The notes below the pieces were generated by a model, which saw only the letters and a list, made by a program, of their open reading frames with translations, did not search any database and was not told the origin of the DNA. Shown piece by piece: positions 1 to 64,000 of a DNA stretch of 64,000 nt. The stretch is taken from the IMG/VR virus record IMGVR_UViG_3300025011_000017; one strand, written 5' to 3'. A program made the translations under genes and the position numbers. How positions within the stretch are numbered: the first letter of the stretch is position 1; the number at the start of each line of letters is the position of its first letter. The DNA comes from a virus. Its lineage: Duplodnaviria > Heunggongvirae > Uroviricota > Caudoviricetes.

Positions 1-115
1 TGATAGGTGTGTGTATTGTGGAAGTAATGGGCATTCACATTTATGCAATGATGGAATTGCTAGGAATTTTTGTCTAGAGTGCAAGGAAAGAGCAGAGAAA
101 GAATTTTTAGATTAG
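1..115 (+). CDS. 3' end of a Cys-rich (CxxC...CxxC) small protein continuing upstream of the window
   Basis: Open frame from window edge (codons from nt 2) ending TAG 113-115; translation ...DRCVYCGSNGHSHLCNDGIARNFCLECKERAEKEFLD. Confidence 0.35.
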   Translation, partial: DRCVYCGSNGHSHLCNDGIARNFCLECKERAEKEFLD

Positions 116-168
116 GTTTATTTTGAAGATAAAATAGTAATTCGATAGTAGAAAGGGAGTATAAAATT

Positions 169-546
169 ATGAGTGTAGAATATTATCCATGTAATTGTTG
201 CGGAGAAAGTGTTTATGATGAATATGTAGAACGTTGTGTAAAGTGTGGGAAGCGTATTTGCACATCTTGTGTGGTAAATGATGATATTAATTCTGAATAT
301 GCAGGTAGATATTGTGTTAAATTTGATGGATCAGAAGAACAAAAAGAAGAATACAGGATTACTGAAAAAGATATAGAAAAAGGATGGGTACAAATAGGAA
401 AGCCAATTGATAATACAGGTATCGACCCGAAGTATTGTCCTTTCTGTAATGGAGACAAGATTCATAATGATGATTTATTAAATTATCTTTTAATTAAGTA
501 TAATTTATCTAAAGATGAAGCAAAAAGAGTATTAACAAAGATATAG
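169..546 (+). CDS. Cys-rich zinc-ribbon-like hypothetical protein
   Basis: ATG with upstream AAAGGGAG; multiple CxxC pairs; 125 aa. Confidence 0.5.
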   Translation: MSVEYYPCNCCGESVYDEYVERCVKCGKRICTSCVVNDDINSEYAGRYCVKFDGSEEQKEEYRITEKDIEKGWVQIGKPIDNTGIDPKYCPFCNGDKIHNDDLLNYLLIKYNLSKDEAKRVLTKI

Positions 547-657
547 AACAACCATTCTATTATCTGAAAGGTAGGTTTTTATGGAAATAATCATTGGAAT
601 GATAACAATTACAGCAATTTCATGTCTAGTAATACTATTAATAAAGGAAATAAATTA

Positions 658-855
658 ATGATAGATGAAATAAAATATAAAGAAGCATATGAATTTTTAA
701 GGGATAGATTTATTGAAAATATGAAGACTGAGTATTTTCCAACAGTAGAAGGCAAAGGAGGTTGTGATTATTGTCCAGTTGCTTATAGCTGTATGATTGA
801 TAATCATAATGAAGCAACTTGTGCAGATTGGTTTGATAAAGTTTTTAAAAGATAG
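658..855 (+). CDS. hypothetical small Cys-containing protein
   Basis: ORF track 622..855; ATG at 658 has better RBS spacing (AAAGGAAA N8). Confidence 0.4.
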   Translation: MIDEIKYKEAYEFLRDRFIENMKTEYFPTVEGKGGCDYCPVAYSCMIDNHNEATCADWFDKVFKR

Positions 856-868
856 GGAGTTGATTTAA

Positions 869-1060
869 ATGGATTTTAGAAAATTTGCTGAATGTATTAA
901 TAATAGTCATACTTGGAGAAACGTTCTTACGTTAGGTAAAAAATACGAAGTCTTGCGTTCTTTTCCTGATCCACATACAGGATACTTAATGGTTGAAATT
1001 ATGCGAGATGATGGAGAAATAGGTACTTATAGAGGTGATAGATTTATAATTACTGATTAA
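869..1060 (+). CDS. hypothetical protein
   Basis: RBS TAGGGAG upstream of ATG; 63 aa. Confidence 0.4.
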   Translation: MDFRKFAECINNSHTWRNVLTLGKKYEVLRSFPDPHTGYLMVEIMRDDGEIGTYRGDRFIITD

Positions 1061-1078
1061 TTAAAGGAGGAAATTAAA

Positions 1079-1537
1079 ATGAATATTGTAATTAATGAAG
1101 AGGCATTAAGGCAAAAATGTAATCCAGTTACATCACTTGATGATATGAGTAAAATCATAAGCCAAGTAAAAGAAATGCATGAATTAATGGTTAATTCTAA
1201 TGGATGTGGAATTGCCGCGCCACAAGTAGGAATTAATAAACAAATATTTTTAGCAGTATTAAGTAATGGAAGTAGGCTAGAATTATTTATTAATCCTCAG
1301 ATTTTAGATAAAAGCAAAGAAACTGATGAGGATACTGAGGGCTGTTTAAGTATTCCAAATTGTTACGGAACAGTAGTAAGACACAAATCAATTAAAGTCA
1401 AGTATTTTAATGGGAAAGAAATTAAGACAAGAGTATTTGAAGGACTTGATGCAAGAATAGTCCAACATGAATACGATCATCTTGAAGGAATATTATATAC
1501 TGATAAAGCGACAAATATAATAAAGGAAGTGGTATAA
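1079..1537 (+). CDS. def: peptide deformylase
   Basis: Motifs GCGIAAPQVG, EGCLS, QHEYDHLEG (PDF motifs I-III); strong RBS AAAGGAGG. Confidence 0.85.
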   Translation: MNIVINEEALRQKCNPVTSLDDMSKIISQVKEMHELMVNSNGCGIAAPQVGINKQIFLAVLSNGSRLELFINPQILDKSKETDEDTEGCLSIPNCYGTVVRHKSIKVKYFNGKEIKTRVFEGLDARIVQHEYDHLEGILYTDKATNIIKEVV

Positions 1538-1929
1538 TGTTATTAATTAATTATTGCAAAACAGGAATAGCTTATGCTGATTTTGAAATTTTCACCGAGG
1601 TTGAAAGATGGATATCAGTTAATAAAAGATGGTCATTAAATAGTCCTGAGACAGATGTAAGGTTAGATGTTTCCGCGCAAAATATAGTTTATGCTTTTAA
1701 GCTTGCTATTATTAATGATCAAATTACTAAAGATCAAATAAAGATTTTTTGTAATGGAGTTGATATGGAGGTTGATGAGTTTGGAGCGTTTCACGTGATA
1801 CCAAAAGAATTTGATTTGATATGTGGGTTATTAAGAGATGTTGTTTCTGGAGGATGTAAAAAAAGAATATCTAAGGATATGTTGTCTGACTCTTGGGAGG
1901 AAGCAGAAAGAATAGTTGGACTAATATAA
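1537..1929 (+). CDS. hypothetical protein
   Basis: Start overlaps def stop (TAATG); 130 aa. Confidence 0.45.
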   Translation: MLLINYCKTGIAYADFEIFTEVERWISVNKRWSLNSPETDVRLDVSAQNIVYAFKLAIINDQITKDQIKIFCNGVDMEVDEFGAFHVIPKEFDLICGLLRDVVSGGCKKRISKDMLSDSWEEAERIVGLI

Positions 1930-1954
1930 CAAGTAATAGAACAGGAATTTTATA

Positions 1955-2485
1955 TTGAAAGGAAGTTATAAATTGAATTATTATATATCTGATTTACATT
2001 TTTTTCATGCAAATATTATTAAATTTTGCAATCGACCATTTCATTCAGTTGAAGAAATGAATACAATACTAATTAAGAATTGGAATAATAAGGTTAGTGA
2101 AAGTGATAATATCTATATCTTAGGGGATATATCTTGGGGTACTGTTGAACAAACAATTTCAGTTATCAATCAATTGAAAGGTAATAAATTTTTAATTAGA
2201 GGTAATCATGACCATATTATTAAATATGCAGAAGTAAGTAAGCTGTTTAATTGGATTAGAGATTATATTATGATTAAAGATAATGGACAAAAAGTAGTAT
2301 TATTTCATTATCCTATTAATGTTTGGGATTGTCAGTTTCATGGCTCTATTCATTTATATGGTCATGTGCATAATAATTATGAGCAACATTCAGAACTTCT
2401 CACTTTGAAAAATGCTTATAATGTTAGCGTGGAAATGAATGATTATGAGCCAAAAACATTACAAGAAATTATAAAAAGAGTATAA
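1955..2485 (+). CDS. calcineurin-like metallophosphoesterase
   Basis: Motifs ISDLHF, GDISWG, GNHDH; true start may be TTG 1973 (RBS AAAGGAAG). Confidence 0.65.
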   Translation: MKGSYKLNYYISDLHFFHANIIKFCNRPFHSVEEMNTILIKNWNNKVSESDNIYILGDISWGTVEQTISVINQLKGNKFLIRGNHDHIIKYAEVSKLFNWIRDYIMIKDNGQKVVLFHYPINVWDCQFHGSIHLYGHVHNNYEQHSELLTLKNAYNVSVEMNDYEPKTLQEIIKRV

Positions 2486-2525
2486 TAGAAAGTCTATTCT
2501 ATCATATTAAATAATGGAGGTTAAT

Positions 2526-2705
2526 ATGGACAATAATGAAAAGAAAATAAGGTCAGAGAATAGAAAAAAGTGGAGAGGTCGTGAATTAACCCTTACCTCT
2601 ACAGAAGAGTTATACAATGCTGATCCAAATTGTAAACATGAGACTGTTGGATTGTTAAGTGGTGGAATAAAGTGTATACATTGCAATGGTTGGTTTTGTT
2701 ATTAG
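2526..2705 (+). CDS. small Cys-rich hypothetical protein
   Basis: GGAGG N6 ATG at 2526 (track ORF 2514..2705); C-terminal CxxC. Confidence 0.4.
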   Translation: MDNNEKKIRSENRKKWRGRELTLTSTEELYNADPNCKHETVGLLSGGIKCIHCNGWFCY

Positions 2706-2742
2706 AAATAGAAGACTTATTTTATTACTAGGAGGAATTTTT

Positions 2743-2955
2743 ATGGCAGGTGGAGCTTTAAGAAGAGATTGCGAAAATTGTAATAATCAAGTAGAAGTAT
2801 CGCAGTTTTCTTATCGTTGTAAGTTTGGAGAAAAAGTGTTTAAAGAATGCCAATTAGATTATCCTAAAGAAATAAAGATGTGTAGAAAAATGTCTGAGAT
2901 AGATCGAAACTTAGTATTTAAAAAAGATCGCTTTGTCTTATTAGAAGGAATTTAA
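2743..2955 (+). CDS. hypothetical protein
   Basis: Track ORF 2686..2955; AGGAGG-ATG at 2743 is the likely start. Confidence 0.4.
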   Translation: MAGGALRRDCENCNNQVEVSQFSYRCKFGEKVFKECQLDYPKEIKMCRKMSEIDRNLVFKKDRFVLLEGI

Positions 2956-2971
2956 AGATAGGAGGAATATT

Positions 2972-3187
2972 ATGTTTTATGTAATAAGAAATGAACAAAA
3001 TAAATATTTTGAAATAACTGAATATCATGGAAATTATGTTTTTGTAAGCAATAATCCTTTATACGCTCAAAGATATATTGATCTTAAAGTAGCAAATAAA
3101 GAAGTAAAAAGATTAAATAAAGATTTTAGAACTTGTAATGAAAAACTTTGCGTTTGTAGAGCGGATATTAATATATCTAAGGTATAA
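2972..3187 (+). CDS. hypothetical protein
   Basis: RBS TAGGAGG; 71 aa. Confidence 0.4.
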   Translation: MFYVIRNEQNKYFEITEYHGNYVFVSNNPLYAQRYIDLKVANKEVKRLNKDFRTCNEKLCVCRADINISKV

Positions 3188-3208
3188 AAAAGAAAGAGGG
3201 GTTGTAAA

Positions 3209-3511
3209 ATGTCAAAATTATTTAAATTTACTTTATGTTTTATTGGAGCGTCTTTATTATTAGTAGGATGTGGATCTACAGGAAAAGAATCTGCTCCTAT
3301 AATACCTTCACCAATAGTTAATCAATTTACTATTACTAAAGATTTAGGTGAATTAGTAGATATAAATGATTGTAAACAACATGTATATATTATTGAAGAT
3401 CGAGAAACAAATATTCAATATTTATGGGTGCGTGAAACTAGAGTTTTTGGTGGTGCAGGAGGAATAACTCCATATTTAGGGAAAGAAGGCCAAATAACTA
3501 GGTCTAAATAA
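3209..3511 (+). CDS. putative lipoprotein
   Basis: Signal peptide with lipobox LLLVGC; RBS AGAGGGG. Confidence 0.5.
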   Translation: MSKLFKFTLCFIGASLLLVGCGSTGKESAPIIPSPIVNQFTITKDLGELVDINDCKQHVYIIEDRETNIQYLWVRETRVFGGAGGITPYLGKEGQITRSK

Positions 3512-3532
3512 ATTTTGAAAGGAATTAATAAA

Positions 3533-3691
3533 ATGCAAACTAAATCTGTTGATAAATGTATTTGTCCATATTGTGAAGTTATTTTTTATGTTAGCTATTC
3601 TTTATTAGACGAACCGTGTTTAACTTGTCCATCATGCCATAAAGTAATGGGGGTTGATTTTTCAATAGAGTATACTTGTACAACCCTTTAA
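3533..3691 (+). CDS. small Cys4 zinc-ribbon protein (52 aa)
   Basis: CPYC...CLTCPSC; RBS AAAGGAAT; below ORF-track length cutoff. Confidence 0.3.
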   Translation: MQTKSVDKCICPYCEVIFYVSYSLLDEPCLTCPSCHKVMGVDFSIEYTCTTL

Positions 3692-3858
3692 GAAAGTAGG
3701 TAATATATAATTTTTACATGTGAATGTTGCAATATAGCGCATAAAGAAAGTGAAAGATTTAAAAATTTATACACTATAAAATCTAAACTAAGACCATTTG
3801 TAATTATTTGTATAAGTTGTGCTAGAAAAATATTAAAAAGGGATGTGTCTATTTTGTT

Positions 3859-4002
3859 ATGAAGATACCTATAACTGAACCATGTAAAAGATGTGGAGGA
3901 TCTGGGTTTTCTAGATATGGAACTGGTTACAATGCTGTTTGCGATGAGTGTGGAGGAATTGGGGAAACATTAATTGGATGGAAAGAAGATGATAAAAAGT
4001 GA
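3859..4002 (+). CDS. small DnaJ-type CxxCxGxG zinc-finger peptide (47 aa)
   Basis: CKRCGGSGF...CDECGGIGE repeats; weak RBS. Confidence 0.3.
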   Translation: MKIPITEPCKRCGGSGFSRYGTGYNAVCDECGGIGETLIGWKEDDKK

Positions 4003-4191
4003 TGTTTATTATTTGTTATATAATATTTTTAATAATAAGTTTTAATATTATTAAAGATTATTATATAAACTATAATATAATTGACACAATTGATTGCAAA
4101 ATTAAAGTAAGAGATTTAATTATTCTTATAGTTCCTGTTGGAAATTTTATGTTTTATATGTATTTTATGTACAAATTATTTATTAAATGAG

Positions 4192-4371
4192 GAGATGTTT
4201 ATAATACTGAAGTTAATTATTCTATATATTATTATGTTAGTTTTATTTTATGGTTTTTCATGTAATTATGGATTTCATATCAAACCAAATAAACATAAAG
4301 TAATAAGTACACTTATATTTTCTGGACTTATAATTGCAATACCATTATTATCATTGACAAATATACAATAA
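4192..4371 (+). CDS. small hydrophobic membrane protein
   Basis: ATG inside track ORF 4138..4371; shares the 16-nt initiation-region repeat aggagatgtttataat with the gene at 4410. Confidence 0.3.
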   Translation, partial: EMFIILKLIILYIIMLVLFYGFSCNYGFHIKPNKHKVISTLIFSGLIIAIPLLSLTNIQ

Positions 4372-4382
4372 TGTGATATAAT
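4354..4382 (+). promoter_or_regulatory. sigma-A-type promoter family copy (TTGACA-N17-TGaTATAAT)
   Basis: TTGACA 4354-4359; TGaTATAAT with hexamer 4377-4382. Confidence 0.45.
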
Positions 4383-4418
4383 TATAGTAGTATTTTTATA
4401 TAGAAGGAGATGTTTATA

Positions 4419-4589
4419 ATGTCATTATTTGCTAATCAACCTATGATTTGCTGTATATGTGGAAAAGAATTTAATTTTGGTTTTAATTATCATGGTGTTC
4501 CTGCTTGCTCAAATCATTGTTGGGATGAATATCAATGGAGGAGAACGTTATTTATAATGGGAAAAGAGTATATAAAATATAATGATTGA
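4419..4589 (+). CDS. small Cys-rich protein (56 aa)
   Basis: GAAGGAG RBS; CCICGKEF...CSNHC; alternative start ATG 4410. Confidence 0.35.
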   Translation: MSLFANQPMICCICGKEFNFGFNYHGVPACSNHCWDEYQWRRTLFIMGKEYIKYND

Positions 4590-4786
4590 ATTTAGAGATG
4601 ACCTTGAAACTCTTAGATATGTATTAAGTCTTTGTGACCCTAGATATGATTCTGGCGAAGGAATGGTATGTCAATTTTGTGAAGCAACGGAAGGTGAGAC
4701 TCATAAACCTAATTGTATTTACGGAAAATTAACAAATTGGTAATAGAACGTGGATTCTATTACTTATTAAAAGGAGGTAAAAATTA

Positions 4787-5176
4787 ATGTCAAAATGTAA
4801 ACATTGTGGAGAAGAAGTAGATTGGTTTGATTTAGATATTAGTATTTTTGGTCATAAATGCAAGCAAAAATACGACGTAAAAATAAAATCAGATCTAACT
4901 TGTACGGAATGTAATTTTTGCAATGAAACTGTCCGTTTTTATGATGAAAATGGTGTTTCTGATGCTTTTGAACCTAAAAAATACGTATTATGTATTGATT
5001 GCGCAAAGGAAAAATTTCAATCTAAAAAACATACGGAAAAAGAGATTTTAGAGCTTGCAGACCAATTAGCAAAGTCTTGTCGTTACATTATTGAAGGAAA
5101 TGTAATGGGTTTAGGGATATACTTAGAAGTGATGAGAAAAATGTTAATAAATTATAATAACGCTAGAAAAGAATAG
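4787..5176 (+). CDS. Cys-rich zinc-ribbon hypothetical protein
   Basis: Strong RBS AAAAGGAGG; CKHCGEE...CTECNFC...CIDC. Confidence 0.5.
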   Translation: MSKCKHCGEEVDWFDLDISIFGHKCKQKYDVKIKSDLTCTECNFCNETVRFYDENGVSDAFEPKKYVLCIDCAKEKFQSKKHTEKEILELADQLAKSCRYIIEGNVMGLGIYLEVMRKMLINYNNARKE

Positions 5177-5213
5177 AATCGCAATTCTATTACTAAATAA
5201 AGGAGGAGCTTTA

Positions 5214-5438
5214 TTGGCTAATACTGATAAATTCTTAGGAATATTAACGAACGAAGAACTATATGATGCTTTTGAAGAGATTCGTGAGATGAAATTAACT
5301 GGAACTTTAGGAAGCGGTGTAGTAAGAAAAGTATGGAAATCTCTTAACGAATTATTCTCTACTACATTTAGTTTAGATTATGTTTTTCACGAAATAACTT
5401 ATGAAATAGCTAAAAGATGGCATGAAGAAGGATTATAA
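5214..5438 (+). CDS. hypothetical protein
   Basis: TTG start with AAAGGAGGAG RBS; 74 aa. Confidence 0.4.
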   Translation: MANTDKFLGILTNEELYDAFEEIREMKLTGTLGSGVVRKVWKSLNELFSTTFSLDYVFHEITYEIAKRWHEEGL

Positions 5439-5469
5439 AATTATTTTGTATCTGAAAGGAGAAAGTTAT

Positions 5470-5760
5470 ATGTTTGAAGTAAATAAGTTAAGCGATTCTG
5501 AGTTAATAGAAAAAGCTCATGCGACTGATGTGGTTAATATACTAGAATTTGATATTAAGGATATTCCATCTGAAGGATTAGTAGAAAAACCTTATCTTGA
5601 AGAAACTGTAATTGAACTTAAATATAACCCAAATTATGGAGATGATAGAATATGTGTGTGCGGTCATTCTTATTACAGACATTTTGATTCTTATGAAAAT
5701 ATGGATGCCATTGGTTGTAAATATTGTTATGATTGTCGAAATTTTGTTGAAAAAATTTAA
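5470..5760 (+). CDS. hypothetical protein
   Basis: Track 5422..5760; ATG 5470 follows GAAAGGAGAAAG RBS. Confidence 0.4.
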   Translation: MFEVNKLSDSELIEKAHATDVVNILEFDIKDIPSEGLVEKPYLEETVIELKYNPNYGDDRICVCGHSYYRHFDSYENMDAIGCKYCYDCRNFVEKI

Positions 5761-5769
5761 GACTTAAGT

Positions 5770-5798
5770 TTGACAGTTATTTGAAAAAATGTTACAAT
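5770..5798 (+). promoter_or_regulatory. promoter (TTGACA-N17-TGtTACAAT)
   Basis: TTGACA 5770-5775; TACAAT 5793-5798. Confidence 0.45.
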
Positions 5799-5828
5799 AT
5801 ATCTAATAAATAAGAAGGAGGTAATGAA

Positions 5829-5999
5829 ATGAATCGAAAATATTTACTTATGGTTGTAGTGATTGCTTTATGTAGTGCGTTCTTGGTCGGTTGCGATGAC
5901 AGCAGTAGTAAATCTATGACCAATAAACAAGTTCAGCAAATGCATCAGTGGGAAGCGGATAATGCTAAAAGAGCATGGGATAACGCTCCTGCAAAATAA
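5829..5999 (+). CDS. small lipoprotein (56 aa)
   Basis: AGGAGGTAATGAAATG; signal peptide with lipobox LVGC; preceded by promoter 5770-5798 and followed by a hairpin. Confidence 0.45.
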   Translation: MNRKYLLMVVVIALCSAFLVGCDDSSSKSMTNKQVQQMHQWEADNAKRAWDNAPAK

Positions 6000-6036
6000 A
6001 GTTAATTTCTACGTCAGAACGGCGTAGAAATAATAC

Positions 6037-6065
6037 TTGACACATACAGAGTAATGTATTATATT
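6037..6065 (+). promoter_or_regulatory. promoter upstream of NUMOD4/HNH gene
   Basis: TTGACA 6037-6042; AATGTATTATAT -10 region. Confidence 0.4.
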
Positions 6066-6096
6066 ATATTTAATGAAAGGAAGGTGGTTTTAAATT

Positions 6097-6654
6097 ATGT
6101 ATAAAAATGAAAAATGGAAACCTATTAAAAATTATGAAGGTCTTTATGAGATATCTAATTTTGGAAGAATCTTCAGTCTAAGAAGAAATAAAATGTTAAA
6201 ACATATTAAAAGTGGTGGTGTATTATTTGTTTCGTTATGTAATAAATTTTCAAAATATTATCGTGTATCACATTTAGTAGCGGAGACGTTTATACCAAAT
6301 ACGTATAATTCAAAATGTTTACGACATAAGGATGGAGATAATTTAAATGTTAATTTAGAGAATATTGAGTGGGTTGTAAATAAAAAATTGTTAAATATTA
6401 AGAAAGAAAAGGTTTGTAAATGGGTTATATTATGTAAACAATTAGGTATAACGGCATATACCATAGGGGAGATGATTGAAAAATTAAAACTAGAAGGATA
6501 CGAAAAAACACATAGGCAATCCATAAGTCTTTGCTTGAAGGGAAAACAAAAACATCATTATGGTCTAACATTTATAAATATAAAACCTGAAATATCAGAA
6601 AATATTCTTATAAATGATTTAATTAATAAATATTATGAGGATAAAGCGTCTTAA
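6097..6654 (+). CDS. HNH-family homing endonuclease (NUMOD4 / HNH_3 type)
   Basis: N-terminal WKPIKNYEGLYEISNFGRIFSL (NUMOD4) and RVSHLVAETFIPN (HNH_3-like); own promoter at 6037. Confidence 0.65.
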   Translation: MYKNEKWKPIKNYEGLYEISNFGRIFSLRRNKMLKHIKSGGVLFVSLCNKFSKYYRVSHLVAETFIPNTYNSKCLRHKDGDNLNVNLENIEWVVNKKLLNIKKEKVCKWVILCKQLGITAYTIGEMIEKLKLEGYEKTHRQSISLCLKGKQKHHYGLTFINIKPEISENILINDLINKYYEDKAS

Positions 6655-6663
6655 ATAAAAAGC

Positions 6664-6692
6664 TTGACACAATTAAAGTAATGTGATATACT
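6664..6692 (+). promoter_or_regulatory. promoter family copy
   Basis: TTGACA 6664-6669; TGaTATACT 6684-6692; 17-bp spacer. Confidence 0.5.
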
Positions 6693-6715
6693 TGTTTTAT
6701 GGAAGGAGGTAAGAA

Positions 6716-6976
6716 TTGAAACTTCTTTATTGTGGTTATTGTGGAGATGTATTTAATATAGGTTATGAATCAAAGAAATGTAGTTGCGGTAGAACGAGTG
6801 GATTATACTTAGATAATGTAAATGCAAGATATAGCGGTAAACATGCTGTACCATTAGGATTTGCAAATAATTCTTTTGACAATGCTTTAAAAAGACAACC
6901 GAACTCAGGAATGGGAAAAGAATTTTCAGCATTTGTAATTCCAGTAATATGTGACACTTTTGTTAAACGAATATAA
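6716..6976 (+). CDS. hypothetical Cys-containing protein
   Basis: TTG start after GGAAGGAGG; own promoter 6664-6692. Confidence 0.4.
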   Translation: MKLLYCGYCGDVFNIGYESKKCSCGRTSGLYLDNVNARYSGKHAVPLGFANNSFDNALKRQPNSGMGKEFSAFVIPVICDTFVKRI

Positions 6977-7006
6977 AATAATGTAAAATTTAAGGAGTGA
7001 AATGAA

Positions 7007-8608
7007 ATGACAGTAAAAAAAGACATTTTAGGTGATGATTGTTATCCAGATTTTCTAAGATCTATAAGAGATAATTTTAACTCGGTTATTGGTGAAAGTG
7101 CAAAATTACTTACTACTGATGCAGTACAATTATTTGAAGCGTTTTTGAGTGGAATTCCAGTTGTCGCACGACAACATTATACTTGTAGAGCATGTAAAAA
7201 ATTCGTTGATAACTTCGGTGGATTAGTAATTAGTTCTGATGAAGGCGTGATTAAGTCAGCACTTTGGAATGAGGATTTAGTACCTAAATACTTTAAAAAA
7301 TCAGTAAAGGCTATGAAAAATATTGTTTTGAAATCTAGGGTAAATGGTATTTTTAAATCAGATGCTAAAGTTTTAGGCCAACCAGTTACAGGAGAATGGC
7401 ATCACATGTCAGTAGAGTTACCTTCCGCTATGGTTTATCGTTCAAGATTAAAAACAGTTGATCAAGAAATAGCAAGTTTGCTAGAAGAACACAGGATTTT
7501 AATTGCAGGTTTATTGGAATACTCAATTGAAACAGTAAACCAAGCAGTTACACTCTTAAAGACAGGATCTTTAACTAGGTCTGATAGATTTATTGCTATA
7601 GCAAATTGGATAAAAGACCTTCATGAAAAATGCTCTAATGCTAAAAATAGTAATGAGCGTAACAATATTATATGGTTAGCAGTTGTCACAGCACCTTCTG
7701 GATATTGCCATATTAAGAGTTCGATAATTGGTTCTTTACTAGATGATATATCGGCAGGACTATCTTTTGAATCTATTAGTCGTAGATTCGCAGACAAAAT
7801 GGATACTTATCAGCGTCCACAGTCTGCACCAAAAGCAGGAAATATTGCACAGGCAGAAAAAATATTTAAAACATTAGGATTAGAAAATTCTCTTTTCCGC
7901 AGATTTGCTGAATTTGAAGAAGTTCAAACAATGTGGAGCGCAAAAGTCAAGAAGCAGAAACAACAAGTAGAAAGTAATGGAGTATTCTCTCATGTTCAAA
8001 ATAAGGGTAGTGAAAAACGAAGTTCCGCAATGAATATTCCTCCTGTTATTATGACATGGAGAAGATTTCTTGAAACAGTTCTTCCACTAGCTGAAAACAT
8101 TGAATTTCTCGTAAAGGATGAAGTAGATAATTATTCTGCAATTACTACAGCATTACATGGTGATGCACCTCCGATTATACAGTGGGACAGTGAATTTGTA
8201 CGCAATCCTTTTTCGTGGTATATAATTTTTGGTGGATCGCTACCTAAAAGATGGGGATTGTCAGCAGGATATCGTAAAGTAACTGGAGTTTGTTATCAGC
8301 CTTCGATGTGGAATGGTGGTTCAGAACATCAAGGAGAAGCTGTAATGTTTCTTTTAGATGGAGCAAAGGATAGTGAGCATAAGAACGCTGAAAATATTGG
8401 TAATGCGTTGTTTCCAGAAATACTAAAATCAGAACTAAGAGAAGTTCGTTCGACAATTGAAGCATTTGCAAAAAAGGCAAATATTGAAGGATACGACAAA
8501 TCTTCTGCTTGTGGAATTAGATTACGAAAAGGAACTAATTTTAATTCTACGTTCCGAGTGACAACAAATACTGGAACGGCGATATACACATTAGATAGAT
8601 GGGATTAA
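7007..8608 (+). CDS. large hypothetical protein (533 aa)
   Basis: Long uninterrupted ORF with RBS; no recognisable motif. Confidence 0.55.
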   Translation: MTVKKDILGDDCYPDFLRSIRDNFNSVIGESAKLLTTDAVQLFEAFLSGIPVVARQHYTCRACKKFVDNFGGLVISSDEGVIKSALWNEDLVPKYFKKSVKAMKNIVLKSRVNGIFKSDAKVLGQPVTGEWHHMSVELPSAMVYRSRLKTVDQEIASLLEEHRILIAGLLEYSIETVNQAVTLLKTGSLTRSDRFIAIANWIKDLHEKCSNAKNSNERNNIIWLAVVTAPSGYCHIKSSIIGSLLDDISAGLSFESISRRFADKMDTYQRPQSAPKAGNIAQAEKIFKTLGLENSLFRRFAEFEEVQTMWSAKVKKQKQQVESNGVFSHVQNKGSEKRSSAMNIPPVIMTWRRFLETVLPLAENIEFLVKDEVDNYSAITTALHGDAPPIIQWDSEFVRNPFSWYIIFGGSLPKRWGLSAGYRKVTGVCYQPSMWNGGSEHQGEAVMFLLDGAKDSEHKNAENIGNALFPEILKSELREVRSTIEAFAKKANIEGYDKSSACGIRLRKGTNFNSTFRVTTNTGTAIYTLDRWD

Positions 8609-8718
8609 AGAGTGATTAACTTCACTCTCCCTTAAAAATAAAATTAAAGGCTATTTTAGTAAATTGATCAGCGATGGTTAAAATGCAAATCTTATGAGGA
8701 TCGAGGGGCGAAAAGATT

Positions 8719-8901
8719 ATGAGAAATTCAATTAGTATTATAAACGATGTTAATATGATGGATTGTGGAGATGAATTTTGTACGTGTCAAATATGTGGTG
8801 ACAATAAAGAAAATGGTGGGACTTGTTCACATTGCTTTACCTGTATTAATGGACAAAAGGCTGAAGGAAGTAATTTAGAGTGTTTTTCAGACAAGAAGTA
8901 A
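8719..8901 (+). CDS. small Cys-rich protein
   Basis: RBS GAGGGGCG; CGDEFCTCQICGD...CSHCFTC. Confidence 0.4.
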   Translation: MRNSISIINDVNMMDCGDEFCTCQICGDNKENGGTCSHCFTCINGQKAEGSNLECFSDKK

Positions 8902-8961
8902 TTTTTAAAAATCAACCATCTATTGTGACAGAGATAAATTAAAAAAAAGGAGATTAAAAAC

Positions 8962-9150
8962 ATGAATAAATATCATTATTTTATTTGCTACAATACTTAT
9001 GAGGGAGGAATTTCTAATTGTAATCTTGATTTAGATTATGAAATTACCTCAATTGATCACGTAGAAGAAATTGAAAAAACAATTGCTCGAAGTTTTGGTG
9101 TTTCCGATGTAGCTATGATGGGATGGCAATTGTTAAGGAAGGATGTTTAA
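8962..9150 (+). CDS. hypothetical protein
   Basis: RBS AAAAAGGAG; 62 aa. Confidence 0.4.
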   Translation: MNKYHYFICYNTYEGGISNCNLDLDYEITSIDHVEEIEKTIARSFGVSDVAMMGWQLLRKDV

Positions 9151-9151
9151 G

Positions 9152-9739
9152 ATGAAAAAGAGTAAATTAATAGCAACACTAGGGTTAGCGTTATGTTTAG
9201 TAATTGGTAATTCATCAATAATATTAGCAGGAACAGCATCTTCCTCTAAAAGTAGTTCTTCTGCAAGGAGTAGCGTTTCTACATCAAAACCATCAAGTGG
9301 CATATCATTATCTAAACCATCGTCTTCGCCAACGGTATCTAAACCTAGTGTTACTAAACCATCGTCATCTGCTCCTGTTGTATCTAAACCATCTACTACA
9401 ACTAAATCAAGTCCTGTTGTTTCTAGACAAAATTCATCTATTCCTACTAAACAACCTGTAGTTAGCAACTACAATCCTAGCACAAGAACGTATTCTACAA
9501 TGACTCCTTACACAGTTCCAAGGACTTCGTACTACTATGGTGGAAATTATCATCCTGCATTTACTCCTAGTTGGTATAATCCATATTGGTATAATCCTAC
9601 GTATTGGGGTGGAGCGCATCCTGCACCAGTAGCTACAGGAATTGGAAATTATATTGGAGGATTTATACTTAATACGTTGCTATTTTTTGGGATAATCGGC
9701 ATAATTATATGGTTTATTAAGAGAAAGAAAAGAGTGTAA
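9152..9739 (+). CDS. Ser/Thr/Pro-rich low-complexity membrane-anchored protein
   Basis: Signal peptide MKKSKLIATLGLALCLV, SKPSSS-type repeats, C-terminal TM plus KRKKRV stop-transfer; start ATG 9152 (track 9143). Confidence 0.5.
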   Translation: MKKSKLIATLGLALCLVIGNSSIILAGTASSSKSSSSARSSVSTSKPSSGISLSKPSSSPTVSKPSVTKPSSSAPVVSKPSTTTKSSPVVSRQNSSIPTKQPVVSNYNPSTRTYSTMTPYTVPRTSYYYGGNYHPAFTPSWYNPYWYNPTYWGGAHPAPVATGIGNYIGGFILNTLLFFGIIGIIIWFIKRKKRV

Positions 9740-9770
9740 TATATTTAGAAATTTTAGGAGGTGATGCAAA

Positions 9771-9902
9771 TTGCTTGTAGGATTAATAATTATTATGATA
9801 TTATTTATTTTAGCAACACCACTATATTCTAAGATTGGTAAAAAAGTTGAAAAATTTGAAAATAAAATCAAAGAGGAGATAGAAGAAAATGAGAAATTAT
9901 GA
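9771..9902 (+). CDS. small single-TM membrane peptide (43 aa)
   Basis: TTG after TTAGGAGGTG; hydrophobic N-terminus, charged C-terminus; overlaps start of SPFH gene. Confidence 0.3.
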   Translation: MLVGLIIIMILFILATPLYSKIGKKVEKFENKIKEEIEENEKL

Positions 9903-10815
9903 TTTAGAGGACAAATTAGAGAATATGGGAAAAGTAATTAAAGGAAATAATCGCTTTTTCAAAGGTTTAGCTACAACAGTAATAGGTGCGTTAGTGTTAT
10001 TAATAGGAATCTCTTCTTCGGTTACAAAAGTGCATCCTGGTCATGCAGGAATAGTTTACAATGTTAGTGGAGGCTTAGAAGAAACAACTTTAAGTCAAGG
10101 TTGGCACATAGTAGCTCCTTGGAAAAGTGTGAGAGAATATCCTATTTCAACAGAAACAGTATGGTTAACTCAAGCTAAAACAGAAGGATCTCCAAATGAT
10201 GATTCGTATAATACCTCAACAATGGAAGGAAAACCTGTTAACGTAGATGCATATTTCACTTATCATGTTAGTGTAGATAAACTTCCTGCTATATTTAATC
10301 GTTTTAAAGGAGCAGACATTGACAGTATTCAATCAGGATATCTTAAACAACAAGTAAAAACAGCCTCTCAATCAATTACCTCTAGTTATAGCGTTCTTGA
10401 TTTATATGGTAATAAAAGAACAGAAATTCAAGATAAAATTCATCAAATATTGATTAAAGAATTAACTCCATTTGGATTAGAAGTTGAAACATTTAGCTTT
10501 GGAGAGATTCGTCCTGATGGCGATACTATGAAAGCAATTCAAGCAAAAGTTGATGCTCAACAAAAGTTACAACAAATGGAAATTGAATTAACTCAATCAA
10601 CAGTTACAGCAAACAAGGCTAAAGTAGACGCTCAAGGTATTGCTGATGCTACAGTTATTAGAGCAACGAGTGAAGCGAAGGCCAATCAATTATTACAACA
10701 ATCGTTAACTCCTGAATTAGTTCAAAAATTATGGATTGATAAATGGAACGGACAACAATCTCAAGTCGTTGGTGGAAATAATCAAATGATTAATGTTCCT
10801 GCTATCTCAAAGTAA
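9889..10815 (+). CDS. SPFH/band-7 (prohibitin/flotillin-like) domain membrane protein
   Basis: N-terminal TM then HPGHAGIVYNVSGG...GWHIVAPW band-7 signature; coiled-coil C-terminal region. Confidence 0.7.
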   Translation: MRNYDLEDKLENMGKVIKGNNRFFKGLATTVIGALVLLIGISSSVTKVHPGHAGIVYNVSGGLEETTLSQGWHIVAPWKSVREYPISTETVWLTQAKTEGSPNDDSYNTSTMEGKPVNVDAYFTYHVSVDKLPAIFNRFKGADIDSIQSGYLKQQVKTASQSITSSYSVLDLYGNKRTEIQDKIHQILIKELTPFGLEVETFSFGEIRPDGDTMKAIQAKVDAQQKLQQMEIELTQSTVTANKAKVDAQGIADATVIRATSEAKANQLLQQSLTPELVQKLWIDKWNGQQSQVVGGNNQMINVPAISK

Positions 10816-10822
10816 GAAACGA

Positions 10823-10852
10823 AGAGGGAGTAATTTAATACTCCCTCTATTA
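10823..10852 (+). terminator. stem-loop terminator after SPFH gene
   Basis: 10-bp perfect stem AGAGGGAGTA / TACTCCCTCT, 6-nt loop; weak U tract. Confidence 0.45.
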
Positions 10853-10860
10853 AAAAGGGT

Positions 10861-11067
10861 GTGTTAAAAATATCTAGTTCAAGTAGTTCTTCTGATGGAA
10901 TTGGATTTGTTGGATTATTAACAGTATTATTTATAGGCTTAAAGTTAACTAATTACATTGCTTGGTCATGGCTATGGGTTCTAAGTCCATTATGGATTTC
11001 ATCTATATTTGTTATTATTCTTCTTGTAGGAGTAATTATTGCTTGGGTAAGCAAAGGTAGTCTTTGA
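10861..11067 (+). CDS. small 2-TM membrane protein
   Basis: Hydrophobic ORF after terminator hairpin; start uncertain. Confidence 0.3.
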   Translation: MLKISSSSSSSDGIGFVGLLTVLFIGLKLTNYIAWSWLWVLSPLWISSIFVIILLVGVIIAWVSKGSL

Positions 11068-11438
11068 TGGCTAAATTATGCCCTTTAATTAATAAAAAAG
11101 TATTATATTTAGTCTGTATGGAATGTGAAAATAAAATTTGTAAAGAATAAGAAAGGAAGTATTACTATAGAAATTATTAATAAGATAAGAGGGATTTAGA
11201 TATAGGTAAAAGAATATTTTCTCAGCAAGAGATAGACGATATGGTAGATATGTATCAAAACGGAGATTCGTTTAAAGATATATCTATAGAAGACTGATCA
11301 ACAGTGGTCATTATTGATCAATAAGCAAAAATCATATATAAATCAAAGAAGATCTAAAATTGGAGAAGAATTAACTAGAGATATTATAGTCAAATATATT
11401 GACGATAATAATATAAATATTAAGGAGAGTGTATTAAG

Positions 11439-12059
11439 ATGAATAAAAACTTAACCTTTATATCCATGATTCTTGACAGAAGCGGCTCGATGTCTGGATT
11501 AGTAAATGATACAATTGGTGGATATAACTCATTTATTGAATCTCAACAAGACGAAGTTGGGGAAGCATTGTTAACAACAGTTTTATTCGACAACCATTAT
11601 GAAATATTGCATAACGGTGTGGATATCCAAGAAGTAAGACCTCTAACAAGAAGAGATTATTTTACTAGAGGAACAACTGCTCTTATGGACGCAATTGGTA
11701 AAACAATTAATTCTGTGCAAAACAGGATTGATTGGATGAATGAAAATGACAAGCCAAGTAAAGTTATTTTTGTTATTACTACAGATGGAGCAGAAAATGC
11801 TAGTAGAGAGTTTAGTCAAAGTCAAATTAAGAAAATGATTGAACAACAAACTGAACTTGGTTGGCAATTCATATTCTTAGGAGCAAATATTGATGCTGTA
11901 AGAACAGCAAGAAGTTATGGAATTAGCGAACAATCAGTTTCAAATTATACAGCAAATTCTAGAGGAACAGAATCTATATATAACAGTATGAGTAAAAATG
12001 TGGCGAGTTATCGAGGTAGTGGAATGGTACTTGATAATTGGCAGAGCGAAATTAAATAA
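11439..12059 (+). CDS. von Willebrand factor A (vWA) domain protein (TerY-like)
   Basis: MIDAS motif ILDRSGSMSG; T/D spacing typical of vWA. Confidence 0.6.
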   Translation: MNKNLTFISMILDRSGSMSGLVNDTIGGYNSFIESQQDEVGEALLTTVLFDNHYEILHNGVDIQEVRPLTRRDYFTRGTTALMDAIGKTINSVQNRIDWMNENDKPSKVIFVITTDGAENASREFSQSQIKKMIEQQTELGWQFIFLGANIDAVRTARSYGISEQSVSNYTANSRGTESIYNSMSKNVASYRGSGMVLDNWQSEIK

Positions 12060-12085
12060 TAATTAAAAGGAGTTGTTGACGTAAT

Positions 12086-12280
12086 ATGGTTACTATGTCA
12101 GAAGATAGACGAAGAAGAGAAGAAAAAGAAAGTCAGATTGGCACTTTAAGTTCTGGTTATGGTTTAAGATCTAGTTCTAAAGGTAAAGAATTAGAAGGTG
12201 AAAATTGTCATTATTGCGGAAGTTATTCTTATTCTCTAAATAGAGATGGAGCTTGTAGTTCTTGTAGGGGAAAAGTATAA
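12086..12280 (+). CDS. small Arg/Ser-rich protein with C-terminal CxxC...CxxC
   Basis: RBS AAAAGGAG; 64 aa; followed by 14-bp-stem terminator. Confidence 0.4.
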   Translation: MVTMSEDRRRREEKESQIGTLSSGYGLRSSSKGKELEGENCHYCGSYSYSLNRDGACSSCRGKV

Positions 12281-12289
12281 ATAATCAAA

Positions 12290-12326
12290 TGGATATTCTA
12301 TTATTTTGTAATAGAATATCCATTGG
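12290..12326 (+). terminator. rho-independent terminator
   Basis: 14-bp stem TGGATATTCTATTA / TAATAGAATATCCA, 5-nt loop, followed by T-rich tract. Confidence 0.6.
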
Positions 12327-12331
12327 AAAAT

Positions 12332-12427
12332 TTATTTATTAATCGAATAATAAATTAGCATACTTATAATTGGTATAAATATAACTATTAAACCTAAAAT
12401 TGTAATTATAATTTTTTTAATATTCAT
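12332..12427 (-). CDS. 31-aa hydrophobic peptide MNIKKIIITILGLIVIFIPIISMLIYYSINK (type I toxin-like / small membrane peptide); only minus-strand gene
   Basis: ATG 12427..12425 (minus) preceded by AAGGGAGAAGGAAAT RBS; single TM helix with polar C-terminal tail; lies in an otherwise ORF-free 280-bp gap. Confidence 0.45.
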   Translation of the reverse strand: MNIKKIIITILGLIVIFIPIISMLIYYSINK

Positions 12428-12559
12428 AATATTTCCTTCTCCCTTTTATTTTAATTAAAAAGACCTTGCCTAAAGACAAGGTTGAAGTAGGACGAGAGAT
12501 TTTAGTTTGACGATTAGTAGTGTATCCAAGAAGTAAATAAATATACAAGGAGTAATAAA

Positions 12560-13084
12560 ATGAAGTACAAACCAACAATTGTAATAAGTGCGTTCCCTGC
12601 TTGTGGAAAGTCTTATATGTTTAATAACTATAATGGCAAACCATTTACTATGTTAGATAGTGATTCTAGTCAATTTAGTTGGATTAAAGATGTAAATGGA
12701 GAGAATACTAAAGAAAGAGATCCTAATTTCCCTGATAATTATATTAAACATATAAAAGATAATATTGGTAAAGTAGATATTATTTTTGTTAGTAGTCATG
12801 ATATTGTTCGAAAAACATTGAACGATAATGATATCAATTTCTTTATGGTATATCCATCTAAAAGTATGAAAGAGGAATGGATTAGACGTTTTAGGGAAAG
12901 AGGTAATGATGAGAATTTTATAGACTTTATTAGTGATAATTGGGATATTTTTATTGACGATATTCAAAGAGAAAATAAGTGCTTAAAGAAACAATTATCA
13001 GTTAATATTCCTTATATTACTAATGCGTATATTGCGAGTTGTTTTGATACTTGCTACCACTATAAATTTATAGAGGAGTTGTAA
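12560..13084 (+). CDS. P-loop NTPase/kinase-like hypothetical protein
   Basis: Deviant Walker A AFPACGKSY near N-terminus; RBS ACAAGGAG. Confidence 0.4.
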   Translation: MKYKPTIVISAFPACGKSYMFNNYNGKPFTMLDSDSSQFSWIKDVNGENTKERDPNFPDNYIKHIKDNIGKVDIIFVSSHDIVRKTLNDNDINFFMVYPSKSMKEEWIRRFRERGNDENFIDFISDNWDIFIDDIQRENKCLKKQLSVNIPYITNAYIASCFDTCYHYKFIEEL

Positions 13085-13086
13085 AG

Positions 13087-14412
13087 ATGGAAAAAATATA
13101 TTCTATTCTTAAAGAGATACAAGAAACATCAAGTAGAAATCAAAAAGAAAAAATATTAAAAAATAATTCTGAAAATCAATTACTTAAAGATATATTAAAA
13201 TTTGTATTTTCTCTTGAAGTAAAAACGGGAATTAAGCGTAAAAAATTAGAAAAAGAAGTTACGTCTGACCAACTAGTTGATATTGAAGGGTTTTATGGAC
13301 TTAGAGAATATATTATTAATAATGGAACTGGATCTGATAAAGTTATTGCCAACATACAGAAATTTTTATCTGAACAAACAGAAGATTTAAAAGATTTATA
13401 CACACGTATTATTCTTCAAGACTTACGATGTAATCTGAGTGAAAAAACTATCAATAGTGCTTTTGGATATGAATTTATATATATCCATAAATTAGAGAAA
13501 GGAGAAGTAGCAGAACCAAAACATCTTAAATTACTTGAAGAAAAAGAATTTGGTATATATAAAAAAATAGATGGATATAGAGCAGAGATTGTAGTAGGAT
13601 ATGACAAGATTAAAATAATGTCATCTGGAGGTGAATTATATAAAGAATTAATTGACATTGAAAGAGCGTTTTTAGATGCTAATTTACCTAAAGGAGTATT
13701 TGCATGTGAATTGTTAGCAATTGATCCTTCGGGACAAATGACACGAATGGAAATATTTAATAAAACTGGATCTATATTACGGAGAGATGGAATAAAAGTT
13801 GGAATTGAAGTTAATGTATTTAATTTTATTCCTGACGATGGATTTTTTAAGGGAGAGCATCCATTTTCTTGTCGTAGAAGAAAGGAATTAGCGAAACAAT
13901 TAGTTGATAAAATTAATTCTCCGTTTGTAAAAAATATTGATCCTCTATATATCGGAAAAGATTTGTCTCAAATTGATTATTGGTTTGAGAAGATGATTTT
14001 AGCTGAAGATGAAGGAATAATGGTTTTACCTCTAGATCAAAGGTATGTTGGGAAAAAATCGTATACACAAATGTTGAAGATTAAAACTGAAAATGAGTGC
14101 GACATTCGCGTAATTGGTTTTGAAAAAGGAGCTAAAGGTAAGGAGTTTGAGAATACTTTAGGAACTTTAATTTGTGACTTTAAGGGAAATCCAATTAGAG
14201 TAATGTGTGGATATAAAATAAAATATAACTCAAATAAATATGATGATCGAATGGTTAGGGATTATATTTGGACTCATCAAGAAGAACTGTTAGATAAAAT
14301 CGTGAAGGTGCGTTATATGGATATCTCCATAAACGACAGTGGTGGAACAGACTTGAGAATGGCAAGACTTATTGAATATCGTGATGATAAATCAGAATCA
14401 TCATATAACTAG
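13087..14412 (+). CDS. lig: ATP-dependent DNA ligase
   Basis: Motif I KKIDGYRAEI (KxDGxR), motif III FACELLAID, motif IV EGIMVLP, motif V MLKIK. Confidence 0.8.
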   Translation: MEKIYSILKEIQETSSRNQKEKILKNNSENQLLKDILKFVFSLEVKTGIKRKKLEKEVTSDQLVDIEGFYGLREYIINNGTGSDKVIANIQKFLSEQTEDLKDLYTRIILQDLRCNLSEKTINSAFGYEFIYIHKLEKGEVAEPKHLKLLEEKEFGIYKKIDGYRAEIVVGYDKIKIMSSGGELYKELIDIERAFLDANLPKGVFACELLAIDPSGQMTRMEIFNKTGSILRRDGIKVGIEVNVFNFIPDDGFFKGEHPFSCRRRKELAKQLVDKINSPFVKNIDPLYIGKDLSQIDYWFEKMILAEDEGIMVLPLDQRYVGKKSYTQMLKIKTENECDIRVIGFEKGAKGKEFENTLGTLICDFKGNPIRVMCGYKIKYNSNKYDDRMVRDYIWTHQEELLDKIVKVRYMDISINDSGGTDLRMARLIEYRDDKSESSYN

Positions 14413-14426
14413 AAAGGACGATATGA

Positions 14427-15203
14427 TTGAGAAAAGATTTAGCAAGCAATCAACTGAGTAAAATCGGCGAGATATGCGACCTGAACGGAAATATAATAGA
14501 GATTATCGAGTATTTAAGTACACATTGCGTAACCGTCAAATTTGAAGATGGTTACACAAATACAGGATCGTATAAAAGTTTCAAAAAAGGAGAGATAAGA
14601 AACCCAAATCCATACTTAAAAAGGTTTTATGGGGTTGGATATTTAGGAGAGGGAAACTATAAAACCTCTATAAATGGAGAAAAAACTCCACAATATTTAA
14701 AATGGTTTGCCATTTTCGTTAGGTGTTACAGCGAAAACCTTGCCTTAAAAGAACCAACATATGCAAACTGTGAAATATGTGAAGATTGGCATAACTTTCA
14801 AAATTTTGCAAAATGGTATGATGAAAATTATTACAGCATTGACGGCAGGGTAATGGAGTTAGATAAAGATATACTGGTAAAGGGAAATAAATTATATAGT
14901 CCTGACAATTGCGTATTCGTATCTAATGATATTAATAGTTTGTTTACTAAGCGTAAGAATAAACGAGGAGATTATCCATTAGGAGTATCTAGGAATGAAG
15001 GATGTGATAGTTACAAATCGCAATGCAACAATGAAGGGAAAAGAGTATATCTAGGGAGTTACAGCACACCTCAACAGGCATTTTTAGTATATAAAACATT
15101 TAAAGAACAGGTCATTAAAAAAACTGCTGATAAATATATTAATCAGATACCTAAAAGGTTGTATGATGCATTATATGCATATCAAGTAGAAATGAACGAC
15201 TGA
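14427..15203 (+). CDS. HNH/AP2-domain homing endonuclease
   Basis: AP2-like RNEGCDSYKSQCNNEGKRVYLGSYSTPQQAF; free-standing gene between ligase and a remnant of the ligase 3' end. Confidence 0.6.
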   Translation: MRKDLASNQLSKIGEICDLNGNIIEIIEYLSTHCVTVKFEDGYTNTGSYKSFKKGEIRNPNPYLKRFYGVGYLGEGNYKTSINGEKTPQYLKWFAIFVRCYSENLALKEPTYANCEICEDWHNFQNFAKWYDENYYSIDGRVMELDKDILVKGNKLYSPDNCVFVSNDINSLFTKRKNKRGDYPLGVSRNEGCDSYKSQCNNEGKRVYLGSYSTPQQAFLVYKTFKEQVIKKTADKYINQIPKRLYDALYAYQVEMND

Positions 15204-15216
15204 ACAGGTAAGTGAT

Positions 15217-15291
15217 AATGGTGAAATTGATTTAAGAATAGCTAGATTAGTTTGTTATAGAGATGATAAGATAATTGAAAGCTATAATTAA
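15217..15291 (+). pseudogene. remnant or duplicate of the ligase 3' end (NGEIDLRIARLVCYRDDKIIESYN*)
   Basis: 24-codon frame about 65% identical to ligase C-terminus SGGTDLRMARLIEYRDDKSESSYN*; lies immediately after the HNH gene. Confidence 0.55.
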
Positions 15292-15304
15292 GAAAGGATG
15301 AATA

Positions 15305-15760
15305 ATAATAATTAAAATAGTTGATGGAGATATTTTACAAGCATCGGAAAAACTGGTGGTGCATCAGGTTAACTGTATGGGAGTTATGGGTGGTGGCATC
15401 GCATTACAAATTAGAAATCAGCTTCCTAAAGTTTACAATGAATATAAAAGATTATGTAGTAATACTGATCCAAAACAATTATTAGGAACAATTCAATGCG
15501 TAGAAGATGATTTTGGCAGAGTATTTGTTAATTTATTCGGACAATTAAATTATGGTAGAGATAAACAATATACTGATTATGTGGCTTTAAGAAGAGGTTT
15601 GTTAAATGTTTATAATATAGCAAATCAGTATAATGTGTCAGTTGCAATTCCATTTAATATTGGTTGCGGTCTTGCGGGTGGAGATTGGAATGAAGTTTAT
15701 AAAATGATAGAAGAAATTTTCGGAGATTATGATGTAACTTTATATAGATTGGAAGTATAG
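15305..15760 (+). CDS. Macro domain protein (ADP-ribose binding/hydrolase)
   Basis: VDGDILQASEKLVVHQVNCMGVMGGGIALQI matches macro GDIT...VNAAN...GGGV motifs; conserved N-terminus lies upstream of the first canonical start (GTG 15356); start near 15305-15311 (ATA/ATT) or ATG 15298 with +1 shift in an (AAT)4 run. Confidence 0.6.
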   Translation: MIIKIVDGDILQASEKLVVHQVNCMGVMGGGIALQIRNQLPKVYNEYKRLCSNTDPKQLLGTIQCVEDDFGRVFVNLFGQLNYGRDKQYTDYVALRRGLLNVYNIANQYNVSVAIPFNIGCGLAGGDWNEVYKMIEEIFGDYDVTLYRLEV

Positions 15761-15773
15761 AAAGGAGTAACAA

Positions 15774-15941
15774 GTGGATAATAATGTTATAGGATCGTTA
15801 TATTTAGTTAAAGTTGATTCAAATGAAAATAATAATAAATATTACAAAATGATTCCAAATGGCAATGGTACATTTACAACTCAAAATGGAAGAATTGGAG
15901 TAGATCATTTTCAAACCACTACTTATCCTATTAGCAGATGA
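15774..15941 (+). CDS. WGR-domain N-terminal fragment of PARP-like protein (terminated by in-frame TGA)
   Basis: GTG with AAAGGAG RBS; NKYYKMIPNGNGTFTTQNGRIG (WGR core); remainder of WGR (KLKRKGY) continues in the same frame after TGA 15939-15941. Confidence 0.55.
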   Translation: MDNNVIGSLYLVKVDSNENNNKYYKMIPNGNGTFTTQNGRIGVDHFQTTTYPISR

Positions 15942-15962
15942 AATGAAAAATTAAATGAAAAA

Positions 15963-16988
15963 TTGAAGAGAAAAGGATACACAGACCAAACTAGATTAGT
16001 TGCAGAAATTACATCTTCTTCTAAAAATAAAGAATATTTAGATATTGAAAATTCTTCTATCTCAGCAATTGTCGCAAGATTACAAGCTATGGCTAAACAA
16101 GCTATTGCAGACAACTATACAATATCTTCAAATAAAGTAACTCAGACAATGATAGATGAAGCTCAAATAACATTAAATAATTTAATGACAGCAGATTCAA
16201 TCGAAGCGTTTAACAAAATATTAGTTGAGTTATTTCAAATTATTCCTCGTAAAATGAAAAAAGTAAAAGATAATTTAGCTAAAATAGATAAAGATTTTGG
16301 AGAAATTATTCAAAAAGAACAAGATTTGCTTGATGTGATGAAGGGTCAGGTGGTTATTACATCTGTACAAGATGAAACTGAGCAAGAAATAGTTAATAAT
16401 CAAACTATATTAGACGCTTTAGGATTAAGATTTGAAGAGATTACACAAGAAGAAGAGAGGATGATTAAGAGAGAACTTGAGGATATTAGCAATAGATATT
16501 ATCAAGCATGGAAAGTGATTAATATTAGAACTCAGGAGAGATTTAATAAATTTATTATCAATGAAAAAATTGAAGACAACAGGTTATTATTTCATGGTAC
16601 TCGTTCAGAGAACGTATGGAGTATAATTAACTCTGGATTAGTTTTAAGACCTTCCGCTAAAATTACAGGAAAAATGTTTGGATATGGAATTTATTTTGCT
16701 CCAAAAGCCCAAAAATCATTAGGATATACGTCTATTTCAGGGTCTAGATGGTCTAAAGGAAACGATAAAACTGGATTTATGGCATTATTTGACGTTGCTT
16801 ATGGAAAACCATACGATGTACACTCATTTGATAATAAGTATTATAAGTTTAACTATGAAGAATTGCAAAAAGCTAGTAAGGGTAGTAATTGTTTACATGC
16901 ACACAAAGGCAAGATGTTATTTAATGATGAGATCATAGTATACAAAGAAAATCAAATGACCATAAAGTATTTGATAGAATTAAAATAA
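15963..16988 (+). CDS. PARP-like ADP-ribosyltransferase catalytic region (helical domain + ART; H-Y-E triad present)
   Basis: [39 protein letters not shown] close to PARP1 [48 protein letters not shown] matches the catalytic-Glu motif; same frame as the WGR ORF. Confidence 0.75.
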   Translation: [341 protein letters not shown]

Positions 16989-17002
16989 AATAAAGGAGAG
17001 GC

Positions 17003-18019
17003 TTGAAAGTGAAAAATTTAAATTGGTACGAAAATATACCTGTTATGATTAACAATCATGGTGATCCATTAACAGATAATCAAATAGAAAGCACGATACA
17101 CAAAATTAGATCATTAATAGGGTGTAATAATGTGGTGGGGATTTGCACAAAAGCAGTACCAAATGAGAATGCATATCAACAACTTAAACAAATAGCAAAT
17201 ATAAAAGATATAAAATTATTTATGGCGTACTCTTTGACAGGATTAAATGAAGGAAATTATAGTTTTGAAGAAAGAGAAGAAGCCATAATGAGATTATATG
17301 ATATGTTTGGTCAAATGAATATAATGTTCAGGCCACTTATAAAGGGTAGAAATGATTCACATGAAAATATCGAGCGCATTGTGGATGTTGCCGCCAAAAC
17401 TGGTAACAATATAATTTTGGGTGGATTGCATAACAAAAAATTATTAAAGCAGTTGAAAAACGACAGCAAAGATTATTTTATTGATTGTTGCAATGCTAAT
17501 GGAGTAAGATACTTTAATAAAACATCTTGCGTTGTAGCATATCAATACAATACACCTTGTAAGGTTCATGATATTGTGGGTAATAAGCCAAAGAATTTAG
17601 ATATTATTGATAAGCTTGGATATAAATATTCATTATACAATGGTCATATACTATTAGATTGGGCATCGTCAGGAGATATGAACTTTGTAAGGCATATAAC
17701 AGAGTCTCTGCCATATACCAAAAAATTAATATCTAGATTAAATAAAATATCGTCTAATGAAAACCATAATTATGAATTAACTTCTGGTTGGTTATCTTGG
17801 AGCAATAATGCAGATTGTCCTATAAAATGTGATTATTGCGTCATATCATTAATAGACTATTTAGCTGATAAGACTCCCGTGGGATGTCATCCAAAAGATT
17901 TGCAAAATATAACAATTAGTAATATTTTTAGTGGTGATGCGGTAGATATAATGGCAAAGGATAGATATATTTCATATAATGATTACAGAGTTCCACAAGA
18001 TTGCATAAAATATAAATAA
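17003..18019 (+). CDS. hypothetical protein (338 aa)
   Basis: RBS AAAGGAGAGG; start TTG 17003 or GTG 17009. Confidence 0.5.
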   Translation: MKVKNLNWYENIPVMINNHGDPLTDNQIESTIHKIRSLIGCNNVVGICTKAVPNENAYQQLKQIANIKDIKLFMAYSLTGLNEGNYSFEEREEAIMRLYDMFGQMNIMFRPLIKGRNDSHENIERIVDVAAKTGNNIILGGLHNKKLLKQLKNDSKDYFIDCCNANGVRYFNKTSCVVAYQYNTPCKVHDIVGNKPKNLDIIDKLGYKYSLYNGHILLDWASSGDMNFVRHITESLPYTKKLISRLNKISSNENHNYELTSGWLSWSNNADCPIKCDYCVISLIDYLADKTPVGCHPKDLQNITISNIFSGDAVDIMAKDRYISYNDYRVPQDCIKYK

Positions 18020-18034
18020 AGGAGAGATTTATTA

Positions 18035-18340
18035 ATGATTAATCAAGCACAACAAACAGAGGTAAAAGATATCGTCTATAAAAAAGGTAGACAAAAATAT
18101 TCAGAAAGAACTAATTTACTTCCCAATCATGTAAAAGATGGTTCATTTACAATTAAAGAGAAGAAAGAGCGTATTATTCATTCGAATAACAGAACCATTG
18201 TAATTCTTAACGATGGCACAAAAGGTATTGCTAAATGTATGCCAACCGACACCTACGACAAACTTAAAGGAGTTAAAATTGCATATCTTCGAGCAAAAAT
18301 TGAATCGCTTCAAAAAGAACTTCAGGAACTTTGTAAATAA
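18035..18340 (+). CDS. hypothetical protein; paralog of the gene at 48012
   Basis: C-terminal ILNDGTKGIAKCMPTDTYDKLKGVKIAYLRAKI vs ILDDGSKGVAKLNPKDTYNGEIGYGVAYFRAKI. Confidence 0.5.
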   Translation: MINQAQQTEVKDIVYKKGRQKYSERTNLLPNHVKDGSFTIKEKKERIIHSNNRTIVILNDGTKGIAKCMPTDTYDKLKGVKIAYLRAKIESLQKELQELCK

Positions 18341-18343
18341 GGG

Positions 18344-18372
18344 TTGACAAGTAGAAAGTAATGTAGTAAACT
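18344..18372 (+). promoter_or_regulatory. promoter family copy
   Basis: TTGACA 18344-18349; TAAACT 18367-18372. Confidence 0.4.
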
Positions 18373-18507
18373 TAAAGAGTAGTAAGTAGTAAATATTTAC
18401 TACTCAATTATATAATGAGGAGGAGAAATAATTTAAACTGTAATACCTGAGAGTCATAGAGATATATTGCCAGATAATGCAGAATTTATAAAAGGAGGAT
18501 TAATTTA

Positions 18508-18726
18508 ATGTTTGTTAAATGTATCAAAGATGCTGTGATGGAAGATGAAAATGGAGAAATTTGTTTTTTAGGAAATAAAATTTACGAAGCAAAAGAACTT
18601 AAACACTGTGAATTAATGATAATAGACGAACAAGGATACGAGCATATTGTTTCTAATGAAGAAGGAGATATGTTTTTAGATGAATATTTTATATTAAATG
18701 TGGAGGTAGATAAAAATGAAGGTTAA
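18508..18726 (+). CDS. hypothetical protein
   Basis: RBS AAAAGGAGG; promoter at 18344. Confidence 0.45.
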   Translation: MFVKCIKDAVMEDENGEICFLGNKIYEAKELKHCELMIIDEQGYEHIVSNEEGDMFLDEYFILNVEVDKNEG

Positions 18727-19303
18727 ATGCATTAAGAGAGTTGATACATTGTTAGGAGAATGTGCTTTTACTGAAGGAAAAACATATATAACCGAAATTA
18801 ATCTTTTTGGTGATATATGTGCAATAAATGGTAGAGGATTGAACCAAACAATTAAAACGTCTAAAAATAGTAAGTGGTTTGATGATCATTTTGTAATTAT
18901 AGAAGGAGAGGTTGATACGGAAATGAAAGCATCAGATTTAAAAACAGGAATGATTGTGGTTACAAGAAATGGTAGAAAATATGTTTTTTTAGACAATTTA
19001 GTAAATGAAATTGCTGATTTAGAAAAAGTATTTTTATCAAATGTAGAGTTGTCATGGAATAACTTTAATGTTGATGATAATTTTATAAATATTAATGGTC
19101 ATGACGGGTATGACATAATGGAAGTATACTCTCCTGTAAGAATATGTGGTATTTCGGATTTTTTTATTAAAAATAGTATGGATGGATATAGTTTAATATG
19201 GAAAAGAAAATCCAAAGAAGAAATCGATGCAGAAAATTTAGTTAAATGTCTGCAAAAACAATTAGATGAAGCTAATAAACGTCTTGATTCGTTTAAAAAA
19301 TAG
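18716..19303 (+). CDS. hypothetical protein
   Basis: Overlapping start with internal GGAGGTAG RBS; 195 aa. Confidence 0.45.
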   Translation: MKVKCIKRVDTLLGECAFTEGKTYITEINLFGDICAINGRGLNQTIKTSKNSKWFDDHFVIIEGEVDTEMKASDLKTGMIVVTRNGRKYVFLDNLVNEIADLEKVFLSNVELSWNNFNVDDNFININGHDGYDIMEVYSPVRICGISDFFIKNSMDGYSLIWKRKSKEEIDAENLVKCLQKQLDEANKRLDSFKK

Positions 19304-19314
19304 TATAAAATAGG

Positions 19315-19345
19315 AATGTTAGTGTGTGTGCGCTAACATTTCTAA
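19315..19345 (+). terminator. putative terminator hairpin
   Basis: AATGTTAG / CTAACATT stem with GT-rich loop, then TTCT. Confidence 0.4.
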
Positions 19346-19366
19346 TAAAGAAAGGAAGTAAAAATA

Positions 19367-19609
19367 ATGAATAAATTAAAATTAATTATGGTTTTGGCAA
19401 TTGGGGTATTTATAGGAGGATGTTCATCTCAATCAACTTCTAATATAAAAGCGAATGAAACCAATGGAGATATGAAAACTGTAGATACAATTATGATTGA
19501 TACATTTTATGGAAAAATTGAAATAACAAAAATCGTTGATTCTGTAAATAATAATGTAATATACGCATCAAGGAGTTCAGATGTTTCTATGGCGGTCGCA
19601 TCGAAATAA
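19367..19609 (+). CDS. putative lipoprotein
   Basis: Signal peptide with lipobox FIGGC. Confidence 0.45.
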   Translation: MNKLKLIMVLAIGVFIGGCSSQSTSNIKANETNGDMKTVDTIMIDTFYGKIEITKIVDSVNNNVIYASRSSDVSMAVASK

Positions 19610-19645
19610 AATCAAGATTTGATTATTAAAAGGAGAATGAGTATG

Positions 19646-20302
19646 GATATAAATTTATTTTCGTTAATAGTAAAAAAGTTAGGTGATTCTGATTTAGAGG
19701 ATTTTAGTTATACACATAATGGAAAAATTTATGGATTTAAAGACATTGGTAGCGGAGATTGGGACGATCAAGGTAAGTACCAGTATAAATACGATGAAGG
19801 TCAGTTGATGGAAATGGATAAAAAGTATAGCGAGATTCAATTATTTTCGTATGGTGTAACTCGTTCTGTACAAAGAAGCGGTTCGTATTTTTCAAGTTAT
19901 AATTATGATAATGATCCTTATGAGATGTTTGAAATTATATCAGTTGAAATTCCAGAGGTTATTATTCCTGCTCATATGGAAGATAAATGGAATAAGTTAG
20001 ATATTGATTTAGATAATATTATAGATCAAGAAGAAGAAAATAGGAAACAAGCTGAATCTGAAAAATTGAGATTAGAAGAAGAAGCTAAAGCTGAAAAAGA
20101 TAGATTAGCCAAACTTTACCCTATGAATAATCTAGAAATAATTAAATTAGTTAATAATAACTTAAAGAAGAAAAAGATATTAAAATTCGGATTACAAGAA
20201 ATGAGAAAAGAGTATTTTGATATTGTAGTTAAGAAAAAATTGGAAAGCAAAGAATGGATTGACTTTCATAGTCTTGAATTTAAAAAAGTAATCGAAGATT
20301 AG
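19646..20302 (+). CDS. hypothetical protein with coiled-coil C-terminal region
   Basis: Track 19619..20302; ATG 19646 has proper spacing from AAAGGAG. Confidence 0.45.
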   Translation, partial: DINLFSLIVKKLGDSDLEDFSYTHNGKIYGFKDIGSGDWDDQGKYQYKYDEGQLMEMDKKYSEIQLFSYGVTRSVQRSGSYFSSYNYDNDPYEMFEIISVEIPEVIIPAHMEDKWNKLDIDLDNIIDQEEENRKQAESEKLRLEEEAKAEKDRLAKLYPMNNLEIIKLVNNNLKKKKILKFGLQEMRKEYFDIVVKKKLESKEWIDFHSLEFKKVIED

Positions 20303-20327
20303 ATTATTAGGAAGGAGTGATATAAAT

Positions 20328-20531
20328 ATTACACCATTAGTTAATCCTGATTATAAAATTTATTTTACTCCAACTAAAGATAAACCAATTAGAATATTAT
20401 ATGAAGAATATCCTTGTCCTATAAATCCTGAAATTAGATGTGAAAAGTCAGAAATTATCGTTGAAGGAATGGAATGCAAAATAGTTTGTTTTGATTTTAA
20501 AAACTGTAAATATTATGAGGTGAGTAATTAA
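20328..20531 (+). CDS. possible small Cys-rich protein initiating at ATT (no ATG/GTG/TTG in frame)
   Basis: Open frame 20292-20531 after AGGAAGGAG; ...CPINPEIRCEKSEIIVEGMECKIVCFDFKNC; stop abuts next gene. Confidence 0.2.
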   Translation: MTPLVNPDYKIYFTPTKDKPIRILYEEYPCPINPEIRCEKSEIIVEGMECKIVCFDFKNCKYYEVSN

Positions 20532-20945
20532 ATGAAAGAAATTAAATTTAGATCTTGGATAAAAGAAGAAAATATAATGCTTTATGGATTAAATGCAACG
20601 GAGAATGGTTATTTTACGCATGGATTTAGGCATAGAAAAAGTGAAGTTAAAATGATGCAATATGTTTGTCTTTTAGATATAGATAGAAACGAAATTTATG
20701 AAGATGATATTTTAGAGTATACTTTTCCTAATGGTGACGTAAGAAAATTTATTGTAAGTATTGAAACAGTCATTAGAGAAATAGTTACCTATCCTAATTT
20801 TTATCCTAAGACATGCAGAGTGGCAATAACAGGAGTAGTATTTAAATGGGATGGGTATAAAATGTTTCCATGTATAAATGGAGATGGAGTTTGTGACAAC
20901 GAGAAAATGAAAATTATTGGAAATATACATGAAGGGATTAATTAA
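20532..20945 (+). CDS. YopX-family phage protein
   Basis: N-terminal MKEIKFRSW... typical of YopX. Confidence 0.5.
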   Translation: MKEIKFRSWIKEENIMLYGLNATENGYFTHGFRHRKSEVKMMQYVCLLDIDRNEIYEDDILEYTFPNGDVRKFIVSIETVIREIVTYPNFYPKTCRVAITGVVFKWDGYKMFPCINGDGVCDNEKMKIIGNIHEGIN

Positions 20946-20964
20946 AAGAGGAGGTAAAGTAAAA

Positions 20965-21072
20965 ATGCATATTTGTTTATCCGTTAAAGATAATTGTAAA
21001 AACATAGAAGAAAGTTATGGAGAAATTTGTGTAAGATGTAATAAGTGTGGAAGATTTAATAAAAATAAGTAG
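20965..21072 (+). CDS. 35-aa Cys4 zinc-ribbon mini-protein
   Basis: Very strong RBS AAAAGAGGAGGTAAAG; MHICLSVKDNCKNIEESYGEICVRCNKCGRF. Confidence 0.4.
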   Translation: MHICLSVKDNCKNIEESYGEICVRCNKCGRFNKNK

Positions 21073-21111
21073 TAATAAAACGACGATTCTATTGCTAAAG
21101 GAGTAAAAATA

Positions 21112-21324
21112 ATGAAAATGTGGAGAATAGCAGAATTTGCAGATGAGGGAAAATTTAATCAAGGTGATTTGCTTATTGCTATAAATTTACCAATAAATCT
21201 TATAATTGAATATAATAATGGTGGTTTTGTCTATCATACACTGATGAGTGATACGACTTCAAGAAAACCTGTAGTATTAGACTTAGAGGACATGGAAACT
21301 GAATTTGGATGGGCGATAGAATAA
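21112..21324 (+). CDS. hypothetical protein
   Basis: RBS AAAGGAG; 70 aa. Confidence 0.4.
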   Translation: MKMWRIAEFADEGKFNQGDLLIAINLPINLIIEYNNGGFVYHTLMSDTTSRKPVVLDLEDMETEFGWAIE

Positions 21325-21387
21325 TGATTCTATTATCAATTTAAAAGACCAGAAGAACCAAATTATGATTATTAAAAGGAGAAATAT

Positions 21388-21693
21388 ATTATTAATATTT
21401 TATTAGAAAAGGTAAATGAATTAACGTATTATGATCATAAAACTCTTACAGAAAGAGCATTAAAATGTTCTGAAGAAGTGGGAGAATTAGCACAAGCTGT
21501 ATTATCACATACAAATGCTTGTGGGTGCGGATATAAAGGATTAGGAGCAAAAGAAGTTCTAGAAGAAAGCGTAGATGTTATTATTGTCGCGTTATCAGTA
21601 ATATGTAGTGTCGAGGATGGGGTTTATAACTTTAATGAAGAATTTGATAGAAAGATGGGAAAATGGGAAATTAAAATTAAGGAAAGAAATTAA
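21388..21693 (+). CDS. MazG-like nucleotide pyrophosphohydrolase
   Basis: LLEKVNELTYYDHKTLTERALKCSEEVGELAQAV (MazG EExGE core); N-terminal region lies upstream of first canonical start (GTG 21478), so ATT 21388 after AAAGGAG (6-nt spacing) is the likely start. Confidence 0.5.
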   Translation: MINILLEKVNELTYYDHKTLTERALKCSEEVGELAQAVLSHTNACGCGYKGLGAKEVLEESVDVIIVALSVICSVEDGVYNFNEEFDRKMGKWEIKIKERN

Positions 21694-22014
21694 ATGATAA
21701 ATATTTTTATGGATGACATGCGACCCTCTCCAGAAGGATTTATATTAGTCAAAAATGCTTCCGAGTGTCGTTTAGTAACTAGGTATAATAAGATCAAAAC
21801 AATGTCACTAGACCATGATTTAGGGGAAAAAGAAACGGGATATGATTTTTGTAAGTGGTTAGTAGAAGTAGGTATTGAAGATCCAAGTATTTATCCTGAA
21901 GAAATATATCTTCATACTGCTAACGGAGTAGGTAGAGATAATATGTATCAACTCTTAATGAGATATAAACCAAATTATGTTAAGGTGCATCGTTCACCAA
22001 TACCATTTGAATAG
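21694..22014 (+). CDS. hypothetical protein
   Basis: TAAATG coupling; 106 aa. Confidence 0.45.
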   Translation: MINIFMDDMRPSPEGFILVKNASECRLVTRYNKIKTMSLDHDLGEKETGYDFCKWLVEVGIEDPSIYPEEIYLHTANGVGRDNMYQLLMRYKPNYVKVHRSPIPFE

Positions 22015-22025
22015 GAGGAAATAGT

Positions 22026-22775
22026 ATGAGAAATATAGCATTTAAATGTCTTTCAGGATCTTGGAGATATAATTTACAAACAGATAATTCTGATAAAGAT
22101 TATAAAGTATTTGTTCTTCCTACATTCGAAGACTTATATAATAAAATAACTTATGCTGAAAGTTTTATAGGAAAGTTTATAGATTTAGATTGTCATGATA
22201 TTAGAAAAATTGTTGATTTATATTGGAAGTCCAATATTGATTATATTCAAACATTATATTCTAACGAAATTGAATTTTCTGGAATACCTGAAATAGATAA
22301 AAGAATAAAGGAATTATTTTCTTTAAGAAGCGAAATAGTCACAATGAATCTTCCTCATTTATATTCAGCGTGTCATGGAATGCATTTAAATAAAATGAAG
22401 GATTTAACTAAAGGGACAGAGAATACTATTTACCTAGTTAAAAAATATGGGTATGATACAAAAATGGGCTTACATGCATACAGAATGTTAGATTTTATTA
22501 AAAGATTTTTAAATACTAATTTTAAGGATTTTAATAAATCTGTAATGTATGATGAATTAGAGCGAGAAGCAATGCTTAAAATTAAAAATGGATTTTACAC
22601 TCTTGAAGAATATAGAGATATTATTTATGTAGAATATCAACAATTTAGGAAATATGAAGAGATATATAAATCACAACCAGTTAATGAAGAACTTAAAGAA
22701 TGGATTAGTGAATTAATATATCTAATTGTAAGGGATTATATCAAAATTTATATGAATAGGAGATATTCTGCATGA
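22026..22775 (+). CDS. Pol-beta superfamily nucleotidyltransferase-like protein
   Basis: GSWRYNLQTDNSDKDY fits GS...[DE]h[DE]h NTase motif. Confidence 0.4.
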   Translation: MRNIAFKCLSGSWRYNLQTDNSDKDYKVFVLPTFEDLYNKITYAESFIGKFIDLDCHDIRKIVDLYWKSNIDYIQTLYSNEIEFSGIPEIDKRIKELFSLRSEIVTMNLPHLYSACHGMHLNKMKDLTKGTENTIYLVKKYGYDTKMGLHAYRMLDFIKRFLNTNFKDFNKSVMYDELEREAMLKIKNGFYTLEEYRDIIYVEYQQFRKYEEIYKSQPVNEELKEWISELIYLIVRDYIKIYMNRRYSA

Positions 22776-23038
22776 AAAGAGAATATAAGGAAAAGAAGAT
22801 AATTTATAGCCACTTATGGAGCTATTTTCCTATACTTGTTTGGAAAGAATGTTTCTTGTGCCACAGAGAATTTGTTAGGGAGTGGGGTTGGAAGGTATTT
22901 ACCTATCCTATAACGAATGGGGCTTATACAGCTAGATATGTATGTAATGAATGCGGTAAAACAAAAGAGAGTATTAGTGAAATATTATTAAATCATAGAT
23001 TCGGTATAGGACAAAAAAGAGTTAATATTTTGACTTGA
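22772..23038 (+). CDS. Cys-containing hypothetical protein
   Basis: ATGA overlap with preceding gene. Confidence 0.4.
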   Translation: MKREYKEKKIIYSHLWSYFPILVWKECFLCHREFVREWGWKVFTYPITNGAYTARYVCNECGKTKESISEILLNHRFGIGQKRVNILT

Positions 23039-23063
23039 CACTAGTGTAAAGTAATGTTATAAT
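23035..23063 (+). promoter_or_regulatory. promoter family copy (perfect TTGACA-N17-TGtTATAAT)
   Basis: TTGACA 23035-23040; TATAAT 23058-23063. Confidence 0.55.
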
Positions 23064-23092
23064 GACTTATGACATAATGAGAGGAGTATAAA

Positions 23093-23362
23093 ATGACAAA
23101 AGATAAATTAATCTCGGTATTTGATAAGGCAAAGAAGAATGATATAGGTTTTATTGGAGTATCTATTAGTATAGATAATAACCCAAATCTTGAAATAATT
23201 ATTAATCCAACCGCTAATTTTGAATCAAAATTAGAATATTATAAAAAAACATATGATAAAAATTTAAATCATTTGTTCGCAAAAGATATTCAAATTATTG
23301 ATTGTGTCAGCGGAGATTCATTTGGAGAAATAGAAGATAAAATTATTACTATTTCTATATAA
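23093..23362 (+). CDS. hypothetical protein
   Basis: RBS GAGAGGAG; promoter 23035-23063. Confidence 0.45.
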   Translation: MTKDKLISVFDKAKKNDIGFIGVSISIDNNPNLEIIINPTANFESKLEYYKKTYDKNLNHLFAKDIQIIDCVSGDSFGEIEDKIITISI

Positions 23363-23377
23363 GAAGGAGAGATAAAT

Positions 23378-23614
23378 TTGATTGATCGTAAAACTGGTAA
23401 AGAATTTAGAGAAAGTGGTTTACTTTGGCTTATTAATACAACATTACATGTATTTGGTTGGGCGATAGTTTGGAATCAAGATACAGATGAAATGTATCCT
23501 GCAAGAGTTAAATTTAGAGGATTTGATGAGAAAAATAATACTAAAGGATATATAAATGTTACAAAGTATCTTCAAGAAAATATAAAAGAATTGACGGAAG
23601 AAGCTAATGGATAA
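23378..23614 (+). CDS. hypothetical protein
   Basis: TTG after AGAAGGAGAG. Confidence 0.4.
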   Translation: MIDRKTGKEFRESGLLWLINTTLHVFGWAIVWNQDTDEMYPARVKFRGFDEKNNTKGYINVTKYLQENIKELTEEANG

Positions 23615-23819
23615 TAAAGATACAAAATTAGCTGAAATCAGAGGATTAAACAACGAATGGGAAAATATTAATCCAATTGACATCAAAGATGGTATGACAT
23701 TTAGAATGTATGAACTAGATGGTTATCCTGTAACCCATAAAGGAGAATACTATTGGGTGGCAGATGGAGATGCATTTTATAACGAAGACAACGTAGTAAC
23801 TATCAACTGTAAGGAATAA
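23607..23819 (+). CDS. hypothetical protein
   Basis: Overlapping start; 70 aa. Confidence 0.4.
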   Translation: MDNKDTKLAEIRGLNNEWENINPIDIKDGMTFRMYELDGYPVTHKGEYYWVADGDAFYNEDNVVTINCKE

Positions 23820-23907
23820 TAGAATTAATCTTTTATATTACCTTCAAGTTAAAGCTAATATATATTAAACGGAAAGGAAGGTGATTATTTTAAAGAAAGG
23901 ATAAAAA

Positions 23908-24042
23908 ATGGAAGAAATAAAAAAATGGATATTAGAACAGATTAAAAATTGTAAAGAATCTCATAATGAAAGTACCTACATGTGGTCTAAGGGTTATAGG
24001 AAAGCACTTTTAGACGTTTTGAATATGATAAAAATATATTAG
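23908..24042 (+). CDS. small hypothetical protein (44 aa)
   Basis: RBS AAAGAAAGGA; below track cutoff. Confidence 0.25.
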   Translation: MEEIKKWILEQIKNCKESHNESTYMWSKGYRKALLDVLNMIKIY

Positions 24043-24057
24043 AAAGGATGTAATTTT

Positions 24058-24405
24058 GTGTGTAATTATATTAATGCTGACGGAGATTGTTTATTGGAAT
24101 ACGTAGAATGTCTTAGAGATACTAGTGAATCATGCGATATTGCAATTGATTATCAGATAAAAAGAGTAATAAATAATAAATTCGCTATGGAATATAAAAG
24201 TGACTGGACAAGAAAGCAAAAGATGACTTGTCATAAAAATTATTGTAAATTTAATGTTTTAAAAATATGCACAAAAGAATATATCACTCTAAATGAAGAC
24301 GGAAAATGTTCAGAAGAACCACCTTTAAATTTAATGGCATGGCATAAAATAATTCCATCACCGTTAAAACCAATGCAAAGAGAACGAAGATTAACGTATC
24401 ATTAA
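24058..24405 (+). CDS. Cys-rich hypothetical protein
   Basis: GTG start; 115 aa. Confidence 0.4.
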   Translation: MCNYINADGDCLLEYVECLRDTSESCDIAIDYQIKRVINNKFAMEYKSDWTRKQKMTCHKNYCKFNVLKICTKEYITLNEDGKCSEEPPLNLMAWHKIIPSPLKPMQRERRLTYH

Positions 24406-24425
24406 AATATAATAATGGAGGTAGA

Positions 24426-24788
24426 ATGATGAAATCAAGAGTTTCGAGTCAACGTCAACAAATTTTAACTATGCTTAGAGAAGCAGGGAGTAAAGGAGTG
24501 ACCAACACACAGTTACAAACTGTGGGTGTATGTTGGCATAATTGTACAAGAGGTTTGTATGATATGGGATACAAAATAACTAACGAACATATTGGTAATG
24601 GTATATATAAATATGTTTTAGTTAAGGAGCCAGAAAAAATCATTACAAATAGACCAAAAGCAGGAACTATCTTATTTGATGCTATTATTGGTAAAATTAC
24701 TGCTAATAAATTAATAGATATTCTTAAAGAATTTAATTTAACTATTGCCAGAAAGCAACATTATTATAAAGAGAGGAGTTGTAAGTAA
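24426..24788 (+). CDS. putative winged-helix DNA-binding protein (paralog 1 of tandem pair)
   Basis: QRQQILTMLREAGSKGVTNTQLQ...LYDMGYKI; paralogous to next gene. Confidence 0.45.
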   Translation: MMKSRVSSQRQQILTMLREAGSKGVTNTQLQTVGVCWHNCTRGLYDMGYKITNEHIGNGIYKYVLVKEPEKIITNRPKAGTILFDAIIGKITANKLIDILKEFNLTIARKQHYYKERSCK

Positions 24789-25183
24789 TGTTTTTTGTAA
24801 CCCCAGAAATACAAAAGAAAATTGCAAGTCAACGAGAGCAAATTTTAAATGCTTTAAGAATTGCAGGTAAGTATGGAATGTTTAATATCGATCTTCAAGA
24901 ATTAGGTATGCATTGGCATACACGTATTAGAGAATTATATCGTATGGGGTATAAAATAGAGTGTGAATTTATTGGTAGTGGATTATATAAATATATATTA
25001 ATTAAAGAACCAATAAAGGCATTTCCTTTAAAATCAGAAAAAGGAATAGACATATTGGTAGATATTATTAATACAAAATATAAGGGAAAGGTGTCTATTA
25101 AAGACTTGCAGGAGATATTTAAATCTGAAAAATTACAATGTAATCGTAAGGTGGTTTTTAATACGATAAAAGCACAAGCATAA
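24788..25183 (+). CDS. putative winged-helix DNA-binding protein (paralog 2)
   Basis: QREQILNALRIAGKYGMFNIDLQ...LYRMGYKI; TAATG coupling. Confidence 0.45.
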   Translation: MFFVTPEIQKKIASQREQILNALRIAGKYGMFNIDLQELGMHWHTRIRELYRMGYKIECEFIGSGLYKYILIKEPIKAFPLKSEKGIDILVDIINTKYKGKVSIKDLQEIFKSEKLQCNRKVVFNTIKAQA

Positions 25184-25338
25184 ATAACAATATAAAATAA
25201 TTTATAATAAAGGAGAGATAAACTTGTCAATTAAAATTACGGTTAAAAATAAAGGTGAAAAAGTATACAATCTTCCAATAATTGGGGTTTCGGTTGTTGA
25301 TAAATAGAAAACCTATTCTATTGTGAAGGAGAAATTAA

Positions 25339-25851
25339 ATGTCAAAAATTGAAGAACTTTTGAATTCTATTGGTATTAATATTAAAGACAATGATAGTAA
25401 AATAAAATCTATGGAAACTATATTGGATGAAATATCTGATAAATATAGTAAATTAAAAAAACGCGTGTTTTTAGGTGGAACCTGTGCTAATAGTTTATGG
25501 AGAGATAAATTAATACCAATGTTAACTATTGATTATTTTAATCCAGTAGTTTCTAATTGGACTCCAGAGTGTCAATTAGAAAAATTAAAGCAAAGAGAAG
25601 AATGTGATTTTGTACTATATGTTTTAACTAGAATTTATAGCACCTTCTCAATCGCAGAAGTAGTGGATGATAGCAATAAACGTCCAGAAAAAACTATCTT
25701 ATGTATAATGAACGAGAAGTTACCTAATGGCAAGTGGGCGTTGGACAGTCAAGAGTTAAAACATTTAGATGCTATAGGTCGTTTAGTTAAAAGAAATGGT
25801 GGATTATATTTTAATTCATTAGAAGAAGTGGCTAATTATTTAAATAAATAA
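25339..25851 (+). CDS. hypothetical protein (tentatively nucleoside 2-deoxyribosyltransferase-like fold)
   Basis: VFLGGT ... DFVLYVL...TFSIAEV loosely fits NDT-like pattern; weak. Confidence 0.3.
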   Translation: MSKIEELLNSIGINIKDNDSKIKSMETILDEISDKYSKLKKRVFLGGTCANSLWRDKLIPMLTIDYFNPVVSNWTPECQLEKLKQREECDFVLYVLTRIYSTFSIAEVVDDSNKRPEKTILCIMNEKLPNGKWALDSQELKHLDAIGRLVKRNGGLYFNSLEEVANYLNK

Positions 25852-25869
25852 TAGAAAGAGGTTATAAAG

Positions 25870-26292
25870 ATGTATATGAAAACTTATGAAATGTTAAAGA
25901 GGCTTGAAGAAAATCCTAAAGCAAGATTTGTATCGAACAAAGAACCAAATAACCCAATATTTATTAATGAAAAAGGTATATTAGTTTGGGGAAAACAAGG
26001 AAATCCTTTTGAAGTAAATATTATAAGTACTTTTTATGCAGGTACATTAGAAGTTTATAAATGGAAAGAAATTAAAGAATCTGTAATTCCTAAATTTGAG
26101 GTAGGAAATGAATTTGTTTGGAAGAGTGCAAATAAATATAAAATAAAAATATTATCTATTGGAGACGAAATTTCTGATGATAATGAAGTAATTTATTTCA
26201 TAAAAATGACAAATGAAAAACAATCTTCTGAGATAACGTTTGATGTTATTTGTGAAGAACTTATTATTAAAAATTATGATTTAGTAAAATAA
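25870..26292 (+). CDS. hypothetical protein
   Basis: RBS AGAAAGAGG; 140 aa. Confidence 0.45.
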   Translation: MYMKTYEMLKRLEENPKARFVSNKEPNNPIFINEKGILVWGKQGNPFEVNIISTFYAGTLEVYKWKEIKESVIPKFEVGNEFVWKSANKYKIKILSIGDEISDDNEVIYFIKMTNEKQSSEITFDVICEELIIKNYDLVK

Positions 26293-26333
26293 AAGTTATG
26301 GCCGAGTTATACCATTATTTATTATTTTATCTA

Positions 26334-26362
26334 TTGACAAGCAGTAAGTAATGGTATATACT
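26334..26362 (+). promoter_or_regulatory. promoter upstream of Prs-like/Nampt-like operon
   Basis: TTGACA 26334-26339; TATACT 26357-26362. Confidence 0.5.
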
Positions 26363-26380
26363 TAATAAAAAGGAGGATAA

Positions 26381-27181
26381 ATGATAAAAATTAATGGCAA
26401 TCATATAGGAGAAGATTGTTACCCTAATAACGAAAGAATATTTAGATTACCCCTTGAGAGGTTTTATCAGGATGAAGATTTTATCATAGAACTTAAATAC
26501 ACAACAGATATTGATCTTTCTATCCTTAATATGTGCAAAAGGTATTTAGAAAATAACTTTTATAATTCAAAAGTAACATTGGTAATGAAATATATTCCAT
26601 ACTCTAGAATGGATAGGAATATTAACGGTTACATGTTTAGTCTTAAATATTTTTGCAAATTCATAAATGAACTATATTTTGATGAGGTAATAGTTTTAGA
26701 TCCTCATTCTAATGTTGCTACAGCATTATTGGATAGATGTGTTGAGATTGATTTAAATCCGTATATTGATAAAATAATGCGAAGATTGCAAATAGACTAT
26801 GTATTATTTCCAGATAATGGTAGTTTAAAAAAGTATACCGAAATACTTACTTTAAGAAAACTCTACTTTTACGGAAATAAGAAACGCAATCTTCAAACTG
26901 GAAAAATACTTTACTATGAACTTATTGATTGTCCAGATCTAAAAGGTAAAAATATTTTAATTATTGATGATTTATGCTCAAAGGGTGGAACGTGTCATCA
27001 TGCTTCGTTGAAACTGAAAGAATTAGGAGTAAATGAGATATACTTGTATTTTTCTCATTGTGAAGATTCAATTTATGATGGTGCGCTATTAAATTCTGGA
27101 TTAATTTCGAAGATATTTACTACCGATAGTATTCTAAGTAACTGGACTAATAGTTTACTTAGTAATATAGAACAAATATAA
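26381..27181 (+). CDS. Prs-family ribose-phosphate pyrophosphokinase-like protein (candidate ADP-ribose pyrophosphokinase of an NARP1-like pair)
   Basis: PRPP-binding loop GKNILIIDDLCSKGGT aligned with Prs GKTAILIDDIIDTAGT; own promoter 26334-26362. Confidence 0.6.
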   Translation: MIKINGNHIGEDCYPNNERIFRLPLERFYQDEDFIIELKYTTDIDLSILNMCKRYLENNFYNSKVTLVMKYIPYSRMDRNINGYMFSLKYFCKFINELYFDEVIVLDPHSNVATALLDRCVEIDLNPYIDKIMRRLQIDYVLFPDNGSLKKYTEILTLRKLYFYGNKKRNLQTGKILYYELIDCPDLKGKNILIIDDLCSKGGTCHHASLKLKELGVNEIYLYFSHCEDSIYDGALLNSGLISKIFTTDSILSNWTNSLLSNIEQI

Positions 27182-27199
27182 AATAAAGGGGATATTAAA

Positions 27200-28912
27200 A
27201 TGAAATGTGATCCGATGTTTTGGGCAGATTTTTACAAAATTAGTCACTATTTGATGGGAGAAAAGGGTACGGAAAAACTTTATTCCACGTTTACACCACG
27301 ACATTCTAGAATAGAGGGAATTAATGAAGTAGTATTTTTTGGACTCCAAGGCTTCATTAAAGATTATATCATAGAGCAGTTTAACGTAGGATTTTTTAAA
27401 GTAAAAAAATCAAAAGTAATAAAAAGATATAAACGTCTTATATCATGTACTTTAGGAGATGGTTGTGCTGACTCTTCCCATATTGAAGCATTACATGATC
27501 TTGGGTATCTTCCTATTAGAATTAAGGCTGTCAAAGAAGGAACTTTGATTCCTATGAGAGTACCTGTATTTACAATTGAAAGTACAGATGAAAATTTTTA
27601 TTGGTTGCCTCTGTTTATGGAAACATTTATAAGTGCAAATATATGGAAAGTAATCACTTCTACAACTATTGTTAAAAAATACAGGGATATTTGTGAAAAA
27701 TGGTCAGAAAAAACATGTGATGATAGGTCGCATATTCAATGGCAATGTCATAATTTTAGTTATCGTGGAATGTCGGGAAATGAAGACGCTACTACTACAG
27801 GAGCAGGACATCTATTATATTTCACGGGTACAGATACGATTCCTTCTATTCTATATTTAGAAGATTATTATGGAACCAATGTAGAAAAAGAGCTTGTAGG
27901 AGCGTCAGTTCTTGCTACTGAGCATAGTATCCAATGTGGATATCAAGATGATATGAGATATTTTAAGAGAATGATTACAGAGGTTGCTCCAAATGGCATA
28001 GTTTCTGTTGTCGCAGATGGATATGATTATTGGAATTTCATTGGTAATATTGTTCCTGCTTTAAAAGAAGATATTATGAATAGAGATGGGAAGGCTGTAA
28101 TTCGTCCTGATTCTGGTTCGCCAATTAAAATCATTTGTGGGACAGTAATTGTTGAAAGTTTAACTAATCAAAATTATTGTGAAACATTAGAAAAATGTAA
28201 GACATGGATGCTAGATGGAATTAAAGAAGAAGTAAGAGTTGAAACTCCTCATGGAGAATATGGCGATTCCGAAGTAACTAGATACTTTAAATTTGACAAT
28301 AAAATATATAAAATCGTTGTTGAATTTGATTGGAATAGATACGATAAACAATATTATTATATGGATGGTAGTCGTGTAATAAGTTGTGATGAAATAGAAT
28401 TAACTATTGAACAAAAAGGTTCGGTAGAAGCATTATGGGATACGTTTGGAGGTACTGTTAATAGTAAGGGATATAAAGTATTAGATAGTCATGTGGGATT
28501 AATATATGGCGATTCAATTACTCCTGAATATGCAGAAGAAATTCTTAAACAACTAGAAGAAAAAGGTTTTGCAAGTTCGAATATTGTTTTTGGAGTGGGG
28601 TCTTATTCATTAGGATACTACACAAGAGATACCTTTGCGTTTGCTATGAAGGCGACTTACACCGTAATTAATGGAGAAGAGAGATTCATATTTAAAGATC
28701 CTAAAACAGATAATGGAATTAAAAAATCTCAAAGAGGTATGGTTGTAGTTCTACAAGATCTTGATACTGGTGAAATTTATTTTAAAGATGGATTAAATGC
28801 TGAAGAAAGAGATAATTATAAAGAATATGATTTACTTGAAGATGTTTTCGTTGACGGAAAAATGGTAAGGGAACAAACTTTGGCAGAAATAAGAGCAATC
28901 GTCTTAAAGTAA
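27200..28912 (+). CDS. nicotinamide phosphoribosyltransferase family protein (Nampt/Namat-like)
   Basis: Collinear with human NAMPT motifs: FWADFYKISHY / LPIRIKAVKEGTLIP / HNFSYRGMSGNEDATTTGAGHLLYFTGTDT / IRPDSGSP. Confidence 0.85.
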   Translation: MKCDPMFWADFYKISHYLMGEKGTEKLYSTFTPRHSRIEGINEVVFFGLQGFIKDYIIEQFNVGFFKVKKSKVIKRYKRLISCTLGDGCADSSHIEALHDLGYLPIRIKAVKEGTLIPMRVPVFTIESTDENFYWLPLFMETFISANIWKVITSTTIVKKYRDICEKWSEKTCDDRSHIQWQCHNFSYRGMSGNEDATTTGAGHLLYFTGTDTIPSILYLEDYYGTNVEKELVGASVLATEHSIQCGYQDDMRYFKRMITEVAPNGIVSVVADGYDYWNFIGNIVPALKEDIMNRDGKAVIRPDSGSPIKIICGTVIVESLTNQNYCETLEKCKTWMLDGIKEEVRVETPHGEYGDSEVTRYFKFDNKIYKIVVEFDWNRYDKQYYYMDGSRVISCDEIELTIEQKGSVEALWDTFGGTVNSKGYKVLDSHVGLIYGDSITPEYAEEILKQLEEKGFASSNIVFGVGSYSLGYYTRDTFAFAMKATYTVINGEERFIFKDPKTDNGIKKSQRGMVVVLQDLDTGEIYFKDGLNAEERDNYKEYDLLEDVFVDGKMVREQTLAEIRAIVLK

Positions 28913-28928
28913 GACAAAAAGTATATAA

Positions 28929-28973
28929 TTGGACTCTAAAAGTTAAAAAATATCTCTTTTAGAGTCCAATTTA
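28929..28973 (+). terminator. rho-independent terminator after Nampt-like gene
   Basis: 14-bp stem TTGGACTCTAAAAG / CTTTTAGAGTCCAA followed by TTTAAT. Confidence 0.6.
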
Positions 28974-28996
28974 ATAATGAAAGGAGTATTCTATAG

Positions 28997-30418
28997 TTGA
29001 ATATAGGTATATTTTATACAGAAAATAATATTAATTATTATCTTTGTACCTGTGGAAATAATTGGTCTATAAGTCAAACAGATTTAGTTGAAGATACTGA
29101 TAGGTTTTGTAATAAATGTGGATGTCATCACTTTAAAAATGTTGCTCCTAATTTTAATGGAGGAAATATTACTTACGAGGCAATTGTTTTAATTGAAAAA
29201 CAAGATTGGGGATTTATCCTTGAAAGAGAAAAGTTTAATTTAAAATACAACAAAAAAATAAATACACTTGTATTTTTAGAGTCTGTTTATTGTTGGAAAT
29301 TAATATATTCTTTTAAAGATGATTTATTTGTTTATTCTAAATCAGATGGTATTCAATATAAAATAAATATTGAATTTTTAAAATTATTCTTTAAAGGATA
29401 TAATGATCAAGATATGCTTATTGATTTAATATCTACTCCTAATAATAAAAAGTTATTTGAGTATGCGATATCTAAATTTGGATATGTTGGAAGGTATTCT
29501 AATAAATTATCTTATGGATTATCGAGATTTGTTAAATATAAAAAGATAGAATTATTTTTTAAATGTGGATATAATATGTATACAATTTATAACTTGATGG
29601 ATAGATATAATTCAAAAGACATTGATTTTAGTAAAAATAAACCAACAGAAATATTAGGAGTTCCTAAATATGCAATACAATATATTAAACCACATAACTT
29701 TTCGCCATATACTTTAGGAGGAATTAGGGAGTTACACAAGAATTTTGGCGGAAATGATTGTAAAATAATATTATCATATTTACGAGAAGAAACTGATTCA
29801 ATGATAAGTTTTCTTGGAAGTTCTAATATAGCTGAATTTATAAATTTGATAAAAAATTGTAATTACAAACCAAAACAATTAATTAGATATTTAACAAGGG
29901 GTATAAAACTCGAACAAGGTATACTTGATCCTATAGATGGCTTAACATTACTTAAAGATTATGTGTCAATGAGTAATAGAATGGGAGTAGAATATAATAA
30001 ATATAGCAAAAGTTTAAAGAAAGATCATGATATTTGCTCTATGAATTATAAAGTAACTGAAGATTCAAGAAAAAAAGAGTATTTTAGGAATGTAATATCT
30101 AGCAATAAATATAAAGAATTAATTTATAATAACAAAGAATACAGTATTATTATTCCACAAGAACCTATAGATATGATTTCCGAAGGAAAGCTACTCTCGC
30201 ATTGTGTGGCAAGTTATGTTGATGATGTGATAAACGGTAAATGCAAGATATTATTTATGAGAAAAACAGATTCCTTAGAAAGCTCCTTGTTAACCATTGA
30301 AATTCGCGAAAATAATATTATCCAAATTAAAGGATTTAGTAATAGAAGTCGTACAGAAGAAGAAGATTTATTTATAAAAAAATGGTCAAAAGAAAAAGAA
30401 TTAGGTATTTCTGCATAA
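28997..30418 (+). CDS. hypothetical protein (473 aa) with C-terminal HCVASY motif
   Basis: TTG after AAAGGAG; Cys/His-rich N-terminus. Confidence 0.5.
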   Translation: MNIGIFYTENNINYYLCTCGNNWSISQTDLVEDTDRFCNKCGCHHFKNVAPNFNGGNITYEAIVLIEKQDWGFILEREKFNLKYNKKINTLVFLESVYCWKLIYSFKDDLFVYSKSDGIQYKINIEFLKLFFKGYNDQDMLIDLISTPNNKKLFEYAISKFGYVGRYSNKLSYGLSRFVKYKKIELFFKCGYNMYTIYNLMDRYNSKDIDFSKNKPTEILGVPKYAIQYIKPHNFSPYTLGGIRELHKNFGGNDCKIILSYLREETDSMISFLGSSNIAEFINLIKNCNYKPKQLIRYLTRGIKLEQGILDPIDGLTLLKDYVSMSNRMGVEYNKYSKSLKKDHDICSMNYKVTEDSRKKEYFRNVISSNKYKELIYNNKEYSIIIPQEPIDMISEGKLLSHCVASYVDDVINGKCKILFMRKTDSLESSLLTIEIRENNIIQIKGFSNRSRTEEEDLFIKKWSKEKELGISA

Positions 30419-30447
30419 TATTAATATAAAATAATGGAGGAATTAAA

Positions 30448-31539
30448 ATGAAATTACAATTAGTAGAATATATCAAAAATAATTCAGACTGGGAAACTAA
30501 ACTAACCCAAAAACCATATTGTCTAACAATTAAACGTAAAGATAACTTGATAATGTTTTGCTATAATCAAATAGAGTCTAATTTTAATCTGCTATTAGTC
30601 AAGCAAAGCAGAGGAATTGTCCTTGAAGATACAACATTTAAACCTGTCTGCGTACCATTCTTTAAATTTTTTAATTTTGGTGAAACGAACGCAAGTGAAA
30701 TTGATTGGAATACTGCTAAAATTAATGAAAAACTCGATGGATCGTTGATCAAGCTATGGTTTTATGAAGACGAATGGAGAGTGTCTACCAACGGCACAAT
30801 TGATGCCAAAGACGCAAATTTATCAAGTGAAGTTAGTGAATATCAGAATTATTATGATCTGTTTTTAGTAGCACTTAGAGGCACAAGTATACAGTTACAT
30901 GAATTAGATCGACAATATACTTTTATGTTTGAATTAATGTCACCTTATAATCGCGTAGTAGTTCCGCATAAAAATATCCAAATACTTCATATTGGAACTC
31001 GATGCAATACAACTCTCGAAGAAGTAAATATTGATATTGGAGTACAGAAACCTAAATCATATAGCTTCAAATCAATAGAAGAGTGTATGGAGGTTGCTAA
31101 AGAATTACCGTTTACGCAAGAAGGATACGTTGTTGTAGACGATGACTGGCGTAGAATTAAAATAAAAAGCCCTGCATACGTGGCAGTTCATCATCTCGCT
31201 AATAACAATATTATCACTAAGAAAAGAATCGTAGATTTAATAAAGTTAAATGAAGACTCTGAGTTTCTTGCTTATTTTCCTGAATATAAAGATGCAGTAG
31301 AAGATATTCGTAAGAAGATTAGTGCTTTTGTATCAGATATGGATTGGTGCATCGAGTGTCAACAAGAAATTAAGAATAAGAAAACTATTAATCGAAAAAA
31401 ATTTGCGGAATTTGCTTTAAGTACAAAATGTAGTCCTGTTTTATTTAGTTGGTTAGATGGGAAAATATCCAATACTCAAGAATGGCTTTATGCACAGACA
31501 AGTGAGAAAATAGTTGAATGGATTGAAGGAGTGAAATAA
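30448..31539 (+). CDS. RNA ligase, Rnl1-like
   Basis: Motif I EKLDGSL, motif IV QEGYVVV, motif V IKIKS. Confidence 0.6.
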   Translation: MKLQLVEYIKNNSDWETKLTQKPYCLTIKRKDNLIMFCYNQIESNFNLLLVKQSRGIVLEDTTFKPVCVPFFKFFNFGETNASEIDWNTAKINEKLDGSLIKLWFYEDEWRVSTNGTIDAKDANLSSEVSEYQNYYDLFLVALRGTSIQLHELDRQYTFMFELMSPYNRVVVPHKNIQILHIGTRCNTTLEEVNIDIGVQKPKSYSFKSIEECMEVAKELPFTQEGYVVVDDDWRRIKIKSPAYVAVHHLANNNIITKKRIVDLIKLNEDSEFLAYFPEYKDAVEDIRKKISAFVSDMDWCIECQQEIKNKKTINRKKFAEFALSTKCSPVLFSWLDGKISNTQEWLYAQTSEKIVEWIEGVK

Positions 31540-31540
31540 A

Positions 31541-32428
31541 ATGGTTAAATTCTATATGATGATTGGATTACCTGCAAGCACAAAGACAACTTATGCGTAC
31601 AAAATTGCTGAAAGAGACAAAGCGTTAGTATATTCATCTGATGACCTGAGAGTTGAACTATACGGAAATATTAACAATCAGTCACATAATGAAGCACTAT
31701 TTATAGAATTATATAAACGTATTCGTGATTCGCTAAAAGCAGGTAAGAATGTGATTCTCGATGCAACAAATATTTCGTACAAGAAAAGAATTTCATTTTT
31801 AGATACCTTAAAGAATATTGAATGTGATAAAATAGCTATATTTATGGCAACACCATACGAGGATTGTTTGAGATTAAATAAATTAAGGGAGAGAGTGGTT
31901 CCTGAATTTATAATAAAACGTATGTATGAAAATTTTAATGTACCTCAACGATTTGAAGGATTTGATTCGATAGAAATTGTATGGAACACTTTTGGTCGTA
32001 CATTTGACGGTTTTGATTTATTCGATGAATTAGATGAAATGGATCAAATTACTCCTTACCACACTCATACAATTGGCATACATTGCAAAGAGTGTTACAG
32101 GATATGTTCAAAGTTATCAGATAATTATGAACTAAGAATTGCTTCCTTGTTTCATGATATATCTAAACCATTCGTTCAACAATGGAATGATGAGAAGAAA
32201 CGTTGCACCTACTATCAGCATCATCTCGTTTCAGCTTACGATGCTATGTTTTACCTTCGCGAAATTAATCAAGATTCTCTCTTAAAGATAGTAAATTATA
32301 TTCAATTCCATATGTTACCATATAATTTAATATCTGATAAATCTAAAGAAAAATTTATCAAACTAGTCGGCAAAGAATTCTTCGACAACTTATTGTTACT
32401 TAATTATGCTGATACAAATGCTCATTAA
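31541..32428 (+). CDS. P-loop kinase - HD phosphohydrolase fusion (polynucleotide kinase/phosphatase-like end-healing enzyme)
   Basis: N-terminal MIGLPASTKTT (deviant Walker A), ILDATN; C-terminal HD motifs H..H, LFHDISKP. Confidence 0.5.
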   Translation: MVKFYMMIGLPASTKTTYAYKIAERDKALVYSSDDLRVELYGNINNQSHNEALFIELYKRIRDSLKAGKNVILDATNISYKKRISFLDTLKNIECDKIAIFMATPYEDCLRLNKLRERVVPEFIIKRMYENFNVPQRFEGFDSIEIVWNTFGRTFDGFDLFDELDEMDQITPYHTHTIGIHCKECYRICSKLSDNYELRIASLFHDISKPFVQQWNDEKKRCTYYQHHLVSAYDAMFYLREINQDSLLKIVNYIQFHMLPYNLISDKSKEKFIKLVGKEFFDNLLLLNYADTNAH

Positions 32429-32441
32429 TACTTGACAGGTA

Positions 32442-32470
32442 TAAAATAATGTGATACAATGTCTTAAAGG
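32442..32470 (+). promoter_or_regulatory. promoter family copy
   Basis: TTGACA 32442-32447; TGaTACAAT 32462-32470. Confidence 0.5.
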
Positions 32471-32477
32471 AGGTAAT

Positions 32478-32597
32478 ATGAAGGAATTTCTAATTAATTT
32501 AACAAATGCAATTGTTACGATAATATTATTTATTTTATGTACTCCTATGGGATGGATGGGGTTAATAATTTTAGGATCTATGTTTGGAGGAAAGTAA
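32478..32597 (+). CDS. 39-aa hydrophobic membrane peptide
   Basis: AAAGGAGGTAATATG; downstream of promoter 32442-32470. Confidence 0.35.
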   Translation: MKEFLINLTNAIVTIILFILCTPMGWMGLIILGSMFGGK

Positions 32598-32696
32598 AGT
32601 GCTGTGAATTATGTCAGAATTATTATGATAAGCATAATTGGGTATTGCGTAATGTTATTTTATATAATTTATAAAGATAGTAAAGGAGAATGAAAG

Positions 32697-33119
32697 ATGG
32701 AATTAGCGTTAAGAATTGGAGATTCAATTAATATTAAAACTAGCAGAATGGAGATATGTATAAAAGTAGATGTTTTAGGAGGAATGTATCTTGATTACAA
32801 AAAAAATAGTTATAAATTAAGTACATTACTTGAAAAGAAAGAGGGCGAACAAAAGGAATATAAAATTGGTGATGAAGTAGTTATACACAATCAAAATTAT
32901 GCCTATACTACTTATTTTGATTGGGCAAGAAAACATATTCCATATGGATATGATTGGACTAGTAAACTCCCAGATGAAAATGTAACTTATAAAATTGTAT
33001 GCAAAGAAAAACATGGAATTCAAAGTGATATAATGTGTTACGGAGTTGTAAAAGTTAATGGATGGAATACAAAAACATGTTATATTGTAAGCGAAAAAGC
33101 ATTTAAGAAAGAGGTATAA
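32697..33119 (+). CDS. hypothetical protein
   Basis: RBS AAAGGAGAATG; 140 aa. Confidence 0.45.
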   Translation: MELALRIGDSINIKTSRMEICIKVDVLGGMYLDYKKNSYKLSTLLEKKEGEQKEYKIGDEVVIHNQNYAYTTYFDWARKHIPYGYDWTSKLPDENVTYKIVCKEKHGIQSDIMCYGVVKVNGWNTKTCYIVSEKAFKKEV

Positions 33120-33122
33120 TTT

Positions 33123-33470
33123 ATGTTTATTCAAAATTTAATAAATTATGATTTAACTGGGGTCAAAGAAATCAGGTGTAGCGAAGAGTTTTATGCAGGT
33201 TTATATCCTCAAGTAGAATCAAGTGTTATTGGTCATAATCTATATTTTAAGAGTATACCAGTAATTGTTGATAAATCAATTCGTATTACAAGGGAATGTA
33301 ATATAATTTATATTTCTGAGAACAAGAGCTTAGCTAATTCACTTACAAATGAGCTTAATGAACTTATCCCAGTATTAGAAAATGCAAGACTTTCTTCCGA
33401 TTTTAATTTATATAATAATATTTTAAAATCTTATAGAGAAATTATGTGCTTAATGAAAAATTTAGGGTAA
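33123..33470 (+). CDS. hypothetical protein
   Basis: Coupled start; followed by hairpin terminator. Confidence 0.45.
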   Translation: MFIQNLINYDLTGVKEIRCSEEFYAGLYPQVESSVIGHNLYFKSIPVIVDKSIRITRECNIIYISENKSLANSLTNELNELIPVLENARLSSDFNLYNNILKSYREIMCLMKNLG

Positions 33471-33481
33471 GATAAATTAAT

Positions 33482-33522
33482 AGGAGAAAACTAAGTCTCT
33501 CATACTCTTGTTTTCTCCTATT
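33482..33522 (+). terminator. putative terminator
   Basis: 10-bp stem AGGAGAAAAC / GTTTTCTCCT, 18-nt loop, T-rich tail. Confidence 0.45.
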
Positions 33523-33789
33523 ATCTCCTATTTGCTACCAAAGTTGTTTCTAAAAGTAGTAATAGAATCTTGCTTCTATATTTATTTTGAAAGAAGGTAA
33601 TTATCATTAATAAAAATAGTTTTATTGACTTTTTTATTGCATTAGTTTTAATAATTCAATTAAATGGATTTATTGAAACGTGGAAAATGGATAATATTAA
33701 TATATTAATCATATTAATCTCAGGGATTATAATGTCTATTATTTTGGGGTTCAAAGATTTAGATATTAAATAATTTAGGGAGGTAAAAT

Positions 33790-33981
33790 ATGTTCAAAAT
33801 TATTGATCGTAGAAATAATACTTATACTGTTTATAGTACAAGATCAAGAATAGTAGAAAAAAATGACTATAGTTTTATTTGTGTTAAGATTAAAGTTGAA
33901 GTAACTGAATTTTTAATTAGAAGGTCTATGTTATGGGTTTGGGTAGATTCTGAAGATTATACTCCATTATTCGATTGCTAA
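33790..33981 (+). CDS. hypothetical protein
   Basis: RBS TAGGGAGG; 63 aa. Confidence 0.4.
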   Translation: MFKIIDRRNNTYTVYSTRSRIVEKNDYSFICVKIKVEVTEFLIRRSMLWVWVDSEDYTPLFDC

Positions 33982-34006
33982 AATAAAATAAAAGGTGGAA
34001 ATAAAA

Positions 34007-35098
34007 ATGATAGTTAATGAAAAAAATAACATGGTGACTATGATCGACAGGAAAAATAGATTTGTCGAGAAGTTTAATCGTGAGACAGGTTTCTATATTA
34101 GATCTGGAGTAATGGACAAAGATGGCAATGACACTGGTGTAGATCCATTTATGAGACAGTTTCCCTCGCTACTGGATATTGGAATTATGGGACATTGCAA
34201 GAATGCTTTAAGATGTACAGTTGGTTGCTATCAAGGAAAAATGAATAAACCTAATATGTCTCTTGAAAACTTTAAGAAAATAGTTGATCAATCTAAGGGA
34301 AAAGTATTTGAAATGGCATTAGGAGGAAGTGGTAGTCCAAATGAACACGAAGACTTTATCGAAATTCTCAAATATGCTAGAGGAAACGGTATTGTGCCTA
34401 ATTACACTACCTCTGGAATTGATTTAACTGACGAGCAAATTAAAGCTACAAAAGATTTCTGCGGTGCAGTTGCCGTGAGCCATTATGATCAACCTTACAC
34501 TTATGACGCAATCAATAGATTTATTGAAGCAGGATGTAAAACTAATATACATTTTGTCTTAGGAAATGATTCCATTGATGATGCAATTAGAAGGCTTAAA
34601 GAAAATGATTTTACCAAAGGCATTAATGCTGTAATATTTCTTATGTATAAACCAGTTGGTTGTGTAAAAGAAGGAAATGTTTTAAAATTTGATGATCCAA
34701 GAGTTGCAGAATTTTATAATTTAATTGACACTGGAGAGTTTGATTTTAAAGTTGGTTTAGATGCCTGTCATTTACCTGCTTTAATGAATTTCTCAAAAAA
34801 TATAAGTGTTAATTCAGTAACTCCTTGTGACGGGGCGAGTTTTTCTGGATACGTGACTCCTGATTTTAAAATGTTACCTTGTTCATTTGATACAGTTACA
34901 TTAAAATATGCTGTAGATTTAAATGAATATACAATCCAAGAAGCATGGGATAGTGATAAATTTGAGTTATTCAGAAACTATCATAAAAATAGTTGTTCAG
35001 GATGTGCAAATCAAAACGATTGTAGAGGTGGATGTGTCTTGACACAAGAAATAAATAGATTATGTAATAGAAAGGAGAAAGACATTTATGAAATTTAA
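34007..35098 (+). CDS. radical SAM / SPASM-domain enzyme (non-canonical CX5CX3C cluster motif)
   Basis: GIMGHCKNALRCTVGCYQG, glycine-rich FEMALGGSGSPNEHED (GGEP-like), NYTTSG; C-terminal CSGCANQNDCRGGCV SPASM/twitch signature plus extra Cys (CDGASFSG...LPCSFD); start ATG 34007 (track GTG 33995). Confidence 0.6.
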   Translation: MIVNEKNNMVTMIDRKNRFVEKFNRETGFYIRSGVMDKDGNDTGVDPFMRQFPSLLDIGIMGHCKNALRCTVGCYQGKMNKPNMSLENFKKIVDQSKGKVFEMALGGSGSPNEHEDFIEILKYARGNGIVPNYTTSGIDLTDEQIKATKDFCGAVAVSHYDQPYTYDAINRFIEAGCKTNIHFVLGNDSIDDAIRRLKENDFTKGINAVIFLMYKPVGCVKEGNVLKFDDPRVAEFYNLIDTGEFDFKVGLDACHLPALMNFSKNISVNSVTPCDGASFSGYVTPDFKMLPCSFDTVTLKYAVDLNEYTIQEAWDSDKFELFRNYHKNSCSGCANQNDCRGGCVLTQEINRLCNRKEKDIYEI

Positions 35099-35432
35099 GA
35101 GTGATTATACTACTAATTCTAGTAGCACATGTTTTACTATTACTAATAAATCTAACAAAGACAAAACTTTGGTTGATTTTGTGACAGAAAATCCACAATT
35201 GGTTAAAGAATTTGTTGATGAATATCGTGGTGGAGATGATAAATATTTTACCCAAGGAAGAATGTTAATTGATGCAGAAAAAAGAAGTGAAATATTTCCT
35301 GCTAATTCATCTATAAATAGTGGCTATGGAGATGAAGATGGAGATGTATTAGGACATGTATTTGACTATATTCTTAGAGATGGTGGTAAGTCCGAAAGTT
35401 TTGAATGGGAATTCAAGGAATATTGGAGGTAA
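35088..35432 (+). CDS. paralog 1 of TNSSSS-motif small protein family (114 aa)
   Basis: MKFKSDYTTNSSSTCFTI...; start overlaps rSAM gene end by 11 nt. Confidence 0.5.
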   Translation: MKFKSDYTTNSSSTCFTITNKSNKDKTLVDFVTENPQLVKEFVDEYRGGDDKYFTQGRMLIDAEKRSEIFPANSSINSGYGDEDGDVLGHVFDYILRDGGKSESFEWEFKEYWR

Positions 35433-35434
35433 AA

Positions 35435-35719
35435 ATGAAGATTAAAACTGATTATACTACTAACTCGTCTAGCTCATCATTTATTTGTACTAAATGTAAA
35501 AATTTAATTCATGATTTTGATAACGATGCAGATTATGAAAGGGAAATGTGCGATTCTTGTTATCAAGATTTAAGTCCAGAAGATAGAAAAAGGTTGGATA
35601 ATGGCGAAGATATTAATTATAATAAAGTGGAAAGTTATTTGGAGTTTTTATGTCAAAAAATGATTTATGATAAGAAAGAAATAATGAATAATTATAAAGA
35701 GTGGAGGAAGTCACATTGA
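35435..35719 (+). CDS. paralog 2 of TNSSSS-motif family (94 aa; CxxC...CxxC)
   Basis: GGAGGTAAAAATG; MKIKTDYTTNSSSSSFICTKCKN...CDSCYQ. Confidence 0.5.
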   Translation: MKIKTDYTTNSSSSSFICTKCKNLIHDFDNDADYEREMCDSCYQDLSPEDRKRLDNGEDINYNKVESYLEFLCQKMIYDKKEIMNNYKEWRKSH

Positions 35720-36132
35720 AAACACGGTTAGATTTTGTAACAAATAGCTCAAGCAGTTCTTTTATTGCAGTTTTTGCAAGAATTTCAGATAAATCAAAAG
35801 CACAACCAATTATCGAAAAATATGACTATGAGGTTTATACAGGCGAAGAACTTTTAATAGCAATGGGGAATAGAATATGGAGTAAATTATTTGAATGGGA
35901 TTGGGCAGGAGTAGACCTTACTCCTTCAGAAGAATATGTGCAAAAGAATATCACTTCTGAATTCATCTTTTTTAGTGACAATGAAGATATTGATGAATCG
36001 GATGGAGAACCTAATTATGATATTGATACAGATGATTTTTCAGAAGAAACAATGAAAGCAATTGATGCAGTAAATAAAGAAAATGGATTTACTGATATCA
36101 AATCAGGATTTGGTGCAGGGAGGGATGGTTAA
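35716..36132 (+). CDS. paralog 3 of TNSSSS-motif family (138 aa; acidic C-terminal tail)
   Basis: TTG after GGAGGAAG; LKTRLDFVTNSSSSSFIAVF...; overlaps paralog 2 stop. Confidence 0.5.
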   Translation: MKTRLDFVTNSSSSSFIAVFARISDKSKAQPIIEKYDYEVYTGEELLIAMGNRIWSKLFEWDWAGVDLTPSEEYVQKNITSEFIFFSDNEDIDESDGEPNYDIDTDDFSEETMKAIDAVNKENGFTDIKSGFGAGRDG

Positions 36133-36492
36133 TTGAAGATACGCTTAGATTATATTACAAATAGTTCTAGTTCATCCTATACTTGTATTATTTGTGACAA
36201 TACGGAGTCTGGAATGAATGTAGGAATGTCTGAATTAGGAATGATTCAATGTGAGAACGGTCATACGATGTGTGAAGATCATGCAACAGGAGAAATTGAT
36301 GATACGTATGATTTTCCTGCTGAAAGTTGTCCAGTATGCACATTTGATAATCTTATAGATAAAGATATTTCTAAGTATCTTTTGAAAAAGTATAATATAA
36401 ATTTATCCGACCTTAAAACAGAAATGAAGACAATTTTTACTAATTACAATGAATTCGAGCAATATATTATAGTTGACAAAAGTATAAAATAA
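36133..36492 (+). CDS. paralog 4 of TNSSSS-motif family (119 aa; Cys/His-rich)
   Basis: TTG after GGGAGGGATGG; LKIRLDYITNSSSSSYTCIICDN...CPVC. Confidence 0.5.
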   Translation: MKIRLDYITNSSSSSYTCIICDNTESGMNVGMSELGMIQCENGHTMCEDHATGEIDDTYDFPAESCPVCTFDNLIDKDISKYLLKKYNINLSDLKTEMKTIFTNYNEFEQYIIVDKSIK

Positions 36493-36495
36493 TGC

Positions 36496-36524
36496 TTGAC
36501 ACGGGATTAAAATAATGATATACT
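36496..36524 (+). promoter_or_regulatory. promoter upstream of vWA/Ter module
   Basis: TTGACA 36496-36501; TGaTATACT 36516-36524. Confidence 0.5.
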
Positions 36525-36626
36525 AAAAGAGTAGTAAAACCTATCGCCTCCAACTCTTTAAAGAGCAAAATTAATCTCGTCAATTAATTTTGCTCTAATA
36601 AAAAATAAAAGGAGAAATGAAAAACT

Positions 36627-37421
36627 ATGGGATTATTTGATAAACTATTTGGTAAAAAAACTCAAACTCAAACTCAAACTCAAACTCAAACTCAAACTCA
36701 AACACAGGTAGTAACACCAACAATTTTAACACCTATTATACCAGAGGTAAACAATATTAGAAAACTAGATTTACGTAAAGAAACTCTTAAAATTTCACTT
36801 GTAAAGAATTCAATGGAAAATGTTGTGGCGAGAGTAGCATTAGTTTTGGACAAATCTGGATCAATGGACTATTTATATAATAGGGGAGTTGTTCAGTCAG
36901 TAGTCGAAAGAATATTACCCATAGGGCTTAAATTTGATAAAGATGATGAGTTAGATGTATGGGTATTTCATAATACCTTTAAAAGAATGACTTCTGTTAC
37001 AGAAAATACATTTCATGACTACGTAAATCGTGAAATTATACCTAAATATGGTTGGGGTGGAACGAGTTATGCACCTGTAATTAAAGATATTATGAACAGG
37101 TATATAATTGAAGAACCATCTGACATTCCGACATTTGTAATATTTATTACAGATGGAAATAATAACGATAAAGAAGAAACAACAAAAGCTATTATTAAAG
37201 CGTCTAATTATAATATTTTCTGGCAATTTATTGGAATTGGACATGAAAAGTTTACGTATCTCAAAGATTTGGATACAATGGATGGACGCTTAATCGATAA
37301 TGCTAATTTCTTTGAGATAAAAGATATTAACAAGATTAATGACGAACAACTCTATGATCTTTTACTGAATGAATATCCGTCTTGGGAAAAACTTGCTCTA
37401 AAAGCAAAATTAATTAGATAA
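36627..37421 (+). CDS. vWA-domain protein (TerY-like) with N-terminal (Thr-Gln)8 repeat
   Basis: MIDAS LVLDKSGSMDY; (ACTCAA)n encodes TQTQTQ...; promoter 36496-36524. Confidence 0.65.
   Translation: MGLFDKLFGKKTQTQTQTQTQTQTQTQVVTPTILTPIIPEVNNIRKLDLRKETLKISLVKNSMENVVARVALVLDKSGSMDYLYNRGVVQSVVERILPIGLKFDKDDELDVWVFHNTFKRMTSVTENTFHDYVNREIIPKYGWGGTSYAPVIKDIMNRYIIEEPSDIPTFVIFITDGNNNDKEETTKAIIKASNYNIFWQFIGIGHEKFTYLKDLDTMDGRLIDNANFFEIKDINKINDEQLYDLLLNEYPSWEKLALKAKLIR
36656..36704 (+). repeat. (ACTCAA)n hexanucleotide microsatellite, about 8 units, in frame within the vWA gene
   Basis: aaactcaaactcaaactcaa... encodes (TQ)8. Confidence 0.8.
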
Positions 37422-37427
37422 GTGTTA

Positions 37428-37456
37428 TTGACAAACTTAAAATAATGTGTTATACT
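37428..37456 (+). promoter_or_regulatory. promoter upstream of terD
   Basis: TTGACA 37428-37433; TGtTATACT 37448-37456. Confidence 0.5.
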
Positions 37457-37497
37457 TACGGAGTAAACAAAATACAATAAAAAGGGGAGAAAATTAA

Positions 37498-38073
37498 ATG
37501 TCAATTGATTTAGTAAAAGGTCAAAAACTCGACTTAACGAAAGGTACTTCTTTAAAAAATATTAAGGTTGCTCTAGGATGGGATGCTCAAAAACATGTAG
37601 GAAAAGATTTTGATCTAGATGCTTCAGTTTTTTGTTGTAACGAAAAAGGTAAATGTGTAAATGACACTGATTTTATTTTTTATAAAAATTTAAAACATCC
37701 TTCAGGGGCAATTATTCATACAGGTGATGATAAAACAGGTGAAAATGAAGGCGATGATGAGACGATAATTGTTGACTTCTCCAAAATACCAGAAAATATT
37801 AGCAAGCTTGACTTTGTAGTAACTATTTACGATGCGTTAGCACGTAGTCAAAATTTTGGACAAGTAAATAATGCGTATGTTCGTGTATTGGACTCTGATC
37901 AAAATGACAAAGAATTACTTCGTTTTGACCTTGGAGAAGATTTCAGCTTAGAGACAGGAGTTTCAGTTTGTGTAATTTATCGTAAAGATGGAGAATGGAG
38001 ATTTCAAGCTGTTGGATCAGGATATAACAATGGTCTTGAGGGATTTTGTAGGGAACATGGTTTAGATGTTTAA
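37498..38073 (+). CDS. terD: TerD-family stress protein
   Basis: MSIDLVKGQKLDLTKG..., Ca-binding GDDKTGENEGDDETI motifs; promoter 37428-37456. Confidence 0.75.
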   Translation: MSIDLVKGQKLDLTKGTSLKNIKVALGWDAQKHVGKDFDLDASVFCCNEKGKCVNDTDFIFYKNLKHPSGAIIHTGDDKTGENEGDDETIIVDFSKIPENISKLDFVVTIYDALARSQNFGQVNNAYVRVLDSDQNDKELLRFDLGEDFSLETGVSVCVIYRKDGEWRFQAVGSGYNNGLEGFCREHGLDV

Positions 38074-38096
38074 ATAAAAATAAGGGGGAAAATTAA

Positions 38097-38243
38097 ATGG
38101 AAAAGAAAAATAAGGTAAAATTAGTTCATCTTAAAGGTTGTGAAGGTTGTAGTAATAGTTGTCAATTTAAAAGTTTAAATTCAATTGATGGTGGATTAAA
38201 AGAAATATTTTCATGTAATACGGTTAATTTTAAAACATTTTAA
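38097..38243 (+). CDS. 48-aa Cys-containing small protein
   Basis: Strong RBS AAGGGGGAAAATTAAATG; CEGCSNSC. Confidence 0.35.
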   Translation: MEKKNKVKLVHLKGCEGCSNSCQFKSLNSIDGGLKEIFSCNTVNFKTF

Positions 38244-38288
38244 TGTTTAAATTAATTAAAAAAATTACCAAACGAAAGAGGAAAAGAA

Positions 38289-39023
38289 ATGAATGATTTT
38301 TTTACTAATATTTTGCTTAATTTACAGCATTTTAATTTACATGAATTGGGACTAGTAATACAAAGTCCTAAAGATATTTTCCTTATCATGACACTATTTT
38401 TTATGGAAATATTTTTGTCCATAGATAATGCTCTTGTTTTGGCAATTATGGTAAAACATTTGCCTCCAAAAGAGCAAAAGAAAGCATTAAAATATGGAAT
38501 AGTAGGAGCTTATACTTTTAGGCTAATAGCAATTACGTTGGGTCTGTATCTTGTAAAAATTATGTGGATAAAATTATTAGCCGCATTATATTTAGCAAAA
38601 ATAGTATTTGATTTTTTTAGAAATAAAGACGAAAATCAAAATGGTGTTAAGGACGTCATGGAAAAAAGTTTAATTGCAACAATTATTTCAGTTGAACTAG
38701 CAGACATAGCTTTTAGTGTAGATAGTGTCGTAGCCGCATTTGGTATCTCAGATATTCCTTGGGTTATTGCAATTGGCGGTATGGTTGGAATTTTGGCAAT
38801 GCGAGGTATTGCACAATTGTTTGTAAAATTAGTTGCTAAAATTCCTGAGTTAGAAACTACGGCACATGTATTGATTGGTATTATTTCCTTAAAGATGTTT
38901 TTGGGAGTGTTTAGTATTCATCCTCCAGAGTGGTTATTCTTTGCTACATTAATTAGCACATTTGTCGGGACATTCTTCGTACATCAATATCGACAAAAAA
39001 ATATTTCACAAACTGCTAAATAA
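38289..39023 (+). CDS. terC: TerC-family integral membrane protein
   Basis: LSIDNALVLAIMV signature, multiple TM helices. Confidence 0.65.
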   Translation: MNDFFTNILLNLQHFNLHELGLVIQSPKDIFLIMTLFFMEIFLSIDNALVLAIMVKHLPPKEQKKALKYGIVGAYTFRLIAITLGLYLVKIMWIKLLAALYLAKIVFDFFRNKDENQNGVKDVMEKSLIATIISVELADIAFSVDSVVAAFGISDIPWVIAIGGMVGILAMRGIAQLFVKLVAKIPELETTAHVLIGIISLKMFLGVFSIHPPEWLFFATLISTFVGTFFVHQYRQKNISQTAK

Positions 39024-39026
39024 AGC

Positions 39027-39055
39027 TTGACAAGTAGTAAATAATGTGTTATACT
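39027..39055 (+). promoter_or_regulatory. promoter downstream of terC
   Basis: TTGACA 39027-39032; TGtTATACT 39047-39055. Confidence 0.5.
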
Positions 39056-39102
39056 AAAAGAGTAGTAAATTTAAAGTTTAAAGTTAAAAGGAGTTAAAAA
39101 AT

Positions 39103-39726
39103 ATGGAAATTACGATTACAAGAGCCTTAGCAGAGAAGAAAATGCTTTTAAAGCGAATCGAAAATGGCACATTGTCTCTTCAATCTGTAAGCGTATGTAC
39201 TGGCAAGAAACCTGTCAATGGATTTTCAAGTAATGAAGATTTTGTTAAAAATTCAGATGCAATGTATCAATCTGTGGTATCTTTAATAGGACGTTTGGAA
39301 GCAATTGAAACTGAAGTAGCAAATTCTAATGCAACGACAATGGTTACAATTTGTGAAAAAGAAATGACTGTAGCATCGGCAATTAAGCGTAAAACATTGA
39401 TTAAGCTAGATGAAACGTTGTTACGTAAGATGAAAAATGATTACCAAAGAATGTTAGATCATGTAGAAAAAGAGTCTTTAAAGTTGCAAGTTAGGTTAGA
39501 TGATCTTATTACAAAAAGTTTTACTAGCGGAACTCGTCCTAAAGAAGATGATATTCTTGCAATTAGTAGACCATTTATGGAAGCAAATGAAGTAAAAATG
39601 GTAACAATGAGTGGTCTTAAAGAAAAGATTGAAGTAATGGGAAATGAGATTGACGAATTTTTGCTCAATGTAGATTTTGCCTTATCGGAATCAAATTCAA
39701 CTACGAAGATTACAATTCCTGACTAA
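39103..39726 (+). CDS. hypothetical helical protein (207 aa) downstream of Ter genes
   Basis: RBS AAAAGGAG; promoter 39027-39055. Confidence 0.5.
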   Translation: MEITITRALAEKKMLLKRIENGTLSLQSVSVCTGKKPVNGFSSNEDFVKNSDAMYQSVVSLIGRLEAIETEVANSNATTMVTICEKEMTVASAIKRKTLIKLDETLLRKMKNDYQRMLDHVEKESLKLQVRLDDLITKSFTSGTRPKEDDILAISRPFMEANEVKMVTMSGLKEKIEVMGNEIDEFLLNVDFALSESNSTTKITIPD

Positions 39727-40254
39727 TATAAAGTAATGTTTATTGCTACTTAGTCGAAGATTGTTAAAAGTAAATGCCCTTGGGGATTGGGTCAAATCCC
39801 TTTAAGAATGTATTTGATAGCTATATCAAATAATTAAAGATGAAGAACTTAGATGATACATCTAAATCTTATAACTTTATTTATATTATATAATATGATT
39901 GTCAAAGTTTAAAGATTATAAGTTCAAATCTGAAAGATTAATGCTTAAAATTTTTTATGATGAGTTGGATAGAATATTTATCCATCCATCACTCAAGTCT
40001 TAATATATTCAAGACTTACAAGTTTTAGCAAATCTTAGAAAAATGGTAAAATGAGGGGTTCATTTATTGCCCTCGATGATCACCACTAAGCAGATTAGGT
40101 AGCAACCAATTTTGAGAGGATATAGTGAAAACTGTATCCTCCCACTTATCTCAAAAATTAAGGATGTGATGGAAAAGATTTGATTGTGTAAATAATAATA
40201 AAGTAGTGTGTTGGAGAAACAATAATAAAAAATATGAAAGAGGTTTTTAATTAA

Positions 40255-41154
40255 TTGAGTGAAGTTACAACAATGCGTAAGAGTTTAAATCAAGTGAATA
40301 TTGAGGGTTATGTCAATTCAAACAATCTAGTGCTTAAAACTGATAAAGTTGGCAAAGAGCTTATTACAGGAAGTATTGATATTATAGTAGGAGAAAGCAA
40401 TATTATTCCAGTAGAAGTTTTCTCATATAAGCTTAAAAAAGATGGCACAGAAAATAAGATTTACAAGAGTCTCGTCACAGTAATGAACGAGTACAAAGAT
40501 TCAACAATGGTAGATGGTGGATATATAAATGCTGATAAAGTTAATGTCTCAGGTGGAGAAATTCGTGTTAATGAGTTTCTGACAAAAGAGAAAACAGTAG
40601 CAGTTGCGGTCAAATACAATACAAACTTTTTAAACCGTTCGGATGCAGAAGCATTTGCTCCAAAGGCTAATTTTAAAATTGAAATGATTGTCACTAGTTT
40701 GCGCGGTGAAGTCAAAGATGAAGAAGATACTGGTCGTGGTCTGATTGGTGGATATTATGTAGATTATAATGGTGACTTGCAACCTATTACTTTAGTAGCA
40801 AATGCTAAAAACTGGTCTAAAATGGAAGATAAAATAGAAAAAGGTAGCACAATTATTTTTTGGGGAGATATTGTAAACTTCTTAAAAACAGAAACAATTA
40901 CAGTAGAAGCAGATTTTGGAGACGATCAAGAATATATTCGTACAAGAGTTACAAAAGAGCGTTTAATTACGGGTGCTAAGATTCAAGATGATGATAAAGC
41001 ATATAATATCGACGATATAAAGGCAGGTATTGCTCGACATGCTGAGAAAATTGAGCAATTAATGACTACTCCAAGAATTAATGAACAATTGCCTCCTACT
41101 ACAGAAACGGAAACTAAAGTTGAAACTAAAGAAGAGAAGTTTGAATGGGAATAA
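40255..41154 (+). CDS. hypothetical protein (possible ssDNA-binding protein; acidic C-terminus EEKFEWE)
   Basis: TTG start; first gene after the 528-bp non-coding region and before ATPase/helicase/primase genes; function is inferred from context only. Confidence 0.35.
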   Translation: MSEVTTMRKSLNQVNIEGYVNSNNLVLKTDKVGKELITGSIDIIVGESNIIPVEVFSYKLKKDGTENKIYKSLVTVMNEYKDSTMVDGGYINADKVNVSGGEIRVNEFLTKEKTVAVAVKYNTNFLNRSDAEAFAPKANFKIEMIVTSLRGEVKDEEDTGRGLIGGYYVDYNGDLQPITLVANAKNWSKMEDKIEKGSTIIFWGDIVNFLKTETITVEADFGDDQEYIRTRVTKERLITGAKIQDDDKAYNIDDIKAGIARHAEKIEQLMTTPRINEQLPPTTETETKVETKEEKFEWE

Positions 41155-41181
41155 TAAGTATAAAATGATGTATAAAAGGTT

Positions 41182-41210
41182 TGAGAGTTTATCCTGAAAA
41201 CTCTCACTTA
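41182..41210 (+). terminator. putative terminator hairpin
   Basis: TGAGAGTT / AACTCTCA stem. Confidence 0.4.
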
Positions 41211-41231
41211 TAATAATAGGAGGTTTATTGT

Positions 41232-42314
41232 TTGGCAGTATTAGATCTTTCCACCTTAGAGGTAAATATTCCAAGTAGAGATTTTGGTGAATATTCAATT
41301 TCACTTGCGGCATATCCAAAATTTGGTAAAAGTGAATTTTGTACAAAATTTGAAAAACCATTGATTTTTGACTTTGAAGAAGGTACAAAAGGGAAGGTAA
41401 CATTCCGTGTTCAAATTACAAAGTGGTCTGAAGTAAAAGGTTATATAAAACAATTAACAAAAGAACCTAGTCTTAAAGAAAGATATAGAACGGTTTGTTT
41501 TGATACTACAAATTACGCACTAGAAGCGTGTAAAAGTTGGTGTATCGACCAATATATGGACTTAAATCCTGCAAAAATTATCTCAACTTTCAATGAAATA
41601 CCCTGGGGCGGCGGTTGGGAGATGTTGACTAAAGAATTTAAAACTGAAATCAACAAATTAAAACGTGCAGGTTACGGAGTTGTATTAGTTTCTCATATTA
41701 AAGATAAAATATTTGACAAGGAAACTGAAGCTGAACACACAAAAACAGTCCCAGACCTTTCTGATAAAGAGCGTAATATGATCTCTGCTATCGCTGATTT
41801 TCTTCTACTTGGGGAATTTGAAAGAGAAACAATTGAACCTGCGGTCAGGGATGGTAACAAGGTAGTTAAGGAAGCAGTAATTAAAACAAATCGTGTTTTG
41901 TATTTGAGAACTACTGAATCTGCCGAAGCAGGATTCAGATGGGGATCTTCGAAAATACCTGAAAAAATCCCTTTTGACTTCAATACTCTTAAAAATATAT
42001 TTTCTATGGCAGTAGAAAGTGAAATTGCAGATGGATTAGAAAAATTCGGTCTTACAGAAGAAAAGGCAGATGAAATTCGTAAAAACATTGATGCAGAAAA
42101 ATTGCGTGACGAAGAAGAGTCCTTTAAAGAAAACTTATCAGAACTTCTTGCTCAAATTACAAATCTGTTAAAAACTCTTAAAGCTAGTGGGGTTAAAGTT
42201 GCCGATATGAAGGATGTCCTTGCACCTCTCGAAGTTAAAGATCCAAACAAAGTAGATAACGTAGAGTTAGCTAATAAGGTAATCAAAGCTCTAGAATCTC
42301 TCCTTGTCCAGTAA
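41232..42314 (+). CDS. RecA-fold P-loop ATPase (AAA_24/Sak4-like)
   Basis: Walker A AYPKFGKSEF, Walker B VCFDTTN; GGAGG N8 TTG. Confidence 0.45.
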   Translation: MAVLDLSTLEVNIPSRDFGEYSISLAAYPKFGKSEFCTKFEKPLIFDFEEGTKGKVTFRVQITKWSEVKGYIKQLTKEPSLKERYRTVCFDTTNYALEACKSWCIDQYMDLNPAKIISTFNEIPWGGGWEMLTKEFKTEINKLKRAGYGVVLVSHIKDKIFDKETEAEHTKTVPDLSDKERNMISAIADFLLLGEFERETIEPAVRDGNKVVKEAVIKTNRVLYLRTTESAEAGFRWGSSKIPEKIPFDFNTLKNIFSMAVESEIADGLEKFGLTEEKADEIRKNIDAEKLRDEEESFKENLSELLAQITNLLKTLKASGVKVADMKDVLAPLEVKDPNKVDNVELANKVIKALESLLVQ

Positions 42315-42825
42315 AGTTGTTATTGTATTAGTCTTAACCGCAATGTTAGGACTAATACAAGCAAGTTCACTACAGGCAGATAAGACAAATACAATTCCAT
42401 TAGTAAAAGTTTTTAACAGAAGAGTTAAAGTACCATTACCAATACCAGAAATTAAGGAAGTAGTTCAACAAAGAAAATTTACTATTACAGCATATGATTT
42501 ATCATTTCAATCTACCCAAAAATCAAGAGGAAGTAAGGATTATGGTATTACTAGTTCAGGATATAGTCTCAAAGGTCATACACTTACCTCGGCTAGAGTA
42601 ATAGCAACCGACCCCAAGATCATACCGACTGGCAGTAAAGTCAGGCTTACATTCTTAGATGCAAAGTATTTAAAGTATAATGGAATTTATATTAGTCGCG
42701 ATCAAGGAGAAGGGATTAAAAATTATCATGTCGATTTGTTTATAGGTGATTATGTAGGGTCTAATAAAAATGCAAGAGATTTTGGAGTAACACAATGTGA
42801 ATTGGAAATAATTAAGGAGAGTTAA
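42304..42825 (+). CDS. secreted 3D-domain protein (MltA/YuiC-like cell-wall hydrolase fold)
   Basis: Signal peptide; C-terminal GEGIKNYHVDLFIGD three-Asp motif. Confidence 0.55.
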   Translation: MSSKVVIVLVLTAMLGLIQASSLQADKTNTIPLVKVFNRRVKVPLPIPEIKEVVQQRKFTITAYDLSFQSTQKSRGSKDYGITSSGYSLKGHTLTSARVIATDPKIIPTGSKVRLTFLDAKYLKYNGIYISRDQGEGIKNYHVDLFIGDYVGSNKNARDFGVTQCELEIIKES

Positions 42826-43140
42826 ATGGGAAGGAAAGCTACAAATTTAGAAGGTATGGTGTTTGGAAGACTTAAAGTTTTATATAGAGATATCACAAAA
42901 ACAAAAGGAGTTTATTGGATATGTCAATGTTCATGTGAAAATAAAACCATAAAATCTATTCATGCAGGAAGTTTAGTTCCTAGTAAATCTGTTAAAGGCA
43001 CACAAAGTTGCGGTTGTTTTGCAAAAGAAAATATGAGTAAAGTAAAGAAAAAATACAATAAGTATGATCTATCGGGAGAATATAGTTACGATAATAGTAT
43101 GAAATTAAAGAAGGTGGTAAATAAATTGCAAGTATCATAA
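42826..43140 (+). CDS. truncated paralog of the N-terminal Zn-binding domain of the HNH/AP2 endonucleases
   Basis: MGRKATNLEGMVFGRLKVLYRDITKTKGVYWICQCSCENKTI...SCGCF parallels N-termini of 58295 and 59602 genes but lacks AP2/HNH part. Confidence 0.5.
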   Translation: MGRKATNLEGMVFGRLKVLYRDITKTKGVYWICQCSCENKTIKSIHAGSLVPSKSVKGTQSCGCFAKENMSKVKKKYNKYDLSGEYSYDNSMKLKKVVNKLQVS

Positions 43141-43145
43141 ATTCT

Positions 43146-43625
43146 ATGTGGAACTTACATTCTCCTGCTGAAAGAATCGAAGAACTCAGAAGATTAGGAG
43201 TTAATGTAGGAAGTGGAGTATTTATTGATTATGGGGTATGGGTAGATGGTGGGAATCCTCAAGGTGTTACAATCGAAGATAATGCTTGTATTTGTTACAA
43301 TACTACCATTATAGCACATGATAGTTCTCTTTCAGTTATTACAAATTTTCCAACCATATGCAAAAAGACAAAAATTTGTAAAAACGTATATCTAGGAACA
43401 GGATGTACTATACTTGCAGGAGTTACGGTGGGTGAAAATTCAATCATAGGTGCTTCAAGTGTTGTTACAAAAGATATTCCTCCAAACTCTGTAGCTTATG
43501 GATCGCCATGCAAAGTTGTTAAATCACTAGAACAATTTCTAGCAGAAAAAACAGCAGAAATGTTTACTAATCCCGAAGGAATTGAGTATTTACACCACGT
43601 TCCAGAATCTCGTCCAATAATTTAA
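43146..43625 (+). CDS. hexapeptide-repeat (LbH) acetyltransferase
   Basis: Repeated [LIV]G.... hexapeptides: GTGCTILAGVTVGENSIIGASSVV. Confidence 0.65.
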   Translation: MWNLHSPAERIEELRRLGVNVGSGVFIDYGVWVDGGNPQGVTIEDNACICYNTTIIAHDSSLSVITNFPTICKKTKICKNVYLGTGCTILAGVTVGENSIIGASSVVTKDIPPNSVAYGSPCKVVKSLEQFLAEKTAEMFTNPEGIEYLHHVPESRPII

Positions 43626-43640
43626 GGAGTTGATGCGTAT

Positions 43641-44162
43641 TTGATTTTGTTAATAGGATGTTCAGGTAGTGGAAAGTCAACTATCGAAAAAGAATTAGTT
43701 AAAAATGGATACGAAAAAATTGTAAGTTATACAACTCGTCCTAAAAGAGAAGGAGAGATTCATGGTATAGATTATCATTATATAAATGATAAGTATTTTG
43801 AACTTCTTCTTGAAGAAAAATTCTTCGCTGAACACACGGTATATAACGGATGGTATTATGGAATAGCAAAACAAGATTGTCTTGATAATAAAATTTGCGT
43901 AATCGAACCTAATGGATATAGACAACTACTAAAAATACCAAATTTAAATATTAAATCTTTCTATATTGATGTTTCTGAACGAGAAAGATTAAAACGCATG
44001 GTGGATAGAGGGGATAATCTTTTAGAAATATTTAGAAGAATATTTTCAGATCAAGGACTATTCCAGTTTATGGATAAAGAAGTTAATTTTGTCGTTATTA
44101 ATAATGACATTGATAAATGTGTTCAAGAAATAATAAGTAAAATTGAAATGGAGAGTGTTTAA
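43641..44162 (+). CDS. guanylate kinase-like (d)NMP kinase
   Basis: Walker A GCSGSGKST and GK signature TTRPKREGEIHGIDYHYI. Confidence 0.7.
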   Translation: MILLIGCSGSGKSTIEKELVKNGYEKIVSYTTRPKREGEIHGIDYHYINDKYFELLLEEKFFAEHTVYNGWYYGIAKQDCLDNKICVIEPNGYRQLLKIPNLNIKSFYIDVSERERLKRMVDRGDNLLEIFRRIFSDQGLFQFMDKEVNFVVINNDIDKCVQEIISKIEMESV

Positions 44163-44545
44163 TGGCTAAGTTATTAAATCAAATAATCGAATCAGAAATT
44201 GTACGTGAACATGAAGAATGGGATGAAGAGTTAGGCACTGTGGTAGTTGGTCAAAGAATTGTCAAACAATATTGGACAGCAGATGGTGTATTTTTAGCTG
44301 AATCAGATCCGTATTATTGTTTATGTAAAGTTTTACACATGGAAGAAGCAATTGATGAACTTATAGAAGAGATCAAAAAATTGGAAGATAATGATATAGA
44401 TGAGCCAGAACCTAAATATCAAGAAACAGAAACAGAAACAGAAAATGAAACAGATAATTTAACTTTAAGATTAAATATTGGTGAAGATTTGAAAAAAGCA
44501 TTCACAGAGCTTAATAGTTTAATAAACGATATTAAAGGAGTTTAA
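44162..44545 (+). CDS. acidic hypothetical protein
   Basis: Coupled start TAATGG; 127 aa. Confidence 0.45.
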   Translation: MAKLLNQIIESEIVREHEEWDEELGTVVVGQRIVKQYWTADGVFLAESDPYYCLCKVLHMEEAIDELIEEIKKLEDNDIDEPEPKYQETETETENETDNLTLRLNIGEDLKKAFTELNSLINDIKGV

Positions 44546-44604
44546 TAGCATTTTCCCCGAAACCTAACAAGGAAGTAGGGGAAACATTTTAGAAAGGAGA
44601 ATTT

Positions 44605-45285
44605 ATGTCACCAAAACTATCATGTAAATGTCAAATATGCAAAGAAGAACTTAGTATAAAAAATAAATATGTCTTAGAATATGTTACAAGAAAAGGAACA
44701 TTTTCTAAAAAACAAGGGCATGAAAATTGTGTCAACGATTGGTATAAATTATATACATTTAAAAAACCAAAGAAAGAAAAGAAAGATAAAATAATACTTG
44801 CAAGACCAAGAAAGTGTCAGATCTGTAATATACTTGTAGATGCTGACAATATTTTTACTTTAAAATACACAAATAACAACGGCAATCCAAGTGAAAAAAA
44901 GGGACATGAATCTTGCGTGAAAAGTTGGATAAAAGATCGTGAAGATAAAGAGTCTATTAATGAAATGTTGAAATATATATTCAATATTCCAGATATACCT
45001 AAAAGCTTTTTTGTTCAATTAAGTGTATTACATCAATCTTACAGTTGGAGTGTAATAAGGATAACAATAGAAGAAAAAGAAAAAGCTATGACCTCAAATT
45101 TTGATAAAGGATGGAGATATATTTTTGCAATTATTAGTAATAGTATAGCACAAATATATAAAGAGTTACAAAAACAAGAAGAAAGAGTGATTTCTGAACC
45201 ATCGTTTACTAAAGTATTTGATATTAATTCTCTTCAAGGAAAACAACTAGATAACACAGATTATAGCAGGATACTCGATGATTAA
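44605..45285 (+). CDS. hypothetical protein with duplicated Cys/His module
   Basis: RBS GAAAGGAG; internal repeat CxxC...GHENCV / GHESCV. Confidence 0.45.
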   Translation: MSPKLSCKCQICKEELSIKNKYVLEYVTRKGTFSKKQGHENCVNDWYKLYTFKKPKKEKKDKIILARPRKCQICNILVDADNIFTLKYTNNNGNPSEKKGHESCVKSWIKDREDKESINEMLKYIFNIPDIPKSFFVQLSVLHQSYSWSVIRITIEEKEKAMTSNFDKGWRYIFAIISNSIAQIYKELQKQEERVISEPSFTKVFDINSLQGKQLDNTDYSRILDD

Positions 45286-45297
45286 AGGGGTCTTTCA

Positions 45298-46794
45298 ATG
45301 GATGAACTATTTCCTATAACTGATATTGCAACAGAAGGATTGGTATTAGGATGCTTGTATAAAAATGCAGACTTATTGACAGAATATGAGGACTTAATAT
45401 TTCCAGAATACGATTTTTATAATGAAGACATAAGATTCTTGTATAATTTACTTAGAGAGATTTGGCATAACGGAAATACAAGAATCGACGAAACAACAGT
45501 TAATATTGCAGTAAGTAAAAGTTCTGATAAAGCTGAAAGATTAAAAAAAATTAGAGGCTTTCCTACAATACAAAAATTAATGGATAAAGTTAATTTAGAT
45601 GATTTTAACACATATTATACAGATATGAAGAAGTATAATCTTCTTAGAGCGTTGGATAAACAAGGGTTTCCAATAAAACAACGTTGGGATAAGATTTCAA
45701 AGCTAAATCCAGAGGCAATTTATAAATATTTCGATCATGGACTATCAAAAACATTTACCTACTATGAAGGTGTCTCAGGAAGCACTATTTTGGGTAAAAA
45801 CATGCTAGAAAGGTACGAAAAGTGGAAAAAAGAGCCTGATATTGGCATAGAATTACCATTTTATATCCTAAATAGTGCTATACGAGGTTGGAGAACAGGA
45901 AAGCTAAATAGTACAGGATTACACTCAGGTTGCGGTAAGTCAAGAATTATGGTAAATATAGCAATGCATATTGGCATAGTTCAACAAATTCCATTGCTTA
46001 TTATTGTTAATGAACAGGATGAAGAAGAATGGGCATCAATGTTGCTATGTGCTGTAGTAAATAATCTATATGGCCCAAGTTCTGGAATTTATATTGACGA
46101 AGAAAAAATAATAACTGGTCAGTGTTCGCCTGAAGAGGATGCTATTTGTAAAAAAGCGGCAGAAATGATTGAGCGAAGATCTAAAATTCATTTTCAAGAA
46201 GCAGTAATTTATGACTACAAAACGCTTAAAAGGGTTCTAAAAGTTCATAAATTACGTGGAGTTAACCATTTTATCCTAGATACATTTAAACCTTTTAGGG
46301 GAGAATCTGGAGCGTCATGGGAAGCATTTGTTAAAACTTCAGAAGAACTTAAAAAGATTTGTGGATCAAAGAAAAAGGGTGGACTAGACATGGGAGGTTG
46401 GTTAACCTTTCAGCTTACTGATGATAGTTTATTTGATAAAATTCTTACAAGCACAAGCGTTGCCAGTGGAAAGCAAATTAAGCATAATTTAGATAATATG
46501 GGTTTATACAGAGAATTATCTTATACTGAAAAACAGAGTATTCAATGTTCTGTTTATGAAAAAAATAATCCATTTAATGGTAAAGTAATTGATTTAGATC
46601 CTCGTAAGATGTATTATATAATGTTTAATGATAAGAATCGTGGAGGTAAAGATAAACAAAAAATAATACTAGAAGTAGATAAAGGTAAATTGATTTTTAA
46701 AGAGATTGGATTTGCTAAATTTAAAAAACAAGAAGACGAAGATATGTTAGAAAAACGTCCAAAATCTAATTCTAGTTTCAAAGTTAGGCACTAA
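45298..46794 (+). CDS. DnaB-like replicative helicase
   Basis: N-terminal EGLVLGCL, Walker A GLHSGCGKSR, RecA-fold C-domain. Confidence 0.65.
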   Translation: MDELFPITDIATEGLVLGCLYKNADLLTEYEDLIFPEYDFYNEDIRFLYNLLREIWHNGNTRIDETTVNIAVSKSSDKAERLKKIRGFPTIQKLMDKVNLDDFNTYYTDMKKYNLLRALDKQGFPIKQRWDKISKLNPEAIYKYFDHGLSKTFTYYEGVSGSTILGKNMLERYEKWKKEPDIGIELPFYILNSAIRGWRTGKLNSTGLHSGCGKSRIMVNIAMHIGIVQQIPLLIIVNEQDEEEWASMLLCAVVNNLYGPSSGIYIDEEKIITGQCSPEEDAICKKAAEMIERRSKIHFQEAVIYDYKTLKRVLKVHKLRGVNHFILDTFKPFRGESGASWEAFVKTSEELKKICGSKKKGGLDMGGWLTFQLTDDSLFDKILTSTSVASGKQIKHNLDNMGLYRELSYTEKQSIQCSVYEKNNPFNGKVIDLDPRKMYYIMFNDKNRGGKDKQKIILEVDKGKLIFKEIGFAKFKKQEDEDMLEKRPKSNSSFKVRH

Positions 46795-46808
46795 GGTAGG
46801 TGTAATAA

Positions 46809-47825
46809 ATTGACGCACAAGAAATAAAAGATAAAGTAATTTCTGATAATAATATTGAATTAATATTAGATAAAATTGGATGCCAAAACATTAGAGATAG
46901 GGGGTCACATATATCCGCAAGTAGACCAAACGGTGGAGATAATTTATATGGAGTTGTAGTATATAAGGATACATTGGTCACTCAGTGCAATACTGTTGAT
47001 TTTGATGGAACTGATTTAATTTCATTAGTAGAATTTTTTAAGGAGTTTCAGTATTTTACCTATGCTTTAAAGTTTATTTGTGATATTTGTGGATACGATT
47101 ATTATTCCAACACGTATGTCAAAGAAGAAAAGGAATTATTAATATGGTTAGATAAATTAGATAACTTATCCTCTGAAAATTTAATAGATATTCCGTTAAA
47201 ACCTATTCCTGAAGGAGTTTTAAATAAATATATCCATACTCCACACGAAAAGTATTTTAATGAAGGAGTGTCTATACAAGCTCAAAATGAATTTGAAATA
47301 ATGTTTAGTCTTACAGATGAGAGAATAGTTTTGCCAATTAGGGACGAATTAGGATCTTTGATTGGGGTAAAATGTAGGACTACTTTACGAGAAGAGGAAA
47401 TAGAAGGAAGAAAATTTATTTACCATTATCCATGTTCGGAAAAAAAGATTTTGTACGGTTTGCATAAAACTCTTCCTTTTATTAAGTATTATAATGAAGT
47501 TATAGTAGTAGAAGGAGAAAAAAGTGTAATGTTGTTATGGTCATATGGTTATAAAAATGCTGTAGCTCTTGGCAACAAATATCTTAGTGAAGTTCAATTA
47601 GATAAATTAATTAAACTTAATGTTCCAATCGTTATTGCTTTGGATAAAGATGTAAATAAAATAGAAGGTCACATTAAAAAAATAGTTGACCGACTTAAAA
47701 TATTTACTGAAGTAAGTGTAGTTTGGGATAAGTGGAGCATTCTTAAAGAAAAGGAAAGTCCTTGTGATAATAAAGAAAATTGGGAAGAGTTATATTCAAA
47801 AAAGTTCTTGACAAGTATAAGATAA
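46809..47825 (+). CDS. DnaG-like primase (TOPRIM domain); likely ATT start
   Basis: TOPRIM VVVEGEKSVM and IALDKD; frame open from 46809 encoding GCQNIRDRGSHISASRPNGGDNLYG upstream of the first canonical start (TTG 46974); AAGGTAGGTG N6 ATT. Confidence 0.55.
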   Translation: MDAQEIKDKVISDNNIELILDKIGCQNIRDRGSHISASRPNGGDNLYGVVVYKDTLVTQCNTVDFDGTDLISLVEFFKEFQYFTYALKFICDICGYDYYSNTYVKEEKELLIWLDKLDNLSSENLIDIPLKPIPEGVLNKYIHTPHEKYFNEGVSIQAQNEFEIMFSLTDERIVLPIRDELGSLIGVKCRTTLREEEIEGRKFIYHYPCSEKKILYGLHKTLPFIKYYNEVIVVEGEKSVMLLWSYGYKNAVALGNKYLSEVQLDKLIKLNVPIVIALDKDVNKIEGHIKKIVDRLKIFTEVSVVWDKWSILKEKESPCDNKENWEELYSKKFLTSIR

Positions 47826-47836
47826 TGTGATATACT
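47808..47836 (+). promoter_or_regulatory. promoter overlapping primase 3' end
   Basis: TTGACA 47808-47813; TGaTATACT 47828-47836. Confidence 0.5.
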
Positions 47837-47864
47837 AAAAATGTGGAAGAGAGGTGGTGAAGTA

Positions 47865-48008
47865 ATGAGACATGTAAACTTTAGTAAAATTACAAAGAGT
47901 TCAAATTATGCTAATAAAGTATCATTGATGGCAAAGAGTAAAGGAATTAGTTATTGGGAAATGATGGATGAATTACATCCACAACTCAAATCTACAGATG
48001 TAAAGTAA
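47865..48008 (+). CDS. 47-aa hypothetical protein
   Basis: GAGAGGTGGTGAAG RBS just downstream of promoter 47808-47836. Confidence 0.35.
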   Translation: MRHVNFSKITKSSNYANKVSLMAKSKGISYWEMMDELHPQLKSTDVK

Positions 48009-48011
48009 TGA

Positions 48012-48353
48012 ATGAAAGGATTGTTAAATATTAATAAGCAACCTCAAAAAGTAATCCAATATGAAATACAACCATATGATGTGAACGCTATAATTTCATA
48101 TAATGGTCAAGTAATTAAACGACAAACGATAAGGAAGGATGTAAAAAAGTGTAAATCTATTCATAACGGTACTACAACAATAGTTATTCTAGATGATGGA
48201 TCTAAAGGAGTGGCTAAACTTAATCCTAAAGATACCTATAATGGAGAAATTGGATATGGTGTTGCATATTTTCGAGCAAAAATTAAACAAGCCGAAAAAC
48301 AATTAGAACTTTTGTATAGTGGTAAATTTATTAATGAAAAAATTGAATACTAA
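48012..48353 (+). CDS. hypothetical protein; paralog of the gene at 18035
   Basis: Shared C-terminal motif (see 18035 entry). Confidence 0.5.
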   Translation: MKGLLNINKQPQKVIQYEIQPYDVNAIISYNGQVIKRQTIRKDVKKCKSIHNGTTTIVILDDGSKGVAKLNPKDTYNGEIGYGVAYFRAKIKQAEKQLELLYSGKFINEKIEY

Positions 48354-48385
48354 AAATAAAAATAAAATGAAAAGAGGAAATTGAA

Positions 48386-48658
48386 ATGAATATTTTGGGT
48401 AAAAAGAAAGTTAATGGTGCAATTGAAAATGTTTTATCAAAGGGTACAAAGTCTAAAGAACGTAAAACAAGTTTACTTTCTGGTCTACAATCAACTTTAA
48501 CAGGTTTAAAGGAAGAAGAACAAATTTTACGTGGCGTTAGATCAGAAATGCAGGAAATTATGGAAAATCTTAAAGCTGAAGATGTATTATTTGAACAAGA
48601 ATTAGAATCTATTTCAACAGTAAGGTCGAATATTGAAAAACTTCTTGGAAATGCATAA
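48386..48658 (+). CDS. hypothetical coiled-coil protein
   Basis: RBS AAAAGAGGAAA; 90 aa. Confidence 0.45.
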   Translation: MNILGKKKVNGAIENVLSKGTKSKERKTSLLSGLQSTLTGLKEEEQILRGVRSEMQEIMENLKAEDVLFEQELESISTVRSNIEKLLGNA

Positions 48659-48719
48659 CAGTTAATTATGGACAGGGTAAAACCTGTCCTCCCAATTCAA
48701 GAAAGGAATTAGTGATAGA

Positions 48720-50357
48720 TTGGCAATTTGGAAACAGAAAATAGCTAAAATTGAATACGATAAGGAAGATGATATTTTATCTAAGTTAGCTAGTATTAAT
48801 GGAATAGAAGATTTGCAATCGTGGTTAAAACCATCAGAAGACAGTTGCTTTTCACCATATTCACTTGAAAATATATCAGAAGCAGTAGATAAAATAATAG
48901 ACGCAATTGATTGTGGTTTTAGGATAACGGTGTTTGCCGACATAGACGCAGATGGAATAACATCTATGGTAGAACTAGTAAGATATCTTCGTAAAGTTGT
49001 AGATGATCCAGAGCAGATTAAATTCGCTCACAGTCAAAGATCTGAGGGACATGGGATCGAAACAATGATAGATCAAGAATTTCCTGATACAGATTTACTA
49101 GTTATTGTAGATAGTTCTACGAACTCAGTAGAAGGATGTGGATATTTTGCAGATTTAGGTATGGATATAATAGTGATCGACCACCATCCTAGTAATATTT
49201 TTAACCCTTACGCCCTAATTGTAAATCCTCAAATGTGTGATTACGAAAATAAAGAATTATCAGGAGCAGGTGTAGTTTACAAAGTTCTTCAAGTATTAGA
49301 TGATAAGTTAAATGAAGATTACGCTTTTGAATTTATTGATCTTGCAGGTTTAGGAATTTATGGTGATGTAATGGCGATGGATATACCAGAAAATCGTTGG
49401 TTCGTATACAATTCCTTAAAGAACGTCACAAATTATGGCTTACAAGCACTTCTAAGAAATAGTGCGATATTCGATCTTAAAGCAACTGATTATGGTTTTA
49501 CAATAGTTCCGATAGTAAATGCGTGTGCAAGATTAGACAAAATAGAATTAATAATAGAATTATTACTTTGTGATAATCCAGAAGATGCAAAAGAATTAGC
49601 CAAGCAATGTATAAAGCTTAATAAACTTCGTAAGAAAATGCAAAAAGAACTTTCAGATGAATTAATTCCAGAAGTTGATCCATCTAAGAAAGTATCTATA
49701 ATAATTACAGATAAGAGTAGCAAAGGTTTTAATGGTCTTATAGCAACTAATGTAGCAGAAAAATTTCAACGTCCATGTTTAATTATGACACATACTAAAA
49801 ATGGTATGGTAGAGGGTTCTGGAAGAAGTTATAATGACTTCGACCTCAGAGAATTTCTTGATAATAGTGATTTGTTTGAATATTGCTCTGGACATGGTGC
49901 TAGTTTTGGAGTAGGTTTTAAGTTTGAAAATCTAGAAAAAATAGACATCTATATACAAGAGCAATTAGATGTAAAATCATTTGAACAAAAAGAAAATGTT
50001 ATATATTATGACTTGGAGATTGATGCAGAAGATATTACAGAAGAGTTTATTAAGAAAGTAGCATATTTTAATTTCGTGTCAGGAAAAGGTTTTAGAGAGG
50101 CTAAATTCTTAATTAAAAATTATACTGTTGAAGAAAGGAAATTGTTAGGAGTAAACGAAGACACTATAAAATTGACTGGCGCTAGGGATTTAATAGCAAT
50201 GAAGTTCAAAACAAATAGTAATTATGCAGATGAAACAGAGTTCAGTTCTATTGATATTATTGGTACGTTAAATATTAATAAGTGGTATCATAGAGGATTG
50301 CGTGAGTGGCAAAAAAACAACCAAATATTTATGGAAGATTTTAGGTATTCAGAATAA
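48720..50357 (+). CDS. DHH-family phosphoesterase (RecJ-like)
   Basis: VFADIDADGITS (motif II) and IVIDHHPS (DHH). Confidence 0.7.
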   Translation: MAIWKQKIAKIEYDKEDDILSKLASINGIEDLQSWLKPSEDSCFSPYSLENISEAVDKIIDAIDCGFRITVFADIDADGITSMVELVRYLRKVVDDPEQIKFAHSQRSEGHGIETMIDQEFPDTDLLVIVDSSTNSVEGCGYFADLGMDIIVIDHHPSNIFNPYALIVNPQMCDYENKELSGAGVVYKVLQVLDDKLNEDYAFEFIDLAGLGIYGDVMAMDIPENRWFVYNSLKNVTNYGLQALLRNSAIFDLKATDYGFTIVPIVNACARLDKIELIIELLLCDNPEDAKELAKQCIKLNKLRKKMQKELSDELIPEVDPSKKVSIIITDKSSKGFNGLIATNVAEKFQRPCLIMTHTKNGMVEGSGRSYNDFDLREFLDNSDLFEYCSGHGASFGVGFKFENLEKIDIYIQEQLDVKSFEQKENVIYYDLEIDAEDITEEFIKKVAYFNFVSGKGFREAKFLIKNYTVEERKLLGVNEDTIKLTGARDLIAMKFKTNSNYADETEFSSIDIIGTLNINKWYHRGLREWQKNNQIFMEDFRYSE

Positions 50358-50378
50358 ACAGTAAAAAGAGGTTGGCAT

Positions 50379-52595
50379 TTGAGTATAATAAATGAGAACG
50401 CACAAAAGTTATTAGCACAAAGATATTTTCTTAGAGATGAAGAAGGTAGATTATTAGAAGATACGGCAGAAGAAATGTTTGCTAGAGTAGCAAGAGCGAT
50501 ATCTAAAGCTGAAAAAACTCCAGAATTACAAAAAAAGTGGAGACAAATATTTTTTGATACTATGAAGGCTTTAGAATTTATTCCAAGTAGTCCACAATTA
50601 ATGAATTCTGGAACATCAATGCAACAAATTAGTTCATGTTTTATTCTTGATGTAGAAGATAGTATTGAAAGTATTATGGATATAGCAAAAGATAGTGCTA
50701 TTATCTTCAAATCTGGTGGCGGAGTTGGGATGAGTATGCGGAATATTCGTCCCAAGGGAGATATTATTAGTACATCTAAAGGAGAAGCGTCAGGCGTAGT
50801 TAGTTTTATGAATATTTATAATATTCTTGTAGATGTTATTAAAAATGGAGGAAGAAGAAAAGGAGCAATCCTAATTACTATTCCAGTTTTTCATCCAGAA
50901 ATCATGAACTTCATATCATGTAAAACAGATACTTCTGCATTAAATAATATGAATATTAGTGTTGGTATTACGACTAAATTCATGGAAGCAGTTATTAATG
51001 ATGAAGATTTTGAACTGATTAATCCTAAAACAAATAAAGCACTAGAAGTAGTTAGAGCAAAATATCTATTTGATAAAATAGTAGAACATGCTCATGCTAC
51101 AGGAGAACCTGGAATTATTTTCTTAGATGTAAGTAATAAAGATAATCCTAATCCACAATTAGGAAATATTGATACAGGAAATCCGTGTAGTGAGTTTCAA
51201 GCTGTAAAAAATTCTAGTTGTAATCTTGGTAGCATTAATCTTAGTTCAGTAGTAAGTAAAAATGGTACAGTAAATTGGGTAAAATTGTACGACCTTATTA
51301 ACATTGGAATTAGATTTTTAGATGATGGAATTGACATAAATCAATTACCATTACAAAAGTTAGTTGAAGTAAATCAAAAAACTAGACCTGTTGGACTAGG
51401 AGTTATGGGATTTGCTAACTTATTGTTTAAATTAAAAATTCCATATAATTCAATAGAAGCAGAGAGGTTCACTGATGAATTATTCACGAATATAAGAAAA
51501 CAATCTGACTTCTATACTGAGTTATTAGGTAGTGAAAAAGGTTATTTCCCAGAATGTAAAAATAGTATCTATAAAGATAGAGGAAGAAGAAATTCTACAA
51601 CTTTATCAATTGCCCCAACAGGTTCAATTAGCTTTATTATAGATGAAACAGGTGGAATCGAATGTGAATATGCTCTAGTTTCTGTACGAAGAACGGAAAA
51701 TGGAGATCTTTATTATCAAATAAATTCGGTCTTTAAAGCCGAATTAGAAAAGAGAGGTTTATATTCAGAGGAACTTATAGATAAGATAGCAGAAAATCAT
51801 GGTTCAATCCAAAGTATGATGGAGATTCCAGAAGATATGAGAAAGGTATTTGTTGTAGCACATGATATTTCTCCAGAATGGCATTTAAGAATTTTATCCA
51901 ATGTAGCTAAACACGTTGATTTATCTTGTAGTAAAACTATTAATTTCCCTAATGACGCTACAGTAGAACAAGTTTCGGATGCATATATGCAAGCATATAA
52001 ACTAGGTACTATTAAAGGTATTACAGTTTATAGAGATGGGTCAAGAGAGAATCAAACTCTTACAGCAGGTAAGATGAAAGAAGACATTCAAGTTCAAAAG
52101 TTTGTCTTTCCTTCAGAAACATTAAAGTATGCTGATGCTACAAGATTTAAGGTAGATAGTGGATGTGGATCATTTTGGTTGTTCTTATGTTATGACGATA
52201 ATGGCGATTTACGTGAGATATTTTCACAATCTTCGAGTAGTGGTGGGTGTCAGGGAATGACAGAGGCTTTGAGTAGAATTACATCATTAGCATTAAAATC
52301 TAATATTCATCCAGATGTAATTATAGATCAATTAAAATCCGTAAAATGTCCAGTTAGCCTATTAATGAAAAAAGAAAAAGGATTAAACTCTAAGTCCTGT
52401 TCTGATGCTATTGGTAATGCTGTAAGGGATTTTATAAGAAAAGAAAACACAAAAATTATTCCAACTGATAATCTTCTTATTGAGTGTAATGCTACAGAGT
52501 ATGAAAAATGTCCTGAATGTGGAGAAAAATTAAGAATGACTCAAGGTTGTGTAGTTTGTCCTAATATGGATTGTGGTTGGTCGCGTTGCGGATAA
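50379..52595 (+). CDS. nrdJ: class II (adenosylcobalamin-dependent) ribonucleotide reductase with C-terminal Cys4 zinc ribbon
   Basis: N-terminal QRYFLRDEEG, active-site GNPCSEF, C-terminal CPECGEK...CVVCPNMDCGW. Confidence 0.75.
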   Translation: MSIINENAQKLLAQRYFLRDEEGRLLEDTAEEMFARVARAISKAEKTPELQKKWRQIFFDTMKALEFIPSSPQLMNSGTSMQQISSCFILDVEDSIESIMDIAKDSAIIFKSGGGVGMSMRNIRPKGDIISTSKGEASGVVSFMNIYNILVDVIKNGGRRKGAILITIPVFHPEIMNFISCKTDTSALNNMNISVGITTKFMEAVINDEDFELINPKTNKALEVVRAKYLFDKIVEHAHATGEPGIIFLDVSNKDNPNPQLGNIDTGNPCSEFQAVKNSSCNLGSINLSSVVSKNGTVNWVKLYDLINIGIRFLDDGIDINQLPLQKLVEVNQKTRPVGLGVMGFANLLFKLKIPYNSIEAERFTDELFTNIRKQSDFYTELLGSEKGYFPECKNSIYKDRGRRNSTTLSIAPTGSISFIIDETGGIECEYALVSVRRTENGDLYYQINSVFKAELEKRGLYSEELIDKIAENHGSIQSMMEIPEDMRKVFVVAHDISPEWHLRILSNVAKHVDLSCSKTINFPNDATVEQVSDAYMQAYKLGTIKGITVYRDGSRENQTLTAGKMKEDIQVQKFVFPSETLKYADATRFKVDSGCGSFWLFLCYDDNGDLREIFSQSSSSGGCQGMTEALSRITSLALKSNIHPDVIIDQLKSVKCPVSLLMKKEKGLNSKSCSDAIGNAVRDFIRKENTKIIPTDNLLIECNATEYEKCPECGEKLRMTQGCVVCPNMDCGWSRCG

Positions 52596-52634
52596 AATAA
52601 TAGGAGGTAATTTATAATTAATAAACAATACGAA

Positions 52635-53006
52635 ATGGTGAAATTATTCCATCAAAGTTTCAATCACCCTATAGCAGATAAACCTACTTTTATGCCAATC
52701 GAAAGAGCAAATATGAGATATAAATGGATGCTCGAAGAAATAAATGAATTTTTAGAGGCAAATGATATTTGTTGCCAAGTGGATGCAATTATCGATAATA
52801 TTTATTTTAGTCTAGGAACTCTCGTAGAAATTGGTATTAGTCCAGATAAAATATTTAAGATTGTTCAAGACGCTAATATGAAGAAATTATTTCCTGATGG
52901 AAAACCACATTATAGTCCAGAAGGTAAAGTAATTAAACCTGATAATTGGAAACCTCCAGAACCCAAGATTAAAAAAGTTATAGATAAGTTAATGAGAGGT
53001 GTGTAA
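52635..53006 (+). CDS. all-alpha NTP-pyrophosphohydrolase-like hypothetical protein
   Basis: ATG is 27 nt from GGAGG; frame open from 52611, so ATA 52614 / ATT 52617 may be the real start. Confidence 0.4.
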   Translation: MVKLFHQSFNHPIADKPTFMPIERANMRYKWMLEEINEFLEANDICCQVDAIIDNIYFSLGTLVEIGISPDKIFKIVQDANMKKLFPDGKPHYSPEGKVIKPDNWKPPEPKIKKVIDKLMRGV

Positions 53007-53233
53007 TGCTAGAAATTGGCGAAAAACAAAAATATGTTGTAGGACAAGAGATTAAAGTAAAGCGTACAGATGGCTCATGGAGTGATGCAAAAGTAACAGG
53101 AGTCTATCACAGTGGCATAGATGTTGAATTTTTAGTTGGTAATACTTTTAGAGGACAAGAACACGGTGGAGATCCTAACAGAAAAGCGTTTAAATTTATT
53201 ACAACACAATTATATAATACAAATATAAAATAA
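53006..53233 (+). CDS. hypothetical protein
   Basis: TAATG coupling; 75 aa. Confidence 0.4.
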   Translation: MLEIGEKQKYVVGQEIKVKRTDGSWSDAKVTGVYHSGIDVEFLVGNTFRGQEHGGDPNRKAFKFITTQLYNTNIK

Positions 53234-53251
53234 TGAAAGTGAGATTATAGA

Positions 53252-53830
53252 ATGAATATTACAGAACCATATATTAAATTTGCAAAATTAACGGAGACAA
53301 CAAAAATTCCAACTAAACGAGAAGAAGATTCTGGTTATGATGTTTATTGTAATATTGATAAAGATTATTATATCAATCCATTTACAACTCGCAGTATCCC
53401 AACAGGTATTGCTTCAGAAATTCCTAAAGACTGGACTTTTATTCTATTCGAAAGAGGCAGTACGGGCAGTAAAGGAATTAAACGATCAGCAGGAGTTTGT
53501 GATTCAGGATTCCGTGGAGAATGGCAAGTATTCCTGACAAATACAGCTTACAAAACTGTTGTTCTTAGCGTTAATCCTGAAAGAACAAAGCAATATCTAC
53601 TAAATTACCTAGAAGCAAAAGGTAGGGCAGAATTTGGATCTAAATATAATCCTATGGTAGCAAAAGTAGCAGATAAGGTTGAGAAAAATTACATCATATA
53701 TCCAGTTACTAAAGCTATTGCACAAGCAGTTCTGTTTTATACTCCACATGTGACACCACAAGAAGTTCCGTTTGAAGGGTTAAGTACATCTGAACGAGGA
53801 GATAAAATGTTGGGAAGCACAAATGCCTAA
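53252..53830 (+). CDS. dut: dUTP diphosphatase
   Basis: dUTPase motifs DSGYDVY, RGSTGSKG, GVCDSGFRGE; followed by strong terminator. Confidence 0.8.
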   Translation: MNITEPYIKFAKLTETTKIPTKREEDSGYDVYCNIDKDYYINPFTTRSIPTGIASEIPKDWTFILFERGSTGSKGIKRSAGVCDSGFRGEWQVFLTNTAYKTVVLSVNPERTKQYLLNYLEAKGRAEFGSKYNPMVAKVADKVEKNYIIYPVTKAIAQAVLFYTPHVTPQEVPFEGLSTSERGDKMLGSTNA

Positions 53831-53840
53831 ATAGTAAACA

Positions 53841-53875
53841 AGTGGGTAGAAAAAATATCTACCCACTACTTTTAA
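53841..53875 (+). terminator. rho-independent terminator after dut
   Basis: 10-bp stem AGTGGGTAGA / TCTACCCACT, 7-nt loop, followed by ACTTTT. Confidence 0.6.
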
Positions 53876-53900
53876 AAGTAAAAATAAGGAGTGTTAAATA

Positions 53901-54035
53901 ATGACAGATATTAAACAACAAGAAACTTTTAAATTTAAGGATTGTATTTCTAAAATTTCAGCATCAGACGTTAATAATCCAATCTTAAATCAAATTTTAT
54001 CTCATTTAAATCCAACTGAATTTAAGAGAGGTTAA
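53901..54035 (+). CDS. 44-aa hypothetical protein
   Basis: AAAATAAGGAGTG RBS. Confidence 0.3.
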   Translation: MTDIKQQETFKFKDCISKISASDVNNPILNQILSHLNPTEFKRG

Positions 54036-54039
54036 TTTA

Positions 54040-54357
54040 TTGGCTGTAAAAAAAGTTAAAAGTGAAAATTTACTCAACAAGAAAAGTACAAAAAAAAAGA
54101 AAATCACTATTACTACTACTATAAAATTAAACAATACTACCGTAAAGAGGAAATCTAAACCAAAGAATGTAAGTCCTTTAATAGAAAACGGTAAATCATA
54201 TTGTCCAATTTGTAAAAAACAAGAATGTACCATGTTGGATTATGGCTTTAGGGATGAGGATGAACATTGGTTTAAATGGTTATGTAAGCCGTGCAATGTA
54301 ACATTTGAAGTAAAAAAGTTTATTAATGATAACTCAGAGTTTATCATAAGGGAATGA
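54040..54357 (+). CDS. Lys-rich protein with C-terminal Cys4 zinc ribbon
   Basis: TTG after AAGAGAGG; CPICKK...CKPCN. Confidence 0.4.
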   Translation: MAVKKVKSENLLNKKSTKKKKITITTTIKLNNTTVKRKSKPKNVSPLIENGKSYCPICKKQECTMLDYGFRDEDEHWFKWLCKPCNVTFEVKKFINDNSEFIIRE

Positions 54358-54896
54358 TGATAAGTATTAAAAAGGTTTTAATTTATGGTGCAGAATGTAC
54401 AGGGAAATCAACTTTAGCCGAACAATTGGCTAAACATTTTAAGACAGTTTTTATTCCAGATCCTAGAAGGCTATATATTAAAAAAAATGATTATTGTTTT
54501 ATATATAATGATTTAAAAAAAATTGCTCAAATTCATGTAAAAACACAGCAAAAAGCTGAAAAAAAAGCAAATAAAATATATTTTATTGATACTGATGCAA
54601 TTACTTTATCGATTTATAGCGAATCTTATTTTCAAAATATTGATCCTGAATTCGAAAAAATTATCAATAAACAAAATTATGATCTAATACTTTTTACTCA
54701 TTCTAATATACCTTGGGTAGAAGACCATATGAGAGATTATGGAGACGCAAATAAACGTAAAGAACTTCATAAAACATTTAAAGATGAGTTGAAAAAAAGA
54801 GGGTTAAAGTATGTTGACATAAAAAGTAAATTTTGGGATAAAAGATTAGATACTGCTATAAATGCAGTAAATAAACTTTTATTAGAGGGTGATTAA
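54354..54896 (+). CDS. AAA_28/NadR-type kinase-like P-loop protein (possible nicotinamide riboside kinase)
   Basis: IYGAECTGKSTLAEQLAKHF...IYFIDTDAITL parallels NadR RNK domain GGESSGKS...IAFIDTD. Confidence 0.45.
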   Translation: MMISIKKVLIYGAECTGKSTLAEQLAKHFKTVFIPDPRRLYIKKNDYCFIYNDLKKIAQIHVKTQQKAEKKANKIYFIDTDAITLSIYSESYFQNIDPEFEKIINKQNYDLILFTHSNIPWVEDHMRDYGDANKRKELHKTFKDELKKRGLKYVDIKSKFWDKRLDTAINAVNKLLLEGD

Positions 54897-55444
54897 TGAT
54901 ATTGAGATTGGGTGTAATTGGCTCTAGGAGTTTCAATGATTATAAGTTGTTATGTAATACGCTTCAAGAATATAAGCATTATAAACTTGAAATTGTAAGT
55001 GGTGGAGCAAAGGGAGCAGATAGTTTAGCCAAGCGATATGCTGAAGAAAATCTGCTTCCATATAAAGAATTTTTACCAGATTGGGATTCATTTGGAAAAC
55101 AAGCGGGGTTTATTAGAAATGCAGACATTATAGCTAATAGTGATGAAGTGGTGGCCTTTTGGGATAAAAAAAGTAGTGGAACCGCAAATAGTATTCATCT
55201 TGCAGGTAAAAAAGGAATACCAGTTAAAATTATTCATTTTGAAGAAGAAAAGCTTATTAAATCAAATAAAGAATTATTCAATGCATGGAAAAATTTAGCC
55301 GAAACAATAGGCTGGATAGGTGGAATAGTTCAAAATGACTATTTGGCCTCAAAGGAAGATGTTTTAGGATGGATTCAATTAGTTAATAACTCGTTTGCTA
55401 AATTCAAAGAATTAGCTTCAAAAACTAGAGAATATATAAAATAA
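54896..55444 (+). CDS. DUF2493/YspA-type SLOG-family Rossmann protein
   Basis: GVIGSRSF...IVSGGAKGADSLAKRYA matches GsR...GGArGAD signature. Confidence 0.5.
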   Translation: MILRLGVIGSRSFNDYKLLCNTLQEYKHYKLEIVSGGAKGADSLAKRYAEENLLPYKEFLPDWDSFGKQAGFIRNADIIANSDEVVAFWDKKSSGTANSIHLAGKKGIPVKIIHFEEEKLIKSNKELFNAWKNLAETIGWIGGIVQNDYLASKEDVLGWIQLVNNSFAKFKELASKTREYIK

Positions 55445-55454
55445 GGAGAAATAA

Positions 55455-55718
55455 ATGGAATTAAACGAAGATATTGTTATGGTAATGATTATTACCTCTC
55501 AACTTATAGATACTGGAAAAACTCACGGACAAATAAAATCTCTTTTTGATGGTAAATTTCAACAATTTATTAAACTTACAGATGAGATGGATAAAGATCC
55601 TCTAATGGCTGAAAAAGTTGATTTAATGCTTATAAAAATGTTTTCTGATTCTTTAAGTAGAATTGAATTTGAAGAAAATAATATTGTTATAAAGGAGGAT
55701 AAAAATGAAGATCAGTAA
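55455..55718 (+). CDS. hypothetical protein
   Basis: RBS ATAAGGAG; 87 aa. Confidence 0.4.
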   Translation: MELNEDIVMVMIITSQLIDTGKTHGQIKSLFDGKFQQFIKLTDEMDKDPLMAEKVDLMLIKMFSDSLSRIEFEENNIVIKEDKNEDQ

Positions 55719-55941
55719 AGACATGATAACTTTAATAGCTCTTTTGACTCTGGCAGATGATATGGGGTTTGATGATAATAAAGCAAATGAAATTATAGGA
55801 AAAGATAGAATAGATAAAATTGATAATTTGTTTTCTAAAATATTTAATGATTCAAATAGTGAATATGATGAATATATATTAAATTTATCATTTAATATGA
55901 TTAAAGATATTATTGATAAGATTGATACTGATAATAAATAA
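55705..55941 (+). CDS. hypothetical protein
   Basis: RBS AAGGAGG; 78 aa. Confidence 0.4.
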   Translation: MKISKDMITLIALLTLADDMGFDDNKANEIIGKDRIDKIDNLFSKIFNDSNSEYDEYILNLSFNMIKDIIDKIDTDNK

Positions 55942-55954
55942 GGAGAATAATAAA

Positions 55955-56854
55955 ATGGAACAAAAGAAATATACTGATGTTATACGTCTTGGTCACAAAA
56001 CAACAGTAGGAGTATTAACAAAAGGCGACAATATAATAATTCAAGAGAAGATTGACGGTTCGAATGCAGGATTCAGAAGAGTTGGCGATAAACTTATCGC
56101 TTACTCTCGTAACAATGAATTACACGAAGGATTGACTCTTAATGGGTTTTATCAATTTGTTCAATCTCTAAATCCACAAATTTTTGTAGAAGGTTATATT
56201 TATTTTGGAGAATGGCTTCGTGCAAAACACAAAATAGATTATTCAAAACGAACAGCAGATTTTTATATGTTTGATTTATACGATGTGGATAATGAATGTT
56301 ATTGTGATTATACAGATGCTAAATTTGTGGCTGAATTAATTGGATTAACCTTTGTACCCATTTTTTATGAAGGAGAATACATTGATTTTGAACATCTTAT
56401 GTCTTTTGTAGGTAAATCAGATATTGCAGAACATGGTGAAGGAATTGTAGTTAAAAATACAAATTATCGTAATCAATATGGTAATCAAATTTATGTTAAA
56501 TTAGTTACAGAAGAATTTGCAGAAACACAGAAACAAAAACTTCCAAAAGATCCTACTGGATATGGTTTAAATAAATTTGTGGCAGAATTTCTAACTCCTG
56601 CAAGAGTAGAAAAATTTATGTACAAATTAGTAGATGAACAATTTATTCCTGAAGATTATGGAATTGAACTTATGGGAACTATCCTAAAAGAACTTGGATC
56701 AAGAATATATGATGATCTTCTTAAAGAAGAGTCTGATAATCTTTCAGAAGAAGATTCTGATGAAAAAGATATTAAAAAGTCTATTGGAAAAGTTTTACCT
56801 TTACTTGTTAAATCAATTGTGTTAGAAAATCAAAAGAATTATCAACAAGTATAA
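55955..56854 (+). CDS. Rnl2-like RNA ligase family nucleotidyltransferase
   Basis: Motif I EKIDGSNAGF, III YIYFGEWL, IV HGEGIVVKN, V YVKLV; ATG 55955 after ATAAGGAG (track 55913). Confidence 0.55.
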   Translation: MEQKKYTDVIRLGHKTTVGVLTKGDNIIIQEKIDGSNAGFRRVGDKLIAYSRNNELHEGLTLNGFYQFVQSLNPQIFVEGYIYFGEWLRAKHKIDYSKRTADFYMFDLYDVDNECYCDYTDAKFVAELIGLTFVPIFYEGEYIDFEHLMSFVGKSDIAEHGEGIVVKNTNYRNQYGNQIYVKLVTEEFAETQKQKLPKDPTGYGLNKFVAEFLTPARVEKFMYKLVDEQFIPEDYGIELMGTILKELGSRIYDDLLKEESDNLSEEDSDEKDIKKSIGKVLPLLVKSIVLENQKNYQQV

Positions 56855-56890
56855 AGTATTGTATAATACTAAATTAAAGGAGGTTAATGA

Positions 56891-57514
56891 ATGGAAGTAG
56901 TTAAAAAAGTTAATCATGCGTGTTTTGGTGGAGTTTGTGATTGTGATGATTATGGTGAAATGATGAAAGTTCCACCAATAGAAAATGTAGAATATTTATC
57001 AGAGTTAAAGCAACGTAAATTATTTATTAATGATGATATAGATGATTATATCGCAATGGAAATCAGTAGACGAATTATCAAATGGAACGAAGAGGATAGT
57101 GATAAATATGTAAGAAAAGAAATTACAATTTATATTAATACTAACGGTGGATGTTTATATAATTGCATGGGGTTAATTTCAGTTATGCTATCTTCAACAA
57201 CTCCTATTCATACAATTATATTAGCAAAAGCATTTTCAGCAGGATCATTAATCTTCCTTGCAGGTCATAAACGCTCAATGTATCGCTATACAACATTGTT
57301 AATTCATGAAGGTAGCACTTTTGCTTGGGGAGCAATGTCTAAAGTTAAAGAGCAAATTGAGTTTTTCGAAAGAGTTACTAAAAATCAAGTTAAAGACTTC
57401 GTATGTTCTAGAACAAATATTTTACCTAAATTATATGATAAAAATTACAAAACTGAACTGTATCATTCAGCAGATGAATGTTTATCTTTTGGTATAACTC
57501 ACGAAATTATTTAA
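56891..57514 (+). CDS. ClpP-family serine protease
   Basis: INTNGGCLYNCMGLIS, catalytic AFSAGSLIFLAG, LIHEGS. Confidence 0.65.
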   Translation: MEVVKKVNHACFGGVCDCDDYGEMMKVPPIENVEYLSELKQRKLFINDDIDDYIAMEISRRIIKWNEEDSDKYVRKEITIYINTNGGCLYNCMGLISVMLSSTTPIHTIILAKAFSAGSLIFLAGHKRSMYRYTTLLIHEGSTFAWGAMSKVKEQIEFFERVTKNQVKDFVCSRTNILPKLYDKNYKTELYHSADECLSFGITHEII

Positions 57515-57521
57515 TTACTAA

Positions 57522-57560
57522 AACTGAACGTAGATTAAATCCTACGTTCAGTTATTTAAA
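57522..57560 (+). terminator. rho-independent terminator after clpP-like gene
   Basis: 12-bp stem AACTGAACGTAG / CTACGTTCAGTT, 8-nt loop, ATTT tail. Confidence 0.6.
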
Positions 57561-57572
57561 CTTAAAGGAGAA

Positions 57573-58298
57573 ATGTATTTGGAAATTAAAGTTACTTTGT
57601 TAAATAAACAGGAATTGATAGATAATAACGCATTTTCACAAATTGGGGATTTTGCAAGAATTGGAACTGGAAGTATGAATGATTCTGAGGTAATTGGAAA
57701 ACATTGTGTTGAAAGTTCACATGGATCGCCGCAGAGAGTACCTAGATTTATCTTTCAGATAGAAGGTGTGAGTAGAACGGAAACCCATCAACACGTTCGT
57801 CATAATGTAGGAATCGCTCATAATCAACGAAGTCAAAGGTATTGCATAGAAGATGGGTTCGATTATTATAAACCAAAGGAGTTTAATGGTAAAAAATATT
57901 TAATTCTTTTAGAGCAAAAGGATGAAGATACTATGTTGGAATTATCTTATGATGATATGATGCAATTAATTAGGAAATTTTATATAAAATCAATAGAAGA
58001 TAATATTTCTCCAGATGAAGCGAGAGAAATATTAGCAAATGCAGTTGGATCTAAAATTAATTCTTATTTTACTTATCAAGCTTTAATTCATTTTTGTAAT
58101 GAACGTTTGTGTTCAAGAGCTAGTAGACAGATTAGAGAAGTTGCTAGACAAATGGTAGAAGAAGTTAAATCAGTTGATCCTAAAGCATCTGAGTATCTTG
58201 TACCTAAGTGCCATTTTAATGCTTTAGGATACTGTCCAGAAGATAAAAGGAAATCCTGTGGACTTAGATCGCTAAAGGCCGATGTGATACTTGAATGA
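57573..58298 (+). CDS. thyX: flavin-dependent thymidylate synthase
   Basis: ThyX signature RHNVGIAHNQRSQRY (RHRxxSxxxxSxRY). Confidence 0.8.
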   Translation: MYLEIKVTLLNKQELIDNNAFSQIGDFARIGTGSMNDSEVIGKHCVESSHGSPQRVPRFIFQIEGVSRTETHQHVRHNVGIAHNQRSQRYCIEDGFDYYKPKEFNGKKYLILLEQKDEDTMLELSYDDMMQLIRKFYIKSIEDNISPDEAREILANAVGSKINSYFTYQALIHFCNERLCSRASRQIREVARQMVEEVKSVDPKASEYLVPKCHFNALGYCPEDKRKSCGLRSLKADVILE

Positions 58299-58984
58299 AA
58301 ATGAAAGATATAACTGGAGAAACATATGGTAAATGGAAAGTTTTATATGAAGATATTCCAAGAAAAAATGGAACTTACTGGATGTGTCAATGTTCATGTT
58401 ACAAAAAAACAATTAGATCTGTATGCGGCAGTAGTTTAATATCAGGACGTAGTAACAGTTGTGGCTGTTTTAGGAAGCATAATATATTTATTGAAATAGG
58501 AGACTTTTACTATGTAATTTCGAGTAATAATATAGGATTTTTGATAGATAAAGATGATTATGATAAAGCTTTAAGGTATAATTGGTATGTAGGTGATCGC
58601 GGATATGTTGTGTCAACTGTAAAAAAAAGTAAAGGTAAGGGTAAGTGGAAATTGCATAGGATATTAATGGATTGTCTAGAAGATGATGTGACAGATAAAG
58701 TGGTAGATCATATTAATGGTAATAAATTAAATAATACAAAATATAATTTAAGATTATGTACTCAGGTACAAAATAATCGTAATATGCGATTATCTAAAAA
58801 TAATACAAGTGGAGTTTCTGGAGTTTATCTACTACAGTCTGGAAAATGGTCAGCCCGTATATCGTATAATGGGAAGAAATTTAGTCTAGGATCATTTTCT
58901 ACATTTGAAGAAGCTGTAATAGTTCGCAAAGAAGCTGAAAATAAATATTTTGGAGAATTTAGATATGTAGGAAGTGATAGATAA
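58295..58984 (+). CDS. HNH/AP2-domain homing endonuclease
   Basis: N-terminal Zn module CQCSC...SCGCF, HNH region VDHINGNKLNN, AP2 KWSARISYNGKKFSLGSFSTFEEA; ATGA overlap with thyX. Confidence 0.65.
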   Translation: MKMKDITGETYGKWKVLYEDIPRKNGTYWMCQCSCYKKTIRSVCGSSLISGRSNSCGCFRKHNIFIEIGDFYYVISSNNIGFLIDKDDYDKALRYNWYVGDRGYVVSTVKKSKGKGKWKLHRILMDCLEDDVTDKVVDHINGNKLNNTKYNLRLCTQVQNNRNMRLSKNNTSGVSGVYLLQSGKWSARISYNGKKFSLGSFSTFEEAVIVRKEAENKYFGEFRYVGSDR

Positions 58985-59536
58985 ATGATAAAATTAAACA
59001 CTTTTTGGGATATGGATAATACAATCACACGTTTTAATGAAAAGTTAGATGAATTATATCCTAAAGTATATGGTACTCCTAGACCAGATGACCCTACCGT
59101 ATATAAAGTATGTGATAACTCTCGCTCAATATTTAAAACTGAAGGGTTTTTCGAGTCACTTATTCCGTTTTATAATGCTCTAGCTATTATGGAATATTTA
59201 CATGATACAGGTCATGTTGTGCATATTATTACTAGTCCAATGGGAATGGGTTCTGTAGCTAAAGAAAAATACGATTGGTTAAGTAGATATCTTCCTTGGT
59301 TAGATAGAGATAATATTTTTATGACAGGACGCAAAGATTTAGTTGGAGATACAAATTCTATATTAATTGATGACGCGCCTAAATTTTTATCAACTTGGAA
59401 AGGAATCACTATTGGAATTGACGCTCCTTATAATCAAGATACCGTTACTGACTATCGTATTTATGACAATAATTACAATTTTCTTTATGGTATATTTCAA
59501 AGTTTAGCTTATGGAGACTTGACAAGTGTAAAATAA
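58985..59536 (+). CDS. HAD-family 5'(3')-deoxyribonucleotidase-like
   Basis: N-terminal DMDNTI (DxDxT); TAAATG coupling. Confidence 0.5.
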   Translation: MIKLNTFWDMDNTITRFNEKLDELYPKVYGTPRPDDPTVYKVCDNSRSIFKTEGFFESLIPFYNALAIMEYLHDTGHVVHIITSPMGMGSVAKEKYDWLSRYLPWLDRDNIFMTGRKDLVGDTNSILIDDAPKFLSTWKGITIGIDAPYNQDTVTDYRIYDNNYNFLYGIFQSLAYGDLTSVK

Positions 59537-59547
59537 TGTGTTATAAT
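59519..59547 (+). promoter_or_regulatory. promoter overlapping nucleotidase 3' end, upstream of HNH gene
   Basis: TTGACA 59519-59524; TGtTATAAT 59539-59547. Confidence 0.5.
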
Positions 59548-59601
59548 TAGGTGTAGGGAAAATCTCTACATCTAATAATAATTGTATAAGTATATAATAA
59601 T

Positions 59602-60309
59602 GTGTGGAAGGGGTTTAAATTGGGAAAATTTATTGATTTAACAGGTAAAATTTTTGGTAAACTATTAGTCTTGGAAAGAGCAGGTTCAAATAAGTCAAAA
59701 GGAGCCTTATGGAAATGTAGATGTTCTTGTTTAGATAATACTATTGTTACTGTAAGTTCTAACTCATTGATTAGTGGAAATACTACGTCCTGTGGGTGCT
59801 TTAAGAAAAAGAGGGTATCCGAAACTCATAGGAAATATAACACATATATACTGACTGGAATATATGGAGTAGGACGTACAGTTGAGGGTGAAGAGTTTTA
59901 CTTTGATTTAGAAGATTATGATAGAATAAATAAATATTATTGGAGCATTAATCGTAATGGATACGTATATAATGAATTAAATAAAATATTTTTGCATAAA
60001 TATGTTGTTAATAGTCCTAAAAATATGCAAGTTGATCATATCAATCATAATATTAAAGACTGTAGAAAAGAATTTTTGAGGATTTGTAGTAATCAACAAA
60101 ATAATTTTAATAAAGATAAATATAAAAACAATACCAGTGGTTTTAAAGGAGCGTATTTCGATAAGAGATGTGGAAAATGGTTTGCTTCAATTAAAATAAA
60201 CTATAAGAACAAATTTTTAGGGTATTCTAATACTCCTGAAGAAGCAAACGAATTACGCAAAAAAGCTGATATAAAATATTTCGGAGAATTCAGGTACGTA
60301 GAAGTATGA
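59602..60309 (+). CDS. HNH/AP2-domain homing endonuclease
   Basis: CRCSC...SCGCF, VDHINHN, AP2 KWFASIKINYKNKFLGYSNTPEEA; probable start TTG 59620 (GGAAGGGG RBS). Confidence 0.65.
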   Translation: MWKGFKLGKFIDLTGKIFGKLLVLERAGSNKSKGALWKCRCSCLDNTIVTVSSNSLISGNTTSCGCFKKKRVSETHRKYNTYILTGIYGVGRTVEGEEFYFDLEDYDRINKYYWSINRNGYVYNELNKIFLHKYVVNSPKNMQVDHINHNIKDCRKEFLRICSNQQNNFNKDKYKNNTSGFKGAYFDKRCGKWFASIKINYKNKFLGYSNTPEEANELRKKADIKYFGEFRYVEV

Positions 60310-63300
60310 ATAATAACTATGTTGCATATCACCTTCACTCATGCGATGGATCTTTATTAGATAGTGCCACCAAATTTGGTGCTTATGTAGATAAAGCAAA
60401 AGAATTAAAGATGAGATCTATGGCATATTCGGAGCATGGTAATATTTTCCATTGGATTGCTAAGAAACAATTGCTTGAGAAAAATAATATTAAATATATT
60501 CACGCTCAGGAGTTTTATGTTACTGAAACACTTAATGAAAAAATTAGAGATAATTATCATGTGATATTAATAGCTAAAAATTTAGATGGTGTAAAATATT
60601 TGAATAAATTGTCATCTATAGCATTTACCAGATCAGATAATCATTTCTATTATAAACCACGAATATCATTCGAGGAGCTTATCAATACAAGCAAGGATAT
60701 CATAGTTTGTACAGCGTGTCTTGGTGGAATACTATGGAAAGGAATTCAAAAAAAATCTCCTATAGTAGAACCGTTTATAGAGTTCTTGACTAAAAATAAA
60801 CATAGATGTTTTCTTGAGATTCAGTCGCATTCTTGCCCTGAGCAACACGATTATAATTTATATTTATACGAGTTAAGCAAACTTCATTCCATCCCTTTGA
60901 TCGCAGGAGGAGATTTTCATAGCGTTGACGAAGAACATGCACAAGCTAGAAAACTACTTATGATAGCTAAAAATATTACTTTTAAGAAGAAAAAAGGTCA
61001 AAAAGAAGATATAATTATAGAAGAAGGGTCAGAGGATAACAACGAACCTGAGAATGAAGATATGATAGAATTAGACTTCGATCTTACTTTTAAGAGTTAT
61101 GATGAATTTGTTGAATCATTCAAAGTTCAAAACTGTCTACCTGAAGATGTTTATCTTCAAGCAATAGAGAATACAAACATTATGTCTAATATGGTAGAAG
61201 AATTTAAATTAGATTATTCCCATAAATATCCCAAAATGTATGATACTCAAGAAGAATCTGAACAAAAATTCAAAGAATTAATAGAAAAAGGTATGAAATG
61301 GAGAGGCTTTCACAAATTTCCTAAAGAATTAAGAAAAATATATTACAAAAGAATAAATACTGAATTTAAAGCTTTTAAGAAAACTGGAACAATAGAATAT
61401 ATGTTATTTCAAGAAGATATTACTACTTGGGCTAGGAATAATGATATTTTAATTGGTTACGGCAGGGGTTCGGTTACAGGAAGTTTGATAGCATATACAT
61501 TAGGTATCACAGAAATGGATAGTGTAAAACATAAATTAATCTTCACACGTTTCATTAATCCTGATAGAGTTTCACTTGCAGATATAGATATTGATTTTCC
61601 TCCTTCAAGAAGAGATGAAGTTATTGCTTATATTGCAAGTAGACATAATATTAATTTCTCTGAAATAATTACATTTAACACTGTTCAAATGAAAGGTTCT
61701 ATTAGAGAAGTTGGCAGAGCATTAAAAATAGATTTCATAATAATAGATGAAATATCTAAAAATATAGAAACAAGAGAAGAGGAATTTAGAGAAAAATATC
61801 CTGAACTATTCAAATATGTAGATCTACTTATAGGTGTAAATGTTAGTGTTGGCTCTCATCCTAGCGGATTTTTGACATCACCTATTACTCTAGAAGATAA
61901 TATAGGTACATTTTATACTAGCGAAAGTAAATATCCTGTTTCACAATGTAATATGAAAGAAGTAGACTCTTTAAATTACGTTAAACTTGACTGTCTTGGA
62001 CTTGACAATATTGAAATTATCAATGAAACTTGTCGTTCAGTGGGAATACCTAGACTTACTCCTGATAATATGGATATTGAAGACGATGCAGTTTGGGATA
62101 ATATGAAAGAAAGTGGACTTGGTATATTCCAATTCGGCGAAAAATACGCACACGACATTTTAACAAAAGTATTAAATGCAATTAATATTATCAGACAAAA
62201 AAATCCTAAAGTGAGCAGAATTGATTTAATGTCTATGACAAATGGTGCTATACGTCCTTCTGGAGCATCTTATCGAGATATGTTATGTGAAGGTAAATTT
62301 AAAGATAACGGACATCCTGAACTAAATAATTTCTTGATGGATACCCAAGGTTTTCTAATTTATCAAGAGCAAATCATGAAATTTCTTACAGACTTTTGTA
62401 ATCATACTGAAGCTGAGTCAGATACAGTTAGGCGAGGATTTGCCAAAAAGACGGGGACAGAACAATTTTTACCAAAAATACAAGAAGGTTTTATTAATAC
62501 ATTTTTAGAAAAATATAAGGTTCCAATAAATGAAGCTACAGAAATGTTACAATCTTTCTTAAAGGTTATTGAAGACGCTTCAGATTATGGTTTTAGCTTA
62601 AATCATAGTCAACCTTACAGTTATATTGGATATGCTTGTGCTTATCTTAGACATTATTATCCAAAAGAATATCTTACAGTAATGTTAAATGTAAATGTAG
62701 GAAAAATGGATAAAACTAGTGATATTATGAAATACGCAAATACAAAGCATATAGATATTTTTCCAATCAAATTTCGTAAATCTAAAGAGATATATTCTTG
62801 TAATAATGAAGGCATCTATAAGGGTATAGCTAGTATTAAATATCTTAATAATCAAATAGCTAGAGATTTATTTGAATTTGGAAAAAATCAATATGAAGAC
62901 TTTGTAGATTTATTGATTCGTATCAAAGAAGAAATTAAATGCGATACCAGACAAACTAGTATATTAATAAAATTAGGATTTTTTAATGAATTTGGAGGAA
63001 GTGCAACATTATTAAAAATATATGAATATTTTACTAAAAAATATAAAAAAACTCATATAGATAAAACAAAAATAAAACGAATTGCAGAAATAAAAGAATA
63101 TGCTTTAACTTTAGAAAATTTAGAGTTCTCTGTTCGCGAAAGAGTAGAGTTCGAAATGGAATTTCTTGGATATGTACAAACAAAATTAAAAGATATTCAA
63201 GATAACTATTATGTTGTAACTAATTTAAACTTAAAATACACTCCAATTCTAAAAACTTATTGTTTCACCACAGGACAAGAAGATACCTTTAAAATTTATA

Positions 63301-63506
63301 AAAATAATTTTAGAGAAGATCCAGTAAATATAGGAAGTATTATAAAAGTTTATAATACTCAAGTGAAAGAAAGGGTTAAACCAGACGGTCAAGGTGGATG
63401 GGTTGGAATAGGAGAACCTGAAACTATTATTACAAGTTATAGCGTAATTCAAGTTGAAGAAGATAAATTAATAGATAAAGTAGAAGAAATCCTTGCAATA
63501 ACGTAA
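60306..63506 (+). CDS. dnaE: DNA polymerase III alpha subunit (DnaE-type, N-terminal PHP domain)
   Basis: PHP motif YVAYHLHSCDGSLLD, 1066 aa, core GYGRGSVTGSLIAYTLGIT. Confidence 0.8.
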   Translation: MNNNYVAYHLHSCDGSLLDSATKFGAYVDKAKELKMRSMAYSEHGNIFHWIAKKQLLEKNNIKYIHAQEFYVTETLNEKIRDNYHVILIAKNLDGVKYLNKLSSIAFTRSDNHFYYKPRISFEELINTSKDIIVCTACLGGILWKGIQKKSPIVEPFIEFLTKNKHRCFLEIQSHSCPEQHDYNLYLYELSKLHSIPLIAGGDFHSVDEEHAQARKLLMIAKNITFKKKKGQKEDIIIEEGSEDNNEPENEDMIELDFDLTFKSYDEFVESFKVQNCLPEDVYLQAIENTNIMSNMVEEFKLDYSHKYPKMYDTQEESEQKFKELIEKGMKWRGFHKFPKELRKIYYKRINTEFKAFKKTGTIEYMLFQEDITTWARNNDILIGYGRGSVTGSLIAYTLGITEMDSVKHKLIFTRFINPDRVSLADIDIDFPPSRRDEVIAYIASRHNINFSEIITFNTVQMKGSIREVGRALKIDFIIIDEISKNIETREEEFREKYPELFKYVDLLIGVNVSVGSHPSGFLTSPITLEDNIGTFYTSESKYPVSQCNMKEVDSLNYVKLDCLGLDNIEIINETCRSVGIPRLTPDNMDIEDDAVWDNMKESGLGIFQFGEKYAHDILTKVLNAINIIRQKNPKVSRIDLMSMTNGAIRPSGASYRDMLCEGKFKDNGHPELNNFLMDTQGFLIYQEQIMKFLTDFCNHTEAESDTVRRGFAKKTGTEQFLPKIQEGFINTFLEKYKVPINEATEMLQSFLKVIEDASDYGFSLNHSQPYSYIGYACAYLRHYYPKEYLTVMLNVNVGKMDKTSDIMKYANTKHIDIFPIKFRKSKEIYSCNNEGIYKGIASIKYLNNQIARDLFEFGKNQYEDFVDLLIRIKEEIKCDTRQTSILIKLGFFNEFGGSATLLKIYEYFTKKYKKTHIDKTKIKRIAEIKEYALTLENLEFSVRERVEFEMEFLGYVQTKLKDIQDNYYVVTNLNLKYTPILKTYCFTTGQEDTFKIYKNNFREDPVNIGSIIKVYNTQVKERVKPDGQGGWVGIGEPETIITSYSVIQVEEDKLIDKVEEILAIT

Positions 63507-63524
63507 AAAACATGTTATAATTAA

Positions 63525-63552
63525 GTAGTGGATGATTATTCTTCCACTACTA
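63525..63552 (+). terminator. putative terminator hairpin after dnaE
   Basis: GTAGTGGA / TCCACTAC stem. Confidence 0.35.
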
Positions 63553-63581
63553 ATATAAAATAATGAAAGGAATTGATTAAA

Positions 63582-64000
63582 ATGTCTTTCGAAACAGAAT
63601 TCGCTTGGTTAAAAGGTTATGCTAAAGGATCTAAATTTGAAAATCTTCCATCTTGTTTATATCTTGCAGAAAAATTACATGACGGACAAAAACGTAAAAA
63701 CGGAGAACCTTATTTAATTCACCCTGTACGTGCTACTTGCGCTTTAGCATCTTTAGATATTGACGATGATATTATACTATCTACTACAATATTACACGAT
63801 GCTATAGAGGATTGTGTTACTGCTGAAGAGTTAGAGTTAATTTATAAAGTTCATATACAAATAGTAAATAATATAGTTATACTAAGCAAGGAAGATGGTA
63901 TTTCCGAAGAAGTTCATTATAAAGCAATGGAAAAACATCCTCAATGTATTTTAGCTAAACTTGCGGATCGTTGTAATAATATTTCAACAATGGTTGGAGC
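63582..64000 (+). CDS. RelA/SpoT-type HD-domain (p)ppGpp hydrolase-like protein (5' part; continues beyond window)
   Basis: LHDGQKRKNGEPYLIHPV...ILHDAIED HD motifs of SpoT hydrolase domain; RBS AATGAAAGGAAT. Confidence 0.55.
   Translation, partial: MSFETEFAWLKGYAKGSKFENLPSCLYLAEKLHDGQKRKNGEPYLIHPVRATCALASLDIDDDIILSTTILHDAIEDCVTAEELELIYKVHIQIVNNIVILSKEDGISEEVHYKAMEKHPQCILAKLADRCNNISTMVG

Follow-up and report, generated by a model that had tools for sequence, protein, structure and literature searches.

The gap at positions 12281-12559 of the window (the whole stretch of phage DNA analyzed here, 64,000 nucleotides long) carries on its minus strand what is almost certainly a genuine gene for a small single-pass membrane protein. 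Upstream of this 31-aa ORF, and on the same strand, lies a conserved noncoding RNA element that very probably terminates at an intrinsic terminator, here called hairpin B. We lean toward an architecture in which the two form one minus-strand unit: a small RNA would end at the terminator, and read-through would control expression of the toxin-like membrane peptide encoded behind it. As judged by sequence comparison, we class the locus among small phage genes for membrane or toxin-like proteins that are controlled at the RNA level, with both the peptide family and the RNA apparently undescribed.

On the plus strand, the gap is bordered by a 64-aa ORF (12086-12280) on one side and by an ORF for a P-loop-like protein of 174 aa (12560-13084) on the other. 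It is not unusual by size alone, since about 20 gaps of at least 100 nt occur in the 64-kb window. The window represents the early/replication region of a large phage with AT-rich DNA, and its genes include those for a DNA polymerase, ribonucleotide reductase, DnaB-like helicase and RecJ, as well as nicotinamide phosphoribosyltransferase, RNA and DNA ligases, an SPFH protein and proteins with PARP, Macro and WGR domains. The base composition of the plus strand is A 39%, T 31%, G 19% and C 11%; on the minus strand, which is 39% T, hydrophobic frames arise cheaply. The same phage is present in ENA, Logan and JGI assemblies, in contigs of up to 183 kb, and the gap is 100% identical in the aligned ENA and Logan copies. 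No homologue of the upstream 64-aa protein was found, and the clusters of the neighboring proteins contained no members besides themselves. The carrier looks like a large phage, seen in its early/replication region, rather than an integrated prophage or plasmid, and is probably lytic.

An initial annotation of this DNA had described all other recognizable genes as lying on the plus strand, which holds for the convincing genes of the window as far as tested. Public annotation contains one other minus-strand gene call (9133-9468), which probably mirrors, in antisense, the gene of a secreted protein on the plus strand. Many gaps of the window have plus-strand promoters close to the sigma-A-type consensus, TTGACA-17-(TG)TATAAT, and the gap at 12281-12559 has none; since this gap lacks a plus-strand promoter for the 174-aa gene, plus-strand transcripts that cross it must exist. 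Predicted structure at the locus exceeds chance: three terminator-like sites were observed between 10800 and 13600, versus 0.2 expected from shuffles, and the RNA of the gap has a fold z of -4.65 on the minus strand and -2.82 on the plus strand. The features of the locus are collected in Table 1.

Table 1. Features of the gap between the 64-aa and 174-aa genes (positions in the window)
Feature	Position	Strand	Basis
Small ORF, 31 aa + stop, predicted single-pass membrane peptide MNIKKIIITILGLIVIFIPIISMLIYYSINK	12427..12332	-	ORF scan, 11 intact homologues, dN/dS
Shine-Dalgarno site GGGAGAAGGA, 6 nt 5′ of the ATG	12443..12434	-	Equivalent site in every intact homologue
Putative intrinsic terminator (hairpin B, 12482..12463, then C and U5, 12461..12457)	12457..12482	-	Fold, covariation, G·U asymmetry
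Conserved noncoding RNA element, ~55-79 nt, motif CUCGUCCUAC	12456..12534	-	Covariance model, 79.2 bits, E 8e-15 (E-value rough, shortened calibration)
Putative promoter region	12519..12550	-	Near-invariant -10-like positions, alignment A3
Hairpin A, 16-bp perfect AT-rich palindrome, 5-nt loop	12288-12324		Between convergent stop codons

A family of very small membrane peptides

The 31-aa ORF and the strong ribosome-binding site claimed for it were both found. The ORF begins with ATG, and such ORFs are rare on this strand: ATG ORFs of at least 25 aa with a 5-nt Shine-Dalgarno match number 3 on the minus strand of the 64-kb window versus 71 on the plus strand, and the other two minus-strand cases are antisense within coding sequence, leaving this one as the only intergenic example. 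A G-rich Shine-Dalgarno site, on a strand that is 11% G, does not come cheaply by chance. The peptide has a hydrophobic core of 22 residues (residues 6-27, mean Kyte-Doolittle 2.7), with basic residues at both ends, KK at the N terminus and K at the C terminus. It thus has the shape by which type I toxins are defined, namely that of a hydrophobic protein shorter than 60 aa that contains a transmembrane domain and carries charged residues at its C terminus (PMC6563280).

Relatives were found by several routes. Copies of the 174-aa protein that are 83-84% identical occur in five IMG/VR contigs (58-230 kb), in which the genes directly upstream of it differ. In a local blastn comparison, window positions 12340-12551 were 77% identical to positions 1180-1393 of one of the related contigs (L001), a match that lies ~1.8 kb further upstream and carries the minus-strand ORF MDIRRILIIILGLLIIATPFIGMLIYYLSR. 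With a degenerate pattern based on the conserved noncoding core, 19 loci were obtained from metagenomes, including one chance match that is rich in G+C, and a separate pattern based on the ORF retrieved three further viral contigs. Because only a few metagenomes, themselves related, supplied the relatives, the variants cannot be counted as independent samples. Searches of cultured phages and plasmids with tblastn and blastn returned nothing meaningful, and 185,579 reference genomes contained no match to the module pattern and none to the ORF pattern, which leaves a prophage state without support.

The initial annotation had tied its reading to conservation of the peptide in related phages, and such conservation is found. 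An intact ORF of 28-31 aa is present in 11 distinct variants of related metagenomic phage contigs (U01, U03, which is the window version, U04, U05, U07, U09, U13, U16, U17, L037 and L038). Their consensus is M-[DN]-I-[KR]-[KR]-x-[IV]-I-I-I-L-G-L-I-I-I-A-T-P-F-[IV]-G-M-L-I-Y-Y-L-[SN]-[KR], with I8, L11, G12, L13 and P19 invariant and a conserved core of the form LGL...P(F/I)...(L/I)IYY. All indels among the intact homologues are whole codons that keep the reading frame, and every homologue has a Shine-Dalgarno site, in the form AAGGAG, GGAAGG or AGGATG. Nei-Gojobori dN/dS values range from 0.09 to 0.77, and are thus below 1 in 44 of 44 informative pairs, with pS between non-identical pairs of 0.11-0.69; the synonymous sites drift freely while the protein is held. 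To judge from these ratios, the peptide is under purifying selection in the related phages.

Could the ORF nevertheless be a chance open frame in T-rich minus-strand DNA that is never translated? A strand with 39% T makes hydrophobic frames easy to come by, and gene callers skipped the ORF in the public assemblies checked, where neither the recorded calls nor an exact look-up of the peptide returned it. Against this explanation, 11 diverged copies retain the frame and length together with the start codon and Shine-Dalgarno site, the indels preserve the frame, dN/dS is below 1 everywhere and the ribosome-binding site is G-rich on a strand with so little G. We find a chance frame scarcely credible, since the 11 intact versions, the frame-keeping indels and the dN/dS values mark the ORF as a genuine gene.

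Does the peptide belong to a known family? The proposed likeness of its single transmembrane helix to Fst, TxpA and Hok toxins holds for size and shape; as a family assignment it fails. A scan of 10 aligned family members and 4 further sequences against Pfam and NCBIfam, at E up to 10, gave no match to Fst, Hok/Gef, Ldr, TxpA, Ibs or other toxin profiles, so that the search of small-toxin family profiles recommended by the initial annotation matched no toxin family. A PADLOC defense-system scan of the peptide family returned nothing, and the peptide had no significant match in Pfam, NCBIfam, PHROG, PADLOC or PDB. PLDc_N positions 24-39 were the sole recurrent peptide match; at 12-15 bits versus a cut-off of 23.3, this resemblance is sub-threshold and was set aside as a lead only. 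In a library of 1.84 billion representative proteins, an identical 31-aa protein occurs once, with no further match at E up to 1e-3. As far as these searches reach, the peptides form an undescribed family of 28-31 aa in uncultivated phages of ~100-230 kb.

Another explanation for such a peptide is that it is a secreted signaling pro-peptide of the quorum-sensing, arbitrium or short hydrophobic peptide kind, in which the basic and hydrophobic N-terminal part would serve as the export signal and the C-terminal part as the signal. The N terminus, M-D/N-I-K/R-K/R followed by a hydrophobic stretch, resembles the n and h regions of a signal peptide, and the conserved A-T-P after the hydrophobic run (alignment A4) could be a cleavage site. 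However, the hydrophobicity continues beyond the proline to the C terminus, over 22 residues, which a membrane anchor fits better; no adjacent receptor gene is conserved, as the neighbors vary; and there is no family match. We consider a secreted signal very improbable. In our reading, the peptide is an accessory factor that is toxin-like or modulates the membrane, and it could act by toxin-like permeabilization or by modulating a host membrane protein.

A conserved RNA element and its probable terminator

Conservation at the locus is highest outside the ORF, in the ~80 nt that extend from hairpin B to the ribosome-binding site of the next plus-strand gene. The initial annotation had noted a terminator-like hairpin in the 5′ region of the ORF on the minus strand, and this observation is borne out by covariation, by the distribution of G·U pairs and by an invariant CTTTTT. 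The sequence that it quoted for the hairpin was correct, while its position and stem (12449-12478, 11 bp) have to be revised to 12463-12482 and an 8-bp stem in the minus sense.

Read in the minus sense, hairpin B has an 8-bp stem with four G-C pairs and a 4-nt loop followed by CUUUUU, and thus has the arrangement of a rho-independent terminator, a G+C stem-loop directly before a U tract, on the minus strand. The window version is predicted to fold with -9.8 kcal/mol when read in the minus sense and with -5.8 when read in the plus sense. Among 13 distinct stems, 12 fold with energies of -9.8 to -13.7 kcal/mol in the minus sense, the weakened stem of U14 having -3.5; the minus-sense fold is stronger by at least 4 kcal/mol in 11 of the 13, and the plus-sense fold is stronger in none.

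Comparison of the variants provides further evidence. The stem sequences vary while pairing is kept (CCUUGC.../...GCAGGG, CCUCUUAG/CUAAGAGG, CCUCUUC/GGGAGAGG and others), and four pairs of the stem have changes on both sides. In the family alignment, 92.3% of the cells are paired in the minus sense versus 76% in the plus sense; the observed pairing values were reached by only 0-3 of 500 shuffles, and shifted-register controls gave 37-58% paired. G·U cells number 18 in the minus sense versus 1 in the plus sense, and those 18 become C·A mismatches if read as plus-strand RNA. The CTTTTT that follows the hairpin on the minus strand is invariant in every variant. Because the stem covaries and the G·U pairs are so unevenly distributed, it is the minus-strand RNA that is under selection.

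The conserved sequence continues for ~45-60 nt 5′ of hairpin B and includes the motif CUCGUCCUAC. The invariance of this motif was forced by the metagenome search pattern; the motif is also present in five versions that were found by other routes (L001, L002, L037, L038 and L039). Indels of 1-2 nt occur within the element and rule out that it is coding sequence. A covariance model finds exactly one copy per locus, at 75-99 bits, and the runner-up in the window reaches 17.7 bits; the element occurs once in the 64-kb window and once per related contig of up to 230 kb. In an Rfam cmscan of positions 11000-14000, at E up to 10, just two chance snoRNA matches appeared, both elsewhere. We found no tandem repeats in the RNA, the sole repeat being a 19-nt sequence duplicated (x2) in the promoter region. 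On the evidence of its conservation and pairing, the element is an undescribed, structurally supported small RNA or terminated leader.

Where might the RNA begin? Two readings of the promoter region are consistent with the alignment. In the first, the -10 box is TATATT (12545..12540) in the window and TATAAT in most relatives. A TAnnnT box lies within TTGGATATATTA, ~20 nt downstream of the TATATT/TATAAT box, and in the second reading the -35 box is TTGTAT (12548..12543), followed by an 18-nt spacer and the -10 box TACACT (12524..12519). Alignment A3 shows little or no variation at the -10-like positions (A at -11 and T at -7), and the promoter assignment is a reading of these conserved positions. 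The -35 match of the putative minus-strand promoter is poor, and both readings fit the conservation. Transcription would start near 12534 or near 12512, giving an RNA of ~79 or ~55 nt.

The element lies, in every case, 2-12 nt upstream of the ribosome-binding site of a plus-strand gene. This position raises the possibility that it is chiefly a plus-strand regulatory or recombination cassette, similar to the PeSL cassettes of T4-like phages, that would end the upstream plus-strand transcription and restart it for the following gene, and that the small ORF is an unrelated passenger. Consistent with such a role, the downstream gene varies (at least five different genes), as would be expected at a recombination joint in a hyperplastic region, and a plus-strand gene for a small membrane protein ends at hairpin B in relatives of the L002 and L027 types. 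Nonetheless, the hairpin is selected in the minus sense (18 versus 1 G·U cells, 92% versus 76% paired), the U tract is on the minus strand and each genome has a single copy. A plus-strand promoter inside the RNA element was also sought and ruled out, since the spacers are at least 22 nt: TTGAC(G/A) lies at least that far from any -10-like box, leaving no workable plus-strand promoter. A role chiefly as a plus-strand cassette is in our estimation highly unlikely.

Hairpin A, at the other end of the gap, is a different matter. The proposed plus-strand terminator at 12290-12326, with a 14-bp stem, corresponds to a real hairpin whose position and stem length are corrected in Table 1. It is 8 nt from the stop codon of each of the two convergent genes. 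It is present only in the window phage and absent from all relatives, in which the convergent plus-strand gene ends no more than 30 nt from the ORF with no hairpin between. Hairpin A is a probable two-way terminator specific to the window phage, and the suggestion that it is the facing terminator of a type I locus applies to this phage's version only.

Proposed read-through control and possible antisense regulation

How are the RNA and the peptide gene connected? In the variants that carry the ORF, the Shine-Dalgarno site begins 10-20 nt past the U tract (~60 nt in U05 and U07), which leaves no room for a separate ORF promoter. All three ORF copies retrieved with the ORF-only pattern carry the RNA element, and no ORF was found without it. 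The reverse does not hold, as the element is kept in eight variants that lack a working ORF. A clean deletion removes the ORF from U06 and spares its Shine-Dalgarno site; in U08 both are deleted. Other DNA takes the place of the ORF in U02, U11 and U18, and in U02 and U11 this DNA is a plus-strand gene for a small membrane protein. In U14 the 3′ half of the ORF is replaced and the hairpin weakened, in U15 the start codon has changed from ATG to ATA and in L039 the Shine-Dalgarno site and ATG are lost. This distribution shows that the ORF depends on the RNA element and not the reverse, and that the peptide gene is a dispensable, often-lost accessory. Since the element is always kept while the peptide gene is often lost, the RNA element has its own function.

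These observations suggest the following sequence of events. A host-type promoter, with its -10 box abutting the ribosome-binding site of the downstream plus-strand gene, would start an RNA of 55-79 nt that, as covariation and strand asymmetry indicate, ends at hairpin B and its U5 tract. Most transcripts would stop there to give a free small RNA, while polymerases that read through would continue 10-20 nt further into the Shine-Dalgarno site and the ORF of 28-31 codons, so that the peptide may be made at a low, attenuated level. Head-on plus-strand phage transcripts would cross the whole ORF and constitute a full natural antisense, which could lower the peptide level further for as long as the early program of the phage is running.

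An additional layer, translational control by the leader, is unsupported because the pairing is not above that of shuffled controls. The minimum-energy fold of the window version pairs UCCUACUUC with GGAGAAGGA, and this anti-Shine-Dalgarno pairing was rejected, as leader duplexes are at shuffle level across the variants. Duplexes between leader and ribosome-binding site had z values of -0.6 to +1.2 relative to shuffles, and pairing a leader with its cognate site gave no advantage over pairing it with a non-cognate one.

The initial annotation had interpreted the locus as a type I toxin-antitoxin-like pair in a convergent layout, with an antisense RNA from the opposite strand as the antitoxin. 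In such a locus the peptide would be a membrane toxin, and a plus-strand RNA would base-pair with its mRNA, blocking translation or triggering decay; this RNA could be either a dedicated small RNA or read-through from the upstream plus-strand gene. Several observations agree with this view. The peptide is shorter than 60 aa, with one transmembrane helix and a basic C terminus, as in the definition of these toxins (PMC6563280); any polycistronic plus-strand RNA is necessarily fully antisense to the peptide mRNA; an antisense RNA could arise from TTGGAA-17-AATAAT (12323-12351), which weakly resembles a plus-strand promoter; and the repeated loss or disabling of the ORF, with the neighboring RNA left in place, is reminiscent of a decayed toxin whose regulator survives alone.

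However, an antisense gene was not found, and the conserved RNA is instead on the same strand as the peptide gene, upstream of it and with its own terminator. No plus-strand promoter is conserved, the best matches reaching 8-9 of 12 positions across the variants; the plus-strand -10-like boxes that do recur are the reverse of conserved III and YY codons, with -35 parts that are not conserved. In the plus sense, hairpin B is weak, mismatched and without a U tract; hairpin A is not conserved; and the synonymous sites of the ORF are unconstrained. There is also no match to a known toxin family, and the locus is absent from plasmids, cultured phages and the 185,579 reference genomes. A classical type I locus is, in our view, rather unlikely.

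It is also conceivable that both products belong to a new kind of RNA-controlled toxin module, in which an abundant terminated small RNA and a membrane toxin are encoded in tandem on one strand, as in type III systems, the RNA would act by base-pairing, as in type I systems, and collapse of early phage transcription would release the peptide. The target of the RNA could be the read-through toxin mRNA or phage or host mRNAs, reached for example through CUCGUCCUAC; a candidate target with a 14/15 match lies at 53039-53053, within the 75-aa gene at 53006-53233. Such a module strikes us as distinctly unlikely.

Very small membrane proteins and phage small RNAs are routinely missed by annotation, and the ORF described here was likewise skipped. 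The comparisons make a case for a new family of 28-31-aa membrane peptides and for a new RNA of 55-79 nt that always precedes it, the RNA element being at the same time a candidate for a phage-encoded small RNA. Should the peptide prove toxic, RNA-controlled toxin modules would extend to a same-strand layout, dosed by a terminator, in a virulent-type phage. If it is not toxic, the locus would be a clean example of an accessory gene that is controlled by read-through and embedded against the direction of phage transcription.

Comparison with known systems

Like the terminator-controlled leaders of Firmicutes, the locus has a putative promoter, a short conserved leader and a terminator directly before the ribosome-binding site. 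The likeness to these attenuators is superficial. No alternative antiterminator pairing was identified for hairpin B, the element has no Rfam match and, unlike an attenuator, the leader persists after the downstream gene is gone.

The PeSLs or promoter-early stem-loops, promoter-terminator cassettes of T4-like phages, consist of a terminator stem-loop and then an early promoter in gene orientation, and bracket variable ORFs in many copies (PMC2839356, PMC4122927). The element described here is likewise a short stem-loop cassette, conserved between genes of a hyperplastic early region, and its flanking genes differ between close relatives. It departs from the PeSLs in being single-copy, in that its stem-loop and U tract are under selection in the orientation opposite to that of the genes and in that the gap has no plus-strand promoter of workable spacing.

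The type I systems of Gram-positive bacteria and their prophages include Fst/RNAII, TxpA/RatA, BsrG/SR4 and the CD0977.1-RCd11 group of C. difficile (PMC6563280, PMC7699646). As in these systems, the encoded peptide has fewer than 60 aa, a single transmembrane helix and a basic terminus; the locus is phage-borne, with a structured 5′ region and a patchy distribution with frequent loss, and it would be opposed by antisense transcription. Unlike them, it has no detected dedicated antisense RNA gene, and its RNA is on the same strand, upstream and with its own terminator. The peptide has no sequence similarity to any known toxin family, and its C terminus, instead of being rich in lysine, has one basic residue. 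The locus also appears to reside in a large phage and not in an integrated prophage or a plasmid.

In type III systems such as ToxIN and AvcID, a terminator sets a high RNA-to-protein ratio, and the antitoxin RNA consists of tandem repeats that are processed and bound by an endoribonuclease toxin of ~170 aa or more (PMC3401426, PMC10511110). The RNA described here has no tandem repeats, and the protein is a 31-aa membrane peptide rather than an RNA-binding enzyme, which makes direct neutralization of protein by RNA implausible. What the locus shares with type III systems is the order of its parts on one strand: a promoter, here a putative one, followed by a noncoding RNA, an intrinsic terminator and a protein gene.

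Start of the minus-strand RNA and a candidate target

At the upstream end of the RNA element, the conserved non-coding minus-strand element that precedes the 31-aa peptide gene, the plus strand carries two tandem copies of a 19-nt unit (TATCCAAGAAGTAAATAAA / TATACAAGGAGTAATAAAA). Because this duplication yields two -10-like boxes in the minus-strand sense, approximately 20 nt apart, the start of the minus-strand RNA is ambiguous. As for what such an RNA might recognize, 14 of the 15 nucleotides of GTAGGACAAGAGATT, a 15-mer within a gene elsewhere in the window, agree with the plus strand of the RNA element, so that pairing of the minus-strand RNA with the mRNA of that gene is possible. By chance, 0.01 such matches would be expected per 15-mer, or approximately 0.1–0.2 once the post-hoc choice of this match is allowed for. 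Judged from complementarity, codons 12–16 of this 75-aa gene could be the pairing site.

Positions and strands of the features described here (window positions unless a contig is named)
Feature	Position	Strand
64-aa protein gene	12086-12280	+
19-nt tandem duplication	12523-12559	+
Part of RNA element matched by the 15-mer	12487-12501	+
15-mer match	53039-53053	+
Gene containing the 15-mer match	53006-53233	
Small membrane-protein gene, contig L002	839-1021	+
111-aa gene call	9133-9468	-
Frame overlapping the 111-aa call	9153-9739	+
SPFH/Band-7 and 68-aa protein genes	9889-11067	+
Hairpin between these two genes	10823-10848	
NAD/ADP-ribose-related genes	about 15356-17000 and 27200-28912	+
Near-consensus promoters	4354, 5770, 6037, 6664, 23035, 26334, 32432, 36496, 37428, 39027, 47808, 59519	+

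Small membrane proteins beside the terminator

In two related metagenomic phage contigs that are without the minus-strand peptide gene, L002 and L027, the same slot is filled by unrelated plus-strand genes for small membrane proteins, which terminate exactly at hairpin B, the intrinsic terminator of the RNA element. One encodes 60 aa (MEIKWKLLLFKL...) and the product of the other starts MLNIITFILIIIGLGS... Small membrane proteins appear to have a hot spot at the site of hairpin B. In a third contig, which carries the variant U14, hairpin B is weakened to -3.5 kcal/mol, versus about -10 kcal/mol in the other variants, and U14 is also the sole variant in which the 3′ half of the peptide gene is replaced. 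Being a single case, U14 is no more than a hint that the peptide gene is what constrains the terminator.

Neighboring genes and plus-strand promoters

The 64-aa protein encoded just upstream of the gap that holds the peptide gene contains a zinc ribbon-like CxxC-x14-CxxC motif and has zero homologues among 5.8 billion clustered proteins. Both this protein and hairpin A are specific to this phage.

One other minus-strand gene, of 111 aa, appears in a public annotation. It is probably a shadow ORF; the plus-strand frame that it overlaps has a weak PHROG match as well as a good ribosome-binding site, and its product has a signal peptide, a Ser/Thr/Pro-rich region and a C-terminal membrane anchor. 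Further along, a gene for a 68-aa two-helix membrane protein (PHROG 1374) lies downstream of an SPFH/Band-7 gene, from which a G+C-rich, 10-bp hairpin separates it, and the two proteins may be an SPFH-partner pair. Adjoining genes for Macro, WGR and PARP domain proteins, with a nicotinamide phosphoribosyltransferase gene further on, form an NAD/ADP-ribose set that possibly functions in counter-defence.

Within or adjoining intergenic gaps of the window are twelve near-consensus plus-strand promoters (TTGACA, a 17-nt spacer, then TATAAT or TATACT). Most of them also have a TG upstream, and the twelve look like a set of early promoters dependent on host sigma-A.

Follow-up and report, generated by a model that had tools for sequence, protein, structure and literature searches.

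Probable arrival of a homing-endonuclease gene together with a donor's ligase gene end, and displacement of the native end, in an uncultured tailed phage

The arrangement in which an endonuclease gene follows a replaced gene end, while the displaced end persists downstream, is well known in fungal mitochondria and rarely pointed out in phages. The mitochondrial mORFs make hybrid genes, for example atp6 of Allomyces macrogynus and atp6, atp9, cox2 and nad3 of Glomus sp., in which an inserted C-terminus is followed by the endonuclease ORF and then, downstream, by the native C*-terminus (PMC3630166). In these hybrids the native copy is 91-98% identical to its counterpart in a sister taxon, the two copies are 64-81% identical to each other, and horizontal transfer was inferred (PMC3630166); C-terminal duplications have also been noted elsewhere (PMC6279837). 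In phage T4 the endonuclease-free allele, once cut, is resected and repaired from the donor with co-conversion of the flanks, and one-sided homing with illegitimate joins at microhomologies has been described as well (PMC2988022). By analogy, after illegitimate repair of this one-sided type, whatever recipient sequence lay on the right of the break would remain behind as a duplicate.

We describe here a locus from a 64,000-nucleotide stretch of DNA, hereafter the window, assigned to an uncultured virus of the Caudoviricetes (IMG/VR record IMGVR_UViG_3300025011_000017). The reading that we consider probable is that an HNH/AP2-type homing-endonuclease gene entered this genome as a block with the last 42 ligase codons of its donor, thereby displacing the native ligase tail. 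The elements of the locus are the following, where copy A and copy B denote the two ligase tails and L001, L015 and L023 are related loci.

13087..14286, + strand: ATP-dependent DNA ligase, resident part, codons 1-400 (Pfam, PHROG and comparison with L023)
14287..14412, + strand: copy A, the imported ligase tail, codons 401-441 and stop, now the functional ligase 3' end
14413..14426, + strand: spacer with the ribosome-binding site AAAGGA, which serves the endonuclease gene (direct reading)
14427..15203, + strand: free-standing endonuclease gene, 258 aa, TTG start, with an N-terminal beta domain, a putative His-Me-finger-like core and a C-terminal AP2 DNA-binding domain
15199..15203, + strand: right-hand junction, with the endonuclease stop TGA next to, or overlapping, the beginning of the native ligase fragment
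15201..15291, + strand: copy B, the displaced native ligase tail, about codons 412-441 and stop, a start-less pseudogene fragment
15292..15307, + strand: native ligase-macro intergenic spacer with the ribosome-binding site GAAAGGA (colinear with L001, L015 and L023)
15308..15760, + strand: macro-domain gene, the usual downstream neighbour of the ligase (Pfam Macro, E = 6e-8)

The ligase ORF as a whole (13087-14412) encodes 441 aa, matches Pfam DNA_ligase_A_M (E = 8e-9) and PHROG 114 (E = 7e-66), and reads through copy A to a normal stop, its C-terminus being ...SGGTDLRMARLIEYRDDKSESSYN*. The AAAGGA motif in the following 14-nt spacer lies 8 nt upstream of the endonuclease TTG start. Copy B has the same orientation as the ligase; its segment 15217-15291 encodes NGEIDLRIARLVCYRDDKIIESYN* in a frame other than that of the endonuclease ORF, and this frame, which contains no ATG, GTG or TTG, is closed upstream by a TGA at 15193-15195. 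A scan for promoters and terminators near the insert yielded nothing above shuffled expectation. The macro gene, which has ATA at 15308 in the window and ATG at the equivalent position in L001, L003, L023 and L029, is followed by a WGR-PARP gene. The PARP gene contains an in-frame TGA, and this codon, at 15939, is the sole TGA well inside a long + strand frame, all others lying a few codons from an end. Global recoding of TGA, a possibility raised by this observation, was rejected, since the window (29.5% G+C) is 89% coding with the standard code and holds this single internal TGA.

The first-pass annotation had noticed a second ligase C-terminus, lacking a start codon, behind the HNH gene and had put its identity to the first at roughly 65%. 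The second C-terminus is indeed present, and the nucleotide alignment of the two segments, which had been suggested as a check, is above chance: copies A and B align locally with a score of 38, as compared with 16.0 +/- 2.5 and a maximum of 30 in 1000 shuffles. In the whole window, on both strands, copy B is the best match to the ligase tail once the tail's own overlapping and adjoining chunks are set aside, and tblastn of the ligase against the window returns a match at 15208-15288 with 59% identity over 27 aa (E = 2e-4). Given, in addition, an ungapped nucleotide identity of 57-61% over the last 60-90 nt and, by direct reading, 14/20 identical residues at the very C-terminus, the earlier estimate of identity is a fair one. 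The extent assigned to the fragment, 15217-15291, is correct for the part that it covers but too short, because the homology begins about 15 nt earlier, at ~15201/15202 (EQVSDNGEIDLR...), an extension visible only by comparison with L023. The similarity of the two copies also runs beyond the stop codon into the ribosome-binding site (TAG AAAGGA in A, TAA GAAAGGA in B). The A-type tail ends ...RMARLIEYRDDKSESSYN, and copy A retains every family-conserved residue (DLR..RL..YRDDK....YN). Between the two copies pS is 0.73 and pN 0.38; because the differences are thus mostly synonymous, A and B must have diverged as working genes in different lineages and not in place.

Related ligases were available from 15 IMG/VR loci and 31 JGI metagenome loci (67-84% identical, with several contigs common to both) and from a large protein database, which contributed 31. 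Among the deposited phages of INPHARED there was no close relative, the best ligase match being 35% identical in amino acids, and DNA similarity in that collection concerned the endonuclease only (66-77% to HNH/AP2 genes of Bacillus and Vibrio phages). The relatives keep the gene order ligase, macro, WGR-PARP, and in L023, L001, L015 and most of the ~45 relatives the macro gene comes straight after the ligase, such that endonuclease genes are sporadic at this position; none of the relatives carries a second ligase tail of the window's clade. The closest ligase, P0002, is 82% identical in amino acids and lies on L023, a 1.8-kb groundwater contig, which represents an empty site: its ligase stop is followed directly by the macro ribosome-binding site and start. 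The 15 IMG/VR relatives (~70-80%) are too divergent for breakpoint mapping, for which only L023 and L028 are close enough, and since L023 is a single 1.8-kb contig of only ~85% identity, the breakpoints given below are resolved to a few codons at best.

The alignment with endonuclease-free relatives, which the earlier annotation had also proposed, reveals a sharp change within the ligase gene. Along codons 1-400 the ligase body differs from L023 at 186/1200 nucleotides (15.5%, that is 84.5% identity), and immediately before the breakpoint, at 14197-14286, 87/90 positions are identical. From 14287 onwards, across codons 401-441 or copy A, 48/123 positions are mismatched (39%; Fisher p = 3e-9 against the body). 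When both copies are compared with the L023 tail at the same positions, copy B shows 11/87 mismatches and copy A 38/87 (Fisher p = 8e-6), corresponding to 87% nucleotide identity over 90 nt for B and ~58-60% for A. Likewise, in protein comparison with P0002, copy B matches at 23/26 residues and copy A at 18/26, the match of B reaching upstream through EQVSD to ~15201. Native codons 401-411 are missing from the window, and copy B is colinear with the native ligase-macro spacer of L001, L015 and L023. The composition of the third codon positions divides the locus in the same manner, GC3 being 0.15 in the ligase body and 0.10 in copy B, and 0.35 in copy A and 0.28 in the endonuclease gene, the last value being the highest of 47 long ORFs (mean 0.191, sd 0.030); when A is pooled with the endonuclease gene, the difference from the ligase body has p = 1e-5. 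From the break in identity to L023, the shared raised GC3 and the colinear spacer we conclude that copy A and the endonuclease gene (14287 to ~15200, ~915 bp) form a single imported block, and that copy B is the displaced native tail. The tails nearest to copy A are those of the L014/L025/L029 clade, at 72-74% nucleotide identity, and since pN to this clade is 0.14 as compared with a pS of ~0.8, copy A evolved elsewhere as the tail of a working ligase. Identity to both L023 and L028 is also low in a second patch, at ~13987-14211, which shows that the ligase is mosaic beyond a single tract; on its left side the imported DNA could thus have a patchier edge than the breakpoint at 14287 implies.

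The first-pass annotation had interpreted the locus as a footprint of homing-endonuclease-gene mobility and had left room for two versions, one in which the gene brought along a downstream fragment of the donor's ligase, and another in which the native 3' end was displaced and a new one supplied. The comparison with L023 supports the second, and the mismatch counts of the two copies speak against the first. The first version amounts to the assignment in which copy A is native and the endonuclease gene arrived with copy B as a piece of donor ligase. Copy A is, after all, contiguous with the ligase and yields a complete 441-aa protein, and a foreign ligase tail is indeed present at the downstream end of the GIY-YIG gene of L002; nevertheless this assignment is very unlikely, given that it is B that resembles L023 as closely as the ligase body does (A reaching only ~58%), that the break in identity falls inside the ligase at 14287 and not at the stop codon, that GC3 is raised in A as it is in the endonuclease gene but lies at the low resident level in B, and that B continues colinearly into the native spacer and macro gene.

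The same measures bear on the age and origin of the duplication. Relative to L023, pS/pN is 0.44/0.08 for copy B and 0.43/0.087 for the functional ligase body, and copy B contains neither frameshift nor stop. Because its divergence equals that of the ligase body, copy B has been under selection for nearly all of its history, and the insertion is recent relative to the split from the L023 lineage, a conclusion that is supported qualitatively, as it concerns only 90 nt. The earlier description of the insertion as relatively recent thus holds in this qualitative sense. These values also weigh on a local tandem duplication of the ligase 3' end with later divergence and an unrelated endonuclease insertion between the copies, as might be suggested by two copies in direct orientation ~880 bp apart. 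The pS between A and B is near saturation and exceeds that between the window phage and L023 (0.43-0.44), copy B has diverged from L023 to no greater degree than the ligase body, and the GC3 values of A and B lie more than threefold apart; had the duplication preceded the L023 split, it would, moreover, be expected in L023 itself, where a single tail is followed by the macro gene. We regard a local duplication as highly improbable.

Two further explanations were weighed. The window comes from an assembled metagenome and its two tails are versions of a single sequence, so that the ligase 3' ends of two strains could in principle have been joined within one contig. However, four proteins of the region each occur in six contig places with mostly the same neighbouring proteins, one of these places, L019, being 100% identical to the window over 11.3 kb; copies with only ~60% identity are not alike enough to mislead an assembler, and the junctions are clean, with an intact endonuclease ORF between the tails, which together render an artefact practically negligible as an explanation. 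Exact look-ups of the four window proteins, by which an endonuclease-free twin of the window phage was sought, returned only the same arrangement, and exact scans of IMG/VR and the JGI metagenomes with a 29-32-nt sequence shared by copy B and L023 gave 0 matches. Many phage HNH genes are intron-encoded, and the endonuclease gene might accordingly reside in a self-splicing group I intron with copy B as the true last ligase exon; joining codon 411 (14319) to 15202 would in fact restore an in-frame ligase with a B-type tail. Yet there is no Rfam match between 13000 and 16000 on either strand, even at E <= 1, and because the 915-nt insert is filled by 126 nt of ligase tail, the 14-nt spacer and the 777-nt ORF, no room remains for a ribozyme core. 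Since the upstream ORF, in addition, already possesses a complete conserved ligase C-terminus and stop, we consider an intron exceedingly improbable.

The preferred reading, import of a donor tail with the endonuclease gene, would then imply the following sequence of events. An endonuclease expressed from a co-infecting donor phage would have introduced a cut or nick near codons 400-412 of the endonuclease-free ligase allele, whereupon the left end of the break would have invaded the homologous donor ligase, with a crossover at ~14287, and repair synthesis would have copied the donor tail together with the endonuclease gene. The imported block would have replaced native codons 401-411 and shifted codons 412-441 downstream to 15201-15291, where copy B would persist as an untranslated remnant still attached to the original ribosome-binding site of the macro gene. 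For the right junction two routes can be envisaged: 'one-sided' break repair, with an illegitimate, microhomology-based join right behind the endonuclease stop, or the two-sided homing of a cassette that already consisted of a replacement tail and an endonuclease gene in front of a leftover tail. At this junction the window reads ..GAC TGA ACAGGTAAGTGAT and L023 reads ..GAT GAG CAA GTA AGT GAT; homology to L023 is clear from ~15201 onward and absent upstream of ~15201, and the endonuclease TGA overlaps the GA-TGA-G of the empty allele, a possible microhomology. The target is predicted, solely from the positions of the breakpoints, to lie at ligase codons ~400-412 of B-type alleles. The hybrid allele would lack an intact target, the site being split and its left half recoded, and hence would be immune to recutting, while the hybrid ligase, in which a foreign tail completes the resident body, is presumably functional. 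Break repair triggered by the endonuclease, and homologous on the ligase side, is the most likely process, one for which we infer the nuclease activity, the target position and the repair pathway. The comparisons themselves show the anatomy of the locus, the native status of copy B, the left breakpoint, the block's foreign composition, the uneven occurrence of the gene among relatives and the recency of the insertion. As to the donor, none of the collections searched contained a ligase with an A-type tail or an endonuclease more than 55% identical, and a back-translated MARLIEYRDDK pattern found 0 matches in the IMG/VR and GTDB genomes.

This mechanism presupposes an active enzyme. The endonuclease has 3806 homologues at E <= 1e-20, the nearest being 55% identical, and PHROGs and GenBank annotate the family as 'HNH endonuclease' or 'AP2 domain'. 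The gene is intact and of full length, keeps all the invariant residues of the family and ends at the family's normal C-terminus. Searches of Pfam (even at E <= 10), NCBIfam and PDB sequences gave nothing useful, and the Pfam HNH, HNH_3 and AP2 models have no sequence-level match to the protein. In 81 aligned family members D146-K147-D148 is invariant, such that Lys147 occupies the position of the catalytic histidine of HNH and His-Me finger nucleases, which is absent. Tyr157, situated in the loop between strands, is likewise invariant, as is N170, N154 being nearly so; these asparagines would correspond to the conserved helix Asn of such nucleases, with a role as metal ligand suggested by position only. 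The C-terminal domain displays the three-stranded sheet packed on a helix that characterises the AP2/ERF fold, and the fold of the endonuclease may resemble that of PacI, an active His-Me-finger enzyme that lacks the histidine and uses a loop Tyr instead (PMC5714182). By this analogy a PacI-like chemistry, with Tyr157 in the corresponding role, is plausible, and the family may comprise PacI-like, His-less nucleases operating with Lys or Tyr chemistry. Within the HNH-AP2 / His-Me finger superfamily, which includes the His-less PacI group (PMC5714182), the window protein is set apart by the lack of a Pfam match and by Lys in the place of His. We consider it likely that the protein is a nuclease. 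The two closest homologues (55% and 53% identical) also have a TTG start and MRQDL. An 'ATGATT' after copy A was entertained as a remnant of a donor macro start and dismissed; because the closest homologues carry a GA-TTG-AGA start region in other contexts, this region belongs to the endonuclease cassette.

The identity of the protein matters for another alternative, in which ordinary illegitimate or modular recombination between two phages created the arrangement and the endonuclease, being inactive or simply a DNA-binding protein, played no part in it. The missing catalytic His (the position of the invariant K147), the lack of any Pfam or NCBIfam nuclease match, the general mosaicism of phage genomes and the other diverged patch in the ligase would all fit this alternative. 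It appears unlikely, however, in view of the possible resemblance to the fold of PacI, which is active without the His and uses a loop Tyr, an invariant loop Tyr157 being present in the family, and of the strong conservation over 3806 homologues, which argues for a selected activity. Similarly, the imported tract begins in the conserved neighbour gene and ends exactly at the endonuclease stop, and in ~45 related ligase loci the junction inserts are repeatedly endonuclease genes of several families.

The last observation deserves to be set out, for the ligase-macro-PARP module is a hotspot for endonuclease genes. Between ligase and macro, L054 has a member of the same endonuclease family, 47% identical and without duplication, L003/L035/L053 and L048 have two other HNH types, and L002/L032 and L029 have GIY-YIG genes, while L014/L031 show a GIY-YIG-like motif after the ligase. 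The window endonuclease, too, has its nearest two homologues in such ligase/macro/PARP modules, in other phages whose ligases belong to a different clade, the order being ligase-macro-endonuclease-PARP in L056 and ligase-endonuclease-PARP in L058. Two of these loci bear footprints that parallel that of the window. In L029 the GIY-YIG ORF starts with the first ~17 codons of the family-typical macro gene and is followed by a complete macro gene with a diverged 5' end, an arrangement that, with a displaced native macro 5' end fused to the GIY-YIG gene, is the mirror image of the window. In L002 the last ~95 aa of the GIY-YIG ORF correspond to the OB domain of a foreign ligase, one of another clade (E = 2e-21). 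The three independent footprints, which affect the 3' end of the ligase in the window, the 5' end of macro in L029 and the OB tail in L002, might point to a recurrent strategy and not to a one-off accident of repair.

The likeness to the fungal mORFs (PMC3630166) is extensive. In both a gene body is followed by a foreign C-terminus, an endonuclease ORF and, downstream, the native end; here the inserted end is in frame and completes the ligase, and the downstream end is the one closer to the sister genome. The native remnant is 91-98% identical to a relative there and 87% here, the copies are 64-81% identical to each other there and ~60% here, the protein sequence is largely conserved between the copies despite their divergence, and horizontal transfer is inferred on the same grounds. 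Unlike the mORFs, the present locus belongs to a dsDNA phage and not to a mitochondrion, its enzyme is of the HNH/AP2 type and not LAGLIDADG or GIY-YIG, and its endonuclease gene stands apart from the ligase, with a TTG start and a ribosome-binding site of its own, whereas mORFs are fused in frame; expression, furthermore, was tested for the mORFs.

With the free-standing Seg and Mob endonuclease genes of T4-like phages, which are associated with 'intronless homing' (PMC2988022), the locus shares the position of the gene between conserved genes, its sporadic occurrence among relatives, the co-inheritance of a donor flank (here, by our reading, codons 401-441, adjoining the endonuclease gene) and, presumably, cutting in the neighbouring conserved gene. 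The T4 cases differ in being clean replacements without a leftover duplicate of a gene end, in having cleavage sites that were mapped experimentally and in involving another protein family. A comparable situation is described for ICP1 and other phages, where endonuclease genes lie at the limits of recombination tracts: sequence relatedness changes abruptly at an endonuclease gene that adjoins an essential gene of DNA metabolism, and several endonuclease families cluster at one locus, according to the passages retrieved from that report (PMC10448857); among these passages a gene-end duplication does not feature, and the enzymes are T5orf172 and IPA-HNH. No phage case with a retained displaced gene end was found in the literature searched, the coverage of which is incomplete. 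We therefore present the locus as a clean and instructive phage example and not as a new principle.

In this one uncultured phage a single homing event can still be read in its parts, from the donor DNA and the breakpoint to the junction and the native sequence that was displaced, and an essential replication gene has been made a mosaic of two lineages, its function presumably kept. A practical consequence for annotation is that the in-gene copy, and not the stray fragment, can be the foreign one. The more than 3800 homologues annotated as 'HNH endonuclease' without a catalytic histidine constitute a large and odd family. For the window's own endonuclease the locus offers a concrete target prediction, ligase codons ~400-412 of the endonuclease-free allele. 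The gene-end-replacement route of fungal mitochondria appears to work in phages too. It is conceivable, although we advance this only tentatively, that phage endonuclease genes possess, beside introns and inteins, a third way of settling within the coding sequences of important genes, in the form of a cassette 'replacement gene end + endonuclease gene' used recurrently at a hotspot; if this were true, the target site would be destroyed while the host gene stays whole, as is the case with the mitochondrial mORFs.

The endonuclease encoded at 14427-15203, which follows the ligase gene in the window, belongs to a family, labelled 'HNH endonuclease', whose conserved residues could be read from an alignment of 81 members (A3). 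All 81 carry D-K-D where the His-Me-finger enzymes have D-H, the loop tyrosine Y157 is invariant, and C100, C115, H122 and C162 form a conserved Cys/His set that is nearly invariant (at least 90%). The best nuclease fold match is PacI, a His-less enzyme. The closest homologues of the window protein, 55% identical in contig L056 and 53% in L058, lie in the same functional module, in phages of a different ligase clade, but occupy other junctions than the window gene, macro|PARP in L056 and ligase|PARP in L058; in L058 the macro gene is missing altogether.

Two related loci contain endonuclease genes joined to pieces of a ligase or macro gene, and the window ligase itself includes a further stretch of divergence:

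L002 2181-3380 (L032 is the same): GIY-YIG ORF, 399 aa
L029 4342-5757: GIY-YIG ORF and macro gene, mirror-image footprint
Window 13987-14211: second patch of reduced identity in the ligase, relative to L023 and L028

The L002 ORF stands directly 3' of a complete ligase, and its C-terminal ~95 aa are a ligase OB domain (48% identical to P0031, E = 2e-21) of a different ligase clade; here a foreign ligase tail is fused to an endonuclease gene. The arrangement in L029 is the mirror image of the window's ligase and endonuclease footprint, in that the opening ~17 codons of the GIY-YIG ORF are those that begin a family-typical macro gene (MIKIVDGDILQASENVI), and a complete macro gene with a strongly diverged 5' end (MIIIKDENILKATED) comes next. 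In the second ligase patch the window is 58-78% identical to L023 and L028, the two relatives closest to its ligase, and ~90 nt of near-identity separate this patch from the imported ligase tail (14287-14412); patchy conversion may account for the patch, or an exchange of older date.

Downstream of the endonuclease gene, two further genes of the module depart from the form seen in most of the relatives compared:

Window 15298-15320: conserved start region of the macro-domain gene
Window 15774-16988: WGR-PARP gene, with a single in-frame TGA at 15939-15941

At the conserved macro start the window is without ATG, GTG or TTG and reads ATA ATT AAA ATA GTT, as against ATG ATT AAA ATA GTT in L001, L003, L023 and L029, and L015 has ATT at this place. 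Either translation of the window macro-domain gene begins at a rare start codon, or the gene is translated poorly. The PARP TGA occupies the position of the conserved WGR-domain tryptophan of most relatives examined (ISR*NEK in the window versus SQWNKK or SKWES), and is a nonsense mutation, the mark of a pseudogene or a read-through site. Global TGA recoding is ruled out, because no other TGA in the whole window falls deep within a long reading frame of the + strand. The TGA is also present in contig L019 (ERZ27254726), which equals the window over 11.3 kb and is perhaps its source, and the PARP gene is split in L005 and L006 as well.

The remaining endonuclease genes and repeated ORFs of the window are as follows:

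6094-6651: HNH-type endonuclease gene
58295-58981 and 59590-60306: HNH-type endonuclease genes, paralogues, 40% identical
42826-43137: N-terminal fragment of an HNH-type endonuclease gene (104 aa), 43-46% identical to the preceding pair
24348-25180: tandem paralogues, 44% identical, PHROG 21071
18020-18337 and 48012-48350: short ORFs, 51% identical, 30 kb apart
35088-36489: run of small ORFs with a common ~20-residue N-terminal motif

HNH-type endonuclease genes are abundant in this phage.

Follow-up and report, generated by a model that had tools for sequence, protein, structure and literature searches.

A premature TGA at a conserved tryptophan codon in the WGR-PARP gene of a phage macrodomain/PARP module

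The locus

The window analysed here is a stretch of 64,000 nucleotides (64 kb) from the ~183-kb genome of a large tailed phage from groundwater, of the class Caudoviricetes (IMG/VR record IMGVR_UViG_3300025011_000017). The genome is AT-rich (29.5% GC), and TGA is a minority stop codon in it. A megablast search against GenBank phages returned no near-identical cultured phage. NAD+ salvage (NAMPT) is encoded in the same genome.

On the plus strand of the window, an ATP-dependent DNA ligase gene (13087–14412; Pfam DNA_ligase_A_M, 7.9e-9), whose place just upstream of the module is conserved in related phages, is followed by a gene for a free-standing HNH homing-type endonuclease with a TGA stop (14427–15203; phrog_953 HNH endonuclease, 6.2e-65), a macrodomain gene (15308–15760), and a WGR-PARP gene that begins at GTG 15774. 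The order ligase, macrodomain, WGR-PARP is also found in three related loci (L088, L127, and L131), where the macrodomain gene lies directly 3' of the ligase gene and the HNH gene has no counterpart between them. A promoter and terminator scan of positions 12900–18600 gave 45 promoter-like sites against 36 expected and is uninformative in DNA of this AT content.

The macrodomain and WGR-PARP genes are a copy of a widespread two-gene module that occurs in large Bacillota-type phages and in some bacterial genomes. Judged by its domains, the module would specify a small macrodomain ADP-ribose hydrolase followed by a single ~404-aa polypeptide with WGR, helical, and PARP regions. Homologues of the WGR-PARP protein number 3,549, and among the matches listed almost all are 397–421 aa long and have WGR and PARP together; phrog_23333 is one protein spanning residues 10–404, and the macrodomain gene is usually found directly 5' of the WGR-PARP homologue. 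An earlier note on this DNA, made from the sequence alone, had proposed that a eukaryote-type PARP is paired here with a macrodomain as writer and eraser of ADP-ribosylation. The pairing is real but not new, such a PARP beside a macrodomain being annotated already in cultured phages, and the roles of writer and eraser are those that the domains would predict.

The macrodomain gene and its start codon

The translation of 15305–15760, assigned to a macrodomain in the earlier note, does match Pfam Macro (PF01661; E 6.6e-8, 33 bits against a cut-off of 22) and phrog_335 (4.6e-46), and it is 85% identical to an intact 151-aa homologue (P0125), with residues 2–36 fully identical. Among solved structures it is matched best in sequence, with values of 1.9e-13 to 3e-7, by 5m3i (1.9e-13), 6lfu (7e-11), 5m31, and 5e3b. 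We take these to be the DarG antitoxin (5m3i and 5m31), yeast Poa1p (6lfu), and S. coelicolor SCO6735 (5e3b), whose macrodomains presumably belong to the TARG1/ALC1-like clade. The phage macrodomain and these structures have the nucleotide-binding loop NC-x-GVMG-x-GIA in common; within it the phage protein reads MGGGIA, as does 6lfu, in contrast to MGKGIA in 5m3i. The phage protein shares the fold clade of TARG1 and DarG but not the lysine of the MGKGIA loop; because this lysine, which we assume to be the catalytic residue of DarG and TARG1, is glycine here, a lysine mechanism of the TARG1/DarG type appears unlikely in the phage macrodomain.

What the gene lacks is a canonical start codon at its 5' end. 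A Shine-Dalgarno sequence, GAAAGGA, is present at 15292–15298, and in relatives the motif AAGAAAGGA likewise stands 8–9 nt 5' of the macrodomain start; where that start codon would fall (15308–15310), the window has ATA. The frame is open from 15302, and an in-frame TGA at 15299–15301 excludes any start farther upstream. The aligned start is ATG in L004, L011, L006, and L127, TTG in L078, L005, and L020, and GTG in L088 and L131, while L035 has ATT together with an in-frame ATG upstream. Neither of the next canonical starts, GTG 15356 and ATG 15377, is preceded by a Shine-Dalgarno sequence in the scan, and initiation at either would delete an N-terminal segment that is conserved in relatives. 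Initiation at ATA in E. coli amounts to ~0.1–3% of that at ATG (bioRxiv 10.1101/063800), and in Listeria an ATA start leaves translation reduced yet detectable (PMC13068326). The ATA at 15308 may allow similarly weak expression of the macrodomain.

The WGR-PARP gene

A Shine-Dalgarno sequence, AAAGGAG (15760–15766), lies 7 nt 5' of GTG 15774. From this GTG, as the earlier note had it, 55 codons (15774–15938) encode the first half of a WGR domain (Pfam WGR, E 2e-5, model positions 2–42 of 79) and are closed by TGA at 15939–15941, beyond which the same frame continues without a shift to TAA at 16986–16988. With Trp put at the stop, the match to Pfam WGR (PF05406) grows to model positions 3–75 of 79; the fragment scores 25 bits and the joined sequence 23.6 bits, the cut-off being 22. 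An AlphaFold model of the Trp-restored protein, used only to place Trp56 (mean pLDDT 55.5, with block means of ~27–49 in the catalytic domain), has strands at residues 9–13, 22–28, 33–40, and 46–52 and a helix at residues 53–66, with block-mean pLDDT of 75–89 over residues 11–70. The first 55 codons would accordingly hold the four WGR beta-strands, with Trp56 at the start of the WGR alpha-helix.

The WGR domain is here neither on one polypeptide nor equipped with an aromatic-Gly-Arg motif, the TGA standing between strand 4 and the helix and the motif reading N-G-R. In the alignment of homologues, AAT (Asn38, 15885–15887) occupies the aromatic position of the Y/W-G-R motif, which is Y in 96, F in 19, W in 2, and N in none of 117 homologues. 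Work on bacterial PARPs connects this motif with their DNA-dependent activity (PMC5966428), and Asn38 suggests real damage to the WGR domain.

The rest of the gene (15942–16988) encodes the end of the WGR domain, the helical region, and the PARP catalytic domain. Pfam PARP (PF00644) matches with an E value of 3.3e-24 (85.9 bits against a cut-off of 26.7) over model positions 21–198 of 199, and the catalytic fragments of PARP1 and PARP2 match this part at 4e-12. The motifs LLFHGT, GIYFA, and NDEIIVY align with LLWHGS, GIYFA, and YNEYIVY of human PARP1, which we take to be the motifs of His862, Tyr896, and Glu988. The H-Y-E triad is intact, as had been claimed, at His274 (16593–16595), Tyr307 (16692–16694), and Glu386 (16929–16931), and these three residues are invariant across the WGR-PARP family. 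Pfam PARP_reg has no match in the joined protein; phmmer alignments to PARP1 and PARP2 chains reach back to residues 75–155, and the AlphaFold model predicts helices between residues 94 and 263 with only moderate or low confidence.

WGR-PARPs of bacteria and phages share one architecture, in which WGR (mostly 'YGR') is N-terminal, the middle helical, and the PARP catalytic domain, with its H-Y-E, C-terminal; among them are the Clostridioides difficile CD160 PARP, the Herpetosiphon aurantiacus PARP, and the annotated PARPs of Cellulophaga phage phi4:1, Klebsiella phage vB_KpM_FBKp34, and Xanthomonas phage XacN1. The joined protein is 24–32% identical to WGR-PARPs of cultured phages over at least 96% of its length, and 60–73% identical to hundreds of metagenomic phage proteins. 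Unlike the known WGR-PARPs, the copy in the window has TGA at Trp56 and Asn in place of the motif aromatic. The literature searched held no biochemical study of a member of the close clade.

Origin of the in-frame TGA

Codon 56 is TGG in 106, TAT in three, and TTT in two of 111 relatives and a stop in none (0/111), the count being made up of IMG/VR relatives (76 TGG, 2 TAT, and 1 TTT) and GTDB genomes (30 TGG, 1 TTT, and 1 TAT); across 117 aligned proteins, position 56 is W in 116 and F in one. Since the codon is near-invariant TGG in relatives, the TGA at 15939–15941 is, on the alignment, the product of a single G-to-A change. None of the 111 relatives spanning codon 56 is interrupted there, each being read through in one frame, and separate, conserved WGR-only and PARP-only genes, the arrangement that the earlier note had set against its own reading of one interrupted gene, are absent among them.

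Apart from its lesions the gene is well preserved. The joined protein deviates at one of 118 highly conserved and one of 174 class-conserved columns, a count that is usual for the family and gives no signal of long-term relaxed selection; over residues 73–404 there are no deviations in 149 class-conserved columns. With the coding sequence otherwise intact, the lesion is therefore recent or tolerated. Other interruptions among the relatives are confined to L067, a single contig with a nonsense change of TGG to TGA at position 273 (in LLWHG), and L088, which has a -1 frameshift in a T-run of the WGR domain. One short protein of the family (P0056) is a real frameshift allele of another phage; another (P0104) comes from a 1.2-kb contig. 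Breakage of the WGR-PARP gene thus recurs among relatives, which is what one would expect if the gene is accessory and dispensable.

The TGA is present in DNA 100.000% identical to the window on the contigs L001 (21,026 nt), L002, and L003, and the flanking loci L084–L087 are 100% identical to the window as well. Identical TGA-bearing DNA was assembled independently from SRR1658467 and SRR3309324 and occurs in ENA assembly ERZ27254726, the assemblies with the TGA stemming from at least three sequencing runs; the 341-aa product of the frame downstream of the stop is recorded on nine contigs (three from JGI and six from ENA). The TGA is a real allele, found in every assembly of a clonal phage, and neither a sequencing error nor a code reassignment. 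Contigs from different samples were compared over 21 kb, 13.7 kb, and 11.5 kb; they are 100.000% identical and hold no population signal for dating the mutation, and because all available copies of the phage are identical, neither the age of the TGA nor selection on it is measurable. One candidate for an intact close relative, the 404-aa protein P0122, was rejected; its DNA has the same TGA, and the protein is a code-4 gene call.

A probable recent null or leaky allele

We consider that the window probably carries a known accessory gene in a recent allele that is null or strongly hypomorphic (leaky), with no new recoding mechanism involved. Nonsense mutation or pseudogenisation was one of three options offered by the earlier note, and it is the one best supported, by the TGG of 106 of the 111 relatives and by a second lesion in the macrodomain start. 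The conserved TGG of Trp56 would have become TGA through a G-to-A change in the PARP gene, and the macrodomain start, now ATA where relatives have ATG, GTG, or TTG, would likewise be a single G-to-A change away from ATG. A third lesion would be Asn38, which replaces the aromatic residue in Y/W-G-R. The macrodomain ATA and the Asn had both been overlooked in the earlier note.

The allele would be null or strongly hypomorphic because most ribosomes are expected to terminate at codon 56, releasing a 55-aa fragment without the WGR helix, and because the downstream ORF lacks its own ribosome-binding site. We infer that some full-length enzyme may still be made through near-cognate decoding of UGA by tRNA-Trp, roughly at the per-cent level or below, and such misreading would restore the exact ancestral residue. 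Of the bacterial stop codons TGA leaks most, and the residue inserted is mainly Trp (PMC11126739); Lovett et al. 1991, as cited in PMC2704378, report leaky UGA read as Trp in B. subtilis. The proposed allele would resemble the leaky UGA alleles of E. coli reporters and, by that citation, of B. subtilis in having a premature UGA under the standard code, for which those systems insert mainly Trp at a per-cent level; unlike them, it has its readthrough from analogy, and its UGA is followed by A. The lack of decay outside the lesions would be expected as much of a very recent null allele as of a leaky allele that is being maintained.

Alternative explanations

It is possible, though in our judgement unlikely, that the TGA and the ATA were co-selected as leaky 'dimmer' mutations and have been kept as they lower a costly or toxic, NAD+-consuming writer/eraser pair to ~1% expression. 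Wild-type full-length PARP would then be supplied through readthrough by tRNA-Trp, and this leaky expression would serve a function without being programmed. Each partner gene has one of the two lesions, and both belong to the mildest class, which is leaky; the residue that readthrough of TGA mainly inserts, Trp, is the ancestral one, and the remaining 348 codons are undamaged at the 149 conserved columns. Moreover, the two independent nonsense alleles of the family, in the window lineage and in L067, are both TGG to TGA, a change that accounts for 2–8% of random nonsense mutations in these genes (at most 14–16% if only GC-to-AT transitions are counted). The joint chance of ~0.0005–0.02 is that of a sample of two nonsense alleles, one of which (L067) comes from a single contig, and it is a hint that tolerance favours alleles which readthrough can rescue. 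Against such selection, neither lesion is conserved in any relative, persistence over time finds no support in a clonal lineage, and Asn38 in the YGR motif suggests that the WGR domain is truly damaged.

The phage may alternatively have discarded the DNA-sensing WGR domain and make a helical and catalytic protein of 341 aa by termination and reinitiation at TTG 15963–15965, the first in-frame start after the TGA and the start chosen by gene callers. This we regard as improbable. The TTG is 21 nt past the stop and the remainder of the protein is intact, but no Shine-Dalgarno sequence was found in the scan of the 20 nt upstream of it (ATGAAAAATTAAATGAAAAA), whereas a 5-mer of that sequence precedes 57 of 70 long ORFs and GTG 15774 has AAAGGAG. 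Asn38 and the stop at codon 56 both fall among the 25 conserved WGR columns of 174, for which the post hoc probability is ~0.02, and L088, a second phage from the same site, is also broken in the WGR domain and has an intact downstream ORF of 355 aa that starts in an ATGA overlap. By analogy with PARP1, however, a helical and catalytic fragment without WGR should be auto-inhibited, which would count against its use by the phage. Catalytic-domain-only PARPs do exist in bacteria (PMC4245714); a conserved two-gene arrangement of this family is found in no relative.

Very little likelihood attaches to dedicated recoding, in which the TGA would be read as Trp through a phage suppressor tRNA or in a host where TGA means Trp, as an incipient reassignment regulating the gene. 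The residue expected at the stop is indeed Trp, and an AT-rich genome with TGA as minority stop is the starting state proposed for phage recoding, as summarised in bioRxiv 10.1101/2021.08.26.457843. Against this stand 195 TGG codons and one in-frame TGA in the 17,239 codons of the window; on the coding strand, the WGR-PARP gene is the one place where a single TGA parts two stretches of the same frame that are each 40 codons or longer. As the earlier note had maintained, TGA is a genuine stop elsewhere: ten plus-strand ORFs end in it, four of them in an ATGA overlap with the ATG of the next gene, including the ORFs that end at 22775 and at 58298 (thyX). Codes 4 and 25 were rejected on the codon counts and these overlaps.

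The search for a suppressor tRNA that the earlier note had recommended covered the 64-kb window with 10 kb to its left and 9.5 kb to its right (~19.5 kb of flanks; L084 and L085). These 83.5 kb of the ~183-kb genome contain no tRNA of any kind, anticodon UCA included, and the only tRNAs near the module in 80 related loci are tRNA-Ile(TAT) and tRNA-Gln(TTG), neither of them a suppressor. No RNA structure was found after the TGA (minimum free energy -7.1 kcal/mol, z = +1.42, with 186 of 200 shuffled sequences folding at least as well), and the window has no Rfam match. Programmed readthrough, another of the options in the earlier note, has no positive support, because the stop is unconserved, no structure follows it, no suppressor tRNA occurs in the 83.5 kb, and the downstream ORF is without a ribosome-binding site. 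The recoded phages outlined by Borges et al. (TAG to Gln or TGA to Trp) are similar in being AT-rich and in having in-frame TGA at Trp positions; in that outline they have many in-frame stops in late genes together with suppressor tRNAs, in contrast to the single TGA in 64 kb, the genuine TGA stops, and the tRNA-free 83.5 kb seen here.

A sequencing or assembly error, the third option in the earlier note, is scarcely credible: the TGA differs from the ancestral TGG by one base, but it recurs in the SRR1658467, SRR3309324, and ERZ27254726 assemblies and on the JGI contigs. Selenocysteine, for which TGA is the codon, is effectively refuted as the residue inserted, the aligned residue being Trp, Tyr, or Phe and never Cys, with no hairpin 3' of the TGA and no Rfam SECIS match.

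Implications

For annotation, the locus is a caution on two counts: gene callers split the gene into a 'WGR' and a 'PARP' protein, and code-4 translation on short contigs has put a spurious intact protein into public databases. If the two leaky lesions were indeed selected together, the recurrent change of TGG to TGA in the window lineage and in L067 would reflect selection for alleles rescuable by readthrough, and the locus would be a neat natural case of expression tuned by a nonsense codon at a Trp position. It would show a simple way in which the expression of toxic accessory genes could be tuned during phage evolution, and possibly a first step toward TGA-to-Trp recoding in AT-rich phages. 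The damaged copy of the module in the window adds little on the writer/eraser family itself. Macrodomain and WGR-PARP genes nevertheless form a large clade of phage genes for which the literature searched gave no experimental characterisation, and the family is a reasonable target for studying how phages manipulate host NAD+ and ADP-ribosylation.

Organization of the macrodomain–PARP module

The window (29.5 per cent GC, standard bacterial code) is coding along nearly all of its plus strand, with TAA as the main stop codon. On that strand, a macrodomain open reading frame (ORF; 15302–15760; Pfam Macro, E = 6.6e-8) precedes a poly(ADP-ribose) polymerase (PARP) gene that starts at GTG 15774, behind a strong Shine–Dalgarno (SD) sequence, AAAGGAG. 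Its first 55 codons encode half of a WGR domain (Pfam WGR, E = 2e-5) and end at TGA 15939–15941; beyond it, a further 348 codons in frame, closed by TAA 16988, encode a PARP catalytic domain (E = 3.3e-24). Nowhere else on the coding strand of the window (64 kb) does a lone TGA divide two stretches of 40 or more codons in one frame, and substituting Trp at the TGA lengthens the WGR match to model positions 3–75 of 79. The best matches among solved structures are PARP1 and PARP2 catalytic fragments (E = 4e-12), and in the alignment LLFHGT, GIYFA, and NDEIIVY pair with the PARP1 motifs presumed to hold His862, Tyr896, and Glu988. The earlier note's description, of a macrodomain, a WGR half, and a same-frame core of PARP type, is thereby confirmed.

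By homology, the two proteins would act as ADP-ribosylation ‘writer’ and ‘eraser’. The solved structures closest to the macrodomain are 5m3i and 5m31, which we take to be DarG macrodomains, and 6lfu, presumably that of Poa1p. In the alignment with 5m3i, Gly stands in place of the Lys of MGKGIA, the catalytic residue in DarG and TARG1, and a substrate is therefore not assignable.

Macrodomain and PARP form an established phage gene pair, in which PARP is encoded as a single gene. Phage PARPs have been noted since 2014 (PMC4245714; also PMC7824862), and the bacterial layout is a WGR (mostly ‘YGR’) domain, a helical region, and a catalytic domain (PMC5966428; PMC8120803). One protein family, phrog_23333, matches the WGR-PARP protein end to end (residues 10–404). 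Homologues annotated as poly(ADP-ribose) polymerase (24–32 per cent identity over at least 96 per cent of the length) occur in cultured phages, namely Cellulophaga phi4:1 and phi17:2 and phages of Klebsiella, Xanthomonas, and Stenotrophomonas. Searched against about 5.8 billion protein clusters, the protein has 3,549 homologues; among the matches listed, nearly all have 397–421 aa with WGR and PARP domains, and no relative above about 73 per cent identity occurs in the databases searched. Most GTDB relatives are from Bacillota, including Clostridia, and their contigs often measure 150–170 kb. The macrodomain gene lies directly 5′ of the PARP match, with a gap of 6–51 nt, in 32 of the 33 IMG/VR loci with a tblastn-detected macrodomain, and other phages of the same site share the order DNA ligase, macrodomain, WGR-PARP.

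In one clade (loci L030, L031, L032, L037, and L082, at about 3560–5500), another macrodomain type with the motif LAHCISGDYALGAGIA, which we take to be TARG1-like, precedes the PARP gene, so the eraser partner varies between clades. Upstream of it, these five loci carry tRNA-Ile(TAT) and one or two tRNA-Gln(TTG) genes.

A derived stop codon in a probably damaged module

An alignment of homologues, suggested in the earlier note, found no stop at codon 56 in any of 111 relatives. The codon is TGG in 106 of them: 76 of 79 in IMG/VR (TAT in two, TTT in one) and 30 of 32 in GTDB (TTT and TAT in one each); among 117 aligned proteins, residue 56 is Trp in 116 and Phe in one. The TGA thus derives from an ancestral TGG by one G-to-A transition. 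An AlphaFold model is confident in the WGR part only (block-mean pLDDT 75–89, residues 11–70), where Trp56 begins the helix (residues 53–66), past four beta-strands; termination there would, on this model, release a 55-aa sheet fragment without the WGR helix.

The macrodomain gene is altered as well. At its start-codon position, the window has ATA (15308–15310), with an in-frame TGA three codons upstream; relatives have ATG (L004, L011, L006, L127), TTG (L078, L005, L020), or GTG (L088, L131), and L035 has ATT with an in-frame ATG upstream. The closest homologue (85 per cent identity) starts with ATG and shares residues 2–36 exactly, so the N-terminal segment belongs to the protein, and an internal GTG and ATG, which also lack an SD sequence, are not plausible starts. 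Initiation at ATA reaches about 0.1–3 per cent of ATG in Escherichia coli (bioRxiv 10.1101/063800) and gives reduced levels in Listeria (PMC13068326). Between the DNA ligase and macrodomain genes lies a free-standing HNH endonuclease gene (14427–15203; phrog_953, 6e-65), absent from L088, L127, and L131, where the macrodomain gene directly follows the ligase; it has the appearance of an inserted homing-endonuclease gene, just 5′ of the altered start region.

In PARP, Asn occupies residue 38, where the Y/W-G-R motif has its aromatic residue (Tyr, Phe, or Trp in 117 of 117 homologues). Otherwise, the Trp-restored protein deviates in 118 highly conserved columns solely by S276T, within the normal range for the family, and past residue 72 in none of 149 class-conserved columns.

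Relatives carry disruptions of their own. In L067 (IMGVR_UViG_3300045988_156620), distant from the window, an independent TGG-to-TGA change at position 6796 affects the Trp beside the catalytic His (LLWHG), where five relatives 97–99 per cent identical to L067 keep TGG. A different phage from the same sample (L088, 2263–3482; ENA ERZ27254726 k141_21943; protein 74 per cent identical) has lost 1 nt from a T-run in the WGR domain (TTTT to TTT relative to L035), and the frameshift splits the gene into a 51-aa WGR ORF and a 355-aa PARP ORF joined by an ATGA overlap. Three independent disruptions among about 115 loci fit a dispensable accessory gene.

Of the three options in the earlier note, a nonsense mutation is best supported; the allele is real and its ancestral codon was TGG. 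We consider it probable that the window holds a recent, lineage-specific nonsense mutation in a known accessory module whose macrodomain gene has also lost its start codon, leaving a null or strongly hypomorphic state. Residual full-length PARP, if any, would come from unprogrammed near-cognate readthrough.

Alternative explanations

Leaky attenuation of both partners, kept by selection, is an unlikely but not negligible alternative. TGA is the leakiest stop codon and mostly read as Trp (E. coli reporter and proteome data, PMC11126739), and TGA is reported to be read as Trp in Bacillus subtilis (Lovett et al. 1991, as cited in PMC2704378). Both nonsense alleles, in the window and L067, are TGG to TGA, a change expected to make up only 2–8 per cent of random nonsense mutations in these genes, or 14–16 per cent were GC-to-AT transitions the only ones to occur; these two cases, one from a single contig, are weak evidence that nonsense alleles which tRNA-Trp readthrough can rescue are more readily tolerated. 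Contigs of the phage from different runs and assemblies (L001 and L084–L087) are without exception 100.000 per cent identical to the window over all 46 kb compared; either the population is unusually clonal or the assemblies share template DNA. Because the phage is clonal across samples, its contigs carry no signal on mutation age or selection.

We give little credence to reinitiation at TTG 15963, the first in-frame start past the TGA, as the source of an enzyme without the WGR domain. The sole point in its favour is that both coding lesions lie in that domain (post hoc p ~0.02). An SD sequence precedes 57 of 70 long ORFs and GTG 15774, and none precedes TTG 15963; the locus has therefore kept the translation signals of its single-gene ancestor.

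The evidence speaks against both a code change and programmed recoding. Plus-strand ORFs contain 195 TGG in 17,239 codons against one in-frame TGA and, as the earlier note held, TGA is a genuine stop elsewhere: it closes ten ORFs, four of them through an ATGA in which the stop overlaps the ATG of the following gene, as for thyX and the gene that precedes DNA polymerase III alpha. The search for a suppressor tRNA found no tRNA genes in the window plus about 19.5 kb of flanks, out of a 183 kb contig, and a dedicated suppressor, or a host reading code 4, is very improbable. Programmed readthrough, another option of the note, has no support: the stop is not conserved, the 121 nt around and after it do not fold more stably than shuffled sequences (z = +1.42), and the window has no Rfam match.

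Sequencing error, the remaining option, is scarcely credible, being ruled out by the identical TGA in separate assemblies. The 341-aa product is recorded on three JGI and six ENA contigs; a 21,026-nt ENA contig stretch (ERZ27254726) and two Logan contigs from SRR3309324 and SRR1658467 are 100.000 per cent identical to the window, TGA included, and contigs over its ends (SRR1658468, SAMN03203000, SAMN03203001, JGI 3300001041) are also 100 per cent identical. The source metagenome is groundwater (PRJNA268031). A 404-aa database entry (P0122) was rejected as an intact protein: its own DNA (Logan contigs L002 and L003) has the TGA and gives no table 11 translation. Evidently the gene was called with code 4 on a short AT-rich contig, which gave Trp at codon 56, and this database artefact could mislead homology-based checks. 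Selenocysteine at the TGA is a negligible possibility.

Neighbouring genes

Directly 3′ of PARP, a 338-aa Cys-rich gene (17003–18019) has no Pfam or PHROG match; in L127 and L131, another ORF, of about 100 aa, follows PARP. One gene encodes a nicotinamide phosphoribosyltransferase (27200–28912; phrog_448, 2e-188), and another, some 5 kb before the first base of the window (5422–5922 of L085), encodes a small CTP_transf_like protein, possibly NMNAT; the two resemble an NAD+ salvage set, in a genome that also has an NAD+-consuming PARP. Genes linked to NAD/ADP-ribose and RNA repair (cREC_REC, RlaP, a YAcAr/SLOG-type protein, and RNA ligase) and HNH_3 and NT5C genes occupy 21694–22775, 54354–56854, and 57573–60309. 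The NT5C gene is flanked by two HNH_3 endonuclease genes between thyX and DNA polymerase III alpha, a region in which mobile endonucleases are abundant.

Significance

The locus points to a large phage PARP/macrodomain clade for which we found no experimental characterization in the literature searched. It is itself a damaged member of a known family, of modest interest and mainly a caveat for annotation.
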